Part shown: piece by piece, positions 1-64,000 of the stretch
Layout of the letters: each line of letters begins with the position of its first letter
Position numbering within the stretch: position 1 is the first letter of the stretch
Source of the DNA: Cyclobacteriaceae bacterium
Lineage (GTDB): Bacteria; Bacteroidota; Bacteroidia; Cytophagales; Cyclobacteriaceae
DNA: 64,000 nucleotides
Assembly: GCA_041689935.1 (NCBI GenBank)
Contig: JBDNFI010000012.1
Location: 5,483 to 69,482, forward strand
Direction of reading: 5' to 3'
The notes under the pieces: model-generated
Told to the model about the DNA's origin: nothing
Seen by the model: only the letters and a program-made list of their open reading frames with translations
Databases searched by the model: none
Translations under genes and position numbers: made by a program

Positions 1-392
1 TCACCCAATGTTAGTTCAGCAGCTAATTTCTCTATTTTGTTCATCCCATTTTGCAAATCTATCTGGCTCAAATAGGGCAGGGCTGGGATGGTATTTTTGT
101 AGGTCTTTTTTTTGCCAAAAAGATCCAAAACCTTTTTGCCAGTATTGAACTGCTTGAAAACCTCTATGCCCATTTTGGCACAAAGAGCTGTGATTTTTTC
201 TTGCTTCGGCCCAATCCACTGTCCGCCCAAATCTATTTTGTCTTTGAAACTAGTCTGCTGACTAAGCACTCTGCCGCCAACTCTGTCTCTTGCTTCAAGA
301 GTAAGTACTTGAAGCCCAGCTTTCTTTAAAAGGGATGATGTGGTAAGCCCAGACACTCCAGCTCCTATTACGATTACGTCGATTTTATCCAT
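1..392 (-). CDS. FAD-dependent amine oxidase (monoamine-oxidase-like), N-terminal part; continues beyond the left edge
   Basis: Absent from the ORF track because there is no stop in the window. The reverse-strand ATG at 392-390 gives MDKIDVIVIGAGVSGLTTSSLLKKAGLQVLTLEARDRVGGRV.... This contains a GxGxxG Rossmann motif plus the EARDRVGGR signature of flavin amine oxidases. The frame is open to position 1. Confidence 0.75.
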   Translation of the reverse strand, partial: MDKIDVIVIGAGVSGLTTSSLLKKAGLQVLTLEARDRVGGRVLSQQTSFKDKIDLGGQWIGPKQEKITALCAKMGIEVFKQFNTGKKVLDLFGKKKTYKNTIPALPYLSQIDLQNGMNKIEKLAAELTLG

Positions 393-490
393 AACTGCGA
401 AATAAAGCTCAAATTAGACAAATACCAGATTGTATGAAAGATGCCATAGAATAATTGAACGGGTCGCTTCAAAATTAGCTAATTTCGTAC

Positions 491-1165
491 ATGCAATTTC
501 CCGAAATATTGTTTGAAGATAATCATTTGCTGGTGGTCAATAAGCCAGCGGGATTACTTGTGCAAGGTGATGATACGGGCGATATTACTTTGCTGGACCT
601 TGCCAAGGAATATATAAAGGATAAATATAATAAGCCTGGAAATGTGTATATCGGACTGCCGCATCGACTGGATAGGCCGGTAAGTGGGGTGGTATTACTT
701 GCCAAAACATCAAAGGCACTGGAAAGATTGAACAAGATTTTTAAATCGCGGGAGGTGAAAAAGATGTATTGGGCATTGGTGGAGAAAAGACCAACTATTG
801 AAACAGGGAGGCTTATGCATTATCTAGTGAAAAATGCCAAATTGAATATAACCAAAGCCTACGTAACCGAGCGAACTGATTCAAAATTTGCTGATTTGAG
901 TTATGAATTGCTGCAAGAAGTGGGAGGTAAGTTTTTACTAGAAGTAAGCCCTGTCACCGGCCGGCCTCATCAAATTCGGGTGCAATTGGCTAGTATGGGT
1001 TGCTCCATAGTGGGTGACTTGAAGTATGGAAGCCCTAAGCCAAATAGAGATGCAAGTATTTGTTTGCATGCAAGGTCATTACAATTGATACATCCTGTCA
1101 CTAAGGTGGAGATCAGGATTGAAGCCGATCCTCCCGCCGTTTTCAAAGCATATTTGAAATCCTAG
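491..1165 (+). CDS. RluA-family pseudouridine synthase
   Basis: 224 aa with the HRLDRPVSG catalytic-Asp motif and a PHQIRVQL block typical of RluA/RsuA-fold synthases. No S4 domain. Confidence 0.85.
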   Translation: MQFPEILFEDNHLLVVNKPAGLLVQGDDTGDITLLDLAKEYIKDKYNKPGNVYIGLPHRLDRPVSGVVLLAKTSKALERLNKIFKSREVKKMYWALVEKRPTIETGRLMHYLVKNAKLNITKAYVTERTDSKFADLSYELLQEVGGKFLLEVSPVTGRPHQIRVQLASMGCSIVGDLKYGSPKPNRDASICLHARSLQLIHPVTKVEIRIEADPPAVFKAYLKS

Positions 1166-1179
1166 AACGTATTGCGCAT

Positions 1180-1216
1180 AAAAAAAGCCCTAATTCGTGA
1201 AAATTAGGGCTTTTGT
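1180..1216. terminator. Bidirectional rho-independent terminator between convergent rluA-like gene and atpC
   Basis: The sequence is aaaaaaagccctaatt-cgtga-aaattagggcttttgt: a 10-bp stem flanked by an A-run and a T-run. Confidence 0.8.
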
Positions 1217-1232
1217 ATGTATGCTTGAAATT

Positions 1233-1475
1233 TTATTTTGCGGATTCAGCCAATAGAATGAGTTTATTATTAACCACTTCTACCACACCACCATCTATTT
1301 GTACGGAATGAGTACCTCCTTTTGTCACGTAAGTTACAGGACCCTTTGAAAGAGAACTAATTATAGGGGCGTGATTTTCTAGTATTTGAAACAAACCGTT
1401 GCTTCCTGGAAAGGTCGCAGAGATTACTTCTCCCTCGAATACTTTGCTGTCCGGTGTGATTATTTCTAAAAACAT
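1233..1475 (-). CDS. atpC: F0F1 ATP synthase subunit epsilon (short form)
   Basis: 80 aa lying immediately downstream of atpD. It has the beta-sandwich N-domain pattern (ITPD...EGEV..A.FPG..G.F.IL..HAP). Confidence 0.85.
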   Translation of the reverse strand: MFLEIITPDSKVFEGEVISATFPGSNGLFQILENHAPIISSLSKGPVTYVTKGGTHSVQIDGGVVEVVNNKLILLAESAK

Positions 1476-1481
1476 GCTGTA

Positions 1482-3071
<1,590 letters not shown>

Positions 3072-3095
3072 TTAAATTTTACCTCAATATAAAAT

Positions 3096-4307
3096 TTATT
3101 TGTTCAAGACTATTCTAAAGGTAGTTCCTACATTTTCTTCGGAGTTTTTCACAGATATTTTTCCTTTATGATAAGTCTCGATTATTCTTTTCACGAGGGT
3201 TAATCCAAGTCCCCAGCCTCGTTTTTTGGTGGTAAATCCTGGTCTAAAGACTTCCTTTAATTTCTTTTTGGGTATTCCTTTACCGTTGTCGGTTATGTCA
3301 ATTACCACGGTTTTCTTATTTTCCTCTTTTACCGAAATGGATATAATTCCGATTCCACTCATCGCATCGACAGCATTTTTACTCAAGTTTTCTATCACCC
3401 AATCAAATAATGCCCTATTTAATGGGCAAATAATAGAGGCTGATTCTGCATCCAATGTTATTTCTACTCTACTACTAATTCGCGGTCTCAAGTAACTTAC
3501 CGTTTGCTTAATTACGTCTACTATGTTTTCTTTCAGCAGTACAGGAGCTGAGCCGATACTTGAAAATCGCTGAGTAATCATCTCAAGTTTGTATATATCC
3601 TTGTCGAGCTCTAGGGACACTTCGTCAGTCCATTGGCTGGGGTCATTTTTGATGTATTCCATCCAGGCCATAAGAGAGGAAATGGGCGTGCCCAATTGAT
3701 GCGCCGTTTCTTTTGCCAGGCCAACCCAAATTCTGTTTTGCTCAGCAGTGCGAGAATAGCTAAAGGCTAAATACGCCAAAAGGATAAATACTGAAATGAT
3801 TGAAAGCTGTATATACGGATAATATTTTAATCTGTAGAGCAGGTCGGAATCTTTGTAATAAACATATTGATATTCAAACGCCGTATCAGTTTCATCTATT
3901 TTTAAAGTGACCATTACGGGTTCATGTGTAGTTTGCATGATGGCTAATTCCTTCCGCAATTTTTCATCTATCTTACTTTGCCCTTGTGTACTGTCTATAT
4001 CTAGGTTTCGGTAGTATATAGGGTCACCCGATGAATTGGTTAAAATTACGGGTATAGAATTATTCGTTACCACAATTTCTTGAAACACAAACATTAAGTT
4101 CTCTTGGAAAGCTGAATTGGCTGTAGCCTCAATTGTACTAGCATAAAGACTTATTAGTCTTTCCTCACGATCCTTTAATTCATACACAAGTTGATTGGTG
4201 TACCAGATAGATGCGCCACCGATGACGACGGCAATGATGATCACCACCCACTTTACTTGGGTTCGGTTTTGGTATAAATCTATAAATTGAAAATTTTGGT
4301 TTTTCAT
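3096..4307 (-). CDS. Sensor histidine kinase (membrane-anchored, orphan)
   Basis: H-box ETAHQLGTPISSL, N-box NLSKNAVDA, G-boxes DNGKGI and GWGLGL. The ORF is open to 4367, but those extra 20 codons run through the terminator hairpin, so I chose the ATG at 4307 (MKNQNF...). Confidence 0.85.
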   Translation of the reverse strand: MKNQNFQFIDLYQNRTQVKWVVIIIAVVIGGASIWYTNQLVYELKDREERLISLYASTIEATANSAFQENLMFVFQEIVVTNNSIPVILTNSSGDPIYYRNLDIDSTQGQSKIDEKLRKELAIMQTTHEPVMVTLKIDETDTAFEYQYVYYKDSDLLYRLKYYPYIQLSIISVFILLAYLAFSYSRTAEQNRIWVGLAKETAHQLGTPISSLMAWMEYIKNDPSQWTDEVSLELDKDIYKLEMITQRFSSIGSAPVLLKENIVDVIKQTVSYLRPRISSRVEITLDAESASIICPLNRALFDWVIENLSKNAVDAMSGIGIISISVKEENKKTVVIDITDNGKGIPKKKLKEVFRPGFTTKKRGWGLGLTLVKRIIETYHKGKISVKNSEENVGTTFRIVLNK

Positions 4308-4352
4308 TTTCGCGCTAATCGCATTGAAGATAGATTCTGGGACGCTTAAAAC

Positions 4353-4384
4353 AAAAAAAGGAGCCAATAGTAGCTCCTTTTTTG
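4353..4384. terminator. Rho-independent terminator after the ABC transporter operon
   Basis: The sequence is aaaaaaaggagc-caatagta-gctccttttttg: a hairpin with A- and T-runs on either side. Confidence 0.75.
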
Positions 4385-4400
4385 TAGAAATTATAGGTGT

Positions 4401-5723
4401 TTAATTTTTCATAAATAGCCATTTGCCAAGGGTTTTGTAATTAACCTTGGTGCCATGCATTAATATTCCGATCCGGTAAATTCTTCCTGCAAACCAGATA
4501 GTGCCCAAAAAGCCTAGGACAAGAAGCACCATACTCAACGCCAACTCCCACGCTGGAACGCCAAATCCAAGCCTGCCGACCATTGTGATAGGCGATGTAA
4601 ATGGGATAATGGAGAGCCAGAAAGTTACTTGTCCATTGGGTTCATTTAGCACGAACATAAATAGACCGATAATGGAAATAATCAATGGGATGGTGATTGG
4701 AAACATAAATTGCTGTGCTTCGGACGGATTTTCGACAGCAGAACCAACCGCTGCGAATAATGCCCCGTAAAGCAAATATCCACCAACAAAATAGAAAAGG
4801 AATACCGAGATGATATAGACAAAAGGAATGTTATTCACCATTTCCATAATTTCAGCCACTTTAGGATTCGATGCAAAATCTTCACCAGAAGCCTGAGCCA
4901 CGTTTCCTGCTACTTGATCCATCATTGCATCGGACGGATTGGTCAAGCCAAAGAAACTGAATACCGCCATGGACAATACTGCAATGAGCGTAATCCAAAT
5001 GAGCAATTGGGTTAACCCCACAGAGGCAATTCCCAAGACTTTGCCAAGCATAAGTTGGAAAGGTTTCACTGTCGAAACCACAATTTCAACAATCTTATTC
5101 GACTTTTCTTCTATCACGCCTTGCATTACCTGTGCGCCATAAATAAAGATGAAAAGGTAAATGAGAAATCCTCCCGCGTAGCCTACTCCAAAGGAAAGAC
5201 CTGCGCTGCTTTCTACTTCTTCGCCCGTTTCACTTAGGTTGATAGATCTTACCGTAACACTTGTTTTTAACGCTTCTAGCACCGCTGGATCTACGCCAGA
5301 TTCTTTCAGCTTCATGTCTTCAATCTGATTTTTGATCGTGCTTTCCAAATCACCAATCATGGTAAGGCTGGGATTGGTTTTGGTATAAATGGCAATCCCA
5401 GTAGGTTCATAGATATCAAATTCAGGAAGATGCAAGATGCCAAAATCATCACTTTTATTTAGGTCTTCTTTTGCTTCATCTATGGTCATTTCTGACTTCA
5501 CAAAATAAAAGCGGGAGGTTTCGGTAAAATCAAATCTACCAGAATCATCTATCACTCGAACCACATCTTGGGTTTGAGTTTTCTGTTCATTAATTGCTAA
5601 ATAAATGAGCCCTCCCATTAAAATTGGAAATATTAATGGGGTAAGTACCGTGGCTATCAGAAAAGATTTTTTCTGAACACGACTTAGAAACTCCCTTTGT
5701 ATAATTAGTAAAACCTTATTCAT
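4401..5723 (-). CDS. ABC-2 type transporter permease (NatB-like)
   Basis: 440 aa with an N-terminal TM segment, a large extracytoplasmic loop and a C-terminal cluster of TM helices. It overlaps the upstream ATPase gene by 8 nt. Confidence 0.8.
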   Translation of the reverse strand: MNKVLLIIQREFLSRVQKKSFLIATVLTPLIFPILMGGLIYLAINEQKTQTQDVVRVIDDSGRFDFTETSRFYFVKSEMTIDEAKEDLNKSDDFGILHLPEFDIYEPTGIAIYTKTNPSLTMIGDLESTIKNQIEDMKLKESGVDPAVLEALKTSVTVRSINLSETGEEVESSAGLSFGVGYAGGFLIYLFIFIYGAQVMQGVIEEKSNKIVEIVVSTVKPFQLMLGKVLGIASVGLTQLLIWITLIAVLSMAVFSFFGLTNPSDAMMDQVAGNVAQASGEDFASNPKVAEIMEMVNNIPFVYIISVFLFYFVGGYLLYGALFAAVGSAVENPSEAQQFMFPITIPLIISIIGLFMFVLNEPNGQVTFWLSIIPFTSPITMVGRLGFGVPAWELALSMVLLVLGFLGTIWFAGRIYRIGILMHGTKVNYKTLGKWLFMKN

Positions 5724-6642
5724 AACTTTTCTCCTTTGCTTTAGCTATAAAAATATCATTGATGCTTGGAATCTTCTCTGTAAAAGAATGCACTTCTACT
5801 TTGCTGATCAACTCCTGCAGTATTTCATTTGGATTAGTGACAGTGTTAGGTGCTTTAATCAGTGATTTTCGGAATTCATTTCCTAACTCCTCATTCTCTA
5901 GCACTTCATAGTCAGCGGTTATTCCATTCAAAGAACCCTTATATTGTACCAAATACTCATTAGCTTTATAGGCACTTTTTATATCTTCAATGGAGCCATC
6001 TAAGATCTTACGAGAATGATTGATCATGGCTATGTGGTCGCACAATTGCTCCACCGATTCCATTCTATGTGTACTGAAAATGATGGTTGCACCGTTTTCC
6101 TTGAGTTCGAGAATTTCATCTTTAATCAAATTCGCGTTTATAGGGTCAAATCCAGAAAAAGGCTCATCCAATATTAGGAGTTTAGGGTCATGGAGAACAG
6201 TGGCGATAAATTGCACCTTTTGTGCCATTCCTTTCGATAGGTCTTCGATATTTTTATTCCACCAACCTTCAATTTCAAATTTCTTAACCCATTTCTTGGT
6301 TTTTTCGGTTGATTCCTTCTTGGATAATCCGCGAAGCATACCAAAGTAGATCAGTTGTTCTCCAACCTTCATTTTCTTGTACAAGCCACGTTCCTCAGGA
6401 AGATAGCCAATCATTTGGATGTGCTTTTCACCAAGTTTTTCTCCATCTATTAAGATTTCACCCTCATCAGCCATGATGATTTGGTTGATGATGCGAATTA
6501 AAGTGGTTTTACCTGCACCATTCGGCCCTAACAATCCGAAAATCGATTTCTTTGGAATGCTCATACTTACGTCTTGCAAGGCTCGATGTTTAGCGTAGCT
6601 TTTGTGGATTCCTTTTACTTCAACGATATTTTCCATTAACAT
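5716..6642 (-). CDS. ABC transporter ATP-binding protein (NatA-like)
   Basis: Walker A GPNGAGKTT, signature LSKGMAQK, Walker B LLILDEPFSG. Confidence 0.92.
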   Translation of the reverse strand: MLMENIVEVKGIHKSYAKHRALQDVSMSIPKKSIFGLLGPNGAGKTTLIRIINQIIMADEGEILIDGEKLGEKHIQMIGYLPEERGLYKKMKVGEQLIYFGMLRGLSKKESTEKTKKWVKKFEIEGWWNKNIEDLSKGMAQKVQFIATVLHDPKLLILDEPFSGFDPINANLIKDEILELKENGATIIFSTHRMESVEQLCDHIAMINHSRKILDGSIEDIKSAYKANEYLVQYKGSLNGITADYEVLENEELGNEFRKSLIKAPNTVTNPNEILQELISKVEVHSFTEKIPSINDIFIAKAKEKSYE

Positions 6643-6750
6643 AAATTTTTTGGATAATGTGAAAGTAGAAAAATATCGAAATCTAACCTATTTTATGGAG
6701 AGGAAAGGTTTGGGAGGATGTGGAGTGGAATATTTTAAGGGTCTTTGATA

Positions 6751-7641
6751 TCAATCCTTGTGTCTAAAAATAATAGAGCCCATGGCTACATTCACGTCGA
6801 AGTTGAGCAAGTTCTTGTCATCTCCTGTGTAATACTGATTGGCATACAGGTTTTTCGAAATTTCCTTAAAATTGGATGGTAGGGTAACTGAACAAAGCGG
6901 GGAGCTTCGTAATTTTATCAAAATAGGGGCATTTGTCAGGGGCATAATTACTTCTAATTTTCCAGCACCCACACTTGCAAATATTTCGCAACTGTTTTCG
7001 GCTTTGTCGGAGAAGTCTAGCAATAAAGACCCAAATCCTACATCTGCCTTGATATGGTTTGCTTTTGATTTATTGATTTTGTGAATTTCTAATGATCCCA
7101 AATCTACATTAACTAAAAAGCTATCCATTTCGACACGGTTGGCTTTCCCTGTGAGGTAGCCAACTTTCACATCCGCACTACCCGTGGAGATGCGAAGTTT
7201 CTCTACAGCGAGTCCGGATAAATCTAAATAGGCATTGCCAACGCCATACTGTAGGTCTAAGTCATAAGGTTTTTTGTCTGAGAGGTAGATGTTGTAATTC
7301 TGCTTGGTTTCGGATTTTTTTGATCCGAGCATTTTCAAGGCAAGTACATTTTCGGCTTTTCCGGTGCTGCCTTGTAATTTGAATTCGGCATGGAGAATGC
7401 CCTCCCGCAATTCTGTGCTCATAATTGGGTCTACTAGCTGTGGTTCAGCATTTCCATACACCATTATGTTTTTACTGGTATTGCCTGGGCGAATATAGCA
7501 GGAAGCAGATGGTGCGGAAAGACTGAACTTCACTCTTTCATAAGAATTATCTTCGTTTACCGCGAATTGAGTCTTTTTTTGTGATAACGCTGTAAAATGG
7601 ATACAGATAACTGCCAAAAATAATATTATCCTGTAATGCAT
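6751..7641 (-). CDS. Secreted beta-strand-repeat protein (DUF4097/toastrack-like), function unknown
   Basis: It has a signal peptide (MHYRIILFLAVICIHFTALSQ). It also carries repeated GSxxV/L motifs (GSADVKV, GSLEI, GFGSLLLD, GAGKLEV, MGSIIF). Confidence 0.5.
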   Translation of the reverse strand: MHYRIILFLAVICIHFTALSQKKTQFAVNEDNSYERVKFSLSAPSASCYIRPGNTSKNIMVYGNAEPQLVDPIMSTELREGILHAEFKLQGSTGKAENVLALKMLGSKKSETKQNYNIYLSDKKPYDLDLQYGVGNAYLDLSGLAVEKLRISTGSADVKVGYLTGKANRVEMDSFLVNVDLGSLEIHKINKSKANHIKADVGFGSLLLDFSDKAENSCEIFASVGAGKLEVIMPLTNAPILIKLRSSPLCSVTLPSNFKEISKNLYANQYYTGDDKNLLNFDVNVAMGSIIFRHKD

Positions 7642-7710
7642 ACCTGATAGGAACGGTGTGATGTAAATTCTGGTTACATTTTTTTAAATATAAATTACTT
7701 TTTGGGCAAT

Positions 7711-7738
7711 AAAAAATGGAACCTGATTTGGCTTCCAT
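7711..7738 (-). terminator. Rho-independent terminator downstream of dnaJ
   Basis: The minus strand reads aatggaagcc-aaatca-ggttccatttttt: an imperfect stem followed by a T-run. Confidence 0.6.
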
Positions 7739-7765
7739 TTTCTTCTTTGAGTTTCGTCCTGTTTC

Positions 7766-8896
7766 CTAAAAGAACTCTTTTATTTTTTCGAAGAATCCTT
7801 TTTCATTTTTCCCTGGGTCTGGAGCAAAATTAGGCGACTCTTTGAGTGATTCTAAAGTGGCTTTTTCTTCTTTCGAAAGCTGCTTTGGCGTCCATACATT
7901 TACATGTATTAATTGATCACCTCTTCCGTAGCCATTTAGTTCTTTGATACCTTTGCCTCTTAAGCGTAGTATTTTACCGCTTTGCGTTCCTGGTTCTATT
8001 TTTATCTTGACTTGCCCATCTATAGTTGGCACTTCTAGGTTGGTTCCTAAGGTGGCATCTATAAAGCTGATGTATAAATCGTAAACGATATTATTGCCAT
8101 CTCTTTTCAGTCTTTCATCTTCTTTCTCTTCAATCAAAATTAACAAGTCGCCTGCTACACCTCCTGTTGGAGGCATATTTCCCTTGCCTGTCATGGTGAG
8201 TTGCATTCCTTCACCTACACCAGCAGGGATTTTAATAGAGATTACTTCTTCAAGAGGTTTTAAGCCAGAGCTGTCCACTCCGGGAGGTCTTTTGTCGATG
8301 ATCTGCCCTGAGCCTTGGCATACTGGGCAAGTGCTGGAAGAGACCATTTGACCCAGCATAGTATTTACTACTTTGCGCACTTGGCCAGCACCTTTGCAAT
8401 GAGTACAGCTTTTATAAGTGACTCCTTCGGCAGTTACAAGACGACTTACTTTAATTTTCTTTTCAACTCCGTGAGCAATTTCTTCAAGGCTAAGTTTTAG
8501 TTTGATCCGAAGGTTACTTCCTTTACGGGTTCGTCTGCCTCCGCCTCCACCACCAAAGAAGCCGTCGAATGGACTTCCTCCTCCACCTCCGCCACCGAAG
8601 ATGTCACCAAATTGGCTGAAAATGTCATCCATTGACATTCCACCACCACCACTAAAACCACCGCCGCCATTGCCCATTCCAGCATGGCCAAAACGGTCGT
8701 ATTTAGCTTTTTTGTCGGCATTACTTAATATCTCGTATGCTTCGGCTGCTTCTTTGAATTTATCTTCTGCCGTTGGGTCATCTGGGTTTTTGTCAGGGTG
8801 AAATTTGATAGCAATCTTGCGGTATGCTTTTTTTATTTCATCCGCAGCCGCATTTTTGTCAACACCTAGTATTTCGTAAAAATCTCTTTTAGCCAT
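7766..8896 (-). CDS. dnaJ: Molecular chaperone DnaJ
   Basis: J-domain with HPDKNP, a long G/F-rich linker, CxxCxGxG zinc-finger repeats (CTHCKGAG, CPVCQGSG) and the C-terminal substrate domains. Confidence 0.97.
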   Translation of the reverse strand: MAKRDFYEILGVDKNAAADEIKKAYRKIAIKFHPDKNPDDPTAEDKFKEAAEAYEILSNADKKAKYDRFGHAGMGNGGGGFSGGGGMSMDDIFSQFGDIFGGGGGGGSPFDGFFGGGGGGRRTRKGSNLRIKLKLSLEEIAHGVEKKIKVSRLVTAEGVTYKSCTHCKGAGQVRKVVNTMLGQMVSSSTCPVCQGSGQIIDKRPPGVDSSGLKPLEEVISIKIPAGVGEGMQLTMTGKGNMPPTGGVAGDLLILIEEKEDERLKRDGNNIVYDLYISFIDATLGTNLEVPTIDGQVKIKIEPGTQSGKILRLRGKGIKELNGYGRGDQLIHVNVWTPKQLSKEEKATLESLKESPNFAPDPGKNEKGFFEKIKEFF

Positions 8897-8898
8897 AA

Positions 8899-9447
8899 TT
8901 ATGCTCCTATTACTACTCTGGCAAAGCGAATAACTTTATCGCCTAGCAAATAGCCATTTTCAACTACGTCCACAACTTTTCCTTTTAGTTCTTCCCGAGA
9001 AGCGGGTATTTGAGTAATCGCTTCATGAAGGTCGGTGGTGAATTCACTGCCTTCTTCTAGCTCCATTTTTTTCAAGCCTTTTTGCTCTAAGGTATTGATA
9101 AGCTTATGATATATTAATAAGAAGCCATCCAATGCAAGATCTTTTTCTTCTGAATTCTCAAATGCTTTTTTTGCTCTTGTAAAATCGTCAACTACAGGAA
9201 GAAGTGATTTGATCAACTCTTCGTTGGCTGTGCTAATTAAGTCTAATCTTTCTCGTGCCGTTCTTCTTCTGAAATTTTCAAACTCTGAGAATAACCTAAG
9301 ATGCTTATCTTTAACTTCTGCAATTTCTATTTCCAGTTGCTGTATTTTTTCGGCAGACTCATCAGTAGTTGATTGATTATCATTGGAATTTTCATCCGGA
9401 TTTTGATTTTCTGGATTATCCTGGATTAATTCTTCTTGCTCTCCCAT
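8899..9447 (-). CDS. grpE: Nucleotide exchange factor GrpE
   Basis: 182 aa, adjacent to dnaJ. The conserved block is RL.AEFENFRRRT.RE (here RLFSEFENFRRRTARE). Confidence 0.95.
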   Translation of the reverse strand: MGEQEELIQDNPENQNPDENSNDNQSTTDESAEKIQQLEIEIAEVKDKHLRLFSEFENFRRRTARERLDLISTANEELIKSLLPVVDDFTRAKKAFENSEEKDLALDGFLLIYHKLINTLEQKGLKKMELEEGSEFTTDLHEAITQIPASREELKGKVVDVVENGYLLGDKVIRFARVVIGA

Positions 9448-9554
9448 TATATGTTTTTTGAAATTTTGTCTACGTCGTTTTTATTGCCAGTGTGTGCAGT
9501 CTTAGGCAAGAGGTCAAATTGTTTGCCAAAGGAAATTTTGGTGACAATTTGGCA

Positions 9555-10544
9555 TTATAGCAATTGCTTCCAAAGAATGTCCTTTAGTTCGTTTACCCCA
9601 TCATTTGTCAATGAAGATATACATAGTTTTGGAATGTCAGTGGGGAGCTTTTTTAGTAGCTTAGCTTGTTCTTTTTCAGAAACTAAGTCTGATTTAGAAA
9701 TAGCTATTACCCTTTTTTTATCTAGGAGCTCGGGATTGTATTTGGTCAGCTCTCCCAGTAAGATATTATAATCCTTTTTCACATTTTCCGAGTCTGCGGG
9801 AATCATAAATAGTAAAATAGAATTCCGCTCAATATGTTTTAGAAATCTAATGCCTAGACCTTTGCCTTCAGCAGCACCTTCAATAATACCCGGTATATCT
9901 GCAACCACAAATGATTTTTCATCAAAATATCGAACCACACCAAGATTTGGAACAAGCGTGGTAAAAGGATAATCTGCAATTTCGGGTTTGGCGGCTGATA
10001 TTACAGACAAAAGCGTGGATTTCCCAGCATTTGGAAAGCCTACCAAGCCTACATCAGCAAGTACTTTTAGTTCTAAGATTATCCATTCTTCAATACTGGA
10101 CTCACCGGGTTGGGCATATCTTGGCGTTTGCTTAGTAGAGGTTTTAAAATGGTCATTGCCCATGCCTCCTCTGCCACCTTGCGTCAACACATATTCTTGC
10201 CCATCTTCGGTGATCTCAAAACGAGTTTCTCCCGTTTCTGCATCTTTCACCACCGTTCCTAATGGCACATCGAGTATTATATTTTTGCCGTCTGCTCCCG
10301 TTTGATTTTTTGACGAACCATTCACACCATCTTCTGCGGACACGTGCTTTTTGTATTTCAAGTGGAGCAATGTCCACAACTGGGCATTAGCACGCAAAAT
10401 TACACTTCCTCCTTTGCCTCCATCACCTCCATCCGGGCCTCCTTTTGGGACATACTTTGCCCGCATAAAATGAATGGATCCTGCGCCACCTGAGCCTGAG
10501 CGCGAGCAGAATTTAACGTAATCGATGAAGTTAGAAGAAGCCAA
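9555..10544 (-). CDS. obg: GTPase Obg
   Basis: FIDYVKF...[24 protein letters not shown]-domain and G1 motif GFPNAGKST. The track ORF starts at the ATG at 10601 and would overlap adk by 47 nt. A TTG at 10544 gives the usual (M)[10 protein letters not shown]-terminus and removes the overlap. Confidence 0.93.
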
Positions 10545-10554
10545 TGTATTTAGT

Positions 10555-11127
10555 TTATAAGGAGTTAATAATTTTTGAAAGTTGGCCAAAGATATCATCA
10601 ATGGTGCCTACTCCATTTACCCTATGAAGCTTGCCTTGCTCAGCATAATGCTCAGCTACAGGGAAGGTTTCTTTTTCATATACTTCGATGCGAGTGGTGA
10701 TTTTCTCATCATTTTGATCGTCCACTCTGCCTGAGGTTTTCCCTCTTTCTTTGATTCTTTCTCGTAGCTCTTTGTGCGGAACTTCCAATGAGATCATGCA
10801 AGAAACAGGCGTTTCCTTTTTGTTCAATAACGCATCAAGGGCTTCTGCTTGAGCTACAGTGCGGGGAAAACCGTCGAAAATAATGCCTTTTACACTGCCA
10901 TTTTCATTGATCTTGTCATCCACCATGCCAATTACAACCTGATCAGGAACAAGATGGCCGTCATCCATATATTTTCGGGCTAGCAAACCTAGCTCTGTTC
11001 CTTCACTTAAATGCTTACGAAATAGATCGCCAGTTGAAATGTGAATGAGATTGAATTCTTCTATCAATTTTGCACTTTGAGTGCCTTTTCCTGCTCCAGG
11101 AGGTCCAAACAAAATTAAATTCAACAT
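10555..11127 (-). CDS. adk: Adenylate kinase
   Basis: P-loop [10 protein letters not shown] and the ISTGDLFR motif. 190 aa. Confidence 0.96.
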
Positions 11128-11158
11128 AGGTTTTTTTTGTTTTGAGAAGGCTTAGCCT

Positions 11159-11701
11159 TCATTCTTTCAATTGATATATATGATTAAGATTTCTGCCTAA
11201 ACCATCATAGTCTAGGCCATACCCTACCACAAATTTATTAGGGATTTCAAAGCCAATGTATTTTATATCCAAAGGCTTTTTCAATGAATCAGGTTTCAAC
11301 AATAAGGTAGCAACGGCTATACTCGCTGCTCCCAATTCTGCAAAATCCTCTAATATTTCTGACATTGTCAATCCAGTGTCTACAATATCTTCTATTATAA
11401 CTAAATGTCTATTAAATACATTTTCTGTTAAGCCAACAAGCTTTTTTATCTCACCAGTACTTTTGGTTTTGTGGTAACTTGCCACCTTGATGAAGGAAAC
11501 TTCAGATTCTATACTTATGTTTCTGACCAAGTCTGATGCAAAAACAAATGAGCCATTGAGAATCCCAACGAAGAGTGGCTTTTTGTCCTGATAATCCTCA
11601 CTAATTTCTTTCGACAATTCACGCACTCTTTTTAGAATCGTATTTTCATCCATATAGATTGAAAATTCCTTGTCTTTCAGCGTAATGAAATTGTTAATCA
11701 T
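11159..11701 (-). CDS. hpt: Hypoxanthine phosphoribosyltransferase
   Basis: PRPP-binding motif VIIEDIVDTGLT. The C-terminal block is VVGYGLDY. Confidence 0.92.
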   Translation of the reverse strand: MINNFITLKDKEFSIYMDENTILKRVRELSKEISEDYQDKKPLFVGILNGSFVFASDLVRNISIESEVSFIKVASYHKTKSTGEIKKLVGLTENVFNRHLVIIEDIVDTGLTMSEILEDFAELGAASIAVATLLLKPDSLKKPLDIKYIGFEIPNKFVVGYGLDYDGLGRNLNHIYQLKE

Positions 11702-11819
11702 TAGTTACAATAAGTTTTTTAGAGAATTAATTTGATTGATTCTTCCAATAAATGGCGAAATTACAAACTATTTGCAGAAGAACGATGTCCGAGTGTGATT
11801 AGATTAAAAGCGGGAGGAA

Positions 11820-12764
11820 TTAATCCAACTCACTAAAGAACTTTTTGTAGAGGTTCAACATGCTTTTAATATCCTTTTTATTCACCTTTTCGGTAGGCGT
11901 ATGCGCCCCGTGGATGGGTGCTCCTACAAAACACCAATCGATTGGATAGGGCGAGGTCTGCAATTCGCGTCCATCGCTTGACCCTCCCTCTTCTACCTCC
12001 CGCTGATATGGGATTTCTGAACCCTCCGCTATTGAGAGGATTTTGTTGATAAATATCTTTCTCGGTATATTTCTATCTCTCAGCGATATAGCAGCACCTT
12101 TTCCATGATACACACCATCCGTTACCCAAGTAATGTCGGAGATTAATGCTTGGTACACGCCAAATTCTTCAACCATAAATTTGGCAAGAAAAGGAACGCT
12201 CCCACCTCCATGCTCCTCCCAAGTGCTAAATACCAGTAAGCCATTCTCCAAGGTTTCTGCCAGTTTCAACAGGTTGAATACGCCCAAGCGATTATCCAAA
12301 TATGCGGAGCTAATGTGATCTTTGGTTTCTTCGAAATGGACTTCATAGGAAAGGGGAGTGCCCGATTGTATTCCTCTACCAAAGTGATAAAATGCATGCC
12401 CTTCCTTATCCGAAACAAGCGAACACCTGATCGGGCCAAGGGCATCTTCTCCAACAAGCATGGTGCTGTCCTCCGCATCTGGAGAGCCTACGGACACCAA
12501 TTGATTTTCGTAGCGGACGGTGAAGCCTACCGTATCGGTATGCGCAAAGGCGGCCACTTTCGGCTTGCCAAACGCCAAGACTAAAGTATCCTGAAAACCA
12601 TCCCCGAAATACATAACAGGTTTGCTTTTCCAATTGGGCATCCCTTCCTTCACATATTCAATAATGAAATCTCGGATGGCTGCTTCGTTTCCAGACGTTC
12701 CTGGTATATCGCAGAGTTGCTTTAGTAGATCAAATTCCTTCATTATTCGCAAAGCTAATCCCAA
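11820..12764 (-). CDS. M42-family metallopeptidase (glutamyl aminopeptidase/endoglucanase-like)
   Basis: The N-terminus LLKQLCDIPGTSGNEAAIRDFI is typical of M42 proteins, and metal-ligand-like H/D/E positions are present. Family assignment is from memory only. Confidence 0.65.
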   Translation of the reverse strand: MGLALRIMKEFDLLKQLCDIPGTSGNEAAIRDFIIEYVKEGMPNWKSKPVMYFGDGFQDTLVLAFGKPKVAAFAHTDTVGFTVRYENQLVSVGSPDAEDSTMLVGEDALGPIRCSLVSDKEGHAFYHFGRGIQSGTPLSYEVHFEETKDHISSAYLDNRLGVFNLLKLAETLENGLLVFSTWEEHGGGSVPFLAKFMVEEFGVYQALISDITWVTDGVYHGKGAAISLRDRNIPRKIFINKILSIAEGSEIPYQREVEEGGSSDGRELQTSPYPIDWCFVGAPIHGAHTPTEKVNKKDIKSMLNLYKKFFSELD

Positions 12765-12816
12765 ATTGATTGAAGAATGATTTTTTATCTATTTTTGTCA
12801 ACCTAAATCATCCAAC

Positions 12817-13467
12817 ATGCTATTCAATTTAACAGAATCAGCTTCTATTGCGAGCCATTTCCTTTCTGAAATTCGAGAGATCAATACCCAAAAGGATCGA
12901 CTGAGATTTCGTAGAAATATGGAGCGATTGGGCGAAATACTTGCCTACGAATTATCTAAGGAATTAGACTATTCTCCTGCGCATGTCAACACCGTATTGG
13001 GTGAGGCGAGTGTTGATGAGTTGAGAGAGTTTCCAGTGATCATCACCATTCTACGGGCAGGCTTGCCTCTTTATCAAGGGATTTTGAATTATTTTGATAG
13101 ATCTGATTCGGGTTTTGTAGGTGCTTATCGGGCGCACAAAGGGAGTGAAACTGAGTTTGTGATCAAAACTGACTATTTGGCTTGTCCGAATGTGGACGAT
13201 CGGATATTGATATTAGCTGACCCGATGTTGGCAACTGGTCGGTCTTTGGTAGATGGCATGAATATGATTCTGAAAAATGGTAAACCGAAGTTTGTTCATA
13301 TCGTATCTGCTATTGCTACTCCAGAAGGAATTCGCCATTTGAAGGAGCATTTTCCAGTTCCTTTTAAAATATGGACCGCAGTTGTGGATACTGGGCTAAA
13401 TGAAAAATCATACATTGTGCCTGGTTTGGGCGATGCAGGTGATTTAAGCTTTGGAGATAAATTATAA
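12817..13467 (+). CDS. upp: Uracil phosphoribosyltransferase
   Basis: ILRAGL, PRPP loop ILADPMLATGRS and C-terminal IVPGLGDAGD. Confidence 0.93.
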   Translation: MLFNLTESASIASHFLSEIREINTQKDRLRFRRNMERLGEILAYELSKELDYSPAHVNTVLGEASVDELREFPVIITILRAGLPLYQGILNYFDRSDSGFVGAYRAHKGSETEFVIKTDYLACPNVDDRILILADPMLATGRSLVDGMNMILKNGKPKFVHIVSAIATPEGIRHLKEHFPVPFKIWTAVVDTGLNEKSYIVPGLGDAGDLSFGDKL

Positions 13468-13479
13468 ATAGAAATTGTA

Positions 13480-14415
13480 ATGCAGGATTATTTACTGCTT
13501 TTGGCAGGATTAGTTGTATTGATAGCGGGAGGTGAAGGGCTGGTGAGAGGCTCCACTTCGTTAGCTCTTAAGTTTAGAATTTCACCATTGGTGGTAGGAC
13601 TTACCATAGTGTCGTTCGGCACCTCTGCTCCCGAGTTATTGATTAGCCTTACTTCCGCACTCCAAGGCAGTCCCGACTTGGCTATGGGAAATGTGGTAGG
13701 TTCCAATATTTGCAATATTGCGCTCATTCTTGGGCTTACATCCATTATTTATCCAATGGGCGTATCTAAGAATTCCCGACTTATTGACTGGCCTGTTTGT
13801 ATGGGAGCATCATTACTTCTGTACTTTCTTACCCTCAATGGGATTCTTTCCTGGGTAGAAGGCAGCGTGTTTGTGCTTTTATTAATCACTTACAATGTGT
13901 TTCTGATTCGTAAATCACGAAAAGAAAATACCCGATTAGAGGGCTTTGTGGCTGAAAAACATAGCAAAAATTCTTATTTGAGAGATATTGGTTTTATCTC
14001 GATAGGAATAGTTGGATTATATTTTGGAGCAGAGTGGTTTGTGGGAGGAGCTAAGAATATTGCCTCCTTGATGGGAATCAGCGAAAGAGTAATAGGGCTA
14101 ACCGTAGTAGCCCTTGGCACAAGTCTGCCAGAATTGGTCACCTCCGTGGTGGCGGCATTTCGTAAGCAAATGGATATGGCATTAGGCAATATCATTGGTT
14201 CCAATGTCTTTAATATTCTGAGCATATTGGGCATTACCAGCATCATCATCCCTATTCAAGTTTCTCCAGACATCATTCGTGTGGACATGGTTTGGATGCT
14301 CATCATCACATTCATGCTTTTTCCAATGATGGTTCTTTTCAGAAAAATTACTCGTGTGGAAGGATTTATATTGTTAGGCACTTATGTTGCTTATGTGGTG
14401 ACGGTAATGAAATAA
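13480..14415 (+). CDS. Calcium/sodium antiporter (CaCA family, YrbG-like)
   Basis: Two alpha-repeat signatures are present, GTSAPEL and GTSLPEL. The protein is a polytopic membrane protein of 311 aa. Confidence 0.9.
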   Translation: MQDYLLLLAGLVVLIAGGEGLVRGSTSLALKFRISPLVVGLTIVSFGTSAPELLISLTSALQGSPDLAMGNVVGSNICNIALILGLTSIIYPMGVSKNSRLIDWPVCMGASLLLYFLTLNGILSWVEGSVFVLLLITYNVFLIRKSRKENTRLEGFVAEKHSKNSYLRDIGFISIGIVGLYFGAEWFVGGAKNIASLMGISERVIGLTVVALGTSLPELVTSVVAAFRKQMDMALGNIIGSNVFNILSILGITSIIIPIQVSPDIIRVDMVWMLIITFMLFPMMVLFRKITRVEGFILLGTYVAYVVTVMK

Positions 14416-14416
14416 T

Positions 14417-14863
14417 ATGACCCTAGAACTTTTATTGCAGTATTTTGCAATTTTTTCAGTAAGCATTTTCAAATTTATTGCAGGCCCGATACTGGGGATG
14501 ACAACCGGCACAGATAGCTGGATTACGGCATTGCTCACAGTGGGAGGTATGATGACTGGCGTAGTCGCGGTCACTTTGGCGGGCAAACCCATGAGAATAT
14601 TTATCAACAAGAAGTTCTTCTCAAGAAGAAAAAAGTTTTCTGCTAAAAACAGGCGATTTGTAAAGCTTTGGGGGAGTTATGGGGTGTTCGGGGTTTCTTT
14701 TCTGACGCCTGTGATTCTCAGCCCAATTGGTGGGTCACTGTTGGTAGCGAGTATGGGAGGCAAAACCTCCCGCATTCTTTTGTGGATGACCTTAAGTGCT
14801 ATTTTCTGGGGAATTATCTTCTCCCAAGGTATTTTCTTCTTTGCAGATTATTTTAACTCCTAA
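14417..14863 (+). CDS. Small integral membrane protein, function unknown
   Basis: 148 aa with four predicted hydrophobic helices and a basic loop (KKFFSRRKKFSAKNRRF). It starts 2 nt after the antiporter stop. Confidence 0.5.
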   Translation: MTLELLLQYFAIFSVSIFKFIAGPILGMTTGTDSWITALLTVGGMMTGVVAVTLAGKPMRIFINKKFFSRRKKFSAKNRRFVKLWGSYGVFGVSFLTPVILSPIGGSLLVASMGGKTSRILLWMTLSAIFWGIIFSQGIFFFADYFNS

Positions 14864-14886
14864 ATCCAGCAAGCTTTTCTTTTGAA

Positions 14887-15798
14887 TTAGGCCTCCTCTA
14901 AATCCTCATCAGGCATTATTTCTATGTCCTGTATCAGCACCCTTTTAGATATTCTCTGGCCGGTAGGAGTTGCTGCAAGTCCGCCCAAGGCTGTTTCCTT
15001 ATAGCGAGCTTCCATACTTTGGCCTATTTCGCCCATTGCCTCTATGCATTCATCCACTGGGATTACAGCATCTACATTGGCAATGGCAATTTGTGCGGAA
15101 GAGAATGCAATCGCCGCTGCACTTGCATTGCGTACCACACAAGGGATTTCCACCAAGCCCGCTACAGGGTCGCACACTAAGCCTAGCATGCATTGGATGG
15201 TAATGCCCACCGCATTGAAAATTTGATCCACATTGCCACCAAGACAATACACCAATGCGCCAGAACCCATCGCTGCTGCTGAGCCAGTTTCTGCTTGGCA
15301 ACCACCTACTGCGCCAGATAGTGAGGCTTTTTTCTCTATAATCAGTCCGATACCAGCAGAAATTAAAATACCTTCCAGCATTTTTTGATCACCGGTGCCG
15401 TGAATTTCCTGCATGGTAGTAAATATGCCTGGCAATATTCCAGATGCTCCTGCAGTTGGTGCAGCCACGACTTTGCCCATACAGGAGTTTACTTCTTTGG
15501 CTGCTAATGCTCGTGATATTAGTTTTTTAAATTCCGGAGTCAATACATTCAAAGGATGATTGTACACCTTTTTTGCTCCATTATTAATCATTCCTGAGCG
15601 TGAAGTCATATTTTCTTCTAAGCCCGTTTTTACGGCATCTTTCATCACATCGTATGCCCTTTGTAATCCTTCGTAGATGGCCTCTTTACTAGTTCCTTTC
15701 TGCGAGATTTCAAATTCTAGCACTGTATCAAATAAAGATTGATTGTTTTCCTGCGCGTATTTCTTCCAGCCTTCGAAAGAGTCAAATAAAAATGCCAT
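14887..15798 (-). CDS. sdaAA: Iron-sulfur-dependent L-serine dehydratase, alpha chain only
   Basis: 303 aa with a Gly/Ala-rich core (AAPTAGASGILPG, GGCQAETGSAAAMG, VCDPVAGLVEIPC) characteristic of the SdaA alpha domain. No beta-chain gene is adjacent. Confidence 0.8.
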   Translation of the reverse strand: MAFLFDSFEGWKKYAQENNQSLFDTVLEFEISQKGTSKEAIYEGLQRAYDVMKDAVKTGLEENMTSRSGMINNGAKKVYNHPLNVLTPEFKKLISRALAAKEVNSCMGKVVAAPTAGASGILPGIFTTMQEIHGTGDQKMLEGILISAGIGLIIEKKASLSGAVGGCQAETGSAAAMGSGALVYCLGGNVDQIFNAVGITIQCMLGLVCDPVAGLVEIPCVVRNASAAAIAFSSAQIAIANVDAVIPVDECIEAMGEIGQSMEARYKETALGGLAATPTGQRISKRVLIQDIEIMPDEDLEEA

Positions 15799-15905
15799 AA
15801 TACAATTCTTTTAGGGTCTATTCTCAATACGAATGTCGGCAATTTACGTTCGAAGTCCATAGTATTTGCCAACAGATATATTTAATCCCTTGCTATATTT
15901 GCCAG

Positions 15906-16946
15906 ATGGAATTGAAAAATGACTTGGTATTAAGAGCCGCTCGTGGCGAAAAAACAGAGAGAACTCCCGTATGGATGATGCGGCAAGCCGGAAGGATATT
16001 GCCAGAATACAGAGCTGTACGGGATAAAATGAGCGGATTTATTGAGCTAGCAAAGACTCCTGAAAGAGCTGCCGAAGTAACTTTACAGCCGGTAGATCTG
16101 CTAGGAGTAGATGCGGCAATTATCTTTTCAGATATTTTGGTGATTCCAGAGGCAATGGGATTGCCTTATGAAATGATTGAAAAAAGAGGTCCGATATTCC
16201 CGAATACGGTCCGTACCCAGGCAGACTTATCAAAAATAAGAATTGCGAATGCTGCCGAGGACTTGAAATATGTCACCGATGCCATCAAAATCTCCAAAAG
16301 GGAGCTAAATGGTCGAGTTCCTTTGATTGGTTTTGCGGGAGCGCCTTGGACCGTATTTGCATATATGACAGAAGGCTCAGGGAGCAAGACTTTTTCGGTT
16401 CCTCGCAAGCTGTTGTATAACGAGCCTGCCTTTTCGCATCAATTGCTGCAAATGATTACCGATAGCACCATAGACTATTTGAAAGCTCAAATTGCCGCTG
16501 GTGCAGATATGGTGCAGATTTTCGACTCGTGGGCGGGGGTATTGCCAGCGGACCATTATAGTGAGTTTTCTATGAGATATATTCGCCAAATATGCGAGGC
16601 CATTACGGAAGCGCCCGTGACGGTATTTGCCAAAGGCGCATTTTTCGCTTTGGAAGAGATGGCCGATTTGCCATGCCGAACTATCGGCCTAGATTGGAAT
16701 ATGGGAATTGAAGCAACCAGAAAGATTATAGGTTCGGACAAAACCTTGCAGGGAAATTTAGATCCTGCGGCACTGTATGGCACGCGTAAAGAAGTGCAAA
16801 AAGCCACAGAAAGAATGCTGGATCAATTTGGTTCGCATAAGCATATTGCCAATTTGGGGCATGGCTTATATCCCGATATCCATCCCGATAGTGCCAAAGT
16901 ATTTGTGGAAACCGTGAAGGAGTATAGCTCAAAAATGCCTCGCTAA
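15906..16946 (+). CDS. hemE: Uroporphyrinogen decarboxylase
   Basis: [16 protein letters not shown] signature. 346 aa. Confidence 0.96.
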
Positions 16947-16960
16947 GTAAGCAGAAGATT

Positions 16961-17950
16961 TTATTCCAGAATGTTTTTCTTGATCGCCTCTTCCATAAGT
17001 CGATCCTTTGGGACAGGCACTACACCGATGTATTCACACACTAAGCCACCTCCTAGGTTTGCCAATGCAGCTATTTGTTTAGCTGGCATATTCAAAGCTA
17101 GGCCTATTGCCGCTATGCTAATGACCGTATCTCCCGCACCAGAAACATCAGAAATAAGACGTAGATGGGCAGGAATCCATATTTTCTCTTCGCCTGTATC
17201 GTAGTAAAGACCTTTTTCTGAAAGAGTTACCAGCACTTGTTTGGCATCCAATTCCTCCCGCAATTTTTCTACAGCATACTCAATATCTGCTTCATTGGAT
17301 AGGTCTATATCCATTTTGAGCCCTTCTCGGAGTTCTTTTAAATTTGGTTTAAATAGCGTTACTCCTGTATAATTGAGGAAATTCACCTTCTTCGGATCCA
17401 CTACTACAGGGATATTGTGCAAATTGGCAATTTCTATGGTTTTGGAAATAATGCCGGGTGTGATAGTTCCTTTATCATAATCTTCGAAAATGATTACATC
17501 TGATTCTGGAATCAGTTGAGCAATCAATTGGCTGAGGCTCCTTTCTTCCAATGCTTGAAGCGGGAGGTTGGATTCGGTATCTACTCTGAGCATGTGCTGC
17601 GAGCCAGACAGAATTCTTTCCTTTAGAGTAGTTATTCTTTTATCGCTTTGAATAATCCCACGTGTTTGCATCCCACGCGTTTTCATTAATTGGATAAAGT
17701 TATGGCCATCCGTATCATCGCCCACGATGGAACAAAGAATTGGGGTAGCACCTAAAGCCAGAATATTCAACGCGACATTGGCAGCTCCTCCTAGTCTACT
17801 TTCTCTTTTGATGGCATGCACCACAGGGACAGGAGCCTCGGGAGAAATTCTATCCACTTTGCCCCATATATAGGAGTCGACCATCACATCGCCAATGATT
17901 AATGCTTTAGCGCCCTTGAAGGATTCGAATAGATTTTCTACTGAGCTCAT
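16961..17950 (-). CDS. PfkB-family sugar kinase, HldE/RfaE domain-I-like (D-glycero-beta-D-manno-heptose-7-phosphate kinase)
   Basis: The N-terminal block is ALIIGDVMVDSYIWGKVDRISPEAPVPV and the PfkB motif is DVSGAGDT. Confidence 0.7.
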   Translation of the reverse strand: MSSVENLFESFKGAKALIIGDVMVDSYIWGKVDRISPEAPVPVVHAIKRESRLGGAANVALNILALGATPILCSIVGDDTDGHNFIQLMKTRGMQTRGIIQSDKRITTLKERILSGSQHMLRVDTESNLPLQALEERSLSQLIAQLIPESDVIIFEDYDKGTITPGIISKTIEIANLHNIPVVVDPKKVNFLNYTGVTLFKPNLKELREGLKMDIDLSNEADIEYAVEKLREELDAKQVLVTLSEKGLYYDTGEEKIWIPAHLRLISDVSGAGDTVISIAAIGLALNMPAKQIAALANLGGGLVCEYIGVVPVPKDRLMEEAIKKNILE

Positions 17951-17963
17951 AGTAATAATAGTA

Positions 17964-19160
17964 TCAATTAAGTTTCGATAGTAAATCTTTGATTCTTCTT
18001 AATGCCTCAATCAGATCGTCGTTGGAAGCTGCAAAAGAAATACGAATACAGTCCGGTGCGCCAAAAGCGCCACCTGTAACGACAGAAACATACGCTTCCT
18101 TGAGAATATAGATGGCTAATTCATCTGCATTATGAATGGTGGTATTTTCGTCACTTTTTCCAAAATAATGGCTTACATCAGGAAACGCATAGAATGCACC
18201 TTCAGGGTCATTCATTTTGATATTTGGGATATCGCTTAATAGATCCATCACCAATTTTTTGCGCTCTTTGTATACTTTGCCCATGGCAATGGTCGGGCTT
18301 AAGTCTCCCGAGATAGCGGCTAAGGCGGCTCTTTGAGCAATACTTGAAATACCAGAAGTGAATTGCCCTTGGATTTTTTCGCATGCTTTGGCAATGCTTA
18401 CCGGAGCCGAGACATAGCCTACTCTCCAGCCAGTCATTGCGAATCCTTTTGAGAAGCCATTGATGGTAATTACTTGGTCTTTCACCTCTGGGAAAGAACC
18501 AATGCTAATATGCTTGCCATTGAAATTGATATGCTCGTATATTTCATCCGCAACAATAAACACATTTGGATGCGTGCTCATCACCTGCGCAATGGCTTTC
18601 AACTCTTCTTTTGAAAATACTGCACCTGTTGGATTGCAAGGAGAGGAATAAATAATGGCCTTTGTCCTATCAGTGATGGCGGCTTCGAGTTGCTCAGCAG
18701 TTGCTTTGAAGTCTTGCTCCACACCACCATAAATATATACTGGAGTTCCTTCTGCCAATTTGATGATTTCTGCATAGCTCACCCAAAATGGACTAAATAC
18801 CACCACTTCATCGCCAGGGTTGAGAAGACACATCATTACATTGGCGATCGACTGCTTAGCACCAGCAGATACCACAATATTTTCTGCTTGTGATTCGACT
18901 CCATTTTCCTCCCGCAATTTTTTTGCGATTGCTTGCCTTAAGTCTGGGTACCCGGCTACGGGTGGATAGGTAAACCATTTTCCTTCATCAATGGCATCTT
19001 TTGCAGCTTGGCGAATATGATCTGGAGTAGCAAAATCAGGCTCTCCAAGACTGAGAGAGATCACATTTACACCTTGAGCTTTCAGTTCTCTAGCTTTGCT
19101 TGCCATAGCCAAAGTTGCTGATTCCTCCATATTTTTTATTCTATTAGATAGAAATTCCAT
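17964..19160 (-). CDS. PLP-dependent aminotransferase, class I (aspartate aminotransferase-like)
   Basis: The PLP-lysine motif is NGFSKGFAMTGWRVGY, with the conserved SPCNPTG block. 398 aa. Confidence 0.88.
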   Translation of the reverse strand: MEFLSNRIKNMEESATLAMASKARELKAQGVNVISLSLGEPDFATPDHIRQAAKDAIDEGKWFTYPPVAGYPDLRQAIAKKLREENGVESQAENIVVSAGAKQSIANVMMCLLNPGDEVVVFSPFWVSYAEIIKLAEGTPVYIYGGVEQDFKATAEQLEAAITDRTKAIIYSSPCNPTGAVFSKEELKAIAQVMSTHPNVFIVADEIYEHINFNGKHISIGSFPEVKDQVITINGFSKGFAMTGWRVGYVSAPVSIAKACEKIQGQFTSGISSIAQRAALAAISGDLSPTIAMGKVYKERKKLVMDLLSDIPNIKMNDPEGAFYAFPDVSHYFGKSDENTTIHNADELAIYILKEAYVSVVTGGAFGAPDCIRISFAASNDDLIEALRRIKDLLSKLN

Positions 19161-19231
19161 AGCACATATTTTCTGATAAAGTAAAGTCTAATTTGTTCCC
19201 AAATAAAGGGATTTTATGTCTTGGGTTAAAA

Positions 19232-19843
19232 TTATTGTTCGTAAAGAGTTCTGCTCAGGATGCTCCGTCCTAAGGTTATTTCGTCGGCATATTCCAGCTC
19301 TCCACCAATCGGAATGCCACGAGCAATGGTACTCATTTTGATCCCAGCGTCTTTCAGCTTTTTGGTAATGTAAAATGCCGTTGTGTCGCCTTCCATAGTA
19401 GATGGGAGTGCGAATATTATTTCCTTTATTTCACTGCCTTCGGCATATACTCGCTGAATGAGGCTGTCAATTTTTAATTCGCTTGGACCAATGCCAGAGA
19501 CGGGCGATATAATTCCGCCCAATACATGATATTTTCCTTGAAATTGGGACGTATTTTCAATGGCTAATACGTCTTGGATATTTTCTACCAGACAAATCAC
19601 GCTCGAATCTCTTTTGTGTGAGGAGCATATTTGGCATACTTCAGCGTCGGAGATATTGTGGCATTGCCCGCAATAGTGGATGTCTTTTCTCAAATGTGTG
19701 ATTGCTGCCGCAAGGTCGATCGTCTCTTGTTCGTTTTCTTTGAGGAGATACAATACGAGTCGCAATGCAGTTTTTTTTCCAATGCCTGGAAGTTTTGAAA
19801 TTTCATTTACGGCATTTTCTACCAGCTTGGAAGGGAAGTTCAT
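19232..19843 (-). CDS. recR: Recombination protein RecR
   Basis: HhH motif (LPGIGKKTA), C4 zinc finger (CGQCHN...CQIC) and a Toprim region. Confidence 0.95.
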
Positions 19844-19857
19844 GTAGTTTAGTTGGA

Positions 19858-20139
19858 TTAAAGTACTGCTGCATTGATTCCAGCATCAAGTATTGCATCT
19901 TTCATTGGTAAGAGCTCTTCTTCAGTGCCTTTTTTTACCGAACATTTTCCTTTATAATGGATAATCAATGTGCATTGTTCTGCTTGATGCTTGCTATGTT
20001 TACAGACTTTTATGAGCGTATCGATTACATGATCGAAGGTATTGACTTCATCATTGAAAACAACTAGCTCTTTGTCATCAACCAGTTCGAGGGTTTCGGT
20101 GACTACTTCTTCCTGATATTTGGTTAATTCGATTGTCAT
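19858..20139 (-). CDS. clpS: ATP-dependent Clp protease adaptor ClpS
   Basis: 93 aa with the ClpS core pattern [14 protein letters not shown]...C.HS..QAEQCT..IH..G. Confidence 0.88.
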
Positions 20140-20200
20140 ATCAACTATTTATTGGCAAAATTAAAAATTATGAACAATTTGGCCGCTTTCTAATTCGCAA

Positions 20201-21649
20201 ATGAATCCATTCGTCACATTATCCATTCTTGCAGCCTATTTTGGAGTTTTGCTCCTGATATCTTATTTCACAGGTAAGGGCGCTACAAATTTAACCTTTT
20301 TTACTGCCAATCGCCAAAGTCCTTGGTATTTGGTTGCGTACGGGATGATTGGCGCATCGCTTTCAGGGGTTACTTTTATTTCAGTGCCCGGCGAAGTAGG
20401 CGGAACGGCCTTTTCATATTTCCAAGTTGTGCTAGGCTATATGGTTGGCTATTTTGTCATTGCAACTGTGCTAATGCCGCTGTATTACCGAATGAATACC
20501 CTGACCATTTATGGGTATTTGGAGCAGCGGTTTGGTTTTTGGTCCTATAAAACGGGGGCATTTTTTTTCATTTTAAGTAGAGTAATTGGGTCTTCATTCC
20601 GGTTGTTTTTGGTGGCGAGTGTATTGCAATTGGCGGTTTTCAACGCATGGGATATTCCTTTTTGGGTCTCGGTATTGGTTACCGTAATTCTTATTTGGCT
20701 GTATACCTTCCGTGGAGGTATCAAAACCATCGTGTGGACAGATACCCTGCAGACCACATTTATGCTATTGGCCGTATTGGCAAGTATTCAGTTGATTTCC
20801 AATGAGCTTGATTTCAGTTTTACAGAAATGATTTCCTCCGTAAGAGAAAGTGAATATTCTCAAATATTTTTCTGGGATTGGAAGGATGGTAAAAGCTTTT
20901 TCAAGCAATTCACTTCGGGCGCTTTTATAGCGATAGTAATGACAGGCCTCGATCAAGATATGATGCAAAAAAACTTGACCTGCCGCAATTTAAAGGACGC
21001 ACAAAAAAATATTTTCTGGTTTAGCCTTACCCTCATTATTGTCAATTTGTTTTTCTTGGTGTTAGGGGTTCTCTTGTATCAATATGCTTTTGCGAAAGGG
21101 ATTGATATTCCACTGCGCACGGACAATTTGTATCCAATGCTGGCTTTGGATTATTTTCCAACGGCTATAGGCATTCTCTTTTTATTAGGAATTACAGCTG
21201 CAGCGTATTCCAGTGCCGATTCGGCCATGACAGCCCTCACCACGAGTTTTTGTGTAGATATTTTAGGGTTAGATGGAAAAGGGAATGAAGATGCAGGCCA
21301 AAAAACGCGAATGAAAGTTCATGTGGGTTTTACGATTGTCATTTTTGCCGTGATTATCCTATTTGAAATAATGAATGATCAGAGCGTAATTAATTCCATA
21401 TTCAAAGCTGCCGGATATACCTATGGACCATTATTGGGATTGTATTCGTTTGGAATAATGATGAAGAGGAATATAAAAGATAAATGGGTTCCTTTAGTCT
21501 GTATTATATCACCTATAGTGAGTTATGTCATCAATCTTAATTCTGAAGCATGGCTAAATGGCTATCAATTTGGCTTTGAGGTATTGATTTTAAATGGCCT
21601 GCTCACTTATATAGGCTTACTAATTATATCCAAAAAAGCGGGAGGATAA
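20201..21649 (+). CDS. Sodium:solute symporter family transporter
   Basis: 482 aa with about 13 TM helices. SSS-like blocks are present (GGIKTIVWTDTLQ). Confidence 0.8.
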   Translation: MNPFVTLSILAAYFGVLLLISYFTGKGATNLTFFTANRQSPWYLVAYGMIGASLSGVTFISVPGEVGGTAFSYFQVVLGYMVGYFVIATVLMPLYYRMNTLTIYGYLEQRFGFWSYKTGAFFFILSRVIGSSFRLFLVASVLQLAVFNAWDIPFWVSVLVTVILIWLYTFRGGIKTIVWTDTLQTTFMLLAVLASIQLISNELDFSFTEMISSVRESEYSQIFFWDWKDGKSFFKQFTSGAFIAIVMTGLDQDMMQKNLTCRNLKDAQKNIFWFSLTLIIVNLFFLVLGVLLYQYAFAKGIDIPLRTDNLYPMLALDYFPTAIGILFLLGITAAAYSSADSAMTALTTSFCVDILGLDGKGNEDAGQKTRMKVHVGFTIVIFAVIILFEIMNDQSVINSIFKAAGYTYGPLLGLYSFGIMMKRNIKDKWVPLVCIISPIVSYVINLNSEAWLNGYQFGFEVLILNGLLTYIGLLIISKKAGG

Positions 21650-21675
21650 TGAAGCTCTGAACGGAATCAAGGCTT

Positions 21676-22002
21676 TTACAAAAGCTCGATAGCGGGATCC
21701 CAAAATAGCTTGTCGAAATCTACTATTTGGTCATTTTCTACTTTTGTACCTTCGGCTTCGAGCATGGCTTGCATCGTATCTGGCGTTTCGAAAAAGTGCT
21801 TTCCTGTAAGTAACCCAATTCTATTTACGACTCTTTGGGCTGGCACGTCGGGATGTGGGTTTTTATTGAGTGCCCAGCCAACCATGCGAGAGGAACTTTT
21901 GGTACCTAAATAGGCAGCGATGGCTCCATAGCTCGTTACCCTCCCGCTTGGTATTAGCTTTGCGACCTGTAATACTTCTTGATAAAACTCCTTACCTTTC
22001 AC
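21676..22002 (-). CDS. MGMT-family protein lacking the acceptor cysteine (alkyltransferase-like, ATL)
   Basis: 108 aa containing only the DNA-binding domain (IPSGRVTSYGAIA). The active-site PCHRV is replaced by PAQRVV. Confidence 0.75.
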   Translation of the reverse strand: MKGKEFYQEVLQVAKLIPSGRVTSYGAIAAYLGTKSSSRMVGWALNKNPHPDVPAQRVVNRIGLLTGKHFFETPDTMQAMLEAEGTKVENDQIVDFDKLFWDPAIELL

Positions 22003-22891
22003 TTTCTACTTGTTCAGTATTTTTTATCACCGTCTGAACCACTTCTTTAATCTTCCTCAATATTTTCCCTTTTGCTGGATCATTTTGCTGAGTAAGCTCT
22101 ACAGAAAATTCGTAAGCAATGCCTTCTTTTTTGATATCCTTAATCAAAAGCTCTTCCGAATCATTCACAAGTTGAGATCGGTATTCAGCTATTCCATGCG
22201 AAATGGCCGAAAGTAAGGCTTCATCCGTGATTGCATGATTGATGGGCAACTCAAAACCAAAGATGACTTTTCGTAAGCTCAATTCTGAATAGCTAATCAC
22301 TTGCCCAGTAATGATTGCGCTATTGGGGATTAAGATTTTATCGCCTCCCGCATTTTCCAATACAATATTGAGGAAATTGATGTCTACTATTTTACCATCA
22401 TGCTCGCCTACCTTAATGTAATCGTTCAGTGCCAATTGATCACCAAACATCATAATGAGGCCATTGATCATATTATTGATGTAATCCTTAGAAAGGATGG
22501 CAATGGCAGCTGCCACAATGGTGATAGACGTGAAAAATCTCGCCACATCTATGCCAGTACCAATCAATATGGCAAGGATTAAAATAAAATTGGTCAGGAA
22601 TGAAGCAATTCTATTGATACCAAGCAGAAATGTGTCTTTAAATTCGGAGTTTCTGTTTTTGCGCTTTTGGTAGAAATAAACCAATATGATGCGCCCAATA
22701 GAAACAAGTAAGGCACCTGACAGGTAAAAGAGTAAGCCTTCGATTATGGTGTAGTCAATATTCCATTTGCGTAATTGACTTAAATAGCTACTTTTAAAAA
22801 AAAGTAAGCTAAAAAGGATAATGAGTTTGAGAATAAAAAAACCTCTTCTCATCAGTTCTTTTCTATTAAAAAGGTCATTTGTTCTTTTCAT
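21992..22891 (-). CDS. Mechanosensitive ion channel (MscS family)
   Basis: Three to four TM helices are followed by the beta-domain block GDYIKVGEHDGKIVDINFLNIVLEN..GDKILIPNS. Confidence 0.8.
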   Translation of the reverse strand: MKRTNDLFNRKELMRRGFFILKLIILFSLLFFKSSYLSQLRKWNIDYTIIEGLLFYLSGALLVSIGRIILVYFYQKRKNRNSEFKDTFLLGINRIASFLTNFILILAILIGTGIDVARFFTSITIVAAAIAILSKDYINNMINGLIMMFGDQLALNDYIKVGEHDGKIVDINFLNIVLENAGGDKILIPNSAIITGQVISYSELSLRKVIFGFELPINHAITDEALLSAISHGIAEYRSQLVNDSEELLIKDIKKEGIAYEFSVELTQQNDPAKGKILRKIKEVVQTVIKNTEQVESER

Positions 22892-23067
22892 AAGAGATTA
22901 TTTTGAGTCAGAGGTCTAAGTGAAATTCGTTCTTTGTTATGGCTATGAACCCTTTATCTTATAATTACGGTTAATCGTTATCATTAAAAGTAAAATGGTC
23001 TTACTTTTGCAATTGGATTAAAATCCTGTGTTCGGTCTGGTAAATATACTGAACAATAATAGAGCAA

Positions 23068-23847
23068 ATGGCAAGTACTCAATCAGCACTTATAAGAAAA
23101 ACCGAAAAATTACTTGTAGAAGTTGGTCTTATTACGCGCTTCATTGGTCGTTATTTTAAGGAAACTTTTACGGGTCCTTTTGAACTTCGCGAAACGGTAA
23201 GGCAATGCTATGAGGTTGGGTATAAAGCCCTCCCGCTTATTAGCGTCACTTCATTGATCGTGGGGTTGGTTTTTACACGCCAATCGAGACCTTCCCTTGA
23301 GGAGTTTGGTGCTGCTAGTTGGTTGCCAGCATTGATTTCTATTGCCATTGTACGTGCTTTAGGGCCACTTATTACGGCCATTATTTGTGCCGGAAAAGTA
23401 GGTTCTCAAATAGGAGCAGAGCTTAGCTCTATGAAAGTAACGGAGCAAATAGATGCGATGGAAGTAAGTGGCTCCAAGCCTTTTCGATACTTGGTGGTAA
23501 CGCGCGTCACTGCGATGACTTTGATGCTACCCATATTGGTGGCTTATGCCGATACTGTTGCTTTATTTGGTGGATTTTTATCTGTAAGCGGTACAGAGCT
23601 TACTTCTATTCAGCTATATTTCAATCAAGTATTCGAAGCGGTTTCATTTTTGGATATTGTTTCATCATTTATCAAATCGCTCTTTTTTGGTATGTGTATC
23701 GGGTTAGTTGCATCTTATAAGGGGTACAACTCATCAAAAGGAACAGAGGGCGTCGGAAAAGCGGCAAATACTTCCGTGGTAGTATCTATGTTTTTAATAT
23801 TTATACTTGAATTATTTGCTCTGCAAATCACAAATTTGTTTCGTTGA
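23068..23847 (+). CDS. mlaE: MlaE-family ABC transporter permease
   Basis: Conserved block GPLITAIICAGKVGSQIGAELSSMKVTEQIDAME. It overlaps the ATPase gene by 4 nt. Confidence 0.88.
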   Translation: MASTQSALIRKTEKLLVEVGLITRFIGRYFKETFTGPFELRETVRQCYEVGYKALPLISVTSLIVGLVFTRQSRPSLEEFGAASWLPALISIAIVRALGPLITAIICAGKVGSQIGAELSSMKVTEQIDAMEVSGSKPFRYLVVTRVTAMTLMLPILVAYADTVALFGGFLSVSGTELTSIQLYFNQVFEAVSFLDIVSSFIKSLFFGMCIGLVASYKGYNSSKGTEGVGKAANTSVVVSMFLIFILELFALQITNLFR

Positions 23848-24614
23848 TTATGAGTCCATCTGCTATAGATACCACCGAGAATGTAATAGAAATAGTAGGC
23901 CTGCAAAAAGCTTTTGGAGATTTGGAGATTCTCAGAGACATTAATCTTGACCTAATGAGAGGCGAAAACTTAGTGGTTTTGGGTAGGTCAGGGCAAGGTA
24001 AGTCTGTATTGATAAAATGTATTGTAGGCTTATTAATTGCCGATGCAGGTTCGATAAACGTACTGGGCAATGAGGTGACAAAGCTTAATACAAGGGAGTT
24101 AGATAAATTGCGACTAAAAATGGGATTCAATTTTCAGAATAGCGCTCTTTATGATTCAATGACTGTACGAGAAAATTTAGAATTTCCACTGATTCGAAAC
24201 CATATGCGCAAAACGCGGAAAGATTTAAATATAATGGTGGAAAAATCTCTTGAGGATGTAGGGATGCTGCACGCGATAGATCAGATGCCATCGGAATTAT
24301 CAGGTGGAATGCGAAAAAGAGTGGGTGTAGCAAGAACGCTTATTTTACAACCAGAAATAATGCTTTATGATGAACCTACTGCTGGCCTTGACCCCATTAC
24401 GGCACAGGAAATAAATGAGCTGATATTAGAAGTGCAGGAGCGTTTCCAAACTTCATCCATTATAATTACGCATGATATTACCTGCGCAAAAGTGACAGGA
24501 AATAGAATAAAAATACTTATTGACGGGCTATTTCAAGAGGAAGGCTCTTTCGAACATGTTTCCAAATCGACTGACCCGCGAATCAAACCGTTTTTCGATT
24601 ACAACGTTTTATAA
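23844..24614 (+). CDS. mlaF: MlaF-like ABC transporter ATP-binding protein
   Basis: Walker A GRSGQGKS, signature LSGGMRKR, Walker B IMLYDEPTAGLD. Confidence 0.9.
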   Translation: MIMSPSAIDTTENVIEIVGLQKAFGDLEILRDINLDLMRGENLVVLGRSGQGKSVLIKCIVGLLIADAGSINVLGNEVTKLNTRELDKLRLKMGFNFQNSALYDSMTVRENLEFPLIRNHMRKTRKDLNIMVEKSLEDVGMLHAIDQMPSELSGGMRKRVGVARTLILQPEIMLYDEPTAGLDPITAQEINELILEVQERFQTSSIIITHDITCAKVTGNRIKILIDGLFQEEGSFEHVSKSTDPRIKPFFDYNVL

Positions 24615-24615
24615 T

Positions 24616-25593
24616 ATGGCAAACGAAAATAAAAATAGAGTTAAGCTAGGCATTTTTGTGATAGTCGCTATTATCTTCATTACAATTGGAGTTTTCAGCA
24701 TAGGTAACCAAAGTAAGCTCTTCGTATCCACCTTTACCATACACACCAATTTCAATGATGCGGGAGGATTAATGGGAGGCAATAACGTCCTCTTCTCAGG
24801 AGTGAAAATAGGCACTGTCATACGTGTAAACATCGTTGCCGAGAATGAAGTGTCCGTGGAAATGGCCATAGAAGAACGCCTCCGAGAATTTATTAAAAAG
24901 GACTCAAATGCTAAAATTGGTTCCGATGGACTAATAGGTAATACCATCGTGGTAATTACAGGTGGCATATCTCAAAGTTCACCTGTAGAAGACGGAGATT
25001 TTCTACCAGCTATCCAAAGTGTCGATACAGAAGATATGATGGCTACTTTGCAAATGAATAACGAGAATTTGGTAGGCATTACCGAGCAATTGAGTGTGCT
25101 ACTCGCAGGGCTAAACCGAGGCGAAGGCACGTTAGGGAAATTATTTAAAGACACTTCTCTTTATACCAATCTTAACCAAACGATAGAAGGATTGGACCAA
25201 ATCCGCAGCAGTAGCCTAATAGTGACTAATGAATTGCAAATGCTGACAAAAAAACTCAATTCAGAGGATGGTTTAGTATACGCATTGTTTCAGGATGAAT
25301 CTATGGTGGTTAGTTTAAGAACAACTTTGGATAATCTTGAAAAGACTTCTACCCAAGCTGATGCTATTACAGCAGAAGTGAAATTGCTTACCGAAAAGTT
25401 GAATCAGAGTAATAGTGCGTTAGATTTGCTTACCAACGATCCGGAATTTGCCGAGTCCCTAAAATCCATGATGCAATATTTGGAATCCAGTTCTGTAAAA
25501 CTGGATGAAAATATGAAAGCCTTGCAGTCTAATTTTTTATTGAGAGGCTATTTCAAAAAGCAAGCTAAAGAAGAAGCAAAGAAGAATAATTGA
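24616..25593 (+). CDS. mlaD: MlaD/MCE-domain protein
   Basis: MANENKNRVKLGIFVIVAII anchor, an MCE beta-barrel (G.NV.FSGVKIGTV) and a long helical tail. The track ORF start at 24520 lies inside mlaF, so I chose the ATG at 24616, 2 nt after the mlaF stop. Confidence 0.85.
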   Translation: MANENKNRVKLGIFVIVAIIFITIGVFSIGNQSKLFVSTFTIHTNFNDAGGLMGGNNVLFSGVKIGTVIRVNIVAENEVSVEMAIEERLREFIKKDSNAKIGSDGLIGNTIVVITGGISQSSPVEDGDFLPAIQSVDTEDMMATLQMNNENLVGITEQLSVLLAGLNRGEGTLGKLFKDTSLYTNLNQTIEGLDQIRSSSLIVTNELQMLTKKLNSEDGLVYALFQDESMVVSLRTTLDNLEKTSTQADAITAEVKLLTEKLNQSNSALDLLTNDPEFAESLKSMMQYLESSSVKLDENMKALQSNFLLRGYFKKQAKEEAKKNN

Positions 25594-25635
25594 GTCCAAA
25601 ATAATAAGGAAGGTTAATCGTTTTAGCTAAAAAGT

Positions 25636-26319
25636 ATGATGAGAGTCCTATTCACCCTATGTCTAATTTTTTTATCAACTCAGCTGCTCCATGCACAAAA
25701 TAGTGAAAACAGGCCGTTGGCTGATTTTTTTGAAATAAGAGTAAATGATGGGATTGAAGTAGAGCTGATAAAATCGGAAAACCCCAGAATAGAAATAGAG
25801 ACCGAAGGAGTGAGTACCGATAAAGTAGTCACAGATTTATCTAGCGGGAGGTTGAGGATTCGCATGCGCATAGGAATATACCCAGGAGTGCGCGTAAAAT
25901 GTAAGGTTTATTACAACGAATTATCGTTGATACAGGCAATGGCCGCAGGAGTGATTACAAGCAATGAAACCTTCAAGGTAGACAGATTGAGTATTACAGC
26001 AAATGCGGGAGGCATTGTGAACTTGAATGTGGAAGCTCGTCGACTAATGTTAGAGGCCATAGCTGCGGGACAAATTTCTCTTACAGGAGAAGCAGAATTT
26101 ACCATGATAAATGCAGGCTCTGGAGGACAGATTGACGCTTTTAGTCTGATGGCCAAAGAAGCTGAAGTAAGAGCGAATAGTGGAGCTTCTGTAAACGTGA
26201 ATGTAATGGATAGCCTTAGTGGCAGGTCAAGCACAGGCGCACAAGTCAATTATAAAGGATCGCCCTCCAGCTTATTCGTAGAAACACAGCTTGGCGGTAC
26301 AATAAATCGAGCGTATTAG
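25636..26319 (+). CDS. Secreted DUF2807/head-GIN-domain (putative adhesin-like) protein
   Basis: It has a signal peptide and repetitive beta-helix-like units (ANAGGIVNL, AIAAGQISL, AGSGGQIDA, ANSGASVNV, TGAQVNY). Confidence 0.6.
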   Translation: MMRVLFTLCLIFLSTQLLHAQNSENRPLADFFEIRVNDGIEVELIKSENPRIEIETEGVSTDKVVTDLSSGRLRIRMRIGIYPGVRVKCKVYYNELSLIQAMAAGVITSNETFKVDRLSITANAGGIVNLNVEARRLMLEAIAAGQISLTGEAEFTMINAGSGGQIDAFSLMAKEAEVRANSGASVNVNVMDSLSGRSSTGAQVNYKGSPSSLFVETQLGGTINRAY

Positions 26320-26348
26320 TAAATTGATGTTTCTCAACCAATGAAACC

Positions 26349-26813
26349 ATGAAATCCCTAAAGTCAGCTGTTGTAGTTCTTCTCGTTTTATTTATCGCCA
26401 ATAGTACACAAGCGCAATCATCGGATAGCGAACAAGTAAAGGAATTAATAGAAAATCTGTTTGATGCCATGCGGGCAGCAGACGGAGTTGCATTTGGCAA
26501 ATGTTTTCATGAATCGGCTAAAATGATGACAGCACTAGTGGACGAGCAAGGGAATACTCGATTGGCAGAGGCGACTGTAAGTGGATTTGTAGAATCAATT
26601 TCCAAAGCAGAAGCAGGAACTCTTGATGAGCGGATTACAGCTTGGGATATAAAAGTAGATGGCCCAATGGCAATGGCTTGGACCAATTATGAATTCTACA
26701 GGGGAGATACTTTCAGCCACTGCGGAGTTAATAATTTCACCCTATATAAGGATAATGGTCAGTGGAAAATTGTCCAAATAATTGATACACGGAATAGGGA
26801 AGGGTGTAAATAA
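26349..26813 (+). CDS. Secreted NTF2/SnoaL-like fold protein
   Basis: It has a signal peptide ending ANSTQA. Size and pattern (W..Y.F......HCG.N.F.L.K.NG.WKIV) resemble the DUF4440/NTF2 superfamily. Confidence 0.5.
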   Translation: MKSLKSAVVVLLVLFIANSTQAQSSDSEQVKELIENLFDAMRAADGVAFGKCFHESAKMMTALVDEQGNTRLAEATVSGFVESISKAEAGTLDERITAWDIKVDGPMAMAWTNYEFYRGDTFSHCGVNNFTLYKDNGQWKIVQIIDTRNREGCK

Positions 26814-26826
26814 TGTGGTTATTTCC

Positions 26827-27573
26827 TTAGAAAAACCAAAGCTTAATTGCCAATGCAAATACGGTTACAATAAGGAAACGCTTTATCCATATATCTCCTT
26901 TATTGACAGACCATCTTGAGGCCACCCATCCTCCTCCCGCACTTCCCACGGCTAGGTTCAAGCCCCATATCCAGTTTACCTGATCTTCATAAATAAAAAC
27001 AGCTAAGGAGGAAAACGTAAAAAATAATGCAACAAATACCTTGGCGCTGTTTGTTTTTACCAAACTAAATCCATTGATCATGGTAAGTGCAGGAATCATT
27101 AAAAATCCAACTCCTGCTTGAATAAACCCGCCATAGATCCCTATAAAAAAGAAGACAATGATGCCGTAAGTCTGATGTTTAAAATCCATTTTCTCTACTT
27201 GGGTTTTAATGGATTTTCCTCCAAATACAGTCAGTAGAATTACAGCTACCATAATAACCGCCAGTATCCGGTTAAAGACTTCGCCTTCTATATTCACGGC
27301 GAAAAAAGCCCCTATAAGCCCACCAAAGAAGGAAGAAATACCAAGCCAAATACTGTATGGATAGGCGGAAACTCCCTTGCTTTGAAATCCAGCAACGCTA
27401 AAAATATTTTGGATAAAAACGGCTACTCGATTGGTAGCATTTGCAACCGTGGGTGGTAAGCCAAGAAAAATAAGTAATGGTAAGCTTAGTAAAGAGCCTC
27501 CTCCTGCAATGGTATTGAGAAAGCCAGACGCAAAGCCTACCACCAATACGAGTAAAATCTCACAAAGCTGCAT
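26827..27573 (-). CDS. TauE/SafE-family anion exporter
   Basis: 248 aa with about 8 TM helices. The N-terminal GxGGG-like motif is AGGGSLLSLPLLIFLGLPP..ANATN. Confidence 0.8.
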   Translation of the reverse strand: MQLCEILLVLVVGFASGFLNTIAGGGSLLSLPLLIFLGLPPTVANATNRVAVFIQNIFSVAGFQSKGVSAYPYSIWLGISSFFGGLIGAFFAVNIEGEVFNRILAVIMVAVILLTVFGGKSIKTQVEKMDFKHQTYGIIVFFFIGIYGGFIQAGVGFLMIPALTMINGFSLVKTNSAKVFVALFFTFSSLAVFIYEDQVNWIWGLNLAVGSAGGGWVASRWSVNKGDIWIKRFLIVTVFALAIKLWFF

Positions 27574-27576
27574 GGA

Positions 27577-28329
27577 TTAGTTACTTTGTAATTCTGCCAG
27601 GCTTTCTATTAGCAAGGTGCAGTATTTCTCTACATATTTGGCGATCTGTTCAATTTGGGACTCATCTATATTTGATCCCTCTAGGAGTGCCTTTCCATCT
27701 TCTAGTTTTTGGGCTAAGTCCGGCAAATCAAGCATATCAATATTAGCTTTATGCTTATGTCTGATCTCTCGCAATCGATCCAAGTTTTGCTCTACCAAAT
27801 ATTGATTGTATAGAGTCATTAGTTCTTTTAAAGAGCTTATATAGAGCTTTATAAGCTCTTTCATAAAGAAAGCATCTCCTTGGGTCAGAAGAATGATTTT
27901 TCTTTTAATTTTATCTTTTGGAATATGAATTTTATCGCTTGTAGGGTCTTGTAGGTTTATTTCATACGGTTTAGCATATTTGGAAATAATGGCAAATAGT
28001 TCCGGTGGGCTAAAGGGTTTAGTGATAAATTCATTCATGCCAGCGTTGGCAACTTTCTCTTTTATTTCACCAAAAGATGCCGCAGTGAGGGCAATGATAG
28101 GTATAGTCTCATAATGAGAATTTATTTGTCTGATGGATTTGGTAGCTTCAAAGCCATCCATTTCTGGCATTTGAAGATCCATCAATATTAAATCGTAAGA
28201 CTCTTTCTGAGATTTTTCCAAGGCAATTCGGCCATTATCAGCTAGGTCTGGATTGATTCCCCATTTTTGAAGATATTTAGTTGCTACTAATTGGTTGACT
28301 TCGTTGTCCTCCACTAAAAGCACCTTCAT
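27577..28329 (-). CDS. Response-regulator receiver domain fused to an HPt domain
   Basis: The REC domain is MKVLLVEDNEVNQ...DLILMDLQMPEMDG...KP. The C-terminal helical bundle carries the HPt-like histidine (IRHKHKANIDML). The start at 28329 is preferred over the track start at 28359. Confidence 0.8.
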   Translation of the reverse strand: MKVLLVEDNEVNQLVATKYLQKWGINPDLADNGRIALEKSQKESYDLILMDLQMPEMDGFEATKSIRQINSHYETIPIIALTAASFGEIKEKVANAGMNEFITKPFSPPELFAIISKYAKPYEINLQDPTSDKIHIPKDKIKRKIILLTQGDAFFMKELIKLYISSLKELMTLYNQYLVEQNLDRLREIRHKHKANIDMLDLPDLAQKLEDGKALLEGSNIDESQIEQIAKYVEKYCTLLIESLAELQSN

Positions 28330-28617
28330 TGAAAAATGTGAGTTGCCAGTCAAATTCAAAATAGTTTTTGATTTTATAATTGATTCAAAGCTTCACGCTA
28401 AGCAAAGGTGCAAGTTATCGTTTTTTCTATTGCTAGAAGGATACTGTTTTCAAATATTTAGAAATTAAGTGAAGTTTCTAAAACTCAATTTCAGATATAT
28501 TGTTATTACTCAATTAAAGCTCTAATATTGTGGTAGTTCATTTATAATTAAATTAAATTGTAAATTATAAATTTTAAAATTATTTTTATGCTTGAAAAGA
28601 AATTAAATTAAAATTTT

Positions 28618-29433
28618 GTGAAAAAAATTAATTTTGTAGTAATAATTAGCTTTTTTATTTTGTCAAACAATGCTTTTGGTCAGGAGAGCGTGCGAACCAC
28701 AATTTCTATTGGAACCAATCTTTCACTATCTACCATCAATGACAAGGGGATGAGTTCTATTCAGTATGATGGATTTATTCCTAGTATTCACTCGCGTTTG
28801 GAAAGGCGTAAAGTTAATTCTATATCAACGTTCTTTATTAGTGGTGAAAAAGGAATATTAACTCCAAAAGGGAATAAAAATGGAAAAATTGGAACTGCAA
28901 ATCAGAATGGTTTTACTGCAAATTATTCTTATCTGAGGAAAATAAATTTAACGCAAAAAAGATGGGCAATTTACACCGGGTTGCAACTTGGGACACTTCT
29001 GAGAAGCAGATTGCACAACAACTTAGTAAATAGTGCTAGAATTTACGAAAATATCAATCACATTGGTCCAGCAATATATGTTGAAAGGAAGATTAATTTG
29101 TTCCAAATGCCTTTAGATATTAGCGTCAGGATGAATGTACCAGTGTTTGCTGCAGTTATTCGACCCTCCGTAACTAATTTGGGAGACTTTCTCGGGAGAA
29201 GAGATGAAGAATTGAAAGACAGATTCCAAGAGCACGGTTTTACATCCTTTGGCAACCTATTAATGATTCAAAATGAAGTGAGTTTAAAATATCAATTGAA
29301 CAAATCGGATGCGCTTGCCATTAACTATTCTTGGCAATACCTTGATTATTCAAAGGTCAATAGCTTACAGTATGCCAGTCAGGTAGTTGGCGTTAGTTAT
29401 GTTAAAGGTCTTTGGTACCAAAAAAATGAATAA
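28618..29433 (+). CDS. Putative outer-membrane beta-barrel protein, function unknown
   Basis: GTG start, signal peptide ending NAFGQ, alternating-hydrophobicity strands and a C-terminal aromatic-rich end. Confidence 0.45.
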   Translation: MKKINFVVIISFFILSNNAFGQESVRTTISIGTNLSLSTINDKGMSSIQYDGFIPSIHSRLERRKVNSISTFFISGEKGILTPKGNKNGKIGTANQNGFTANYSYLRKINLTQKRWAIYTGLQLGTLLRSRLHNNLVNSARIYENINHIGPAIYVERKINLFQMPLDISVRMNVPVFAAVIRPSVTNLGDFLGRRDEELKDRFQEHGFTSFGNLLMIQNEVSLKYQLNKSDALAINYSWQYLDYSKVNSLQYASQVVGVSYVKGLWYQKNE

Positions 29434-30490
29434 TTTATTCCAAAATGTTATGAGTAGATTAATTAAAGTTTCTGGATTAAGAAAAATGAGGTTATTAGTA
29501 ATAATCTTAGTTTTGGGCACATTTACCAGCTGTGAACTCGTGTTGCTTGACGATACACAACCAAACAATCCAGCGGGAAATTTTGATGCCTTGTGGAGTA
29601 TTTTGAATGAGCGATATGCATTCTTTCAAATAAAAAATGTTGATTGGGATTTGACTTACGAAGAGTTCCGACCAAAAATTAATAATGAAATGAGAAATCC
29701 TGAACTCTTTGATGTTTGTTTCGAGATGTTAGAAACCCTTCGGGATGGACATATTTTTTTGAAAGGGGATGCGAACAGACGAGAATATACAGTAGTGCCA
29801 GTATTGGATCAAGGTGTGTTTAGTAAAAATGTGCTTTTCACTACTTACCTGAGAGAACAGACAGAAGAGATTGATGGTGCCATTTATAGAGATTTTAACG
29901 ATATTGGATACCTTTATTATGAGAGTTTTACGGATGATTTTACTCAAAGTGGCCTCGATAAACTCGTAGATAACCTAGCCAACAAAAGAGGATTAATAAT
30001 TGATTTAAGAGGAAACTCTGGAGGAAATCCAAAAAATGCTTTCAGACTTGCAGAGCGTTTGGTGCCTGAACGCAGGGAGGTTATCTACTCGCGAGAGAAA
30101 ACAGGGCCAGGAAGAGAAGATTTTTCTGAAAGAGAAATATTCAGTGTCGACCCAAATTCTAAGCGTTTCGATGGCCCTATTACCATCCTCACAAGTAGTA
30201 TCACCTTCAGTGCAGCTAATTTATTCGTGGCGATAATGCGAAATTTTGATCATGTAACACTTTCGGGTAGACCTACTGGTGGAGGTGGAGGAATTCCTGC
30301 CGTGTTTGAGCTTCCGAATGGCTGGACATTTTCCTATAGTGCATCTCTCATTACAATGCCCGATGGCTATGTGATTGAAAATGGATTCGATCCAGATTTT
30401 TTCGTTCAAATCAGTTCAGGGTTTGTACTGATAGGCAGGGATACCATTCTTGAATTTTCAATCAATAATTTGCGAAATAGGGCGAATTGA
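29426..30490 (+). CDS. S41-family (tail-specific protease-like) peptidase lipoprotein
   Basis: LIIDLRGNSGGNP box and Ser-nucleophile region TSSITFSAANLF. The lipobox is LVLGTFTSC. The start is ambiguous (29387, 29426, 29450 or 29486). Confidence 0.75.
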   Translation: MNNLFQNVMSRLIKVSGLRKMRLLVIILVLGTFTSCELVLLDDTQPNNPAGNFDALWSILNERYAFFQIKNVDWDLTYEEFRPKINNEMRNPELFDVCFEMLETLRDGHIFLKGDANRREYTVVPVLDQGVFSKNVLFTTYLREQTEEIDGAIYRDFNDIGYLYYESFTDDFTQSGLDKLVDNLANKRGLIIDLRGNSGGNPKNAFRLAERLVPERREVIYSREKTGPGREDFSEREIFSVDPNSKRFDGPITILTSSITFSAANLFVAIMRNFDHVTLSGRPTGGGGGIPAVFELPNGWTFSYSASLITMPDGYVIENGFDPDFFVQISSGFVLIGRDTILEFSINNLRNRAN

Positions 30491-31398
30491 AATTTCTATT
30501 TGCCATAGCGTTTTCAATCCTTTTTGTAGCCTCATGTACCGCTCCGAAGGAAAAGGAAATTGGGTATAGAGCTGTTGATTTCGAAAGATTTGGTGATTAC
30601 TGGTATAAAGGGAAAGCCGAGCTAAATGCCTACCACCTCTCCCAATTCCGCTATGGCCAAGTAGTAGAAGGAGAGGCCGTTTTAATTTTTGTGACAGAGG
30701 ATTTTTCTCGTAGCAAAAAGGTGAAAGTGGATGAGATTGACAATGAAGATATGGCTCAAGTAAAGGTGATGAAACTAAATGCCACCCGCGATTTTCTTAC
30801 TGGAATATATCCTTATCATCTGATGTCCTCTACCTTTACACCCATTTACGGGGATGAGCAAAGTTTAAAAATAACCGCCTCCTCACAAGAATGGTGTGGG
30901 CAATCTTTTACCTTGATAGAGCGGGAGGATAAAGATTTCAACGCTATTCTTCATTCATATTTCGAGTCAGAAGCAAACTATTCTTCCACAATTTCTGGAG
31001 TACTGGAAGATGAGCTATGGAATTTAATTCGCCTAAATCCAGATCTACTGCCACAGGGTGAATTTATGGCTGTGCCGGGCGTGCTATCCCAGCGTATGTC
31101 GCATGCCGAATTGATGCCGTACAAAGCAAATGCAGAATTGGTTGATTCAGGAATAGAATTTATGGAAGTAGATCGCCCAACAAAAAAATATAGTATTCAA
31201 TATCCCGAAATAGGGCGAGAGTTAATGATTTATTTTACTGCTTCATTCCCCTTTGAAATCTTGGCTTGGGAAGAAAAAGCATCCTTCCGGGATCAAGCGT
31301 ATACTCGCGCCATCCGCAAAGGGAATTTGATGCTAGACTACTGGAAAAGAAACGCCCCAGCAGATACCGTTTGGAGAGATTCGTTGAAGTTGCGATGA
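30487..31398 (+). CDS. Lipoprotein of unknown function; its last 126 nt are duplicated at 34717-34842
   Basis: The TTG start overlaps the previous stop and the lipobox is FVASC. I recognise no family motif. Confidence 0.6.
   Translation: MKFLFAIAFSILFVASCTAPKEKEIGYRAVDFERFGDYWYKGKAELNAYHLSQFRYGQVVEGEAVLIFVTEDFSRSKKVKVDEIDNEDMAQVKVMKLNATRDFLTGIYPYHLMSSTFTPIYGDEQSLKITASSQEWCGQSFTLIEREDKDFNAILHSYFESEANYSSTISGVLEDELWNLIRLNPDLLPQGEFMAVPGVLSQRMSHAELMPYKANAELVDSGIEFMEVDRPTKKYSIQYPEIGRELMIYFTASFPFEILAWEEKASFRDQAYTRAIRKGNLMLDYWKRNAPADTVWRDSLKLR
31273..31398 (+). repeat. Copy A of a diverged direct repeat (partner at 34717-34842)
   Basis: Codon-by-codon alignment of the last 42 codons of the 30487-31398 gene with 34717-34842 shows 105/126 identical nt. 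Both copies end in TGA. Confidence 0.85.
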
Positions 31399-31753
31399 AG
31401 CCCACATTTCATTGGGAATTATTTTACTGATTTTAGAAATTACTGAATTTACTGTTTGGAATCCGAGTAATTCACTCATTACATAAAAAAACTACATTTT
31501 ATTGCTCATTTTAAGGCTTTTATCTATATAAAGATTCGTGCAAAATTTGCTTTCTTAATCAACAGTAATGACTCTTTGTAAATGATAATAAATCACTAAG
31601 CATCCTTCAAAAATGAATTCTTTATCCGGCCTCTTAGAAACAAAAGTTTGGTTAAAGAATAATTTGAACCTGTTTTGTTGTTTGAAAAATAACTGTTGAA
31701 ATATTAGTATTAATCATATTTTTTTTTATAATTTAACTCAGCAATTAAATAAA

Positions 31754-32002
31754 ATGAAAAGAATAAAGCTGTTATTAATTTTGTTTATTATTTCATTATT
31801 TTGATTAAGTTTAAATGCTGATCCATGTGGAGATAAGTGTAAGCAAGATTTAACTATCAATGCTAATGGTTATTGTAATACCACGCTAATCATGTGTCAT
31901 GAATCTTCAACTGGTGAAGTTTATGTAATGCGGTGCACTATAATTGTGCCTCATATTAATGCTGAGGAAAAAAGGTGCAAACGCCCTCTTTGGATGGAAT
32001 AA
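31754..32002 (+). pseudogene. Small Cys-rich secreted peptide gene interrupted by an in-frame TGA (codon 17)
   Basis: The ATG at 31754 gives MKRIKLLLILFIISLF-TGA(31802-31804)-LSLNADPCGDKCKQDLTINANGYCNTTLIMCHESSTGEVYVMRCTIIVPHINAEEKRCKRPLWME, ending in a stop at 32000-32002. It is a paralogue of the next ORF: both share D-x-CG-x-x-C, GY.C and M.C spacing. Confidence 0.6.
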
Positions 32003-32020
32003 TTTTAAACGTAATAAATT

Positions 32021-32257
32021 ATGAAAAAATTAATTCTATTTTTTGCAACAATAACACTTTATTTAGCATTTCCTAATGAATTGAAAAGTGGAGATTGTGG
32101 AGCTTCTTGTAGTTATACTCCATTTGACTTTGGGTATGAATGTAGAGAGGTTTTATATCTTTTTAATGGTCAATTTTATTGGGTAAATATGTGTGTGTCA
32201 GATACTATTCTTACTCCATTTAATAAGGTTGGAAATTGTATTATTCAAATCAAATAG
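32021..32257 (+). CDS. Small Cys-rich secreted peptide (78 aa)
   Basis: It has a signal peptide (MKKLILFFATITLYLAF) and a mature part with 5 Cys, including GDCGASC. It lies directly upstream of the two paralogous lipoprotein genes. Confidence 0.6.
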   Translation: MKKLILFFATITLYLAFPNELKSGDCGASCSYTPFDFGYECREVLYLFNGQFYWVNMCVSDTILTPFNKVGNCIIQIK

Positions 32258-32304
32258 TAAAAAAATCATTCATTTTTATGATAGATAATTTTTAGTCTAA
32301 CTTA

Positions 32305-33465
32305 TTGCTTTTACTTAGTTTTCTATTCTTAGTAAGCTGTAATTCCAGTAAAGGAATAGAGGATCCGTTAAAAGTTAAGGTGAATGAAGCGACGTATCTT
32401 TTAGGGGAGGAAAAGTTAGTGCTTCCGTTAGACTATGAATCGGGTGTTGATTCTTATATTAGGGGATACGTGGATTTTGACAGATATTTCTTCTATAATA
32501 AAAGCAATAAAAGTATATATACATACTTATTACGAGACTCCCTTTTCGAACTCGAATACATTACCCAAGTTCCTTTGAGTTTGGATAGCCATTTACAAAG
32601 AGTTGCTGAAGTATATTATCATAATACAGATTCGATTTTCGTTTTTGATGATCGTAATTTATATGGGGATCGTCCTGATTTGTTTCTTATCAATGTAAAT
32701 GGAGAGATACTTAATTCCTATAAACTTTCTAATGTCACGAATGGTGATGTAATGAAACTCGATAGACTGTATACGATTACAGGTCCCACTGTGTACTATC
32801 ATAAAGGTAAAATTTATATGGCCACAAGTTTGAGCGACCAAACGACCAAGGAAAATTTGAAACCTCTTTTGATTTATGATTTAGTTACAGGCGAAAAGAC
32901 ACTTCGTGGGGAATTCCCCTTGCTCCCCACTACTCCAATTTTTGGTCAATTTACTTACTCTTTTCAGTTTGTGTTTGTTCCAGATAGAGAAGAATTATAT
33001 TTCTCATGGGCTTATGAATCAGACTTATATCGTTATAGCTTGGTGAAGGATACTTGGGAAAAATTTAGATTTAGTGCAGATGAGTTTTCTAGGCCAGATG
33101 AAATGACTAAAAGGGACAATCTGCGATCCTATACTGAGTCTAACTCTTGGTTTTACGGCGTTTTTTACGATTACAAAACTAAAAGATTGCATAGACAATT
33201 GCTTTCTAGTCTTACTGAATTTAGCCCAACGATGAGTTCATCTAATTTGGTTCAAGGCTTGGTATTGACTCCTGATGAACAACGAATGGTTGTTTATAGT
33301 ATTGATATAGAAACAGGAAACTATGATGTAGTACATGGGTTTAGTCATTTTAGGACAATATTGTTTCACCCACGCCTCGGCCCTCTAATGCAAACACAGT
33401 TAAATGAATCTTACAACCTAGATGTAGAAGATTACTTAATTTTAGCCCCTATTGTTATTCAATAA
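32305..33465 (+). CDS. Lipoprotein, paralogue 1 (possibly beta-propeller/DUF4221-like; unverified)
   Basis: TTG start and lipobox FLVSC. It shows clear homology to the next ORF: YYHNTDSIFVFD vs CYHNQDSIFVYD, GPTVYYHKGKIYMA vs GPTMIYHKGNMYFS, and YFSWAYESDLYRY vs YFSYAYDSDLYVF. Confidence 0.7.
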   Translation: MLLLSFLFLVSCNSSKGIEDPLKVKVNEATYLLGEEKLVLPLDYESGVDSYIRGYVDFDRYFFYNKSNKSIYTYLLRDSLFELEYITQVPLSLDSHLQRVAEVYYHNTDSIFVFDDRNLYGDRPDLFLINVNGEILNSYKLSNVTNGDVMKLDRLYTITGPTVYYHKGKIYMATSLSDQTTKENLKPLLIYDLVTGEKTLRGEFPLLPTTPIFGQFTYSFQFVFVPDREELYFSWAYESDLYRYSLVKDTWEKFRFSADEFSRPDEMTKRDNLRSYTESNSWFYGVFYDYKTKRLHRQLLSSLTEFSPTMSSSNLVQGLVLTPDEQRMVVYSIDIETGNYDVVHGFSHFRTILFHPRLGPLMQTQLNESYNLDVEDYLILAPIVIQ

Positions 33466-33484
33466 TTTTACAATTTCATTAATT

Positions 33485-34660
33485 ATGCGATTATTTTTAT
33501 CCTTTTTGATTCTTGCAATTGTACTTACAGTTGCATTTGCCTGTTCAAATTTGGAGGAGGCATATGAAGTAAAAATTACTAATAAGAAGGTTCAGGTAGG
33601 AGACATGTTGATTGGGATTAAATTAGATTCTGTCAGTGGATCCTACTACAAAATAAAGGGAATTACTCCGCTAAATGAATATTATTATTTTAATCCCTAC
33701 AATTTAAGTATTTATCTATATGACTTAACCGACAGTATCAATGATGTTAAGAAAAGAATAAGAATTCCGTTGGATGCCTCAATCAATTTCCGCAATGTAG
33801 ACGATATCTGCTATCATAATCAGGACTCAATATTTGTATATGATAACTCAAATGAAGAGGGCTCGAATGCTGACTTATTTTTATTGAATGGGGAGGGAGC
33901 TATTGTCAATTCATTTAATGTTTTTGACCTGAGTCAAGGTGATCCTATGAGGGTTCCAAAGGATAATGTTTTTAACGGGCCAACGATGATTTACCATAAA
34001 GGGAATATGTATTTTTCTGCATTGCCAACTAGTAGGACCAACTCTGATAAAATTGCGCCCTTATTGAAATACAACTTAGCAAAAAGAGAACGAAGTCTTT
34101 TGGGAGATTTTGAAATAAAAATACCAGATTCTTATCATTACGTACAATTTACCATGAATGGTTTTATTGATTTCAATCCGAAGACAGAAAAGATATATTT
34201 TTCCTACGCTTATGATTCTGATTTATATGTTTTTGATATCAATAAGCAAGAATGGAAAACGCTTAGGTTCATGGCTGATCTGTTCAGAAGTCCAGATGGT
34301 ATTGGTACAGCTGAGGTTATTCCTTATATACAAGAAAATACATGGTTTATGTACCTAATGGTTGACCCTAGAGATAATACGGTGCTTAGAAAACTCTCTA
34401 TCCCAAATGATGCTTCATTGCCTGATGACTTTGATAACAATTCGATGCTCCCGCCACCGTTATTTAATCAGTGGTTATTCAAAATTGATCCAAATACAGG
34501 TGATTATGTTCAAGTTTCTGATTTTGACTTGCGTAAAGTAAGGTTTATTCATCCGAAATGGGGACCTATGATTACCGTTCAAGTAAATTACGATTCTTTA
34601 GGTCTTGATCCTCAAGATTATATATTCTTCTCGCCAGTTGATTTTTCTGGTCCTGAATAG
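33485..34660 (+). CDS. Lipoprotein, paralogue 2
   Basis: The ATG at 33485 gives MRLFLSFLILAIVLTVAFAC (lipobox). The track start at 33452 overlaps the previous gene. It is homologous to 32305-33465 along its whole length. Confidence 0.7.
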   Translation: MRLFLSFLILAIVLTVAFACSNLEEAYEVKITNKKVQVGDMLIGIKLDSVSGSYYKIKGITPLNEYYYFNPYNLSIYLYDLTDSINDVKKRIRIPLDASINFRNVDDICYHNQDSIFVYDNSNEEGSNADLFLLNGEGAIVNSFNVFDLSQGDPMRVPKDNVFNGPTMIYHKGNMYFSALPTSRTNSDKIAPLLKYNLAKRERSLLGDFEIKIPDSYHYVQFTMNGFIDFNPKTEKIYFSYAYDSDLYVFDINKQEWKTLRFMADLFRSPDGIGTAEVIPYIQENTWFMYLMVDPRDNTVLRKLSIPNDASLPDDFDNNSMLPPPLFNQWLFKIDPNTGDYVQVSDFDLRKVRFIHPKWGPMITVQVNYDSLGLDPQDYIFFSPVDFSGPE

Positions 34661-34716
34661 ATTTGATTGAAATTCTAGATAACAATTAATCAACAAATTT
34701 TCTCTTAATTAGTATT

Positions 34717-34842
34717 GAAAAATCATCCTCCCGCGATCAAATATATACGCGTGCCACCCGCAAAGGCGATTTGATGCTAGATTATTGGAAAAGAAACGCG
34801 CCAGCAGATACAGTTTGGAGAGATTCGTTGAGTATGGATTGA
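34717..34842 (+). pseudogene. Orphan 3-prime fragment (42 codons) homologous to the end of the 30487-31398 gene
   Basis: It translates EKSSSRDQIYTRATRKGDLMLDYWKRNAPADTVWRDSLSMD-stop, against EKASFRDQAYTRAIRKGNLMLDYWKRNAPADTVWRDSLKLR-stop for the intact gene. There is an in-frame stop at 34687-34689 and no start upstream. Confidence 0.8.
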
Positions 34843-34904
34843 TTTCCCAATTCTAAGCTGATACTACTTCATCAAGCTTCATCATCAATAAAGCATTTAT
34901 CGAA

Positions 34905-35870
34905 TTAAAAATTCTGAGCTAAATAGAAATATAGTGGCATCCCAACAGTAATGTTTATCGGAAAGGTAACCGCCAGAGCCATTGGCAAGAATAAACCAGG
35001 GTTAGCTTCAGGCACAGATATTTTCATGGCAGCAGGTACAGCAATATAAGAAGCACCAGCGGCTAAGATGGCAAACAAGAATCTATTGCCTAGATCATCG
35101 GTAACTACTGAACTTATAATGGCAACGATGCTGCCATTAACCAATGGTATTACTATCGCAAAAATGAGCGGGAACCAGCCAAATGAAAAGAATGCTTTCA
35201 ATTTCCTACCACTTGTTATGCCCATATCCAACAGAAAGATTGCCAAAAACCCTTTGAACAAATCATTGGTGAAAGGTTCTATCCCTTCTGCTTGTTGCGC
35301 ATTTGCCAAATATCCAATGATCAAACTCCCCAGAATAAGCAACACGCTGCCGTTGGTAAATGAATGACGGAGGACGGCGATTTTGCTAATACTTTTATTC
35401 GAAGTTTCCTTATTGAAAATTGTGAGTAGCACTAGCCCAACAATAATCGCTGGCGACTCCATTAAGGCCATAATAGCAACCATATGCCCCTGTGCAACTA
35501 ATTGTTGCGATTCTAGAAATGATACTGCCGTCACAAAAGTAACCGCACTGACCGAACCATAAGCCGCTGCGACGGCTGCCGAATCATACACATTTAATTT
35601 TATTTTGAGTATCAAAAATGTGTAAACTGGAATGATCACTGCGATGGTCATACCAAACAACATTGACCAGCCTATTTCACTTGTAATAGCTTCGTGAGAT
35701 AATTCTTGACCTCCTTTAAAACCTATGGCAAAAAGTAGATAAAGAGAAATGAATTTCGATGAATTGGACGGTATTTCTAAATCACTTTTTAAATAAACAG
35801 CAATTATCCCAAGTACAAAAAACAATAAAGCAGGATTGGTTAGATTTTCAATAAGTAGGCTGAAATTCAT
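34905..35870 (-). CDS. Sodium-dependent bicarbonate transporter family permease (SbtA/DUF897-like)
   Basis: 321 aa with 10 TM-like segments. The N-terminus NPALLFFVLGIIAVYLKSDLEIP....KFISLYLLFAIGFKGG is typical of this family. Assignment is from memory. Confidence 0.65.
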   Translation of the reverse strand: MNFSLLIENLTNPALLFFVLGIIAVYLKSDLEIPSNSSKFISLYLLFAIGFKGGQELSHEAITSEIGWSMLFGMTIAVIIPVYTFLILKIKLNVYDSAAVAAAYGSVSAVTFVTAVSFLESQQLVAQGHMVAIMALMESPAIIVGLVLLTIFNKETSNKSISKIAVLRHSFTNGSVLLILGSLIIGYLANAQQAEGIEPFTNDLFKGFLAIFLLDMGITSGRKLKAFFSFGWFPLIFAIVIPLVNGSIVAIISSVVTDDLGNRFLFAILAAGASYIAVPAAMKISVPEANPGLFLPMALAVTFPINITVGMPLYFYLAQNF

Positions 35871-36444
35871 CTTTTATGTTCTGTAGGCAAGTCTGATTTT
35901 TAAAAAGAACCAAGGTACTCATTTCCTCGGAAAATTATTTATTGGAAATCCGATAGGAACGATCGCTTAGGTTACTCAAATCTATCCATTATTGTTTAGG
36001 GCAATGGGAATTAAATTCTTTTAGACCTTTTTTATTGATGCCGCATGTTTCTCTGAACGAGTTTTACTTGCTTTTGCCTCCATTAGGGTTTGCATGTGTT
36101 TTTCAACCTCCCGCTTAGGATTTAGCATTCTGTTGCGAGCTATTCGATCTTCTCACTCAATGCGCTCTATTGAAATAAAGTTTTTCAATTAGGGTAATTG
36201 ATTGACCTTAAGCCAACATTCAATAAGATTTGCACAACTTCTTCATCTGAAAATTGGGTTAAATTCAATCTCAACAAACTCATTCAGGAAGTCCAAAGGG
36301 TTTACAAGCTCAAAACCAGAGCTTCCGATGGGATTGCTTGCTATTCGGCAATCATTTCCGTGAATTTTTCTGGGACTAAAACGAAAAAAAATATCCGAAT
36401 GCAAACTCTTCATAGTTGCATCCGGATATAATTAGTTGCTGATG

Positions 36445-37881
36445 TTACTGACCTTGCCCTAAAGAATAGGCGGCTTTTCCATCAAATGAATAGAGATTTT
36501 CCGTTTTGATAGTGTCAATATTTTCCTTGATCGAATTATTCAAAAGATCAATGATGGAAGATTTATTGAAAGCAGCACCTTGGGTAGGCTCAAATCTACA
36601 TCTCCAATGATCTGTACAAAAAGTTTCTTTAAACCCATTTGGCCAAACTTTGATGCCTCTATTGGTGATCATCTTCAGTTTGATATGGTCACTTTCTATC
36701 GTTTTTAGTTTATCAGCAAGTTCGTTTGGCTCAAGCCCATTCCAATGCACAAACACATCCACACCTACTAGTTGTTTATTGGCAGCTGGTCTGCGTTTAT
36801 ATTTTGGAAGCGACAAGGCCGAATCTGAAGCATAAGAAGCTTGTTTAAGAATGGTCGGCCTTTGGCCAAGATTGCCAATGACCGCTTGAGCAAATTCCTT
36901 CGTTCCTACTTTTGACGTGCTTAAGCCTTCCCCGTAAATATCAGCTGTATGAATGCCCTGCTCTAGGGTAAGCAACCATGCATTTTGGATGGTTTCGGCT
37001 ATCGACGATTGCCCGATATGATTCAACATCATAACGGCACCTTGCAATAGGCCTGAAGGATTAGCGATATTTTTTCCGCCAATATCTGGAGCCGTTCCAT
37101 GGATGGCTTCGAACATAGAGCACTCCTCTCCAATATTTGAAGAGCCTCCCAAACCAACTGAACCTGTGATTTCGGCGGCGATATCCGAAATAATATCGCC
37201 GTATAAATTTGGCATTACAAGTACATCAAATCTTTCTGGCGATTCGGCCACTTTAGCCGCTCCGATATCCACAATCCAATGCTCTTTAGTGATTTCAGGG
37301 TATTCCTCTGCGATTTCATCAAACACTTGGTGAAACAAACCATCCGTTTGTTTCATAATATTATCTTTTGTGAAGCAGGTTACCTTTTTGCGGTTTTGTT
37401 GCGTAGCATATTCAAAAGCATATCGAACAATTTTTTCACAACCAGGACGGCTGATCAATTTTAGGCATTGTACCACTTCATCAGTTTGTTGATGTTCAAT
37501 ACCTGCATATAAGTCTTCCTCATTTTCCCTTATAATGACCAAATCCATTTTAGGATGCTTGGTTTGAATGATAGGGTGCAAACTCATGCAGGGCCTTACA
37601 TTAGCATATAGTCCAAGGAATTTGCGGGTGGTTACATTTAAGCTCTTGTAGCCGCCACCTTGTGGAGTGGTAATAGGTGCTTTCAAAAAGATTTTGTTAC
37701 GTCTGATTACGTCCCAAGAATCAGCACTAATTCCGGAGGTGTTTCCAGCCAAGTAAACCTTTTCGCCAACCTGTATTTCTTCAATTTCAATTTTTGCTCC
37801 CGCTGCCAAAAGTATTTCTAATGTGGCATCCATAATTTCTGGGCCAATTCCATCACCTTTTGCTATCGTAATTTTTGTCAT
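36445..37881 (-). CDS. icd: Isocitrate dehydrogenase (NAD(P)-dependent) with a C-terminal extension of about 120 aa
   Basis: IAKGDGIGPEIMDA, the NLYGDIISD metal/substrate motif and HGTAPDI. The ATG at 37881 (MTKITIAKGDG) is preferred to the track start at 37911. Confidence 0.9.
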   Translation of the reverse strand: MTKITIAKGDGIGPEIMDATLEILLAAGAKIEIEEIQVGEKVYLAGNTSGISADSWDVIRRNKIFLKAPITTPQGGGYKSLNVTTRKFLGLYANVRPCMSLHPIIQTKHPKMDLVIIRENEEDLYAGIEHQQTDEVVQCLKLISRPGCEKIVRYAFEYATQQNRKKVTCFTKDNIMKQTDGLFHQVFDEIAEEYPEITKEHWIVDIGAAKVAESPERFDVLVMPNLYGDIISDIAAEITGSVGLGGSSNIGEECSMFEAIHGTAPDIGGKNIANPSGLLQGAVMMLNHIGQSSIAETIQNAWLLTLEQGIHTADIYGEGLSTSKVGTKEFAQAVIGNLGQRPTILKQASYASDSALSLPKYKRRPAANKQLVGVDVFVHWNGLEPNELADKLKTIESDHIKLKMITNRGIKVWPNGFKETFCTDHWRCRFEPTQGAAFNKSSIIDLLNNSIKENIDTIKTENLYSFDGKAAYSLGQGQ

Positions 37882-37974
37882 TTGAATCGATTTTTTTTTC
37901 CAATCTTGCAAAGATGACTATTTCATTACATAATTTTTTATTTATCTTTATAATGGAAAGCATAAATAAATTTT

Positions 37975-38898
37975 ATGAATTATACTTTAAATCAGCTACG
38001 GATTTTTCTCAAAATTGTTCAAACGCAAAGTGTTACGAAGGCCTCCGAAGAAATGCATTTAACCCAACCTGCGGTTTCTATTCAGCTCAAAAACTTCCAG
38101 AATCAGTTCGATATTCCTCTTACAGAGATAGTTGGGCGAAATATTTACATCACAGAATTTGGGAAAGAAATTGCCGAAGCTGCGGAAAGCATCATAAATC
38201 AGGTCTATGCAATCAATAACAAAACCTTGGCTTACAGGGGACAGATGGTGGGTAGGCTAAAGTTTTCGGTGGTGTCCACTGGAAAATATGTGATGCCTTA
38301 TTTCCTTACGGAATTTATGACACAACATGCCGGGATACAATTAGTGATGGATGTAACCAATAAGAATATGGTTATAAAAAGTTTGGAAAATAATGAAGTT
38401 GATTTTGCCCTTGTTTCGATTTTGCCATCCAATCTTCCTATCGAGAAATTAGATTTGCTTCAAAACAAATTGTACCTCGTCGGCAATACCAAATCAAAAA
38501 TTAAGAAGTCCCTCAGCCCACATGAAGTCTTCCAAAACTTACCGTTGATTTTCAGAGAAAAAGGCTCCGGCACGAGGCAAACAATGGAAAATTTCATTGA
38601 GGGAAACGATTTCAAAGTATTGAAAAAAATGGAACTGACTTCGAATGAAGCGGTAAAACAAGCACTATTGGCAGGTTTGGGCTATTCGATTATGCCCTTA
38701 ATTGGCATTAAAAATGAACTGCACACGAAGGAGCTACAAATAATTCCTTTGAAAGGGCTGCCAATCAGAACAACTTGGAGCTTGATTTGGCTAAAGAGCA
38801 AAAAACACTCGCCGGTTTCTTTATCCTTCTTATCGCATTTGAGAGAGCATAAAGCGCAAATTGTTCAAGATACCTTTAGCTGGTATGAGCAGTATTAG
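37975..38898 (+). CDS. LysR-family transcriptional regulator
   Basis: The N-terminal wHTH is LRIFLKIVQTQSVTKASEEMHLTQPAVSIQLKNFQ, followed by a periplasmic-binding-fold effector domain. It is divergent from icd. Confidence 0.9.
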   Translation: MNYTLNQLRIFLKIVQTQSVTKASEEMHLTQPAVSIQLKNFQNQFDIPLTEIVGRNIYITEFGKEIAEAAESIINQVYAINNKTLAYRGQMVGRLKFSVVSTGKYVMPYFLTEFMTQHAGIQLVMDVTNKNMVIKSLENNEVDFALVSILPSNLPIEKLDLLQNKLYLVGNTKSKIKKSLSPHEVFQNLPLIFREKGSGTRQTMENFIEGNDFKVLKKMELTSNEAVKQALLAGLGYSIMPLIGIKNELHTKELQIIPLKGLPIRTTWSLIWLKSKKHSPVSLSFLSHLREHKAQIVQDTFSWYEQY

Positions 38899-38934
38899 GT
38901 GGGCTTGGCTGTTTCCGTATAATATCTGTGAATC

Positions 38935-39498
38935 TTAGACCCTGAGCAAACCTCGAAAACCTCTTGCACCATCATATGACTCTACTTCACTGTGAGAAAT
39001 AAAAACGGATCCATAGCGCCAATCGCCAATTATCGCACCACCTAGTTTGCGCATGGAGGGCGGTGTCTTAAGCCAACTCGAGGTTTTGGTATCCATCTTT
39101 CCAAGCTGCTGTATTTGATGGTATTGTGCAGCCGATAAAAGCTCAATACCCATTTCAGCTGCCATGCCTACAGCACTATGTTCAGGTTTTAATTTTTTTC
39201 TTGATCCCAAAGCTTCGTGATCATAACAAACACTTCGGCGGCCTGCGGGACTTTCGGCTGAGCAATCACAAAATACAAACTCATCAGATTCTTCGTAATA
39301 GGCTACCACATCTGGCTCGCCACCCGTATCTTCCATTTGGTACAGCGACCATAGCTTTTCGGGCTTCTGTTCAAGTTTGGCTTGTATATCAGCCCAATTC
39401 AGTTCTATATGGCGTTGCGGATTTTTTCGAAACCGCTCGGCTAAGGTTTTGAGGAGGGTATCTTTTTGATCGGAGGAAAGGCTGGTTTTAACGGGCAT
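38935..39498 (-). CDS. DUF4256-like protein, function unknown
   Basis: 187 aa. The pattern (GGEPDVV....DEFVFCDCSAESP.GRRS.CYD) resembles the DUF4256 family, from memory. Confidence 0.55.
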   Translation of the reverse strand: MPVKTSLSSDQKDTLLKTLAERFRKNPQRHIELNWADIQAKLEQKPEKLWSLYQMEDTGGEPDVVAYYEESDEFVFCDCSAESPAGRRSVCYDHEALGSRKKLKPEHSAVGMAAEMGIELLSAAQYHQIQQLGKMDTKTSSWLKTPPSMRKLGGAIIGDWRYGSVFISHSEVESYDGARGFRGLLRV

Positions 39499-39525
39499 TT
39501 TTGAATGAAATTTAGTGAAAGTTTT

Positions 39526-39580
39526 TTGTTCACAAATTTTAACTGTTCACGTTACGTGAACAAATAAAAAATGTGAACAA
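39526..39580. promoter_or_regulatory. Nested inverted repeats: four GTTCAC/GTGAAC half-sites
   Basis: The outer arms are TTGTTCACA (39526-39534) and TGTGAACAA (39572-39580). The inner element is a perfect 9+1+9 palindrome, TGTTCACGTTACGTGAACA (39544-39562). Half-sites are symmetrically spaced 17 bp apart. The element lies 28-82 bp upstream of the DUF4256-like gene start. Confidence 0.6.
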
Positions 39581-39728
39581 AATTTTTAAAGACTGAGTCT
39601 TGCGTAGACTTTATTCCTTTTTCTCTTCGTTCAATCTATCCCGATCAGTGAAATTGATTTTTACTATGTCTAATACTATCAGCCATTCTCCTCATTAGTA
39701 TTCTTTCATTCATTGCCTCTCTAGCAAA

Positions 39729-41036
39729 TTATGCATTGAGGTCTAATAGAGTGGAGGCAATATCCTCCCGCAGTTTTACGGTAATTTCTACCTCTTTGGC
39801 AAAGCTCGCCCATTGATTCACGGTTTCATTAATTTCATCAATTATTTGTGATGCTTTTTTACATCGGATGGATTTCCCAATGACCATCAAATCTGTTTTA
39901 GTAATATTTTTCCTTTTACCATTTACGCTCAAAGCATGCTGACTTACCCATTCGCTACCTGGCCTGTAAGCATGGCAAATATCATAGGCAGGAGCCAACT
40001 CCCATTTGCTATTTTGTTTTAGTAGGAATGAGAAATTCTTGGTATGGTCGTCACAATTACGAGCGATTACATTAAACACCATTCTTCTAAACATCTGTTC
40101 GGCATCAGTATAGCTCAGTTTTAACTCACGCATACACTGAAAAAGCTGCTCATAACTAAAGCTATTTACGAGGTTGAAATCGAAATGCTTTAAAGCGCAA
40201 AAGGTTTGAACATGGTATTTTGCCTCGCCACCTGCCCGGTCGAAACGCTTAGTCATAAAATGAGCCCGACCATTTTCTTCCAAAAGGCGGGAGGGCATCA
40301 TCTCTATGCCACATTTTGTTGCCATGTTGAAGTAGGCCATTTCTACTCTTCCATACCCTTTGCTTGAGCCTAATTGCACATCGCTTACGCCATCTAGTTT
40401 AATCAGCCAATGCTCGTAACCCTTAGGGGCTTTGGTTTGGCCTGATTTTACTTCTCCAGTTTTTTCGTTCCACGCTATTACTGCCTTTGGACGAGCACCA
40501 CCGGCAGAAGTGCCAATTTTCAAAATATCCAAAACCGCTTCTTTTTCTTCTTTATTTAGGTTGGTGGTAAATGCCTCCCGTAGGTTGAGCATTTTTTGGG
40601 CGGTAGCAACCAAGCTATCAATTTCTATGGAGAATGAGCGCTTGGTTTCGGTGAACATAACTGGTTCAAATTCCAATGCCCCCATACCACGAGTGCCGAT
40701 GAAACACAGCATTTCCACCGGATTCATACTGTCTTGTGGGCGACCTTGCTGTGCCAGCCAAAGGTTAATCATTTGATTCCCGTATTTATCAGGCAATGCA
40801 TCGGCTAATAGACCGGGTAAGCCTTTGAAGGTGTCGTTTTCTGGGTCTCTATCTTTTCGCAATTCTGGAAATGAAAATTGATTCCTATTATCGGAAATAG
40901 GCATTTTGAGTGGCGACAAATCCCAGCCTAATTGCCTGAATTTGGGGTCATATTCAAAAGTAGCATAGCCTGTTTCTGGAGCCCAGGCAATAGCGCCAAC
41001 TAATTCACCCCATATTTTTACTTCTGCTACTTGCAT
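39729..41036 (-). CDS. hipA: Type II toxin HipA (Ser/Thr kinase)
   Basis: 435 aa with the N-terminal coupling domain (VWG..VG.I). Kinase core: GGARPKA loop and catalytic DDHTKNFSF. Confidence 0.92.
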   Translation of the reverse strand: MQVAEVKIWGELVGAIAWAPETGYATFEYDPKFRQLGWDLSPLKMPISDNRNQFSFPELRKDRDPENDTFKGLPGLLADALPDKYGNQMINLWLAQQGRPQDSMNPVEMLCFIGTRGMGALEFEPVMFTETKRSFSIEIDSLVATAQKMLNLREAFTTNLNKEEKEAVLDILKIGTSAGGARPKAVIAWNEKTGEVKSGQTKAPKGYEHWLIKLDGVSDVQLGSSKGYGRVEMAYFNMATKCGIEMMPSRLLEENGRAHFMTKRFDRAGGEAKYHVQTFCALKHFDFNLVNSFSYEQLFQCMRELKLSYTDAEQMFRRMVFNVIARNCDDHTKNFSFLLKQNSKWELAPAYDICHAYRPGSEWVSQHALSVNGKRKNITKTDLMVIGKSIRCKKASQIIDEINETVNQWASFAKEVEITVKLREDIASTLLDLNA

Positions 41037-41039
41037 TGC

Positions 41040-41405
41040 CTACCAATCTATTTCTTCAGAGTCCTTGGTGTTTTTTGTTGATTTGCCTCTTGCTCTATGG
41101 CGTTTATTTTTTTGCAGTTTCGCCAAAGCCAGAGGGCTTAGGGTTTCTTTTACTTCAAATAGGCTAAGCACCTGCAATTGATCCAAAATCCTCAATACCT
41201 GTATAAGCGTAGTCAAAGTTACTGTTTCGCCTCTCTCCAGCAAACTCAGCGTAGACCGACTGATGCCGGCTGCTGCTGACAATTCATCCTGAGTTTTATT
41301 CTGCTCCATCCGGTGATGCCTTACAAATAGCCCAACGTATTCGGTAAGCACTTTATCGCTTATAGAATGCATTTTGTTGAATGATTTATCAGTCATAAAT
41401 GGCAT
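41040..41405 (-). CDS. hipB: HipB-like XRE-family antitoxin / transcriptional repressor
   Basis: The HTH is KTQDELSAAAGISRSTLSLLERGE. It lies 3 nt upstream of hipA. The real start may be the internal ATG at 41372. Confidence 0.85.
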   Translation of the reverse strand: MPFMTDKSFNKMHSISDKVLTEYVGLFVRHHRMEQNKTQDELSAAAGISRSTLSLLERGETVTLTTLIQVLRILDQLQVLSLFEVKETLSPLALAKLQKNKRHRARGKSTKNTKDSEEIDW

Positions 41406-41416
41406 TTTTATGTATT

Positions 41417-41528
41417 AGTGAATGATATATCATGCGAATGTAGTGCTTTTTTTAGTAAAACAAAAAATGAATGGAATATCATTCATTAAGCTACTTATTT
41501 GACTATAGTGACTGATATATCATTCATT
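41417..41528. promoter_or_regulatory. Three 22-bp palindromic operator-like sites upstream of hipB
   Basis: S1 (41417) is AGTGAATGATATATCATGCGAA. S2 (41466) is AATGAATGGAATATCATTCATT. S3 (41507) is AGTGACTGATATATCATTCATT. The shared consensus is ArTGAATG-N6-CATTCATT. Confidence 0.7.
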
Positions 41529-41656
41529 TTTATATTCTAAAGCCAAACTACGAAAATCGAAGGTGAATATTACGTTTTTATTTGTGCCACTAGTTTTAGC
41601 TGTGGTGGTTTATGTGGTTGATTTTTCTCAGGTGTGACAGTTTGAGAACGGAGGGC

Positions 41657-41704
41657 GGATTGCAAATCCTATTTTATCTGGCTTCGAGATTACAAATCTC
41701 GAAG
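41657..41704. other. Two tandem short hairpins (GGATTGCAAATCC and CTTCGAGATTACAAATCTCGAAG) downstream of the three-gene operon
   Basis: The first has a 5-bp stem with a 3-nt loop. The second has a perfect 9-bp stem with a 5-nt loop. They share the core GATTrCAAATC. Neither is followed by a U-tract on the minus strand. Confidence 0.4.
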
Positions 41705-41741
41705 AGGTGGATTAAGTCGGCTTGCAGAGTAATTACATAAT

Positions 41742-42599
41742 TCAATATTTCTGTTTGCTTGGGATTACGCCTCTAATTCCACCCGTTGGATCATCTACGT
41801 CACCGCCATATCGCGGAATTAAGTGGATATGAACATGGTCAATAGTTTGTCCAGCTTTACTTCCGATGTTTATGCCAATATTAAATCCATCAGGTTCAAA
41901 TCGTATTTTTAAAAGCTCCTTGACTTTATTGAGAACAAACCAGCAAGCAGATTGCTCTTTAAATGTTAAATCAAAATAATTGGCACAATGCTTTTTGTGG
42001 ATAATTAATGTGTGCCCTTTATTCACTGGATATTTATCAAATATGGCATATACCATCGCAGATTCAAGAATTAGCTCGCTTTCTGATTCTGGATTACAAA
42101 ATGGGCACCCTATATTTTCGACTCGACTAATTTGATTAAAATGTCTGTACTCATAGATTTCACAATTATCATTTCTGTAAAAGGATTTTGAATTTAAAAT
42201 CACATTACACTGATAAGTTTGCTTTTGATGAATTTTATGAGTTCTAAAACCTTCAAATTGCAGATCCCTCCTAACTGCGATATAAACTTTTCCAGTTGGT
42301 TTTACTAATTGAGATAGCTCCATCAAAACAATAGCTTGCTCCTCTGGTAGGAGTACATTCAATACGTAAAAGCAAAGTATTGTATCAAACTTTCTTTTTG
42401 GGTATTCGGGAAAATAATGCTTGTCGTACCCAGTAATATCAATTCCTTTTTCTTTCATCAACTCAACGTCTTTTCCAAAACCACACCCGAAATCCAATAC
42501 TTCTCCTTTTAGCAAATTCTTATTTAAAAGGAGTTTTGCTGGGAACGAAAGAGCATGTCTTTCTTTAGCGGTGAGGTGATTATAATTATTGAATCCCAT
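41742..42599 (-). CDS. Fusion protein: class I SAM-dependent methyltransferase (N) + histidine-triad (HIT) nucleotide hydrolase/transferase (C)
   Basis: MTase motif I is VLDFGCGFGKD and the post-I motif is ITGYD. The HIT domain starts at CPFCNP..., continues with PVNKGHTLIIHKKH and has the triad IDHVHIHLIPR. Its ATG shares a base with the upstream stop (TAATG). Confidence 0.8.
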   Translation of the reverse strand: MGFNNYNHLTAKERHALSFPAKLLLNKNLLKGEVLDFGCGFGKDVELMKEKGIDITGYDKHYFPEYPKRKFDTILCFYVLNVLLPEEQAIVLMELSQLVKPTGKVYIAVRRDLQFEGFRTHKIHQKQTYQCNVILNSKSFYRNDNCEIYEYRHFNQISRVENIGCPFCNPESESELILESAMVYAIFDKYPVNKGHTLIIHKKHCANYFDLTFKEQSACWFVLNKVKELLKIRFEPDGFNIGINIGSKAGQTIDHVHIHLIPRYGGDVDDPTGGIRGVIPSKQKY

Positions 42600-43645
42600 T
42601 ATTTCATAAATTCAAAGCCATTGTTTGATGCAATTGTGATTAATGGTTGTACGTTTTCAAGAAATTTTTCTTTGGAAAAGCCCTGATTTTGATCTGGGAA
42701 GATTGTTAAGTAGTCTTGAAGTATTGTATTATTTGGGCTATTGTGCTTTACAATATCAAATGCAATTTTTTGTAAATTGAAAAATGAATCAAAATACAAA
42801 TCAAGAGGTGGGAGTTTGTTACCCTTTGAGCTATTGTATGATTTGTCTGCAGGAATTAAATTCCAAATTAAATCGTGGGAGACAAAACTATAAGGAATGA
42901 AATGTTCGAGAGCATAATTTCCCTTACAGAGATCTTTTCCTGTATAGATGCATTTAACTGATCCAATTTCTTTAATAACTAAATCCCAAAATTGAGATTT
43001 TTGCCGATTTAAGCTATTCCTTTTAGCGGCCTTAATCAATTTATTTGGTATGTCAGGTACATTAGGGTTTTTTGATTGAAGAAACAAGGCAAGATTCCAA
43101 TAACAAAAACCTTTAATTACTCCTGTTGCTTTTTTTAAATATTTAATCCATTGAGGGTTAATAATAATGTGATCGTCAAACAGAGCATATAAGCACCAGT
43201 TATTAAAATCCTCAGACTCTGAATAAATTCGTTTCGATCTTTGAAAGTCAGTTTCACCTTTCAATTTCGGAAACCAAGGCGTTAGAAACCAATGCGGAAC
43301 ATTGTTATTATAATGTTTAAGTATCTTTAAGGTGTCACTATTTGTTGTCCTTGATAATTTTTGGAAAACCAATGGTTGTCTTTCATCAATGGAAATTTGT
43401 TCAATTTCTTTTATATCTCGTATTGAATCTTGCTTTCCAAAGGAAACCTGAAAGTAGTTTACCGTATGCCATGCATTAGAAATCATTCTTGCAAATAAAT
43501 CCTTTTTCGCAATTTTTGATTGTCCCATTTCAATTTCTTCTAAAATGGATATTAGCCAATAAAACTTATATGTTGCAGATGTCTTATTAAAACAAGCAGC
43601 AAGAATGTTTATTGGCAACTCTTTTGAATCAGGTAAGTTGCTCAT
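42599..43645 (-). CDS. HNH (His-Me finger) nuclease-domain protein with an unassigned N-terminal region of about 250 aa
   Basis: The C-terminal motif is ALEHFIPYSFVSHDLIWNLIPADKSYNSSKGNK (H...H..WNL.P....N..K). The ORF is open to 43693. The ATG at 43645 lies one nt after the upstream TGA. Confidence 0.75.
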   Translation of the reverse strand: MSNLPDSKELPINILAACFNKTSATYKFYWLISILEEIEMGQSKIAKKDLFARMISNAWHTVNYFQVSFGKQDSIRDIKEIEQISIDERQPLVFQKLSRTTNSDTLKILKHYNNNVPHWFLTPWFPKLKGETDFQRSKRIYSESEDFNNWCLYALFDDHIIINPQWIKYLKKATGVIKGFCYWNLALFLQSKNPNVPDIPNKLIKAAKRNSLNRQKSQFWDLVIKEIGSVKCIYTGKDLCKGNYALEHFIPYSFVSHDLIWNLIPADKSYNSSKGNKLPPLDLYFDSFFNLQKIAFDIVKHNSPNNTILQDYLTIFPDQNQGFSKEKFLENVQPLITIASNNGFEFMK

Positions 43646-43646
43646 T

Positions 43647-44504
43647 TCAAACTCTGATTTCATTCGTCTCATATTCCTTAAGTGTTTTGCCACTTTTAAG
43701 TTTCCATTCTGTTAGACCATTTGCATTTCGCCCTAGAACAATAGAGGCTGCAGTAGAGGGGCTGCTAAAAATGTAGTCCTCAGGAAAATCTAAAAATTCC
43801 TTTCTATCAATTAGTACGCCTTCGTCAATTAGTTTTTGGCGAAATGTTACAAAATTTTGTGTCATCGAAACCACAATGGAACCCGCAGCTTTTGAACCTT
43901 TAAATACGACAAACCCATCAGAACTTGGCTGTCCTTTGCCATCAGATCCTCGTGCAGATTTAATGAAAAATGTATCTTGCTGTTGTTTAGGTCTAAATTC
44001 TCTTTTTTCATCAAATACTTTATGGCCTAAAGTGTTAACCAACATTTTGATGTATTCTATAAACTCTTCCATCTCAGCTCTATCAGGTTCTGAAATTGAC
44101 GATTGAGTTGGAATTATAGAATTATCAACTTTATATCGATTGGCAATTTTCGCGATGTCGTGGAGTCTATTTTCTAAGTATTTGATATGAGCCTTATTTA
44201 AGTTCTCATCTTTGCTGATAAATACTATTGCTTCGTTCCAAAAATCTTTCTGAGTTAGTTGTTGATTAAGGCGTTTCAATATGGATTCAGCTTCACCAAT
44301 ATATACTTGATCTTTTCCTTCATCATCCTTCCCAAATAACAAGTAAACCCCAGTACTGGTCAGGTCATCTCGGTCTACGCAGTCCTTAATTTTTATTCTT
44401 GGAATTTTATAAGCTTTGCCTGACCAGTTAGAAAGTTCACAGCTCATCCTTCCATTTGGATCTCCATCAATGAGAAATATCTTTATTGTTTTACCGAATT
44501 TCAT
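43647..44504 (-). CDS. GIY-YIG nuclease-domain protein with a DUF4357-like C-terminal domain
   Basis: The GIY-YIG core is GVYLLFGK-x9[13 protein letters not shown]...NEA. The C-terminal block is [23 protein letters not shown]. The ATG at 44504 is preferred to the TTG at 44525. Confidence 0.75.
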
Positions 44505-44610
44505 TTTGGAAATGTTGTCTACCAATAAAACTACCTCTTTTCACTCAAAAAATAAAATAGCAGAAAGCCATAATTGTAGGAGTTCCCAAGCTCAACGCCT
44601 AAAAAAGCAA

Positions 44611-44640
44611 AAAACCCTACTAAAGCTAGCAGGGTTTTTT
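44611..44640. terminator. Bidirectional rho-independent terminator downstream of tRNA-Ser
   Basis: The sequence is aaaaccctacta-aagc-tagcagggtttttt: an 8-bp stem with one mismatch, flanked by A6 and T6. Confidence 0.75.
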
Positions 44641-44647
44641 GTTGATG

Positions 44648-44732
44648 CAGAGGAGGAGGGATTCGAACCCCCGGTACCTTGCGGTACAACGGTTTTCAAG
44701 ACCGCCGCATTCGACCACTCTGCCACTCCTCT
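44648..44732 (-). tRNA. tRNA-Ser (anticodon UGA)
   Basis: The reverse complement reads AGAGGAG-TG-GCA-GAGTGGTCGAA-TGC-G-GCGGT-CTTGAAA-ACCGT-long variable arm (GTACCGCAAGGTAC)-GGGGGTTCGAATCCCTC-CTCCTCT-G. It is 85 nt, has a class II variable arm and the anticodon loop CU-UGA-AA. CCA is not encoded. Confidence 0.9.
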
Positions 44733-44787
44733 GTGTTTTGCAGAATTTCGAGCTGCAAATGTAAAAGAAAATTGATTGAAGACAATA

Positions 44788-45753
44788 CTAAATCGTAATA
44801 ATTTCTTGATCTGGACCATCTGTATTATCGCTAAGGACTTTGGCGCGATCCAAGGTGGCATTCAGTACGAAGCCTAGCAGAATAATCACCGCCAATATAT
44901 AAAACCACACCATCACCGCGATCAATGCGCCTATAGAGCCATATAGCTTGTTGTACATCCCGAAATTGTTGATGTATAGCGAAAATCCTAATGAAGCTAA
45001 TACACTAAGGAGTGCGGCTAGCACTGCTCCCCAGCTAAAAAAGTGCCATCGGTCGTGGATGGCAGGCGCGAAATAATAAATGGTAGCGATCGCAAAAAGG
45101 AAAACCACAAAAATGACTAAAAAGCGTAAGAGATAAATCAAATAGATCATATAACTCGCGTCGAGGATGTCCTGAGGATATACATAGTTGATTACCGCCT
45201 CGCCTACTGTGAGTAGAATAATAGCCAAAAACAAAGTGAATGCTAAAATACCTGTGAGGAAGGCAGCCATCATCCGCGTTTTCAGAAAGCCCCTAACCTC
45301 CCGCGTTTGATAGCAGGCGTTGAATGCTTTGATTATAGACATGGTGCCATTAGTGGCCAAAAAGGTGGAAGTCAAAAAACCAATAGTCAGCAAATCTCCT
45401 CTTGATTTACTTACAATATCTTCTATCGTTTGGCTTGTAAACTCATACACCGTTGCTGGTAATACTTCTTTCAAAAAACCCAAAATTGCCTGCTCGCTAA
45501 AGGGCTCATAGAAATACTGTATATACGGAATGAGGGTAAACAAGAAAATGATGGCAGGAAATATAGACAGCGTGAAATTGAAGGCAATACCGTTGGCTTT
45601 ATCCCAAATGTCGTCTTTGGTGAGTTTGCGAGCGAAAAGCTTGAGAAACTGATATAATGAGAAGGTATCTTTTATCACCTCTATCCCCTCCAAATAGTTG
45701 ACGCTTTTGGTGATGATTTTCGATGATTTTATCTTCTCAAGTAGATTAGTCAT
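44788..45753 (-). CDS. YihY/BrkB-family membrane protein
   Basis: 321 aa with six TM helices and the FNFTLSIFPAIIFL and YGSIGALIAVMVWFY blocks typical of YihY. Confidence 0.8.
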   Translation of the reverse strand: MTNLLEKIKSSKIITKSVNYLEGIEVIKDTFSLYQFLKLFARKLTKDDIWDKANGIAFNFTLSIFPAIIFLFTLIPYIQYFYEPFSEQAILGFLKEVLPATVYEFTSQTIEDIVSKSRGDLLTIGFLTSTFLATNGTMSIIKAFNACYQTREVRGFLKTRMMAAFLTGILAFTLFLAIILLTVGEAVINYVYPQDILDASYMIYLIYLLRFLVIFVVFLFAIATIYYFAPAIHDRWHFFSWGAVLAALLSVLASLGFSLYINNFGMYNKLYGSIGALIAVMVWFYILAVIILLGFVLNATLDRAKVLSDNTDGPDQEIITI

Positions 45754-46156
45754 GGTACAGTGGCTTCAATACCTCTACCAGTTTGGCAGGTGGCCGGCAT
45801 GGTTTGCCTGTTTCTTTGTTTATAAAGGCCAAAATCGTTTCTCCCTCATGGATCAGCTCCTGATTTTCATTGTAAAATAGGTATTTAAATACAGACTTTA
45901 CGCCAAGCATTTTCGGCAGCGATACTTTTATGGTAATAAGCTCATCGTATCGGGCGGGCAAAAGATACTTCGAGTAGTTTTCCAGCACGGGCATCAGTAT
46001 GCCCTCATCTTCAATTTCCTTGTACGAATAGCCCATGGTGCGTAGGGCTTCTACTCGCGCCACTTCGTAGTAGGTGGCATAGTTGCCGTAATAGGCAAAT
46101 CCCATCTGATCGGTTTCCGCATAGCGAATTCTCAAAGTTACGGTAGCTTCAAACAT
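45746..46156 (-). CDS. Acyl-CoA thioesterase (4HBT/YbgC-like hotdog fold)
   Basis: 136 aa. The N-terminal block is IRYAETDQMGFAYYGNY, with the catalytic Asp. Confidence 0.85.
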   Translation of the reverse strand: MFEATVTLRIRYAETDQMGFAYYGNYATYYEVARVEALRTMGYSYKEIEDEGILMPVLENYSKYLLPARYDELITIKVSLPKMLGVKSVFKYLFYNENQELIHEGETILAFINKETGKPCRPPAKLVEVLKPLYHD

Positions 46157-46165
46157 GCGGTTCGT

Positions 46166-47224
46166 TTATTGGTAAATTCGAGATCGATTGAGTGCCGCCT
46201 GATATCTCCGCGCATTGCGCAGATGCTCTCCCAAGTTGTTGGTAAAATGGTGATATCCTGAAAAATCCTCTTTGGCGCACATATAAATATAGTTATGCTT
46301 GGCCGGATTCAAAACTGCATCGATTGCATAAACGGGCGGGAGGTTGATTGGCCCAGGTGGCAAGCCTGCATACTTGTAGGTATTGTAGGGCGAATCTATC
46401 TCCTTATGGATATTCAGCACACGCCTAATTTCAAAGTCGCCATGCGCAAATACCAGCGTAGGATCGGCTTGCAATGGAATGCCTCTTTGCAATCTATTCA
46501 AGTAAAGGCCCGCAATCGTTGGGCTTTCGTCCCGTTTTTGCGATTCGGCATTTACGATAGATGCCAGCGTAATCACTTCTGAAGGCTCCATACCTAAGTC
46601 TTTGGCTTTTGCCACTCGGGTATCTGTCCAGAAATCCTTGTATTCCCAATGCATTCTGTCTAGCAGTTCATCCGTGGTAGTAGTCCAATACACCTCATAG
46701 GTATTTGGGATAAACATGCTGATAAAATTTTGCTCTTCAAAAGCGTATTTCCGCCATACTTCGGGCTGCTTTATTCGGACTAAAAAAGAAAGGCTATCTA
46801 TTTGAATTCCTTTGGTGATTTTGCCAGCAAGATCCTCCAGCGTACGAATGTTGTTAAACGTAATGCGGGTGGGTATCTGTGCTCCCGATCGTAGCAAGGT
46901 TACGGCTTCAATATTGGTCATGTTGCTCTCTAGTTCATAAAGGCCAGGTTTCACCAATTGGTCGTAGTCCATCCACTTGGCGACCAAACTAAAGGTAACT
47001 AAGTCCTGTACGATATCTTCATCGTAGAGCATATTCTGCACCTGCTTGAAATCCGCATCCTTTGGGATTAGGATTACACGAGCTTCTTTATCTACAAGCA
47101 CGTTGGGCGTTTTTACAATCTGATAGCCATAAAAAAGGCCGGTAGTCGTGATCATGGAAAAAACGACCATGCCTATCACAAAAATTTTGCGTCGAAGAGA
47201 AGGTTCTTTATCTGATGTTTTCAC
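46166..47224 (-). CDS. mltG: Endolytic murein transglycosylase MltG (YceG-like)
   Basis: N-terminal TM anchor. The catalytic block is LASIVNAES, followed by NTYKYAGLPPGPI. Confidence 0.9.
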   Translation of the reverse strand: MKTSDKEPSLRRKIFVIGMVVFSMITTTGLFYGYQIVKTPNVLVDKEARVILIPKDADFKQVQNMLYDEDIVQDLVTFSLVAKWMDYDQLVKPGLYELESNMTNIEAVTLLRSGAQIPTRITFNNIRTLEDLAGKITKGIQIDSLSFLVRIKQPEVWRKYAFEEQNFISMFIPNTYEVYWTTTTDELLDRMHWEYKDFWTDTRVAKAKDLGMEPSEVITLASIVNAESQKRDESPTIAGLYLNRLQRGIPLQADPTLVFAHGDFEIRRVLNIHKEIDSPYNTYKYAGLPPGPINLPPVYAIDAVLNPAKHNYIYMCAKEDFSGYHHFTNNLGEHLRNARRYQAALNRSRIYQ

Positions 47225-47338
47225 TGTATATCTGTCAATCTATTGAGCAAAATTAAACAAATTACCCGTGTGGCAAGGTTCCTTTTATCAGCTATTCCCG
47301 ATATTTCGAGATAATTTCTCGGGCGGTTTCAGCTTATT

Positions 47339-47740
47339 TTATGAAAAATTCCTTTTGCTCGACAAGCTGCGATACGCATAATCCGCTATCAGTAAGCTGA
47401 TAATAGCTAATGTAGCCAAAATAAGTGAGGAGTTTCCGAGGCCAAAATCTAGATATTTGATGAAAGAAAGGAGGGACTGAGAGAAATTATATTGATCTGG
47501 AATGGAGTAGCTAGTTGAGCTGAAAGTAGAAATCAACCATAAGAGTAGGGAAAATAGAGATAGTCCTCCCGCAAAAAGGAATGGCATCAAGTTGGATTTG
47601 CTCTTTATTTTTAATGGAGAAGTCTTTGGTTGAAGCATACTCATAATGCTATCTTCCAAATGACTAGGAGCTTTTTCCTGAATTGACTTTTTCATCAAGT
47701 CATCCCATTTTTCCATTTTATTATTCTCCTGTGTATTCAT
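47339..47740 (-). CDS. Putative membrane anti-sigma factor (partner of the upstream ECF sigma)
   Basis: It shares a 4-nt ATGA overlap with the sigma gene. 133 aa with a short cytoplasmic segment and two TM helices. No family motif recognised. Confidence 0.45.
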   Translation of the reverse strand: MNTQENNKMEKWDDLMKKSIQEKAPSHLEDSIMSMLQPKTSPLKIKSKSNLMPFLFAGGLSLFSLLLWLISTFSSTSYSIPDQYNFSQSLLSFIKYLDFGLGNSSLILATLAIISLLIADYAYRSLSSKRNFS

Positions 47741-48288
47741 ACGAGCAATCCATTTTTCTCAAATAGTTCCTTTAAAATACTTCCCAAACGCTGTCGAGCT
47801 CTAAATATACTCACTTTGGCGTTTGAGTGGCTCATGTCCATAATCTTGCCTATTTCTTCCAAGCTCAAGTCCTCCATATAATACAGCGTGATGATGCCGG
47901 CATCTTTCGCGTTTAGAGTTGCGATGGCTTTATTCACCAAGGCTTCCTTCTCGCTTTTGTCCGAATCGCCCGCCAAATCTTCAAATTCCAAATTACTTTC
48001 TTCCAATGGCTTGGTTTGGAGGGTATTTTTTCTTTTGCTGCTCAAAGCGAAATTCACCACAATACGATAAAACCAAGTAGAAAATTTCGAATCGCCTCGG
48101 AAGCTATTTAATGATTGGTGTGCTTTCAAAAAGGAGTCCTGCACCACTTCTTCTGCTTCCATACTATCGCCAGTCACCCTGATGGCGATGGTAAAGGCAA
48201 AGTTTTGATAACGGGTTATTAGCAGTCGAAACGCTTCATTATCTCCACCGCATATTTTGGCGATTAGTTCTTGGTCACTTATCATCAT
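47737..48288 (-). CDS. ECF-type RNA polymerase sigma-70 factor
   Basis: Region 2 is AEEVVQDSFLKA...FSTWFYRIVVN. The region 4 HTH is LSLEEIGKIMDMSHSNAKVSIFRAR. Confidence 0.9.
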   Translation of the reverse strand: MMISDQELIAKICGGDNEAFRLLITRYQNFAFTIAIRVTGDSMEAEEVVQDSFLKAHQSLNSFRGDSKFSTWFYRIVVNFALSSKRKNTLQTKPLEESNLEFEDLAGDSDKSEKEALVNKAIATLNAKDAGIITLYYMEDLSLEEIGKIMDMSHSNAKVSIFRARQRLGSILKELFEKNGLLV

Positions 48289-48413
48289 GGAATGATCTAT
48301 GTGATGCGTTTTTTTATGAAAAGTTACACATTTGGCTTTAAATAAAAATTATCCGTGTCAAGTGTAACCTATGGCCATTTTCTGCATCCTATCAGCACAA
48401 TAAATTTAAAATT

Positions 48414-48734
48414 ATGAATCCTATATTTGTTCCTATTATTCTTGGAGTAGCTGTATTTACCATGATCGTTTTTCTTAGAAAATATGATAACGATGAGCGC
48501 ATGGCGATGATTGAAAAAGGCTTAGACCCAAATGCACCTATGCCAGTGAAAACCTCAGGTGTATTGCGTTTCGCATTACTAGCGATTGGCATTGGCCTTG
48601 GAATATTGGTTGGCTACTTCATTGTAGAATTTACCCAATTGACTGAGCAAGTAACTGTTGCCATTACCATTATTTTTGGCGGACTAGCCTTATTGCTAGC
48701 CTATTACATTGAGCAAAAACAGAAAGATTCTTAA
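48414..48734 (+). CDS. Small membrane protein, function unknown
   Basis: 106 aa with three hydrophobic helices. Confidence 0.45.
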   Translation: MNPIFVPIILGVAVFTMIVFLRKYDNDERMAMIEKGLDPNAPMPVKTSGVLRFALLAIGIGLGILVGYFIVEFTQLTEQVTVAITIIFGGLALLLAYYIEQKQKDS

Positions 48735-48904
48735 AAGAGAAAGCCCCAGTGATTTTGCCAGAGTTTATATTCCGAATACAGCGGGAGGATAAATGATCTT
48801 CATGTTGATTGAAAATCCATTTACCATTGCCAATGGAACGCTCACTGATCTGCCAATAAAAGAAGATTAATCTTTTATGCATTCTGTAGCTCAATGCTAT
48901 TTAT

Positions 48905-49501
48905 TTAGCCTACAATTCCTGATGCGCACAATTGATCTATCGTTGGGTCTGGTCGACCACCTTTTGGCTCAATCGTGATTGAAAATGCAGAAGCTTTAGG
49001 AATATCCTTCATCTTCAAGAATGAGCCTTGATCTCGATCGGCCAATATGCCCATATCTACAAATTGCCCATCTATAGTTGCCCATAGTTGATAATCTTTA
49101 TCATCGGGCAAGGGGGTAAGATTATTTACCATTAGGAAGGTCGCTTCGGATTGCTCATTCCACCATACCGAAAGGCTTGCAGTAGGCTGGATTTGCAAGC
49201 CGATGAGACCTATTTTCTGATAATTTGGATCAGCCGAAATAGAGAAGGCAAACTCTAATTCACTCAAGCGTATATTATTGAATTGTAGCTCTTCGGCCAT
49301 TTGAGTATGCTCAATGATCAGTTCATTCAATCCATCTTCTGTTTGGTAGTACATCTTCCCAAAATATACGGCCACAGCAAAACCTGCAATGGCTAATACC
49401 ATGCTAAATGCACCAATCTTTTTCCAAAATGTAAATCTGGAATGATCGGTCTTTGGAGTAGGAGAAGTAGTGATTTTGCGATTATTATCAGGTGTGTTCA
49501 T
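48905..49501 (-). CDS. RskA-type anti-sigma C-terminal-domain protein lacking the N-terminal anti-sigma domain
   Basis: It has a single TM segment (IGAFSMVLAIAGFAVAVYF). The extracytoplasmic domain carries YQLWATIDGQFVDMGIL and FSITIEPKGG blocks typical of RskA. Confidence 0.6.
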   Translation of the reverse strand: MNTPDNNRKITTSPTPKTDHSRFTFWKKIGAFSMVLAIAGFAVAVYFGKMYYQTEDGLNELIIEHTQMAEELQFNNIRLSELEFAFSISADPNYQKIGLIGLQIQPTASLSVWWNEQSEATFLMVNNLTPLPDDKDYQLWATIDGQFVDMGILADRDQGSFLKMKDIPKASAFSITIEPKGGRPDPTIDQLCASGIVG

Positions 49502-49698
49502 TTGGATATCTATTAGTAGGGCGCAGCAAACTGCAGTTATTTGCCTCCTTCTACTCGATGTGTTAGTATTTTTTTCGGACGATCTTTTGCCGATAAAGCA
49601 ATCGAGTATTGTCTATAAAAGCTCATCCAACGGCTTCTTGTCACTGACAAGCCACCGTTGGATGAGTTTAGTTCTGACGGATAACGAAGCTTCAACTA

Positions 49699-51093
49699 TT
49701 ATAAGTGAATCACTTCATCGTAAGCTGCCGCGGCCGCCTCCATGATCGCTTCCGACATAGTTGGGTGTGGATGAACTGATTTAATGATTTCGTGCCCAGT
49801 AGTTTCTAGCTTTCTAGCGACTACTATTTCGGCAATCATTTCCGTGACGTTAGTACCTAACATGTGCGCGCCAAGTAGCTCACCATATTTGGCATCAAAT
49901 ATCAATTTCACAAAACCATCTGCAACACCTCCCGCTTTTGCTTTTCCGGAAGCAGAGAATGGGAACTTACCCACTTTGATATTGAAACCAGCTTCCTTAG
50001 CTGCTTTCTCAGTATATCCAACCGATGCAACTTCAGGAATGCAATAGGTACAGCCTGGAATATTATTGTAATTGAGTGGCTCTGGATTATGACCCGCAAT
50101 CTTCTCTACACAAATAATGCCCTCAGCAGAGGCCACGTGCGCTAGGGATTGGCCTTTTACAATATCGCCGATAGCATATACGCCGTCTACATTTGTTTTG
50201 TAAAAATCATCTACGATTACTTTGCCTTTCTCGGTTTTTACGCCAGTAGCTTCCAAGCCAATTCCTTCTATATTGGTCGCAATCCCTACCGCTGAAAGGA
50301 CAATCTCGCATTCTATAATTTCTTCACCTTTTGGCGTTTTTACGGTTACTTTACAGCCTTTACCTTTGGTGTCTACTTTGGTTACTTCCGACTTGGTCAT
50401 GAATTTCATTCCCGCCTTTTTGTAAATCCTCTCTAGTCCTTTTGATACTTCTTCATCTTCGACAGGAAGTATTCTGTCCATATATTCTACTACAGTTACT
50501 TCCGTACCGATGGAGTTGTACAGATAAGCAAACTCCATCCCGATAGCGCCAGAACCAACTACCACCATAGAAGCAGGCTGCTTTTCTAAGGTCATCGCTT
50601 TGCGGTATTCAACCACTTTTTGGCCGTCGATAGGTAGGTTTAGCAGTTCTCTTGCCCTCCCGCCTGTTGCCAATATGATGTGATTTGCTGTGTATTCTGT
50701 GGTTTTGCCACTATCGTCTTTTACATCTACTTTCTTGCCTTTTTTCAAGGTGCCGAAACCAGATATATGGTCTATTTTATTCTTTTTAAGAAGAAATTGG
50801 ATGCCTTTGCTCATTCCATCTGCCACATTTCTACTTCTCTTTACCATGCCTGTGAAATCTGGACTGGCGTTTTCTACATTAATGCCATAATCTTTGGCAT
50901 GCTTGATATATTCAAATACTTGGGCACTTTTCAGAAGGGCTTTTGTTGGGATACAACCCCAATTGAGGCAGATACCGCCAAGTTCGGTTCTTTCCACTAC
51001 CCCTACTTTCATTCCTAGCTGTGAAGCTCTGATAGCGGCAACATAACCACCCGGCCCACTGCCTATTACAATCAAATCGTATTTTGCTGACAT
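49699..51093 (-). CDS. lpdA: Dihydrolipoyl dehydrogenase
   Basis: GSGPGGY FAD motif, redox-active disulfide GGICLNWGCIPTK and C-terminal HPHPTMSE. Confidence 0.96.
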   Translation of the reverse strand: MSAKYDLIVIGSGPGGYVAAIRASQLGMKVGVVERTELGGICLNWGCIPTKALLKSAQVFEYIKHAKDYGINVENASPDFTGMVKRSRNVADGMSKGIQFLLKKNKIDHISGFGTLKKGKKVDVKDDSGKTTEYTANHIILATGGRARELLNLPIDGQKVVEYRKAMTLEKQPASMVVVGSGAIGMEFAYLYNSIGTEVTVVEYMDRILPVEDEEVSKGLERIYKKAGMKFMTKSEVTKVDTKGKGCKVTVKTPKGEEIIECEIVLSAVGIATNIEGIGLEATGVKTEKGKVIVDDFYKTNVDGVYAIGDIVKGQSLAHVASAEGIICVEKIAGHNPEPLNYNNIPGCTYCIPEVASVGYTEKAAKEAGFNIKVGKFPFSASGKAKAGGVADGFVKLIFDAKYGELLGAHMLGTNVTEMIAEIVVARKLETTGHEIIKSVHPHPTMSEAIMEAAAAAYDEVIHL

Positions 51094-51284
51094 ATTATGA
51101 ATTATAGAGATTAATTATCGATTAAAATTCAGATACCAAAGTTACGCTTTATCCATAAAGTAAAAAAGCCACTTGTGACACGGATGAGAATTGATTTGGC
51201 TTATTCGCTTAAATTAATCCTCAATTAAGCATTTATGTTTAATATTGTTGTTGAGAATCATTTGATAGAATTAAAATTAGAACC

Positions 51285-52031
51285 ATGAAGTTATTAGAGG
51301 GCAAAACCGTACTGGTGACGGGCGCATCGAAAGGAATAGGCAGAGCCGTGGCAGAAAAATGCGCACAGGCTGGAGCAAATATAGCATTTACCTACCTGTC
51401 TAGTGTGGAGAAAGGGCAAGCATTGGAAGAAGAACTGAAAGCATTTGGTGTAAAAGCCAAAGGGTATCGCTCTGATGCTTCCAATTTTGCGGCAGCCGAA
51501 ATCTTGATCAACGATGTAGTAGCTGACTTTGGGAGCTTAGATGTGCTCGTAAATAATGCGGGTATTACCAAAGATAATTTGCTGATGAGACTAACGGAGG
51601 AGGCTTGGGATGAGGTGATAAATGTGAATCTGAAATCTTGCTTCAATACAGTAAAAGCAGCGACGCGTACTTTTATGAAACAAAGAAGTGGTTCTATTGT
51701 GAATATGACTTCTGTAGTGGGTATAAAAGGAAATGCCGGACAGGCAAATTATGCGGCTTCTAAAGCAGGCATTATCGGTTTTACCAAATCTGTAGCCTTG
51801 GAGCTTGGCTCAAGAAATATTCGCTGCAATGCCATAGCACCAGGATTTATCGAAACAGAAATGACAGCCGCGTTGGATGATAAAACAGTGCAAGGCTGGA
51901 GAGATGCCATCCCATTGCGACGTGGGGGCTCACCAGAAGATGTTGCCGATTGTGTGGTTTTTCTTGGTTCAGATATGTCCTCGTACATAAGTGGGCAAGT
52001 GCTGCAAGTAGATGGCGGAATGCTAACCTAA
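51285..52031 (+). CDS. fabG: 3-oxoacyl-[ACP] reductase
   Basis: TGASKGIGRA, NNAGIT and the catalytic YAASKAG. 248 aa. Confidence 0.93.
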   Translation: MKLLEGKTVLVTGASKGIGRAVAEKCAQAGANIAFTYLSSVEKGQALEEELKAFGVKAKGYRSDASNFAAAEILINDVVADFGSLDVLVNNAGITKDNLLMRLTEEAWDEVINVNLKSCFNTVKAATRTFMKQRSGSIVNMTSVVGIKGNAGQANYAASKAGIIGFTKSVALELGSRNIRCNAIAPGFIETEMTAALDDKTVQGWRDAIPLRRGGSPEDVADCVVFLGSDMSSYISGQVLQVDGGMLT

Positions 52032-52116
52032 CGATCAATGGAACGAATCCTAAGACCAAATTTTACCACATAAATAAATTTTGAAACCAAAGTCCTATAC
52101 CTCCGCTTAAGCTATT

Positions 52117-54186
52117 ATGACCAAAATACTATTTGAGTATTCGCCGTGGTTATTAATTCCTGCCGCAGGTGTAGGTTTTTTGTTCGCTTGGCTGCTTTAT
52201 GCCAAAAAAGGACCTTGGCCAATACGTATCCACAAATTGCTTTTCGGCCTACGTGTATTGGTGTTCACGGTAATTGCCTTCCTTTTGCTCGGCCCGCTCC
52301 TTAGGCAGATTGAAAATTACTTTGAGAAGCCTGAAATCATTCTTGCCTGGGACAATAGCCTTTCAGTCAGTGCAGGGACAGATTCTTTAGCCCTTGCCAA
52401 TTTGCAGGGGCGATTGATTTCGGAAGCAGCTGTTTGGCGAGAAAATGGCTTCGATGTGAATATTCAAGCCTTTGACCGTGATAAGGAGGCCTTCGGAACC
52501 ATCCCTAGTTTTTCCTCCCGTCAAACTAATCTGCACGACCAGCTAAAGAGAATTGAAGAGCAAAGTGAAGGAAATAACTTACGCCAAGTCCTACTTATTT
52601 CCGACGGAATTAATAACGCAGGACTCAATCCATCTTTTCAACTTTATGGCTTTAATCTAAGTACTTTTGGGCTGGGAGACACCATTCCAAAAAGAGATAT
52701 TCTGATTAGCTCGCTGCGCTTTAATAAAATCAGTTATAAAGGTTCCAGATTTCCAATTGTAGCTGAAATTGCTCAAAATGGCTACGAGGGAGTAAGTACG
52801 CAAGTGCGAGTATTAAGAGGCGGGAAGGTAATTGAAAGTCAAATTATTTCTTTTAGCTCTGGCGAGAATTTCAAAACAGCGGAATTCTTGATTGAAGCAG
52901 AAGGCGATGGCTTACAAACCTACCAAATTGCCATTGATCCAGTACAGGGGGAATTTACACGGGAAAATAATCAAAAATCAGCCTTTGTGGAGGTGATAGA
53001 GGCAAAGCAACAAATTTTAATAGTAGCTGCTGCCCCACATCCAGATATAAAAGCACTTAGAAGTGTATTAGAGCAAAGTAATGCCTATGAGCTCACCGTA
53101 CACATTCATGGCATTGATGATTGGGTTTATACTGAAGAATTTGACTTGGCCATTTTGCATCAACTCCCAAGTAGGATAGCGGATGCTAATTCAATTTTGG
53201 AGCGAATCCCATCCTCTACTCCAAAGTGGTATATCATGGGTAGCCAAACGGATTTGAATTTATTTAGCCAAATGAATGGGTTGATGGAATTACGCCGGAC
53301 TTCCCCACAGCCAGATAGAGTATTTCCTGCCTTTAGCGATAATTACGATCGCTTTGTTTTTGAAACAGAGCAAAGAGACTTCCTTCGAAACCTCCCGCCC
53401 GCTGCTGTGCCGTTTGGAGAATATATCATTTATCCAAATGCTGAAATCATGCTTTTTCAGCGCGTTGGAAATGTGCTTACTGATAGGCCATTATTAATGA
53501 CTGGAATGGTAGGCGATGCGAAAACTGCGGTGATGATAGGCGAAGGCTTGTGGAATTGGCGAATGGACAATATAAAGCGGGAGGGAACGGAATTTGATCA
53601 GCTTTTTTCTAAGCTTATACAATATTTGGCCGCTCGTGAAGACAATCGAAAGTTTCGTTTCTATCCAATCAAAAATGAATGGGACGAAGGCGAAACCATT
53701 GTTTTCGAAAGTGAAGGGTATAACGATATCTTAGAAAAAATTTATAACTATCAGGTAGATATTAAGATTACGAATGAAGCGGATAGCTCAATGGAGTACA
53801 CATACGAGCCAACTGCTAGTTCGGCAAGATATCGTGTTTCTGGTCTGAAACCGGGCATTTATCGCTATGAGGGAAGGACTAGCCTGCAAGGAAATGCTGA
53901 AGTAGATAGAGGAGAATTTCTGGTAACAAGACGCGAGGTTGAGCTGAACAACCTCACGGCCAATCATGGCCTTATGCGCTCATTGGCGACGAACCACGGT
54001 GGAAAATATTACAATATCAACGAAGTAGATGCCCTTATTGCTGATTTTGAAGCCCTTGACCCAACACAAAGAATTATAAGTGAGGAAACATTTTTACCTG
54101 CTAATCGCTTGCTGTGGCTGTTTTTATTGATTGTATTGATAGCAGGTGTTGAATGGTTTTTAAGAAAATATTACGGATCTTATTAA
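52117..54186 (+). CDS. Large conserved membrane protein (BatA-N-like double-TM anchor, C-terminal TM), function unknown
   Basis: 689 aa with two TM helices at the N-terminus, one at the extreme C-terminus and a long soluble middle. No catalytic motif recognised. Confidence 0.5.
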   Translation: MTKILFEYSPWLLIPAAGVGFLFAWLLYAKKGPWPIRIHKLLFGLRVLVFTVIAFLLLGPLLRQIENYFEKPEIILAWDNSLSVSAGTDSLALANLQGRLISEAAVWRENGFDVNIQAFDRDKEAFGTIPSFSSRQTNLHDQLKRIEEQSEGNNLRQVLLISDGINNAGLNPSFQLYGFNLSTFGLGDTIPKRDILISSLRFNKISYKGSRFPIVAEIAQNGYEGVSTQVRVLRGGKVIESQIISFSSGENFKTAEFLIEAEGDGLQTYQIAIDPVQGEFTRENNQKSAFVEVIEAKQQILIVAAAPHPDIKALRSVLEQSNAYELTVHIHGIDDWVYTEEFDLAILHQLPSRIADANSILERIPSSTPKWYIMGSQTDLNLFSQMNGLMELRRTSPQPDRVFPAFSDNYDRFVFETEQRDFLRNLPPAAVPFGEYIIYPNAEIMLFQRVGNVLTDRPLLMTGMVGDAKTAVMIGEGLWNWRMDNIKREGTEFDQLFSKLIQYLAAREDNRKFRFYPIKNEWDEGETIVFESEGYNDILEKIYNYQVDIKITNEADSSMEYTYEPTASSARYRVSGLKPGIYRYEGRTSLQGNAEVDRGEFLVTRREVELNNLTANHGLMRSLATNHGGKYYNINEVDALIADFEALDPTQRIISEETFLPANRLLWLFLLIVLIAGVEWFLRKYYGSY

Positions 54187-54226
54187 TTGGTTTTGTATAT
54201 CAAAACTAAATAATTAATTTCGGCGT

Positions 54227-55018
54227 ATGAAGTCATATTTCCTTTTATTAATTTTGTTTACGGCGATTTCCTGCACCGATCACAAAAAGTCTGGCGATGA
54301 ATACTTTGCTGAGGGAAATTACAAACAAGCTATTAAGCATTTTGACTATATTATCGAATACAACCCATTCGATAATCAGACTATTTTCAAACGTGCCAGA
54401 GCCAAACAGGAACTAGAACTGTACGAGGAAGCTATAGTTGATTTGGAACGGGCGATAACGATAGATAAGAGTAATTTCAGCTATTTTTTTACACGTGGAA
54501 TGTGCTACTGGGGATTGGAGAACATAGAAGGTGCCGCTATTGATTTTCGAAATGCTTCTAATATAAATAAAAAAGACTTTGATTCATTTTTGATGCTTGG
54601 TAGAGCCTATATAAAATTAGGCGAAAGAGCAAAGGCTTACGATGCGATGGAATCTGCGGTAGAATTGGATGAGGAAAATTTGGGCGGGAGGTATTATCGT
54701 GGAATCGCACGTGCCAGATATGGCGATATTCTAGGAGCGGTAATCGATCTTTCCTACTATTTGAATGAGAACAAGGATGATACGAATGCCTTGTACAATC
54801 GTGCCATCTGCTATATTGGGGAAGGATTTTATATGGGAAGCATAAGAGATTTCACCCGATTATTAGAGCTCGAACCGGACAATGATCTAGCAGCGGTGCA
54901 TCGAGCCATCTCTTATGCGCGTATCGGCAATACAGTTATTGCCTGCCGGGAGTTAGGTAGATTGGCCAAAAAGGGAGACGAAACAAGTATAAAACTATTG
55001 GAGGAATATTGTAGGTAA
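54227..55018 (+). CDS. Tetratricopeptide-repeat lipoprotein
   Basis: The lipobox is FTAISC. It contains repeated 34-aa A/Y/G-patterned TPR units. Confidence 0.75.
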   Translation: MKSYFLLLILFTAISCTDHKKSGDEYFAEGNYKQAIKHFDYIIEYNPFDNQTIFKRARAKQELELYEEAIVDLERAITIDKSNFSYFFTRGMCYWGLENIEGAAIDFRNASNINKKDFDSFLMLGRAYIKLGERAKAYDAMESAVELDEENLGGRYYRGIARARYGDILGAVIDLSYYLNENKDDTNALYNRAICYIGEGFYMGSIRDFTRLLELEPDNDLAAVHRAISYARIGNTVIACRELGRLAKKGDETSIKLLEEYCR

Positions 55019-55457
55019 ATGATAAGCATCTCTACTTTCTACTTTCACACTTTTCGAGATAGTGTCTTTATCTTTCCTCTTTAGCGTCATCATCTTAGCG
55101 AACTCCGCGCTTAATTTTTTTTATTAGAAACCACACCTGCTGCAAAATTTTAAGCAATGGGCGTTTTTTTATTAAGCAGTTTTTTAGAGTAATTTACTTG
55201 TAGGAGACACCTGGGAAACGTTCCTACTGGTAATGAAGGTCTCTGCGCTTAAATTCCTTGTCCAGTAACTGTAAGTCGCGCATAGATTTTTCTATTCTAC
55301 ATAAAGTAATCTTACTAATTATTTAATCATAAGAATCATACTTCAGACATTCTTAGTGTTTTCACCCAGCAAACTCCATGTTTGATTTTCTATATCAGTA
55401 GCCACAATTGAATGAACGATTATTCTAACATCACCTTATTCCGAATGCTTAATTCAC

Positions 55458-55490
55458 AAAAAAAGGCTGTCTGAATTAATAGACAGCCTT
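55458..55490 (-). terminator. Rho-independent terminator of clpC
   Basis: The minus strand reads aaggctgtct-attaattc-agacagcctttttttg: a 10-bp perfect stem plus T7, about 25 nt after the clpC stop. Confidence 0.85.
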
Positions 55491-55514
55491 TCGATATTCG
55501 ATTAATAATTGATG

Positions 55515-58055
55515 CTATTTTTCAGCGTCCTTATCTACAAGTCCTTTTTTAAGGCTAACGACTATTTCTTCTGCCCCATCTACATGGTCGGCCAATAATG
55601 TATCACCCACCTGAATTTCTCCTCTAAGGATTTCCTCTGCAATCGGGTCTTCCAAATATTTTTGGATCGCTCTATTGAGTGGTCTTGCTCCATATTGTGG
55701 ATCATATCCCTTTTCTGATAAGAAATCTTTTGCCTTTTCGCTGAGTTCAATTTCGTACCCTAAATCCTTGATACGAACAAATAGCTTGCTCAAAGAAATA
55801 TCAATGATTTTGTGAATATGCTCTTTTTGTAGAGAATTGAATATAATCACGTCATCCAAACGATTCAAAAATTCCGGACTAAAGGTCTTCTTGAGGGCTT
55901 TCTGTATGGTATCTCTCATCACATCATCTATTGCTTCTTGTTTTGTTTGTGAGGCAAAACCAATTCCCGCACCGAAATCCTTTAGATCGCGCACGCCAAT
56001 GTTGGAAGTCATTATGATAATGGTATTTCTGAAGTCAACTCTTCGGCCTAAGCCATCTGTTAATATCCCATCGTCTAATACTTGAAGAAGGATATTATAC
56101 ACATCTGGATGCGCTTTCTCAATTTCATCAAGTAGGATTACTGCGTAAGGCTTACGTCGAACTTTCTCGGTCAATTGTCCACCTTCTTCATATCCAACAT
56201 AGCCTGGAGGTGCTCCAACCAAACGGGAGATCGAGAATTTCTCCATATACTCACTCATATCTATACGGATAAGTGAATCGTCTTTATCAAAAAGATACGT
56301 TGCAAGAACTTTTGCTAATTCAGTTTTTCCCACACCTGTTGGGCCTAAGAATACGAAAGAGCCTATTGGCTTTTTCGGGTCTTTGAGACCAACCCTTGTG
56401 CGCTGTATTGCTTTAGTCAATTTCTTAATAGCCTCTTCTTGGCCTATTACTTTGCCTGCAAGTGATTCACCCATTTTCAGTAATTTTGCACTTTCATTTT
56501 GCGCAATTCTATTTACCGAAATACCAGTAATCATAGCAATTACTTCTGCTACATTTTCTTCGTCAACCGTATAGCGTTGATTCTTGGTTTCTTCTTCCCA
56601 TCGAAGTTTTGCCGCATCCAGCTCTTCAAGAAGTTTTTTCTCTTTATCGCGGAGCCTTGCAGCTTCTTCGTATTTCTGGCTTTTTACAACATTATTTTTA
56701 TCTTTCTTCACATCCTCTATGTCCGACTCTAGCTGCTCGATATCAGCAGGAACATGGATATTTTTGATGTGAACACGCGCTCCTGTTTCATCCAAAATAT
56801 CAATTGCTTTATCAGGAAGAAAACGATCGCTAATGTATCTGTCAGACATTTTGACACAAGCTTCAATAGCAGCTTGGGAATAGTTAACATGGTGATGCTC
56901 CTCGTACTTATCTTTTATGTTTTCAAGTATTTGGATGGTTTCATTTATTGTGGTTGCATCCACCATCACCATTTGGAATCTACGAGCAAGAGCACCGTCT
57001 TTCTCTATATATTGTCTGTACTCATCTAAGGTAGTAGCACCGATACATTGGATTTCGCCACGAGAAAGCGCTGGCTTGAACATGTTACTTGCGTCAAGAG
57101 AGCCTGAAGCACCTCCCGCTCCAACAATTGTGTGCAATTCATCAATGAAAAGAATGACATCTTTCGATTTTTCCAATTCATTCATTACCGCCTTCATTCG
57201 TTCCTCAAATTGGCCACGGTATTTTGTTCCCGCTACCAATGAAGCCAAATCAAGCGTTACCACTCTTTTATTGAAAAGGACTCTTGAAACTTTTTTCTCA
57301 ATTATTCTTAGGGCGAGGCCTTCTGCGATGGCAGTTTTACCCACTCCAGGCTCACCTATTAATATTGGGTTGTTTTTCTTTCGACGGCTAAGGATTTGAG
57401 CTACTCGCTCTATTTCTTTTTCACGTCCCACAATCGGATCCAACCTGCCATCTTCTGCAAGTCTGGTCAAGTCGCGACCAAAATTGTCTAGCACTGGTGT
57501 TTTGGATTTCTCGGCACCTTTAGCAGAACCCATGCCTCCAGCAGAGCTGCCCGAGCTACCGAACACTTTGCTGCTATCATCGTCGTTGCCATCAGTATCG
57601 GAAGCAGCCATAGGGCTGTCCGATTTATACTCAAGAAGTTCCTTTACCACATCATAACTTACATTATATTTTTCCATCACTTGAGTAGGTAGGCTATCTT
57701 CGTCGCGGAGAATTGATAATAATAAATGCTCCGTACCGATTAGCTGGCTTTTAAATATTTTTGCTTCTAAATAAGTGATTTTCAGCACTTTTTCAGACTG
57801 CCTAGTAAGAGGGATATTTGCTAAGTTTTTGACGTTATGCGATGCAGTTCCCTTAGTAGCTTTTTCCAAAGCCTGTCTCATTTCATCTAACGGAACGCCT
57901 AATTTTTTCAGAAGAGATACGGCTACACCTTCGCCCTCCCGCAATAACCCAAGCACCAAGTGCTCAGTACCAATATAGTCATGCCCCAGGCGCAAAGCTT
58001 CCTCGCGGCTAAGGGATATTACTTCTTTTACTCGATTCGAAAATTTTGCTTCCAT
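55515..58055 (-). CDS. clpC: ATP-dependent Clp protease ATP-binding subunit ClpC-type (class I AAA+)
   Basis: Two Clp_N repeats, Walker A GEPGVGKTA (D1) and GPTGVGKTE (D2), and a UVR-like linker (YEEAARLRDKEKKL). 846 aa. Confidence 0.93.
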   Translation of the reverse strand: MEAKFSNRVKEVISLSREEALRLGHDYIGTEHLVLGLLREGEGVAVSLLKKLGVPLDEMRQALEKATKGTASHNVKNLANIPLTRQSEKVLKITYLEAKIFKSQLIGTEHLLLSILRDEDSLPTQVMEKYNVSYDVVKELLEYKSDSPMAASDTDGNDDDSSKVFGSSGSSAGGMGSAKGAEKSKTPVLDNFGRDLTRLAEDGRLDPIVGREKEIERVAQILSRRKKNNPILIGEPGVGKTAIAEGLALRIIEKKVSRVLFNKRVVTLDLASLVAGTKYRGQFEERMKAVMNELEKSKDVILFIDELHTIVGAGGASGSLDASNMFKPALSRGEIQCIGATTLDEYRQYIEKDGALARRFQMVMVDATTINETIQILENIKDKYEEHHHVNYSQAAIEACVKMSDRYISDRFLPDKAIDILDETGARVHIKNIHVPADIEQLESDIEDVKKDKNNVVKSQKYEEAARLRDKEKKLLEELDAAKLRWEEETKNQRYTVDEENVAEVIAMITGISVNRIAQNESAKLLKMGESLAGKVIGQEEAIKKLTKAIQRTRVGLKDPKKPIGSFVFLGPTGVGKTELAKVLATYLFDKDDSLIRIDMSEYMEKFSISRLVGAPPGYVGYEEGGQLTEKVRRKPYAVILLDEIEKAHPDVYNILLQVLDDGILTDGLGRRVDFRNTIIIMTSNIGVRDLKDFGAGIGFASQTKQEAIDDVMRDTIQKALKKTFSPEFLNRLDDVIIFNSLQKEHIHKIIDISLSKLFVRIKDLGYEIELSEKAKDFLSEKGYDPQYGARPLNRAIQKYLEDPIAEEILRGEIQVGDTLLADHVDGAEEIVVSLKKGLVDKDAEK

Positions 58056-58168
58056 ATTATATATCTATAAAGCCTCTGTACCTGCTAAATGTAAATGATT
58101 CAGTTTGAAAATACCACTTAAGGAAGGATAAAAATCATGTAGGAAAAACGTGAAAACCCTACATTTGT

Positions 58169-58810
58169 TTAATTCTTCTTCCTAATAGATGCCAAAAGCA
58201 AGGATTTTGCTTGGGGTCCTTCACAAAAGAGGAGATCCAGAATCGATAGGTTGTTCGCAAAGTCTGCGCCAAACACTTGATAGTATGACATTGGGTCAAA
58301 TTCTAAAATATCATGAATCGATTTATTAGGTTGAAGACTGTTTCTTAAATCGATCACGCTTATTTCAGGCTGTTTTTCAAATGTTTGTGTATATTCTACG
58401 TGAACGTTGAAATTCAATAATTTAAGACATTTTGTCAGGATTAGCCTGTTCAAATCCAAAAGGCGGGAGGGTTTAGCTTCAAGAATATCTCGGATGTCAT
58501 TTTCAAAAAACTCGAAATAGGGAGCATTTCCGTATCCCGACTGGATGGTGCGCCAATGAATATCTGTCCATCTTTGAGAATAATCAATTTCTATATCCTT
58601 AATGGCCTGTTTGCTACTGCCTGTTACAGGGACGGAAAGAGCCGTAACATTATTTGCAGTCTGGATGTAGCACCTATTTCTATAGCTTTGCTTCCTGAAG
58701 TTCTCCTGCGTTTCTAACCGGATAGTATTGAAGCGCAATAGTTGGGCAAACCAAGCAATGCTTGGGAAGTAATGCATTTCAATAAGGGCGGTAGATGTTT
58801 CTGCTGGCAC
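58169..58810 (-). CDS. WbqC-family protein
   Basis: HYFPSIAWFAQLL....RLE..ENF.KQSYRNRC.I is the characteristic WbqC N-terminus. Confidence 0.7.
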   Translation of the reverse strand: MPAETSTALIEMHYFPSIAWFAQLLRFNTIRLETQENFRKQSYRNRCYIQTANNVTALSVPVTGSSKQAIKDIEIDYSQRWTDIHWRTIQSGYGNAPYFEFFENDIRDILEAKPSRLLDLNRLILTKCLKLLNFNVHVEYTQTFEKQPEISVIDLRNSLQPNKSIHDILEFDPMSYYQVFGADFANNLSILDLLFCEGPQAKSLLLASIRKKN

Positions 58811-58854
58811 TGTTTTGTTTTTTTTATCTATGCCAAGGAAGCCTGCTCCCTTGA

Positions 58855-59484
58855 TTACAAGAATTCGTCAATATTACCCAAGCCTTCGCGTATTACTTCG
58901 ATTTGGTCGCCTGAGCAATCCACTACTGTGGAAGCTACATTTTTGCCATAGTCGCCATGAATGACGATGTCAACCTGATTTTTGAATTTCTCATAAATCA
59001 ATTCAGGATCAGTAGAATACTCAATCACTTCGTCTTCATCTCGAATGGAAGTGGTGATAATTGGATTGCCCAACCTTTCTACAATCAATCGAGGAATCTT
59101 ATGATCAGGCACTCGAATACCAATAGTCTTCTTTTTGGTATTTAGTATTTTGGGGACTTTACTGCCTGCATTCAGGATAAATGTAAAGGGGCCTGGAAGT
59201 GCCTTTTTCATTACCTTATACACTGGTGTACTCAAATTGCGAACATATTCGGATATATTACTCAAGTCGCTGCAAATGATAGAGAAATTTGCTTTTTCGG
59301 GTTTCAGCCCTTTCAGTTGAGCTACTCTTTGCACAGCTTTTTGATTGAAAATATCGCAGCCCATCCCATAAATAGTATCAGTAGGATAAATGATGACACC
59401 ACCATTGCGGAGTACTTCCACAATTTGATCAATCTTTTTATCCTCAGGATTTTCCTCGTATAGACGTATAAATTCCGCTGACAT
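58855..59484 (-). CDS. tsaC: L-threonylcarbamoyladenylate synthase (YrdC/TsaC type)
   Basis: 209 aa containing only a YrdC domain, with [14 protein letters not shown] and GPFTFIL blocks. Confidence 0.85.
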
Positions 59485-59637
59485 AGTTTATTATTTACCC
59501 AAAGTTAAGCTTTTTTTATTTCTGGCATGGCTAATTTCACGAGGCATAATTGGATTCTGAGCAAAAACCTACTTGACGAAGATGATATTATCCTCCCGCC
59601 ATTTTGTAATATAGCATTCGGATTAAACGTAATAATT

Positions 59638-60561
59638 ATGCGAAAGAGTATCTATTCATTTCTACACCTAATTTTCATTTTCAGCTTTGCTTGTACTACC
59701 CAAGCACAAGAGCTCAAGACTATTTCCATCAATAATGCCACCGAAACTTCCCTCTTTCTCAAATGGAGTGAAGAACGGGTACCAATGATTTCTGCTCATA
59801 GAGGTGGGCCAGCACCAGGATTTCCAGAAAACTGTATTGGGACATTTGAGAATACAATCAAATATACTCACGCAATTATTGAATGTGATATTGCGATAAC
59901 TTCGGATGGGCATTTGGTAATGATGCATGACAATACACTGGATCGCACTACTAACGGTACAGGTAAGGTCAATGAGGTGACGTTGGAATATATTCAGTCA
60001 TTATACTTGAAAGATGATGGGGGCAATTTGACAAATTTTCAGGTACCAACATTGCGGGAGGTTTTGGAATGGGGTAAGGGCAAAGTGGTTTTTACCTTGG
60101 ATGTGAAGCGTGGCGTTCCTTTCGAAAAAGTTACTGATTTGATTATCGAAACAGAAACCAGCCATTTGTCGATAATGATTACCTACAATATGGAAGCCGC
60201 CATGCAAGTGCATGAATTGATTCCTGATTTGCCGATTTCTATGTCGCTTGGTAGTATGGATGCCATCGAACAATGGCGCAAAACAGGTATTCCTGCTGAA
60301 AATGTAGTGGCGTTTGTCGGCACCTCCGAAAGAGATGCCGAGCTATATGATGTTTTGCATAAAGAAGGAATTTACTGTATTTTAGGTACTATGGGGAACT
60401 TAGACAGAAGCGCGGCTACAAATGGCGATGAACTCTACGCCAACCTGATTCGAAATGGTGCAGATATCCTATCTACAGATAGACCAATAGAAGCTGCCAA
60501 AGCTCTTGCGCCAATGGTCAACACAGAAAGCAGATTTTATCAAAGATTTTTCAAAAACTAA
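59638..60561 (+). CDS. Glycerophosphodiester phosphodiesterase family protein (secreted)
   Basis: ISAHRGG...PENC and ECDI...DGHLVMMHD motifs. The ATG at 59638 gives a signal peptide. The track start at 59527 adds 37 non-signal residues. Confidence 0.8.
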
Positions 60562-60563
60562 AA

Positions 60564-61586
60564 ATGATAGATTTAAGAAGCGACACCGTTACAAAACCAA
60601 CACCTAAAATGATGCAGGCAATGATGTCTGCAAAAGTGGGTGATGACGTGTTTGGCGAAGACCCAACGGTAAATGAATTGGAGCAGAAATTAGCTGCATA
60701 TTTCGGTATGGAGGCAGGGCTGTTTTGCCCGAGTGGCACCATGACCAACCAAATTGCTATTCGAATTTTGACCCAAGCTCAAGATGAAGTGATTTGCCAT
60801 AAATACTCGCATATTTACCTGTATGAAGGTGGTGGGCTTATGGCAAACTCACATGTTTCTGTTGCTTTGCTGGAAGGTGAAAATGGAATTTTGAGCGTAG
60901 AAGCCATAAAAGGAGCTATCAATAACCCAGATGATGTTCACCGTCCGCTTAGTAGAGTGGTAGCTTTGGAGAACACGATGAACAAAGGTGGAGGAGCAAT
61001 TTATCCGATGTCCACCATTCGTGAGATCAGCAAAATGGCGAGAGAACATGGTTTGGCGATGCATTTGGATGGAGCAAGACTTTTCAATGCATTGGTAGAA
61101 ACAGGCAACGATCCATTAGAATATGGGCAATGGTTCGATACTATTTCTATTTGCTTATCCAAAGGATTAGGTTGTCCTGTAGGTTCGGTTTTGCTTTCTT
61201 CCGCTGATAATATTCGCAAAGCACGGAGAGTGCGCAAAGTATTTGGAGGTGGCATGCGCCAAGCTGGATATTTGGCTGCTGCGGGTATTTATGCATTGGA
61301 TAATCATGTAAGCCGCCTCAAAGAAGACCACGATAAAGCGGCTAAATTAGGAGAAGTTTTAGCCACACTTGGTTGGGTCGAAAAAGTGAGTCCAGTTGCA
61401 ACCAATATTGTCATCTTCCATTTGATTCCAAGCTTAAATAATAAGGAAATCCTTACCAAACTTACCGAAGCGGGAATTGGTGGAGTACTCTTCGGACCTG
61501 GTCAAATTCGCTTAGTTACGCATTTGGACTTTAGCGATGAGCAATTGGCGCAAGCAATCGAAATTCTGAAAAGGTTCGAACCATGA
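60564..61586 (+). CDS. ltaE: Low-specificity L-threonine aldolase
   Basis: [13 protein letters not shown]-terminus and the PLP-lysine region SICLSKGLG. 340 aa. Confidence 0.88.
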
Positions 61587-62854
61587 GTTTATTCGCTTCA
61601 TCGGCTCCCTTAGCCGAGCGGATCAGACCTGAGGCGCTCGATGATCTCATAGGTCAGAAACACTTGGTAGGGCCAGGAAGTGTATTACGTTCGGTCATCA
61701 AATCAGGACATGTGCCTTCGCTGATTCTTTGGGGACCTCCTGGAGTGGGCAAAACAACGCTTGCGAATATTATAGCCAAGCAAGTGAAAACGCCTTTTGC
61801 GACGTTGAGCGCGGTAAGCTCTGGCGTAAAGGAGGTGCGGGAGGTAATACAACGAGCCAAAAATACAGGCCGAATTATCCTTTTTATAGATGAAATTCAC
61901 CGATTTAATAAATCCCAACAAGATGCTTTGCTGCAGGCCGTAGAAAAAGGCTACATCTCCTTGATTGGGGCGACTACGGAAAATCCATCTTTTGAGGTAA
62001 ACGCCGCATTGCTTTCTCGTTGCCAAGTGTATATTCTCAAAGCACTCGACGAAGCTGATTTGGTTAGCCTAATGAAAAAAGCACTCGAAGAGGACGAAGT
62101 GCTTGCAAAGAAGAAACTTGTACTTACAGAAACGGCAGCACTTATTCGCATTTCTGGTGGAGATGCCCGAAAGCTTTTAAACTTGCTGGAAATCGTCGCC
62201 GATTACTTGGATGAAGGAGAAGAAATCCTCGATGAAAGTGTGATGAAAATCGCACAGCAAAAAATAGCCATATATGATAAATCTGGAGAGCAACATTATG
62301 ATATCATTTCTGCATTTATCAAATCCATAAGAGGCAGCGATCCTAATGCAGCCTTGTATTGGCTTGCCCGAATGATAGAAGGCGGGGAGGATGTGAAATT
62401 TATCGCCCGTCGATTATTGATTTTGGCCTCCGAAGATATTGGCAACGCCAATCCAAATGCGCTCCTGCTTGCTACCACCACTTTTCAAGCCGTATCGATG
62501 ATTGGTTACCCGGAGTCTCGTATTATATTGGGGCAGTGTGCTACCTATTTGGCATGCTCACCCAAGAGCAATGCGGCCTATTTGGGAATAGACAAAGCCT
62601 TAGCCGAAGTACGAAATACTGGAGACCTACCTGTTCCTTTACCTATCCGAAATGCACCCACCCGCCTTATGAAAGATCAAGGTTATGGAAAAGGCTACAA
62701 ATATTCACATGACTTTCCAGGCAATTTTGCCTTCCAAGAATTTTTACCTGATGAACTAAGCCGTACCGTATTTTATGACCCAGGTAAGAATGCGCGGGAG
62801 GAAGAATTTCGTAAACAACTCCAAAAGCTTTGGAAGGATAAATACGACTATTGA
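61583..62854 (+). CDS. rarA: Replication-associated recombination protein A (AAA+ ATPase)
   Basis: LAERIRP..LD...GQ.HL, Walker A GPPGVGKTT, Walker B/sensor FIDEIHRFNK and a MgsA C-terminal domain. Confidence 0.93.
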   Translation: MSLFASSAPLAERIRPEALDDLIGQKHLVGPGSVLRSVIKSGHVPSLILWGPPGVGKTTLANIIAKQVKTPFATLSAVSSGVKEVREVIQRAKNTGRIILFIDEIHRFNKSQQDALLQAVEKGYISLIGATTENPSFEVNAALLSRCQVYILKALDEADLVSLMKKALEEDEVLAKKKLVLTETAALIRISGGDARKLLNLLEIVADYLDEGEEILDESVMKIAQQKIAIYDKSGEQHYDIISAFIKSIRGSDPNAALYWLARMIEGGEDVKFIARRLLILASEDIGNANPNALLLATTTFQAVSMIGYPESRIILGQCATYLACSPKSNAAYLGIDKALAEVRNTGDLPVPLPIRNAPTRLMKDQGYGKGYKYSHDFPGNFAFQEFLPDELSRTVFYDPGKNAREEEFRKQLQKLWKDKYDY

Positions 62855-62870
62855 TCCCTATCTTTGGAAG

Positions 62871-63905
62871 CTAGGTAATATCTGGATTCAACGAGATTTC
62901 ATCTGGCATATAGTGCTTGTGCCATTTGCTCAATTTCTCATTGGTTTGATGATTCATTTGCGATACTTTTTGGATCCGATCAATGACAAAGACATGCTCA
63001 TGGCTCATTTGGACTTCATCTAAAGGCCCTCTCGGTGAAATTAATTTCACGAAAATCGGTGCGGTTTCTATGCAGATAAACAGAAGCAAAATAAACCAGC
63101 TAGCGGTTGCCATCACCGAATTCTTCTCTCCCAATCTGCCCAATGCCTCCAATCTGGCAGCCATTCCATCATAGCGATCACCTTCTAAAGTGAGTAGTTC
63201 AGCTTGGAGTTTTTGATACACGCTATCTCTCGCCACGAGCAGTTGGGCAATATTCATTTTAGCATCTGCTTCGTAGCTCTTAAATTCTTCTCCAGCTTTG
63301 TCTGCATCAGCTTTTTTCAATAAATAAATTGGGCCAAGATTTTTCTGCATAGAGCCGCCAGTGCCATCGGCTTCCTTCCGAGCTTCTTCGGCCAATATGT
63401 CCTTGCGGTTTTGGGCAATAGCAATTTTTCCTTCCCAGTCGCTCACAGCACTATCGTAGCTTGCAAGGGTATTTGTAAACCGCAACGAAATACTTGCCTC
63501 CTGATTTTTCTTTAATTCTTGCTTCATCAACACAAGCTCCGAAGCAATTTCAGGTTCAAATATTTTGAGCTCTAGCGGACGGGAAATCACAATGGCCAAT
63601 ACGATAGCTAATAGCAAACGAGGAATAGCCATTGCCCATTCGCTTCGTCTACTTTTGCTTTTTTTCATACTCGATACGATATATCGATCGAGATTAAAAA
63701 TCATAGCTCCCCATAATAGGCCAAAGCCAACGGAAAGAAAGATGTTTTCACTAATAGTATAGAGCGCATACCCAGAAGCCAAAAAGGCGAATATGGCTGT
63801 AAACAAAATGGTGGCTCCAATACCAGCGTATTTATTGATTTCACTTGGGCATCTTTTGATATAGCCCTTGGGAACTCCAGAACAGAAAAGAAAGAATTGC
63901 TGCAT
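62871..63905 (-). CDS. DUF4407-like membrane protein with a long coiled-coil segment
   Basis: The N-terminus is FCSG......RCPSE.NKYAGIGATILFTA, followed by TM helices and a central coiled coil. Family assignment is from memory. Confidence 0.55.
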   Translation of the reverse strand: MQQFFLFCSGVPKGYIKRCPSEINKYAGIGATILFTAIFAFLASGYALYTISENIFLSVGFGLLWGAMIFNLDRYIVSSMKKSKSRRSEWAMAIPRLLLAIVLAIVISRPLELKIFEPEIASELVLMKQELKKNQEASISLRFTNTLASYDSAVSDWEGKIAIAQNRKDILAEEARKEADGTGGSMQKNLGPIYLLKKADADKAGEEFKSYEADAKMNIAQLLVARDSVYQKLQAELLTLEGDRYDGMAARLEALGRLGEKNSVMATASWFILLLFICIETAPIFVKLISPRGPLDEVQMSHEHVFVIDRIQKVSQMNHQTNEKLSKWHKHYMPDEISLNPDIT

Positions 63906-64000
63906 AATGCGAGAGGATTTTGTTCAAGCTTAACGAATAAGCTATATGCTTATTTTACGTGCAACAAAATTCGATTAACCGAGTGATTTATTCGACTGAT

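What the first reader, a model, noticed from the sequence alone, without database searches (positions are those of the whole stretch)
41742..42599. Unusual domain fusion: SAM-methyltransferase + HIT nucleotide hydrolase/transferase
Residues 1 to about 150 look like a minimal class I methyltransferase: motif I VLDFGCGFG, an acidic residue in ITGYD, and FYVLNVL after motif II. No nucleic-acid target-recognition domain or DNA-MTase catalytic tetrapeptide is visible. Residues from about 165 to 285 are a complete HIT domain: CPFCNP, KGHTLIIHKKH and IDHVHIHLIPR. HIT enzymes (Hint, Fhit, aprataxin, DcpS, GalT branches) all act at the alpha-phosphate of a nucleotide conjugate. A covalent fusion therefore implies that one substrate is both methylated and (de)nucleotidylated. 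Candidates include a nucleotide signal, a capped or adenylated nucleic-acid end, or a nucleotide-linked small molecule. In the operon context it could be the immunity or modification arm, or the signal-handling arm, of a nuclease-based system. From memory, the N-terminal segment (ERHALSFPAKLLL...VLDFGCGFGKD) resembles methyltransferases annotated as DNA-phosphorothioation-associated. I cannot verify that here.
Basis: partly seen in the sequence, partly recalled or inferred. Interest (0 to 1): 0.7.

Follow-up and report, generated by a model that had tools for sequence, protein, structure and literature searches.

The report
Methyltransferase–HIT partner of phosphorothioate-linked HNH nuclease
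The methyltransferase–HIT fusion is real and widespread, and it is the fixed partner of an HNH DNA-cutting enzyme in an uncharacterised two-gene module that comes from bacterial DNA phosphorothioate (sulfur-backbone) defence gene clusters.

Summary
Window 41742-42599 (-) is one uninterrupted 285-aa ORF with an intact class I SAM-methyltransferase half and an intact HIT half.

- **Breadth:** more than 3,000 database proteins match, in at least 571 species. RefSeq already names it [quoted passage not shown]. No function is published.
- **Partner:** in 65 of 69 full-length loci an HNH nuclease gene lies immediately upstream, usually with overlapping stop and start (TAATG in the window). Nothing else is conserved. 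HIT-only versions pair with the same HNH.
- **Phosphorothioate link:**
  - The pair, or the HNH alone, is repeatedly embedded in Ssp, BREX-4 or Dnd phosphorothioation clusters.
  - Many "orphan" pairs keep a scar of the first 60-70 codons of sspB.
  - One locus swaps the partner for a sulfur-binding-domain HNH.
  - The MT core is homologous to the phosphorothioation-associated TIGR04096 methyltransferase, which clusters with the same HNH family in cyanobacteria.
- **Window copy:** an orphan in a low-GC islet beside tRNA-Ser, with no writer genes in 64 kb.

Most likely this is the nucleotide or DNA-end (thio)phosphate-processing partner of a phosphorothioate-lineage restriction-like nuclease. 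The chemistry is inferred, not shown.

The parts
41742..42599 (-). MT-HIT gene (285 aa), the finding itself
   Evidence: It is a single ORF. Pfam finds HIT and Methyltransf_23. More than 3,000 full-length homologues exist.
42135..42599 (-). Class I SAM-methyltransferase half (residues ~1-155). Motif I VLDFGCGFG lies at nt 42474-42500.
   Evidence: Methyltransf_23 scores 46.6 bits. TIGR04096 matches its N-terminal part at 59.5 bits. Identity to the Synechocystis TIGR04096 protein is 34% at E=2e-13. The fold search returns only small-molecule or tRNA-type class I methyltransferases and no DNA methyltransferase.
41745..42122 (-). HIT half (residues ~160-285), including the subfamily-specific C-terminal tail PRYGGDVDDPTGGIRGVIPSKQKY. 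The His triad DHVHIHL lies at nt 41823-41837.
   Evidence: HIT scores 78.9 bits. The closest solved proteins are bacterial HIT proteins and Ap4A phosphorylase, at 64-70 bits. The tail is conserved in standalone, fused and viral members.
42599..43693 (-). Partner gene: helical/winged-helix N-terminal region plus an HNH_4 nuclease. The ORF is 364 aa from the GTG. The likely true start is the ATG at 43672 or 43645, giving 357 or 348 aa.
   Evidence: HNH_4 covers residues 248-295 at 37.2 bits. The family is conserved immediately upstream of MT-HIT in 64 of 69 loci. E256/H257, N271 and N280 are invariant.
42809..42952 (-). HNH (beta-beta-alpha-Me) catalytic core of the partner
   Evidence: Pfam PF13395 matches. 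The core aligns to Cas9 HNH domains.
42597..42601 (-). TAATG overlap: the HNH stop codon (42599-42601) shares one base with the MT-HIT start codon (42597-42599)
   Evidence: This was read from the sequence. Overlapping stop and start occur in 56 of the 65 loci tallied.
43647..44525 (-). Neighbouring PDC-S14 / DUF4357 candidate single-gene defence protein. It lies in the same gene array but is not part of the conserved unit.
   Evidence: PADLOC PDC-S14 scores 399 bits. It is present next to the pair only in L003 and L095.
44608..44732 (-). tRNA-Ser(TGA) at 44647-44732 and its terminator-like hairpin at 44608-44641. Together they form the upstream edge of the low-GC islet.
   Evidence: ARAGORN calls the tRNA. 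The hairpin comes from the terminator scan. GC is 0.31-0.33 over the pair against 0.40-0.45 in the flanks.
39729..41405 (-). HipB (41040-41405) and HipA (39729-41036) toxin-antitoxin pair downstream. It is an islet neighbour, not part of the unit.
   Evidence: Pfam finds HipA_C at 180.5 bits and HTH_3. The pair is absent from the other loci.

Best explanation
**What it is.** The ORF encodes a real bifunctional protein: a minimal class I SAM methyltransferase fused to a catalytically intact HIT nucleotide hydrolase/transferase. It is the translationally coupled partner of a nuclease made of a helical/winged-helix region and an HNH_4 domain. The two genes form a self-contained, horizontally mobile module.

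**Where it comes from.** The module originates from DNA-phosphorothioation (PT) immunity clusters of the Ssp, BREX type 4 and Dnd kinds, and in a minority of genomes it still sits inside them. The window carries an orphan copy, with no PT-writer genes in 64 kb, in a small low-GC defence islet next to tRNA-Ser.

**Proposed working.**
1. The HNH protein binds and cuts DNA.
2. The HIT active site attacks the alpha-(thio)phosphate of a nucleotide conjugate. The attack goes through the conserved His257 nucleophile. The conjugate is either produced by the cutting or controls it. The candidate I favour is a 5'-thiophosphorylated or 5'-nucleotidylated DNA end, or the corresponding (d)NMPS-type nucleotide.
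3. The SAM-methyltransferase half modifies the same ligand or the leaving group. This step is optional in evolution.

**Status of each part.**
- Shown: the domain integrity, the obligate HNH partnership, the autonomy of the pair, and the phosphorothioate-cluster ancestry.
- Inferred: a conflict or restriction role, at about 0.7.
- Speculative: the specific thiophosphate or end-processing chemistry, at about 0.25.
For: **Domains and conservation**
- Both halves pass Pfam thresholds and all catalytic residues are invariant.
- The HIT half is closest to bacterial HIT proteins, Ap4A phosphorylase and Fhit.

**Partnership with the HNH gene**
- An HNH gene lies directly upstream in 65 of 69 full-length loci, overlapping the MT-HIT start in 56.
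- All-against-all clustering of ORFs within 8 kb finds only these two families conserved: 80 and 70 of 80 loci.
- HIT-only proteins pair with the same HNH, including on plasmids of three genera. In Polaromonas the gene order is reversed.
- Near-identical MT-HITs pair about 50:50 with two very divergent HNH N-terminal types. L003 shares the window's flanks but carries the other type.

**Link to phosphorothioation**
- L067: cysteine desulfurase (scoring as NifS/IscS and DndA, all below cutoff), SspB (299 bits), HNH, MT-HIT-REase, SspD (315), PbeA (984), PbeC.
- L051 and L105: SspB, truncated SspC (716 and 472 bits), HNH, MT-HIT, then further genes, PglZ and BrxL.
- L102: SspB, an SspC fragment, SspD, HNH, MT-HIT.
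- L013, L010 and L061 have SspD adjacent. L036 has a cysteine desulfurase adjacent.
- N-terminal SspB remnants (about aa 1-70) occur in 8 otherwise unrelated loci. They lie within about 370 nt upstream of the HNH in six of them (abutting its start in L005 and L013), about 200 nt upstream in L004, and about 3.8 kb away in L030.
- The HNH alone sits beside complete Ssp clusters (L098, L100) and beside Dnd genes (L101).
- In L027 the partner is replaced by a protein with a sulfur-binding domain (8h0l, E=7e-8) plus an HNH.
- Synechocystis pSYSM and a Leptolyngbya plasmid combine the same HNH family with SspB, SspC, cysteine desulfurase and a TIGR04096 methyltransferase. The MT core of that methyltransferase aligns to the window protein at E=2e-13.

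**Other support**
- The background frequency of sspBCD clusters is about 3% of genomes (PMC12914056), so this adjacency is far above chance.
- The HIT subfamily is also fused to other DNases: PLD plus SF2 helicase, and DUF559/MTES_1575.
- There is biochemical precedent: HINT1 and HINT2 convert (d)NMPS to (d)NMP plus H2S (PMC8775712).
- The islet context is shown.
Against: - There is no experimental datum for any member.
- The window has no SspA, SspB, SspC, SspD or TIGR04095 match. Most pairs are orphans, so PT cannot be strictly required.
- Where MT-HIT is present, the neighbouring SspC is truncated or missing. This could mean the pair merely invaded or outlived these clusters rather than working with them.
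- The usual HNH N-terminal region shows no detectable similarity to sulfur-binding domains or to any solved fold.
- The HIT subfamily is common in phages with no HNH nearby (0 of 80 loci), in a nucleotide-metabolism context. It may therefore have a more general nucleotide substrate.
- Some relatives have lost MT motif I or the His triad.
- The AlphaFold model of the fusion was poor (pLDDT 56), so no shared pocket could be examined.
- The locus sample is biased toward close relatives of the window protein.
Confidence: 0.55

Rival explanations
1. Nucleotide-gated switch or antidote with no sulfur chemistry. The HIT half continuously destroys an ApnA-type or other nucleotide ligand, or senses it, and this ligand licenses the HNH nuclease. 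Infection or stress raises the ligand or blocks HIT and unleashes the nuclease. This would be functionally analogous to the NTPase domain of SspE or GmrSD, or to the proposed role of ThsC.
For: - The two genes are tightly translationally coupled.
- The pair survives after loss of the PT writers, as an addictive or self-sufficient unit would.
- HIT is fused in cis to unrelated nucleases, as a regulatory domain would be.
- The HIT half is closest to the Ap4A phosphorylase, Fhit and bacterial HIT branch.
- There is a PADLOC ThsC2 hit at 34.8 bits, and PMC8565338 proposes a regulatory role for ThsC.
- In SspE, GTP hydrolysis couples PT recognition to cleavage. This rests on the abstract of PMC13251355, seen.
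Against: - No signal-synthesising enzyme is conserved nearby.
- This reading does not explain the methyltransferase half or its specific kinship with TIGR04096.
- The HNH alone coexists with complete Ssp or Dnd clusters without any HIT.
Confidence: 0.22
2. Accessory or proof-reader of PT writing. The PP-loop enzyme SspD is thought to activate DNA phosphate by adenylylation. HIT would then act like aprataxin and remove AMP from abortive adenylylated DNA at SspB or HNH nicks. The pair would belong to the modification arm, not the restriction arm.
For: - The pair sits inside the modification operon, between sspB/sspC and sspD or right after sspD.
- HIT enzymes include the DNA 5'-deadenylase aprataxin (established knowledge).
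- In one locus an RNA 2'-phosphotransferase (Tpt1/KptA) gene lies between the HNH and MT-HIT genes, which hints at nucleic-acid end chemistry.
Against: - Most pairs, including the window's, have no writer genes yet are intact and 74-81% conserved.
- The canonical ssp operons examined have no HIT gene in the flanking stretches I saw.
- The aprataxin zinc-finger and FHA features were not found.
Confidence: 0.1
3. A self-contained restriction-modification-like pair. The MT half methylates host nucleic acid as the self mark and the HNH cuts unmarked DNA.
For: - Gene order and coupling resemble R-M or toxin-antitoxin pairs.
- The pair is retained after loss of the PT writers.
- Conserved basic residues (R110, R111, R119, H121, K122) follow the MT core.
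Against: - There is no DNA-methyltransferase catalytic motif or target-recognition domain (direct reading).
- Fold neighbours are small-molecule or tRNA methyltransferases only.
- HIT-only partners lack the methyltransferase altogether.
- Some members have a degenerate motif I.
Confidence: 0.07
4. A selfish, homing-type HNH cassette carrying MT-HIT as a passenger. It inserts into and disrupts ssp operons and has no dedicated host function. Alternatively, the adjacency is incidental and MT-HIT is a general nucleotide-pool enzyme.
For: - SspC is truncated at different points right before the cassette: profile position 730 or 624 of 1054.
- sspB scars with similar breakpoints travel with the cassette.
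- Synechocystis pSYSM has a LAGLIDADG endonuclease in the same sspC region.
- The HIT subfamily occurs alone in phages next to nucleotide-metabolism genes.
Against: - The pair is found in many unrelated insertion contexts without ssp target genes.
- The HNH proteins are large, carry diversifying N-terminal DNA-binding regions, and also occur as intact neighbours of undisrupted Ssp clusters.
- Strong purifying selection acts on both genes.
Confidence: 0.06

Closest known systems
TIGR04096 'DNA phosphorothioation-associated putative methyltransferase' (for example Synechocystis PCC 6803 pSYSM WP_011153563, 690 aa)
   Same: The MT core is homologous, including the unusual helix before motif I: 34% identity and E=2e-13, and 59.5 bits to the model. 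The gene neighbourhood partners are the same: this HNH family, SspB, SspC and cysteine desulfurase.
   Different: The window protein is less than half the length and lacks the long N- and C-terminal regions. It carries a HIT domain instead and scores far below the family cutoff of 150 bits. The function of TIGR04096 is itself unknown, and no literature on it was found.
SspE of SspABCD-SspE (DUF262 NTPase plus DUF1524 HNH-like nuclease), and the related GmrSD type IV enzymes
   Same: Both are nucleases associated with Ssp phosphorothioation clusters, combined with a nucleotide-hydrolysing module. Both occur next to sspBCD.
   Different: The domain families are unrelated: HNH_4 and HIT here, against DUF1524 and DUF262. 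Here the two activities are on two polypeptides and there is an extra SAM methyltransferase. There is no PADLOC Ssp effector match. Dependence on PT was not tested.
ScoMcrA / SBD-HNH type IV phosphorothioate-dependent restriction endonucleases
   Same: Both have a DNA-reader region followed by an HNH. In locus L027 an SBD-HNH protein (8h0l, E=7e-8) actually replaces the usual partner next to MT-HIT.
   Different: The window's HNH has no detectable SBD or SRA domain. The characterised SBD-HNH enzymes work alone, with no HIT or methyltransferase partner.
HIT superfamily hydrolases and transferases: bacterial Hit (3imi, 1y23), Ap4A phosphorylase Rv2613c (3wo5), Fhit, Hint1, aprataxin
   Same: The window protein has the full HxHxHxx motif, the CxxC motif and the GQT motif. 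Sequence scores to bacterial HIT proteins and Ap4A phosphorylase are 64-70 bits. Hint1 and Hint2 are known to desulfurate nucleoside 5'-phosphorothioates (PMC8775712).
   Different: It has a distinct conserved C-terminal tail (GDxxxPxGGxRxVIPxKxxY). It is fused to a methyltransferase and is obligately linked to a nuclease gene. Its substrate is unknown.
ThsC (HIT protein) of Thoeris type II, a PADLOC candidate
   Same: Both are HIT-family accessories of a defence system. The PADLOC ThsC2 model matches at 34.8 bits.
   Different: None of the five neighbouring genes scanned matched ThsA or ThsB. The match is only generic HIT similarity.

Membership tests
HIT superfamily (PF01230) | Score above the Pfam gathering threshold | tested here: met
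   The score is 78.9 bits against a cutoff of 21.5, over residues 170-264.
HIT superfamily (PF01230) | His triad HxHxHxx with the nucleophilic middle His | tested here: met
   The window has D-H255-V-H257-I-H259-L-I. All three His residues are invariant in 35 sequences.
Class I SAM-dependent methyltransferase | Rossmann motif I (D/E)xGxGxG, an acidic residue after beta-2, and a Pfam score above threshold | tested here: met
   The motif reads VLDFGCGFG and D59 is invariant. Methyltransf_23 scores 46.6 bits against a cutoff of 27. The modelled MT part matches class I methyltransferase folds.
TIGR04096 (DNA phosphorothioation-associated putative methyltransferase) | Whole-protein score at or above the NCBIfam cutoff of 150 bits, with full-length coverage of the 478-position model | tested here: not met
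   The score is 59.5 bits and only model positions 5-82 are covered.
TIGR04096 (DNA phosphorothioation-associated putative methyltransferase) | Location next to DNA phosphorothioation genes | tested here: inconclusive
   This is not met in the window, which has no Ssp, Dnd or Pbe match in 64 kb. It is met for relatives in L010, L013, L036, L051, L061, L067, L085, L102 and L105.
DNA methyltransferases (N6A, N4C, C5) | Catalytic (D/N/S)PP(Y/F/W) or PC...ENV motifs, plus a target-recognition domain | tested here: not met
   No such motif is found on direct reading of the 285 residues. There are no DNA methyltransferase Pfam or NCBIfam hits, and no DNA methyltransferase appears among the fold matches listed.
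Aprataxin, GalT and DcpS branches of HIT | Branch-specific extra domains: the aprataxin zinc finger and FHA, tandem GalT half-domains, or the DcpS N-terminal swap domain | tested here: not met
   Only the HIT core is matched. DcpS_C at 38.5 bits overlaps the HIT hit and is weaker. GalT C-terminal hits appear only weakly, in relatives. Sequence scores rank bacterial HIT and Ap4A phosphorylase above Fhit, and Fhit above Hint1.
SspABCD-SspE/SspFGH or Dnd/Pbe systems (as a component) | Match to a known component model | tested here: not met
   Neither MT-HIT nor its HNH partner matches any Ssp, Dnd or Pbe model in PADLOC. Their neighbours in other loci do match.
SspABCD-SspE/SspFGH or Dnd/Pbe systems (as a component) | PT-dependent or PT-sensing activity | not testable with these tools
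   This needs biochemistry or genetics.
Thoeris type II (ThsC) | Co-location with ThsA and ThsB | tested here: not met
   The ThsC2 model matches at 34.8 bits, but none of the five neighbouring genes scanned matches ThsA or ThsB.
Toxin-antitoxin / restriction-modification-like addiction pair | Toxicity of the nuclease relieved by the partner | not testable with these tools
   Only indirect evidence exists: translational coupling, and retention of both genes after loss of the neighbouring genes.

The most novel reading that the evidence does not exclude
MT-HIT may be a dedicated phosphorothioate-processing enzyme, an "eraser" or "sanitiser" of the DNA sulfur mark.

1. The HNH partner cuts at or near a PT linkage.
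2. The cut leaves a 5'-thiophosphate DNA end, or degradation releases (d)NMPS. Chemically this is the known Hint1 substrate class.
3. The SAM-methyltransferase S-methylates the sulfur to make a good leaving group.
4. The HIT histidine displaces it, releasing CH3SH or H2S and restoring a normal 5'-phosphate.

This would let nuclease-resistant PT DNA be fully degraded. It would also keep thiophosphate nucleotides out of the cell's own DNA, or actively remove PT marks. It would be the first enzyme known to process natural DNA phosphorothioate, and it would suggest a candidate role for the long-unexplained TIGR04096 methyltransferase family.
Probability: 0.15. Interest if true: 0.85.

Novelty: new variant of a known kind. 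Interest (0 to 1): 0.6.

Why it matters
- **A missing piece of PT immunity.** Phosphorothioate-based immunity (Dnd, Ssp, BREX-4) is an active field. Its known effector arms are DndFGH, SspE, SspFGH, PbeABCD and SBD-HNH. Nobody knows how PT marks are turned over or how PT nucleotides are handled. This work defines a widespread, uncharacterised two-gene module: thousands of proteins in Bacteroidota, Ignavibacteriota, Chloroflexota, Cyanobacteria and Proteobacteria.
- **A link between three things.** The module connects a new PT-cluster HNH nuclease family, a HIT nucleotide enzyme, and the unexplained "phosphorothioation-associated methyltransferase" fold.
- **A testable chemical hypothesis.** HIT enzymes are the only enzymes I know to cleave P-S bonds in nucleoside phosphorothioates (this exclusivity rests on my own knowledge; the activity itself is documented in PMC8775712).
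- **A tractable model.** Synechocystis PCC 6803 plasmid pSYSM carries the HNH family together with TIGR04096.
- **If the PT link is only historical.** The pair is still a candidate stand-alone defence or addiction module that is absent from PADLOC 2023.

Tried and rejected
- **Structure of the fusion.** AlphaFold2 with a 35-sequence alignment gave pLDDT 56, with the HIT half below 50. No shared pocket or interface could be examined. Foldseek on this model returned only generic class I methyltransferases.
- **Structure of the HNH partner.** The model had pLDDT 75. Foldseek against the PDB gave no hit with E below 0.1. Sequence and profile searches against the PDB found only the HNH core. The idea that its N-terminus is a sulfur-binding domain is therefore not supported.
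- **HNH N-terminus as the missing SspC C-terminus.** A maximum-sensitivity hmmsearch against three full-length SspC proteins found nothing. Rejected.
- **HIT-PLD-helicase fusions as PbeA/TIGR04095 orthologues.** There is only generic helicase similarity, at 20-29% identity and about 50 bits. Rejected.
- **PDC-S14 or HipBA as parts of the system.** They are absent from the other loci. Rejected.
- **An att-site repeat of the tRNA-Ser 3' end** to delimit an island: none was found.
- **The fusion on plasmids or in phages.** No full-length MT-HIT was found in PLSDB, INPHARED or IMG/VR, only the HIT half.
- **Literature.** Searches on HIT plus HNH, defence, phosphorothioate, DUF4007 and TIGR04096 found no description of this pair.
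- **Genome-wide co-occurrence** of orphan pairs with ssp or dnd genes elsewhere in the same genomes could not be computed, because there was a single genome-collection scan and only 16-21 kb was held per locus.
- **One look-up** (P0463) was not on record.
Full report
**1.

Window 41742..42599 on the minus strand is one ATG-initiated ORF of 285 aa. Pfam places a Methyltransf_23 domain at residues 23-110 (46.6 bits, cutoff 27). It places a HIT domain at residues 170-264 (78.9 bits, cutoff 21.5).

- VLDFGCGFG at nt 42474-42500
- ITGYD
- CPFC
- KGHTLIIHKKH
- DHVHIHLIPR, with the His triad at nt 41823-41837

No DNA-methyltransferase catalytic motif is present.

The fusion is not a frameshift artefact. 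The identical protein occurs in independent assemblies. More than 3,000 database proteins match, and the best 120 are all 285-290 aa at 74-81% identity. In a 35-sequence alignment every SAM-binding and HIT catalytic residue is invariant, and so is much of the region between the domains. RefSeq already calls such proteins [quoted passage not shown]. So the architecture is catalogued, although I found no functional study.

**2. It is the fixed partner of an HNH nuclease.**

In the window, the gene directly upstream (42599..43693, minus strand) encodes a helical N-terminal region plus an HNH_4 domain. Its TAA stop shares a base with the MT-HIT ATG, giving TAATG at 42597-42601.

A scan of one genome per species found relatives in at least 571 species. 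They belong to Bacteroidota, Ignavibacteriota/Kapabacteria, Chloroflexota and Cyanobacteria. Findings from the 80 loci fetched:
- 65 of the 69 full-length ones have an HNH gene immediately upstream on the same strand.
- Stop and start overlap in 56 of them. The modal overlaps are 13, 4 and 8 nt.
- The four exceptions are all cyanobacterial.
- All-against-all clustering of ORFs within 8 kb shows that only these two families are conserved, in 80 and 70 of 80 loci.
- The window's other neighbours (PDC-S14/DUF4357, HipBA, DUF4256) are not conserved.

Six further loci and three plasmids carry a HIT-only protein of 121-144 aa next to the same HNH family. The plasmids are from Hymenobacter, Persicobacter and Polaromonas, and in Polaromonas the gene order is reversed. 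The minimal unit is therefore HNH plus HIT, and the methyltransferase is a frequent add-on.

Nearly identical MT-HIT proteins are paired about equally with two very divergent HNH N-terminal types. Locus L003 shares the window's flanks (PDC-S14, DUF4256) but carries the other HNH type. This is the partner or specificity shuffling typical of conflict systems.

**3. The module belongs to the phosphorothioate (PT) world.**

Several independent lines point the same way.

(a) Pairs embedded in PT clusters:
- L067 reads: cysteine desulfurase (scoring as NifS/IscS and DndA, all below cutoff), SspB/DUF4007 (299 bits), HNH, MT-HIT fused to a DUF559/MTES_1575 REase, SspD (315 bits), PbeA/TIGR04095 (984 bits), PbeC.
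- L051 (Chloroflexota) and the unrelated L105 both read: SspB, C-terminally truncated SspC, HNH, MT-HIT, an unknown protein of about 1,290 aa, PglZ, BrxL.
- L102 reads: SspB, an SspC fragment, SspD, HNH, MT-HIT.
- L013, L010 and L061 have SspD adjacent. L036 has a cysteine desulfurase adjacent. L085 has SspB and an SspC fragment upstream.

(b) Eight otherwise unrelated "orphan" loci retain only the first 33-114 residues of SspB. The remnant lies within about 370 nt upstream of the HNH in six of them, abutting its start in L005 and L013. It lies about 200 nt upstream in L004 and about 3.8 kb away in L030. In L010 it is followed by SspD. This is a deletion scar of an ancestral sspB-sspC-(sspD)-HNH-MT-HIT operon in which the writer genes were lost and the pair was kept.

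(c) A divergent clade of the same HNH family is full-length homologous to the window's protein (E=1.7e-53). It lies beside complete SspABCD on a Hymenobacter yonginensis plasmid. In the Spirosoma radiotolerans chromosome it lies beside a cysteine desulfurase, SspB and a full-length SspC. In a third contig it lies beside DndB, DndE and "DNA_S_mod_dnd_assoc_4". In these three cases there is no HIT. Of the seven contexts sampled for this clade, four have PT genes and five have MT-HIT.

(d) In L027 the usual partner is displaced by an HNH protein whose N-terminus matches a solved sulfur-binding domain (8h0l, E=7e-8). That domain is the PT reader of type IV enzymes.

(e) In Synechocystis PCC 6803 pSYSM and in a Leptolyngbya plasmid, the same HNH family clusters with SspB, SspC, a cysteine desulfurase and a RefSeq-annotated [quoted passage not shown] (TIGR04096). 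The window's MT core aligns to that protein at 34% identity, E=2e-13, including the distinctive helix before motif I. This agrees with the sub-threshold TIGR04096 hit of 59.5 bits.

Published identities support the gene names: DUF4007 is SspB, the PAPS reductase is SspD and the BrxC-like ATPase is SspC (PMC12839542, PMC12914056). sspBCD clusters occur in about 3% of genomes (PMC12914056). The adjacency seen here is therefore far beyond chance. I did not do a formal test, and the loci are biased to relatives of the window protein.

**4. The window copy is an orphan.**

No SspA, SspB, SspC, SspD or PbeA homologue is detectable anywhere in the 64 kb. The pair lies in a low-GC stretch (0.31-0.33, against 0.40-0.45 in the flanks). 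This stretch begins just after tRNA-Ser(TGA) and its hairpin. It also contains a PDC-S14 candidate defence gene upstream and a HipBA pair downstream. No att repeat was found.

**5. What the HIT subfamily does elsewhere.**

An exhaustive profile-free search of 1.84 billion representatives finds the HIT half as a distinct subfamily. The match runs through its conserved tail, PRYxGDxxxPxGGxRxVIPxKxxY. The subfamily occurs in four forms:
- standalone, at about 130 aa;
- fused to the methyltransferase;
- fused N-terminally to PLD-nuclease plus SF2-helicase proteins;
- in L067, fused to a Vsr-like REase.

It is therefore linked to three unrelated DNase types.

In viral contigs the fusion is absent, but the HIT-only form is common (at least 489 stretches). 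There it is never next to the HNH family (0 of 80 loci). Instead it lies in a recurrent block that includes GTP cyclohydrolase I (E=6e-28) and a weakly QueE-like radical-SAM protein. These loci are probably one broad phage lineage.

Some divergent cellular relatives have lost MT motif I or the His triad.

**6. Mechanism: what is shown and what is inferred.**

Shown:
- The MT and HIT active-site motifs are intact.
- The genes are tightly coupled with an HNH nuclease whose catalytic residues are invariant.
- The pair is autonomous and mobile.
- It descends from PT clusters.

Inferred with moderate confidence: the pair is a restriction-like or effector module of the PT lineage that can function without a resident PT writer.

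Speculative: the chemistry. HIT enzymes attack the alpha-phosphate of a nucleotide conjugate through a covalent His-NMP intermediate (established knowledge). HINT1 and HINT2 also cleave the P-S bond of (d)NMPS, giving (d)NMP plus H2S (PMC8775712). An HNH cut at a PT linkage would leave the sulfur on the 5' end. I therefore favour a role in processing 5'-thiophosphate DNA ends or thiophosphate nucleotides, or 5'-nucleotidylated DNA ends. The small-molecule-type methyltransferase would act on the same ligand or on the sulfur leaving group. Its fold neighbours are Trm9, NodS, DhpI, TehB and the like, and none is a DNA methyltransferase.

Against a strict PT role:
- Most pairs are orphans.
- Where MT-HIT is present, SspC is truncated or missing.
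- The phage HIT context points to general nucleotide metabolism.

**7. Rival explanations.**
- A nucleotide-gated switch or antidote, analogous to the NTPase of SspE/GmrSD or to ThsC.
- An aprataxin-like proof-reader of adenylylated intermediates of PT writing.
- A self-contained methylation-based restriction-modification pair.
- A selfish HNH cassette, or incidental adjacency.

Their evidence and the results that would refute them are given in the structured fields.

**8. Comparison with what is known.**

The protein meets the defining features of the HIT superfamily and of class I SAM methyltransferases. It does not meet TIGR04096 membership on score or coverage. It is not a DNA methyltransferase. 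It lacks the extra domains of the aprataxin, GalT and DcpS branches. Neither it nor its HNH partner matches any Ssp, Dnd, Pbe or other PADLOC system model. The only hits are a generic ThsC2 match for the HIT half and weak Cas9-HNH and PDC-M01B matches for the HNH core.

Functionally, the nearest analogues are SspE (nuclease plus nucleotide hydrolase in Ssp systems) and the SBD-HNH type IV enzymes. Six literature searches and the three papers I searched for a mention contain no description of an HNH+HIT or MT-HIT module. The nearest thing is a passing remark that "a methyltransferase" sits next to sspB in a cyanobacterium and may be independent (PMC12914056).

**9. Verdict.**

The nuclease-system arm and the phosphorothioation-methyltransferase kinship are right. 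The rarity of the fusion and the "one substrate, two reactions" inference are not established.

I rate this a new variant of a known kind: a PT-lineage nuclease effector module with an unprecedented HIT/methyltransferase partner. It is of moderate-to-high interest because it offers a concrete, testable entry into how cells process phosphorothioate DNA or nucleotides, and into the function of TIGR04096.

Noticed in passing
window 43647-44525 (-): The gene directly upstream of the HNH is a strong match to the PADLOC candidate single-gene defence system PDC-S14 (399 bits). It has a C-terminal DUF4357 domain. Its stop codon is packed against the likely HNH start, or overlaps it. It co-occurs with the pair only in the window's own lineage and in L003.
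   Followed up: partly
window 39729-41405 (-) and 38935-39498 (-): A HipB/HipA toxin-antitoxin pair (HipA_C at 180 bits) and a DUF4256 gene lie just downstream of MT-HIT, inside the same low-GC stretch. DUF4256 also flanks the pair in L003 and L029.
   Followed up: partly
window 41997-41999 (residue 201 of MT-HIT): The window protein has His where at least 90% of relatives have Pro: IIHKKH against the consensus IIPKKH in the HIT strand preceding the conserved His204. One relative has Ala. The significance is unknown.
   Followed up: no
L106:11100-11648 (Fibrella sp. contig): An RNA 2'-phosphotransferase (Tpt1/KptA, PF01885) gene is inserted between the HNH and MT-HIT genes, and a HIT fragment lies nearby. 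From my own knowledge, not checked here, Tpt1 enzymes can cap 5'-phosphate nucleic-acid ends with ADP-ribose. This hints at end chemistry.
   Followed up: no
L111-L190 (IMG/VR contigs), e.g. L180:6001-7286, L159:6001-8227: The standalone HIT subfamily, with the same C-terminal tail, is common in viral contigs. It lies next to GTP cyclohydrolase I (confirmed, E=6e-28) and a weakly QueE-like radical-SAM gene. This may be a 7-deazaguanine or nucleotide-metabolism block. The first His of the triad is often replaced (YPHVHL). The HNH family is absent from these loci.
   Followed up: partly
L051:8891-12805 and L105:13740-17594: A conserved protein of 1,284-1,304 aa has no Pfam or PADLOC match. It sits between MT-HIT and PglZ-BrxL in two unrelated BREX-4/Ssp-like loci. 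No PAPS reductase was detected in the stretches held.
   Followed up: partly
L107 (Synechocystis PCC 6803 pSYSM, record 17880-30168) and L108 (Leptolyngbya plasmid): Cyanobacterial clusters combine SspB, SspC, the HNH family, a cysteine desulfurase and a 666-690 aa TIGR04096 methyltransferase. No PAPS reductase (SspD) is annotated in the Leptolyngbya stretch seen. In pSYSM, SspC is cut short to 563 aa next to a LAGLIDADG endonuclease gene.
   Followed up: partly
L027, L048, L064, L065, L068, L073, L085-L094: Wadjet-like genes (MksE, DUF3584, DUF7281, i.e. JetB/C/D-like) lie immediately downstream of the pair in several lineages. A RecQ+UvrD-type helicase of about 1,600 aa (DpdF-like, 214 bits) follows it in L015, L018, L035, L052 and L056. 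L085 also carries a PDC-M11A candidate gene (708 bits). This is the typical look of a defence island.
   Followed up: partly
P0136, P0143, P0141, P0146 (50%-identity cluster representatives): Divergent relatives of the fusion have a degenerate SAM-binding motif I (P0136, P0143), a lost His triad (P0143), or a truncated or degenerate HIT half (P0141, P0146). Catalysis by each half is therefore not universally retained.
   Followed up: no
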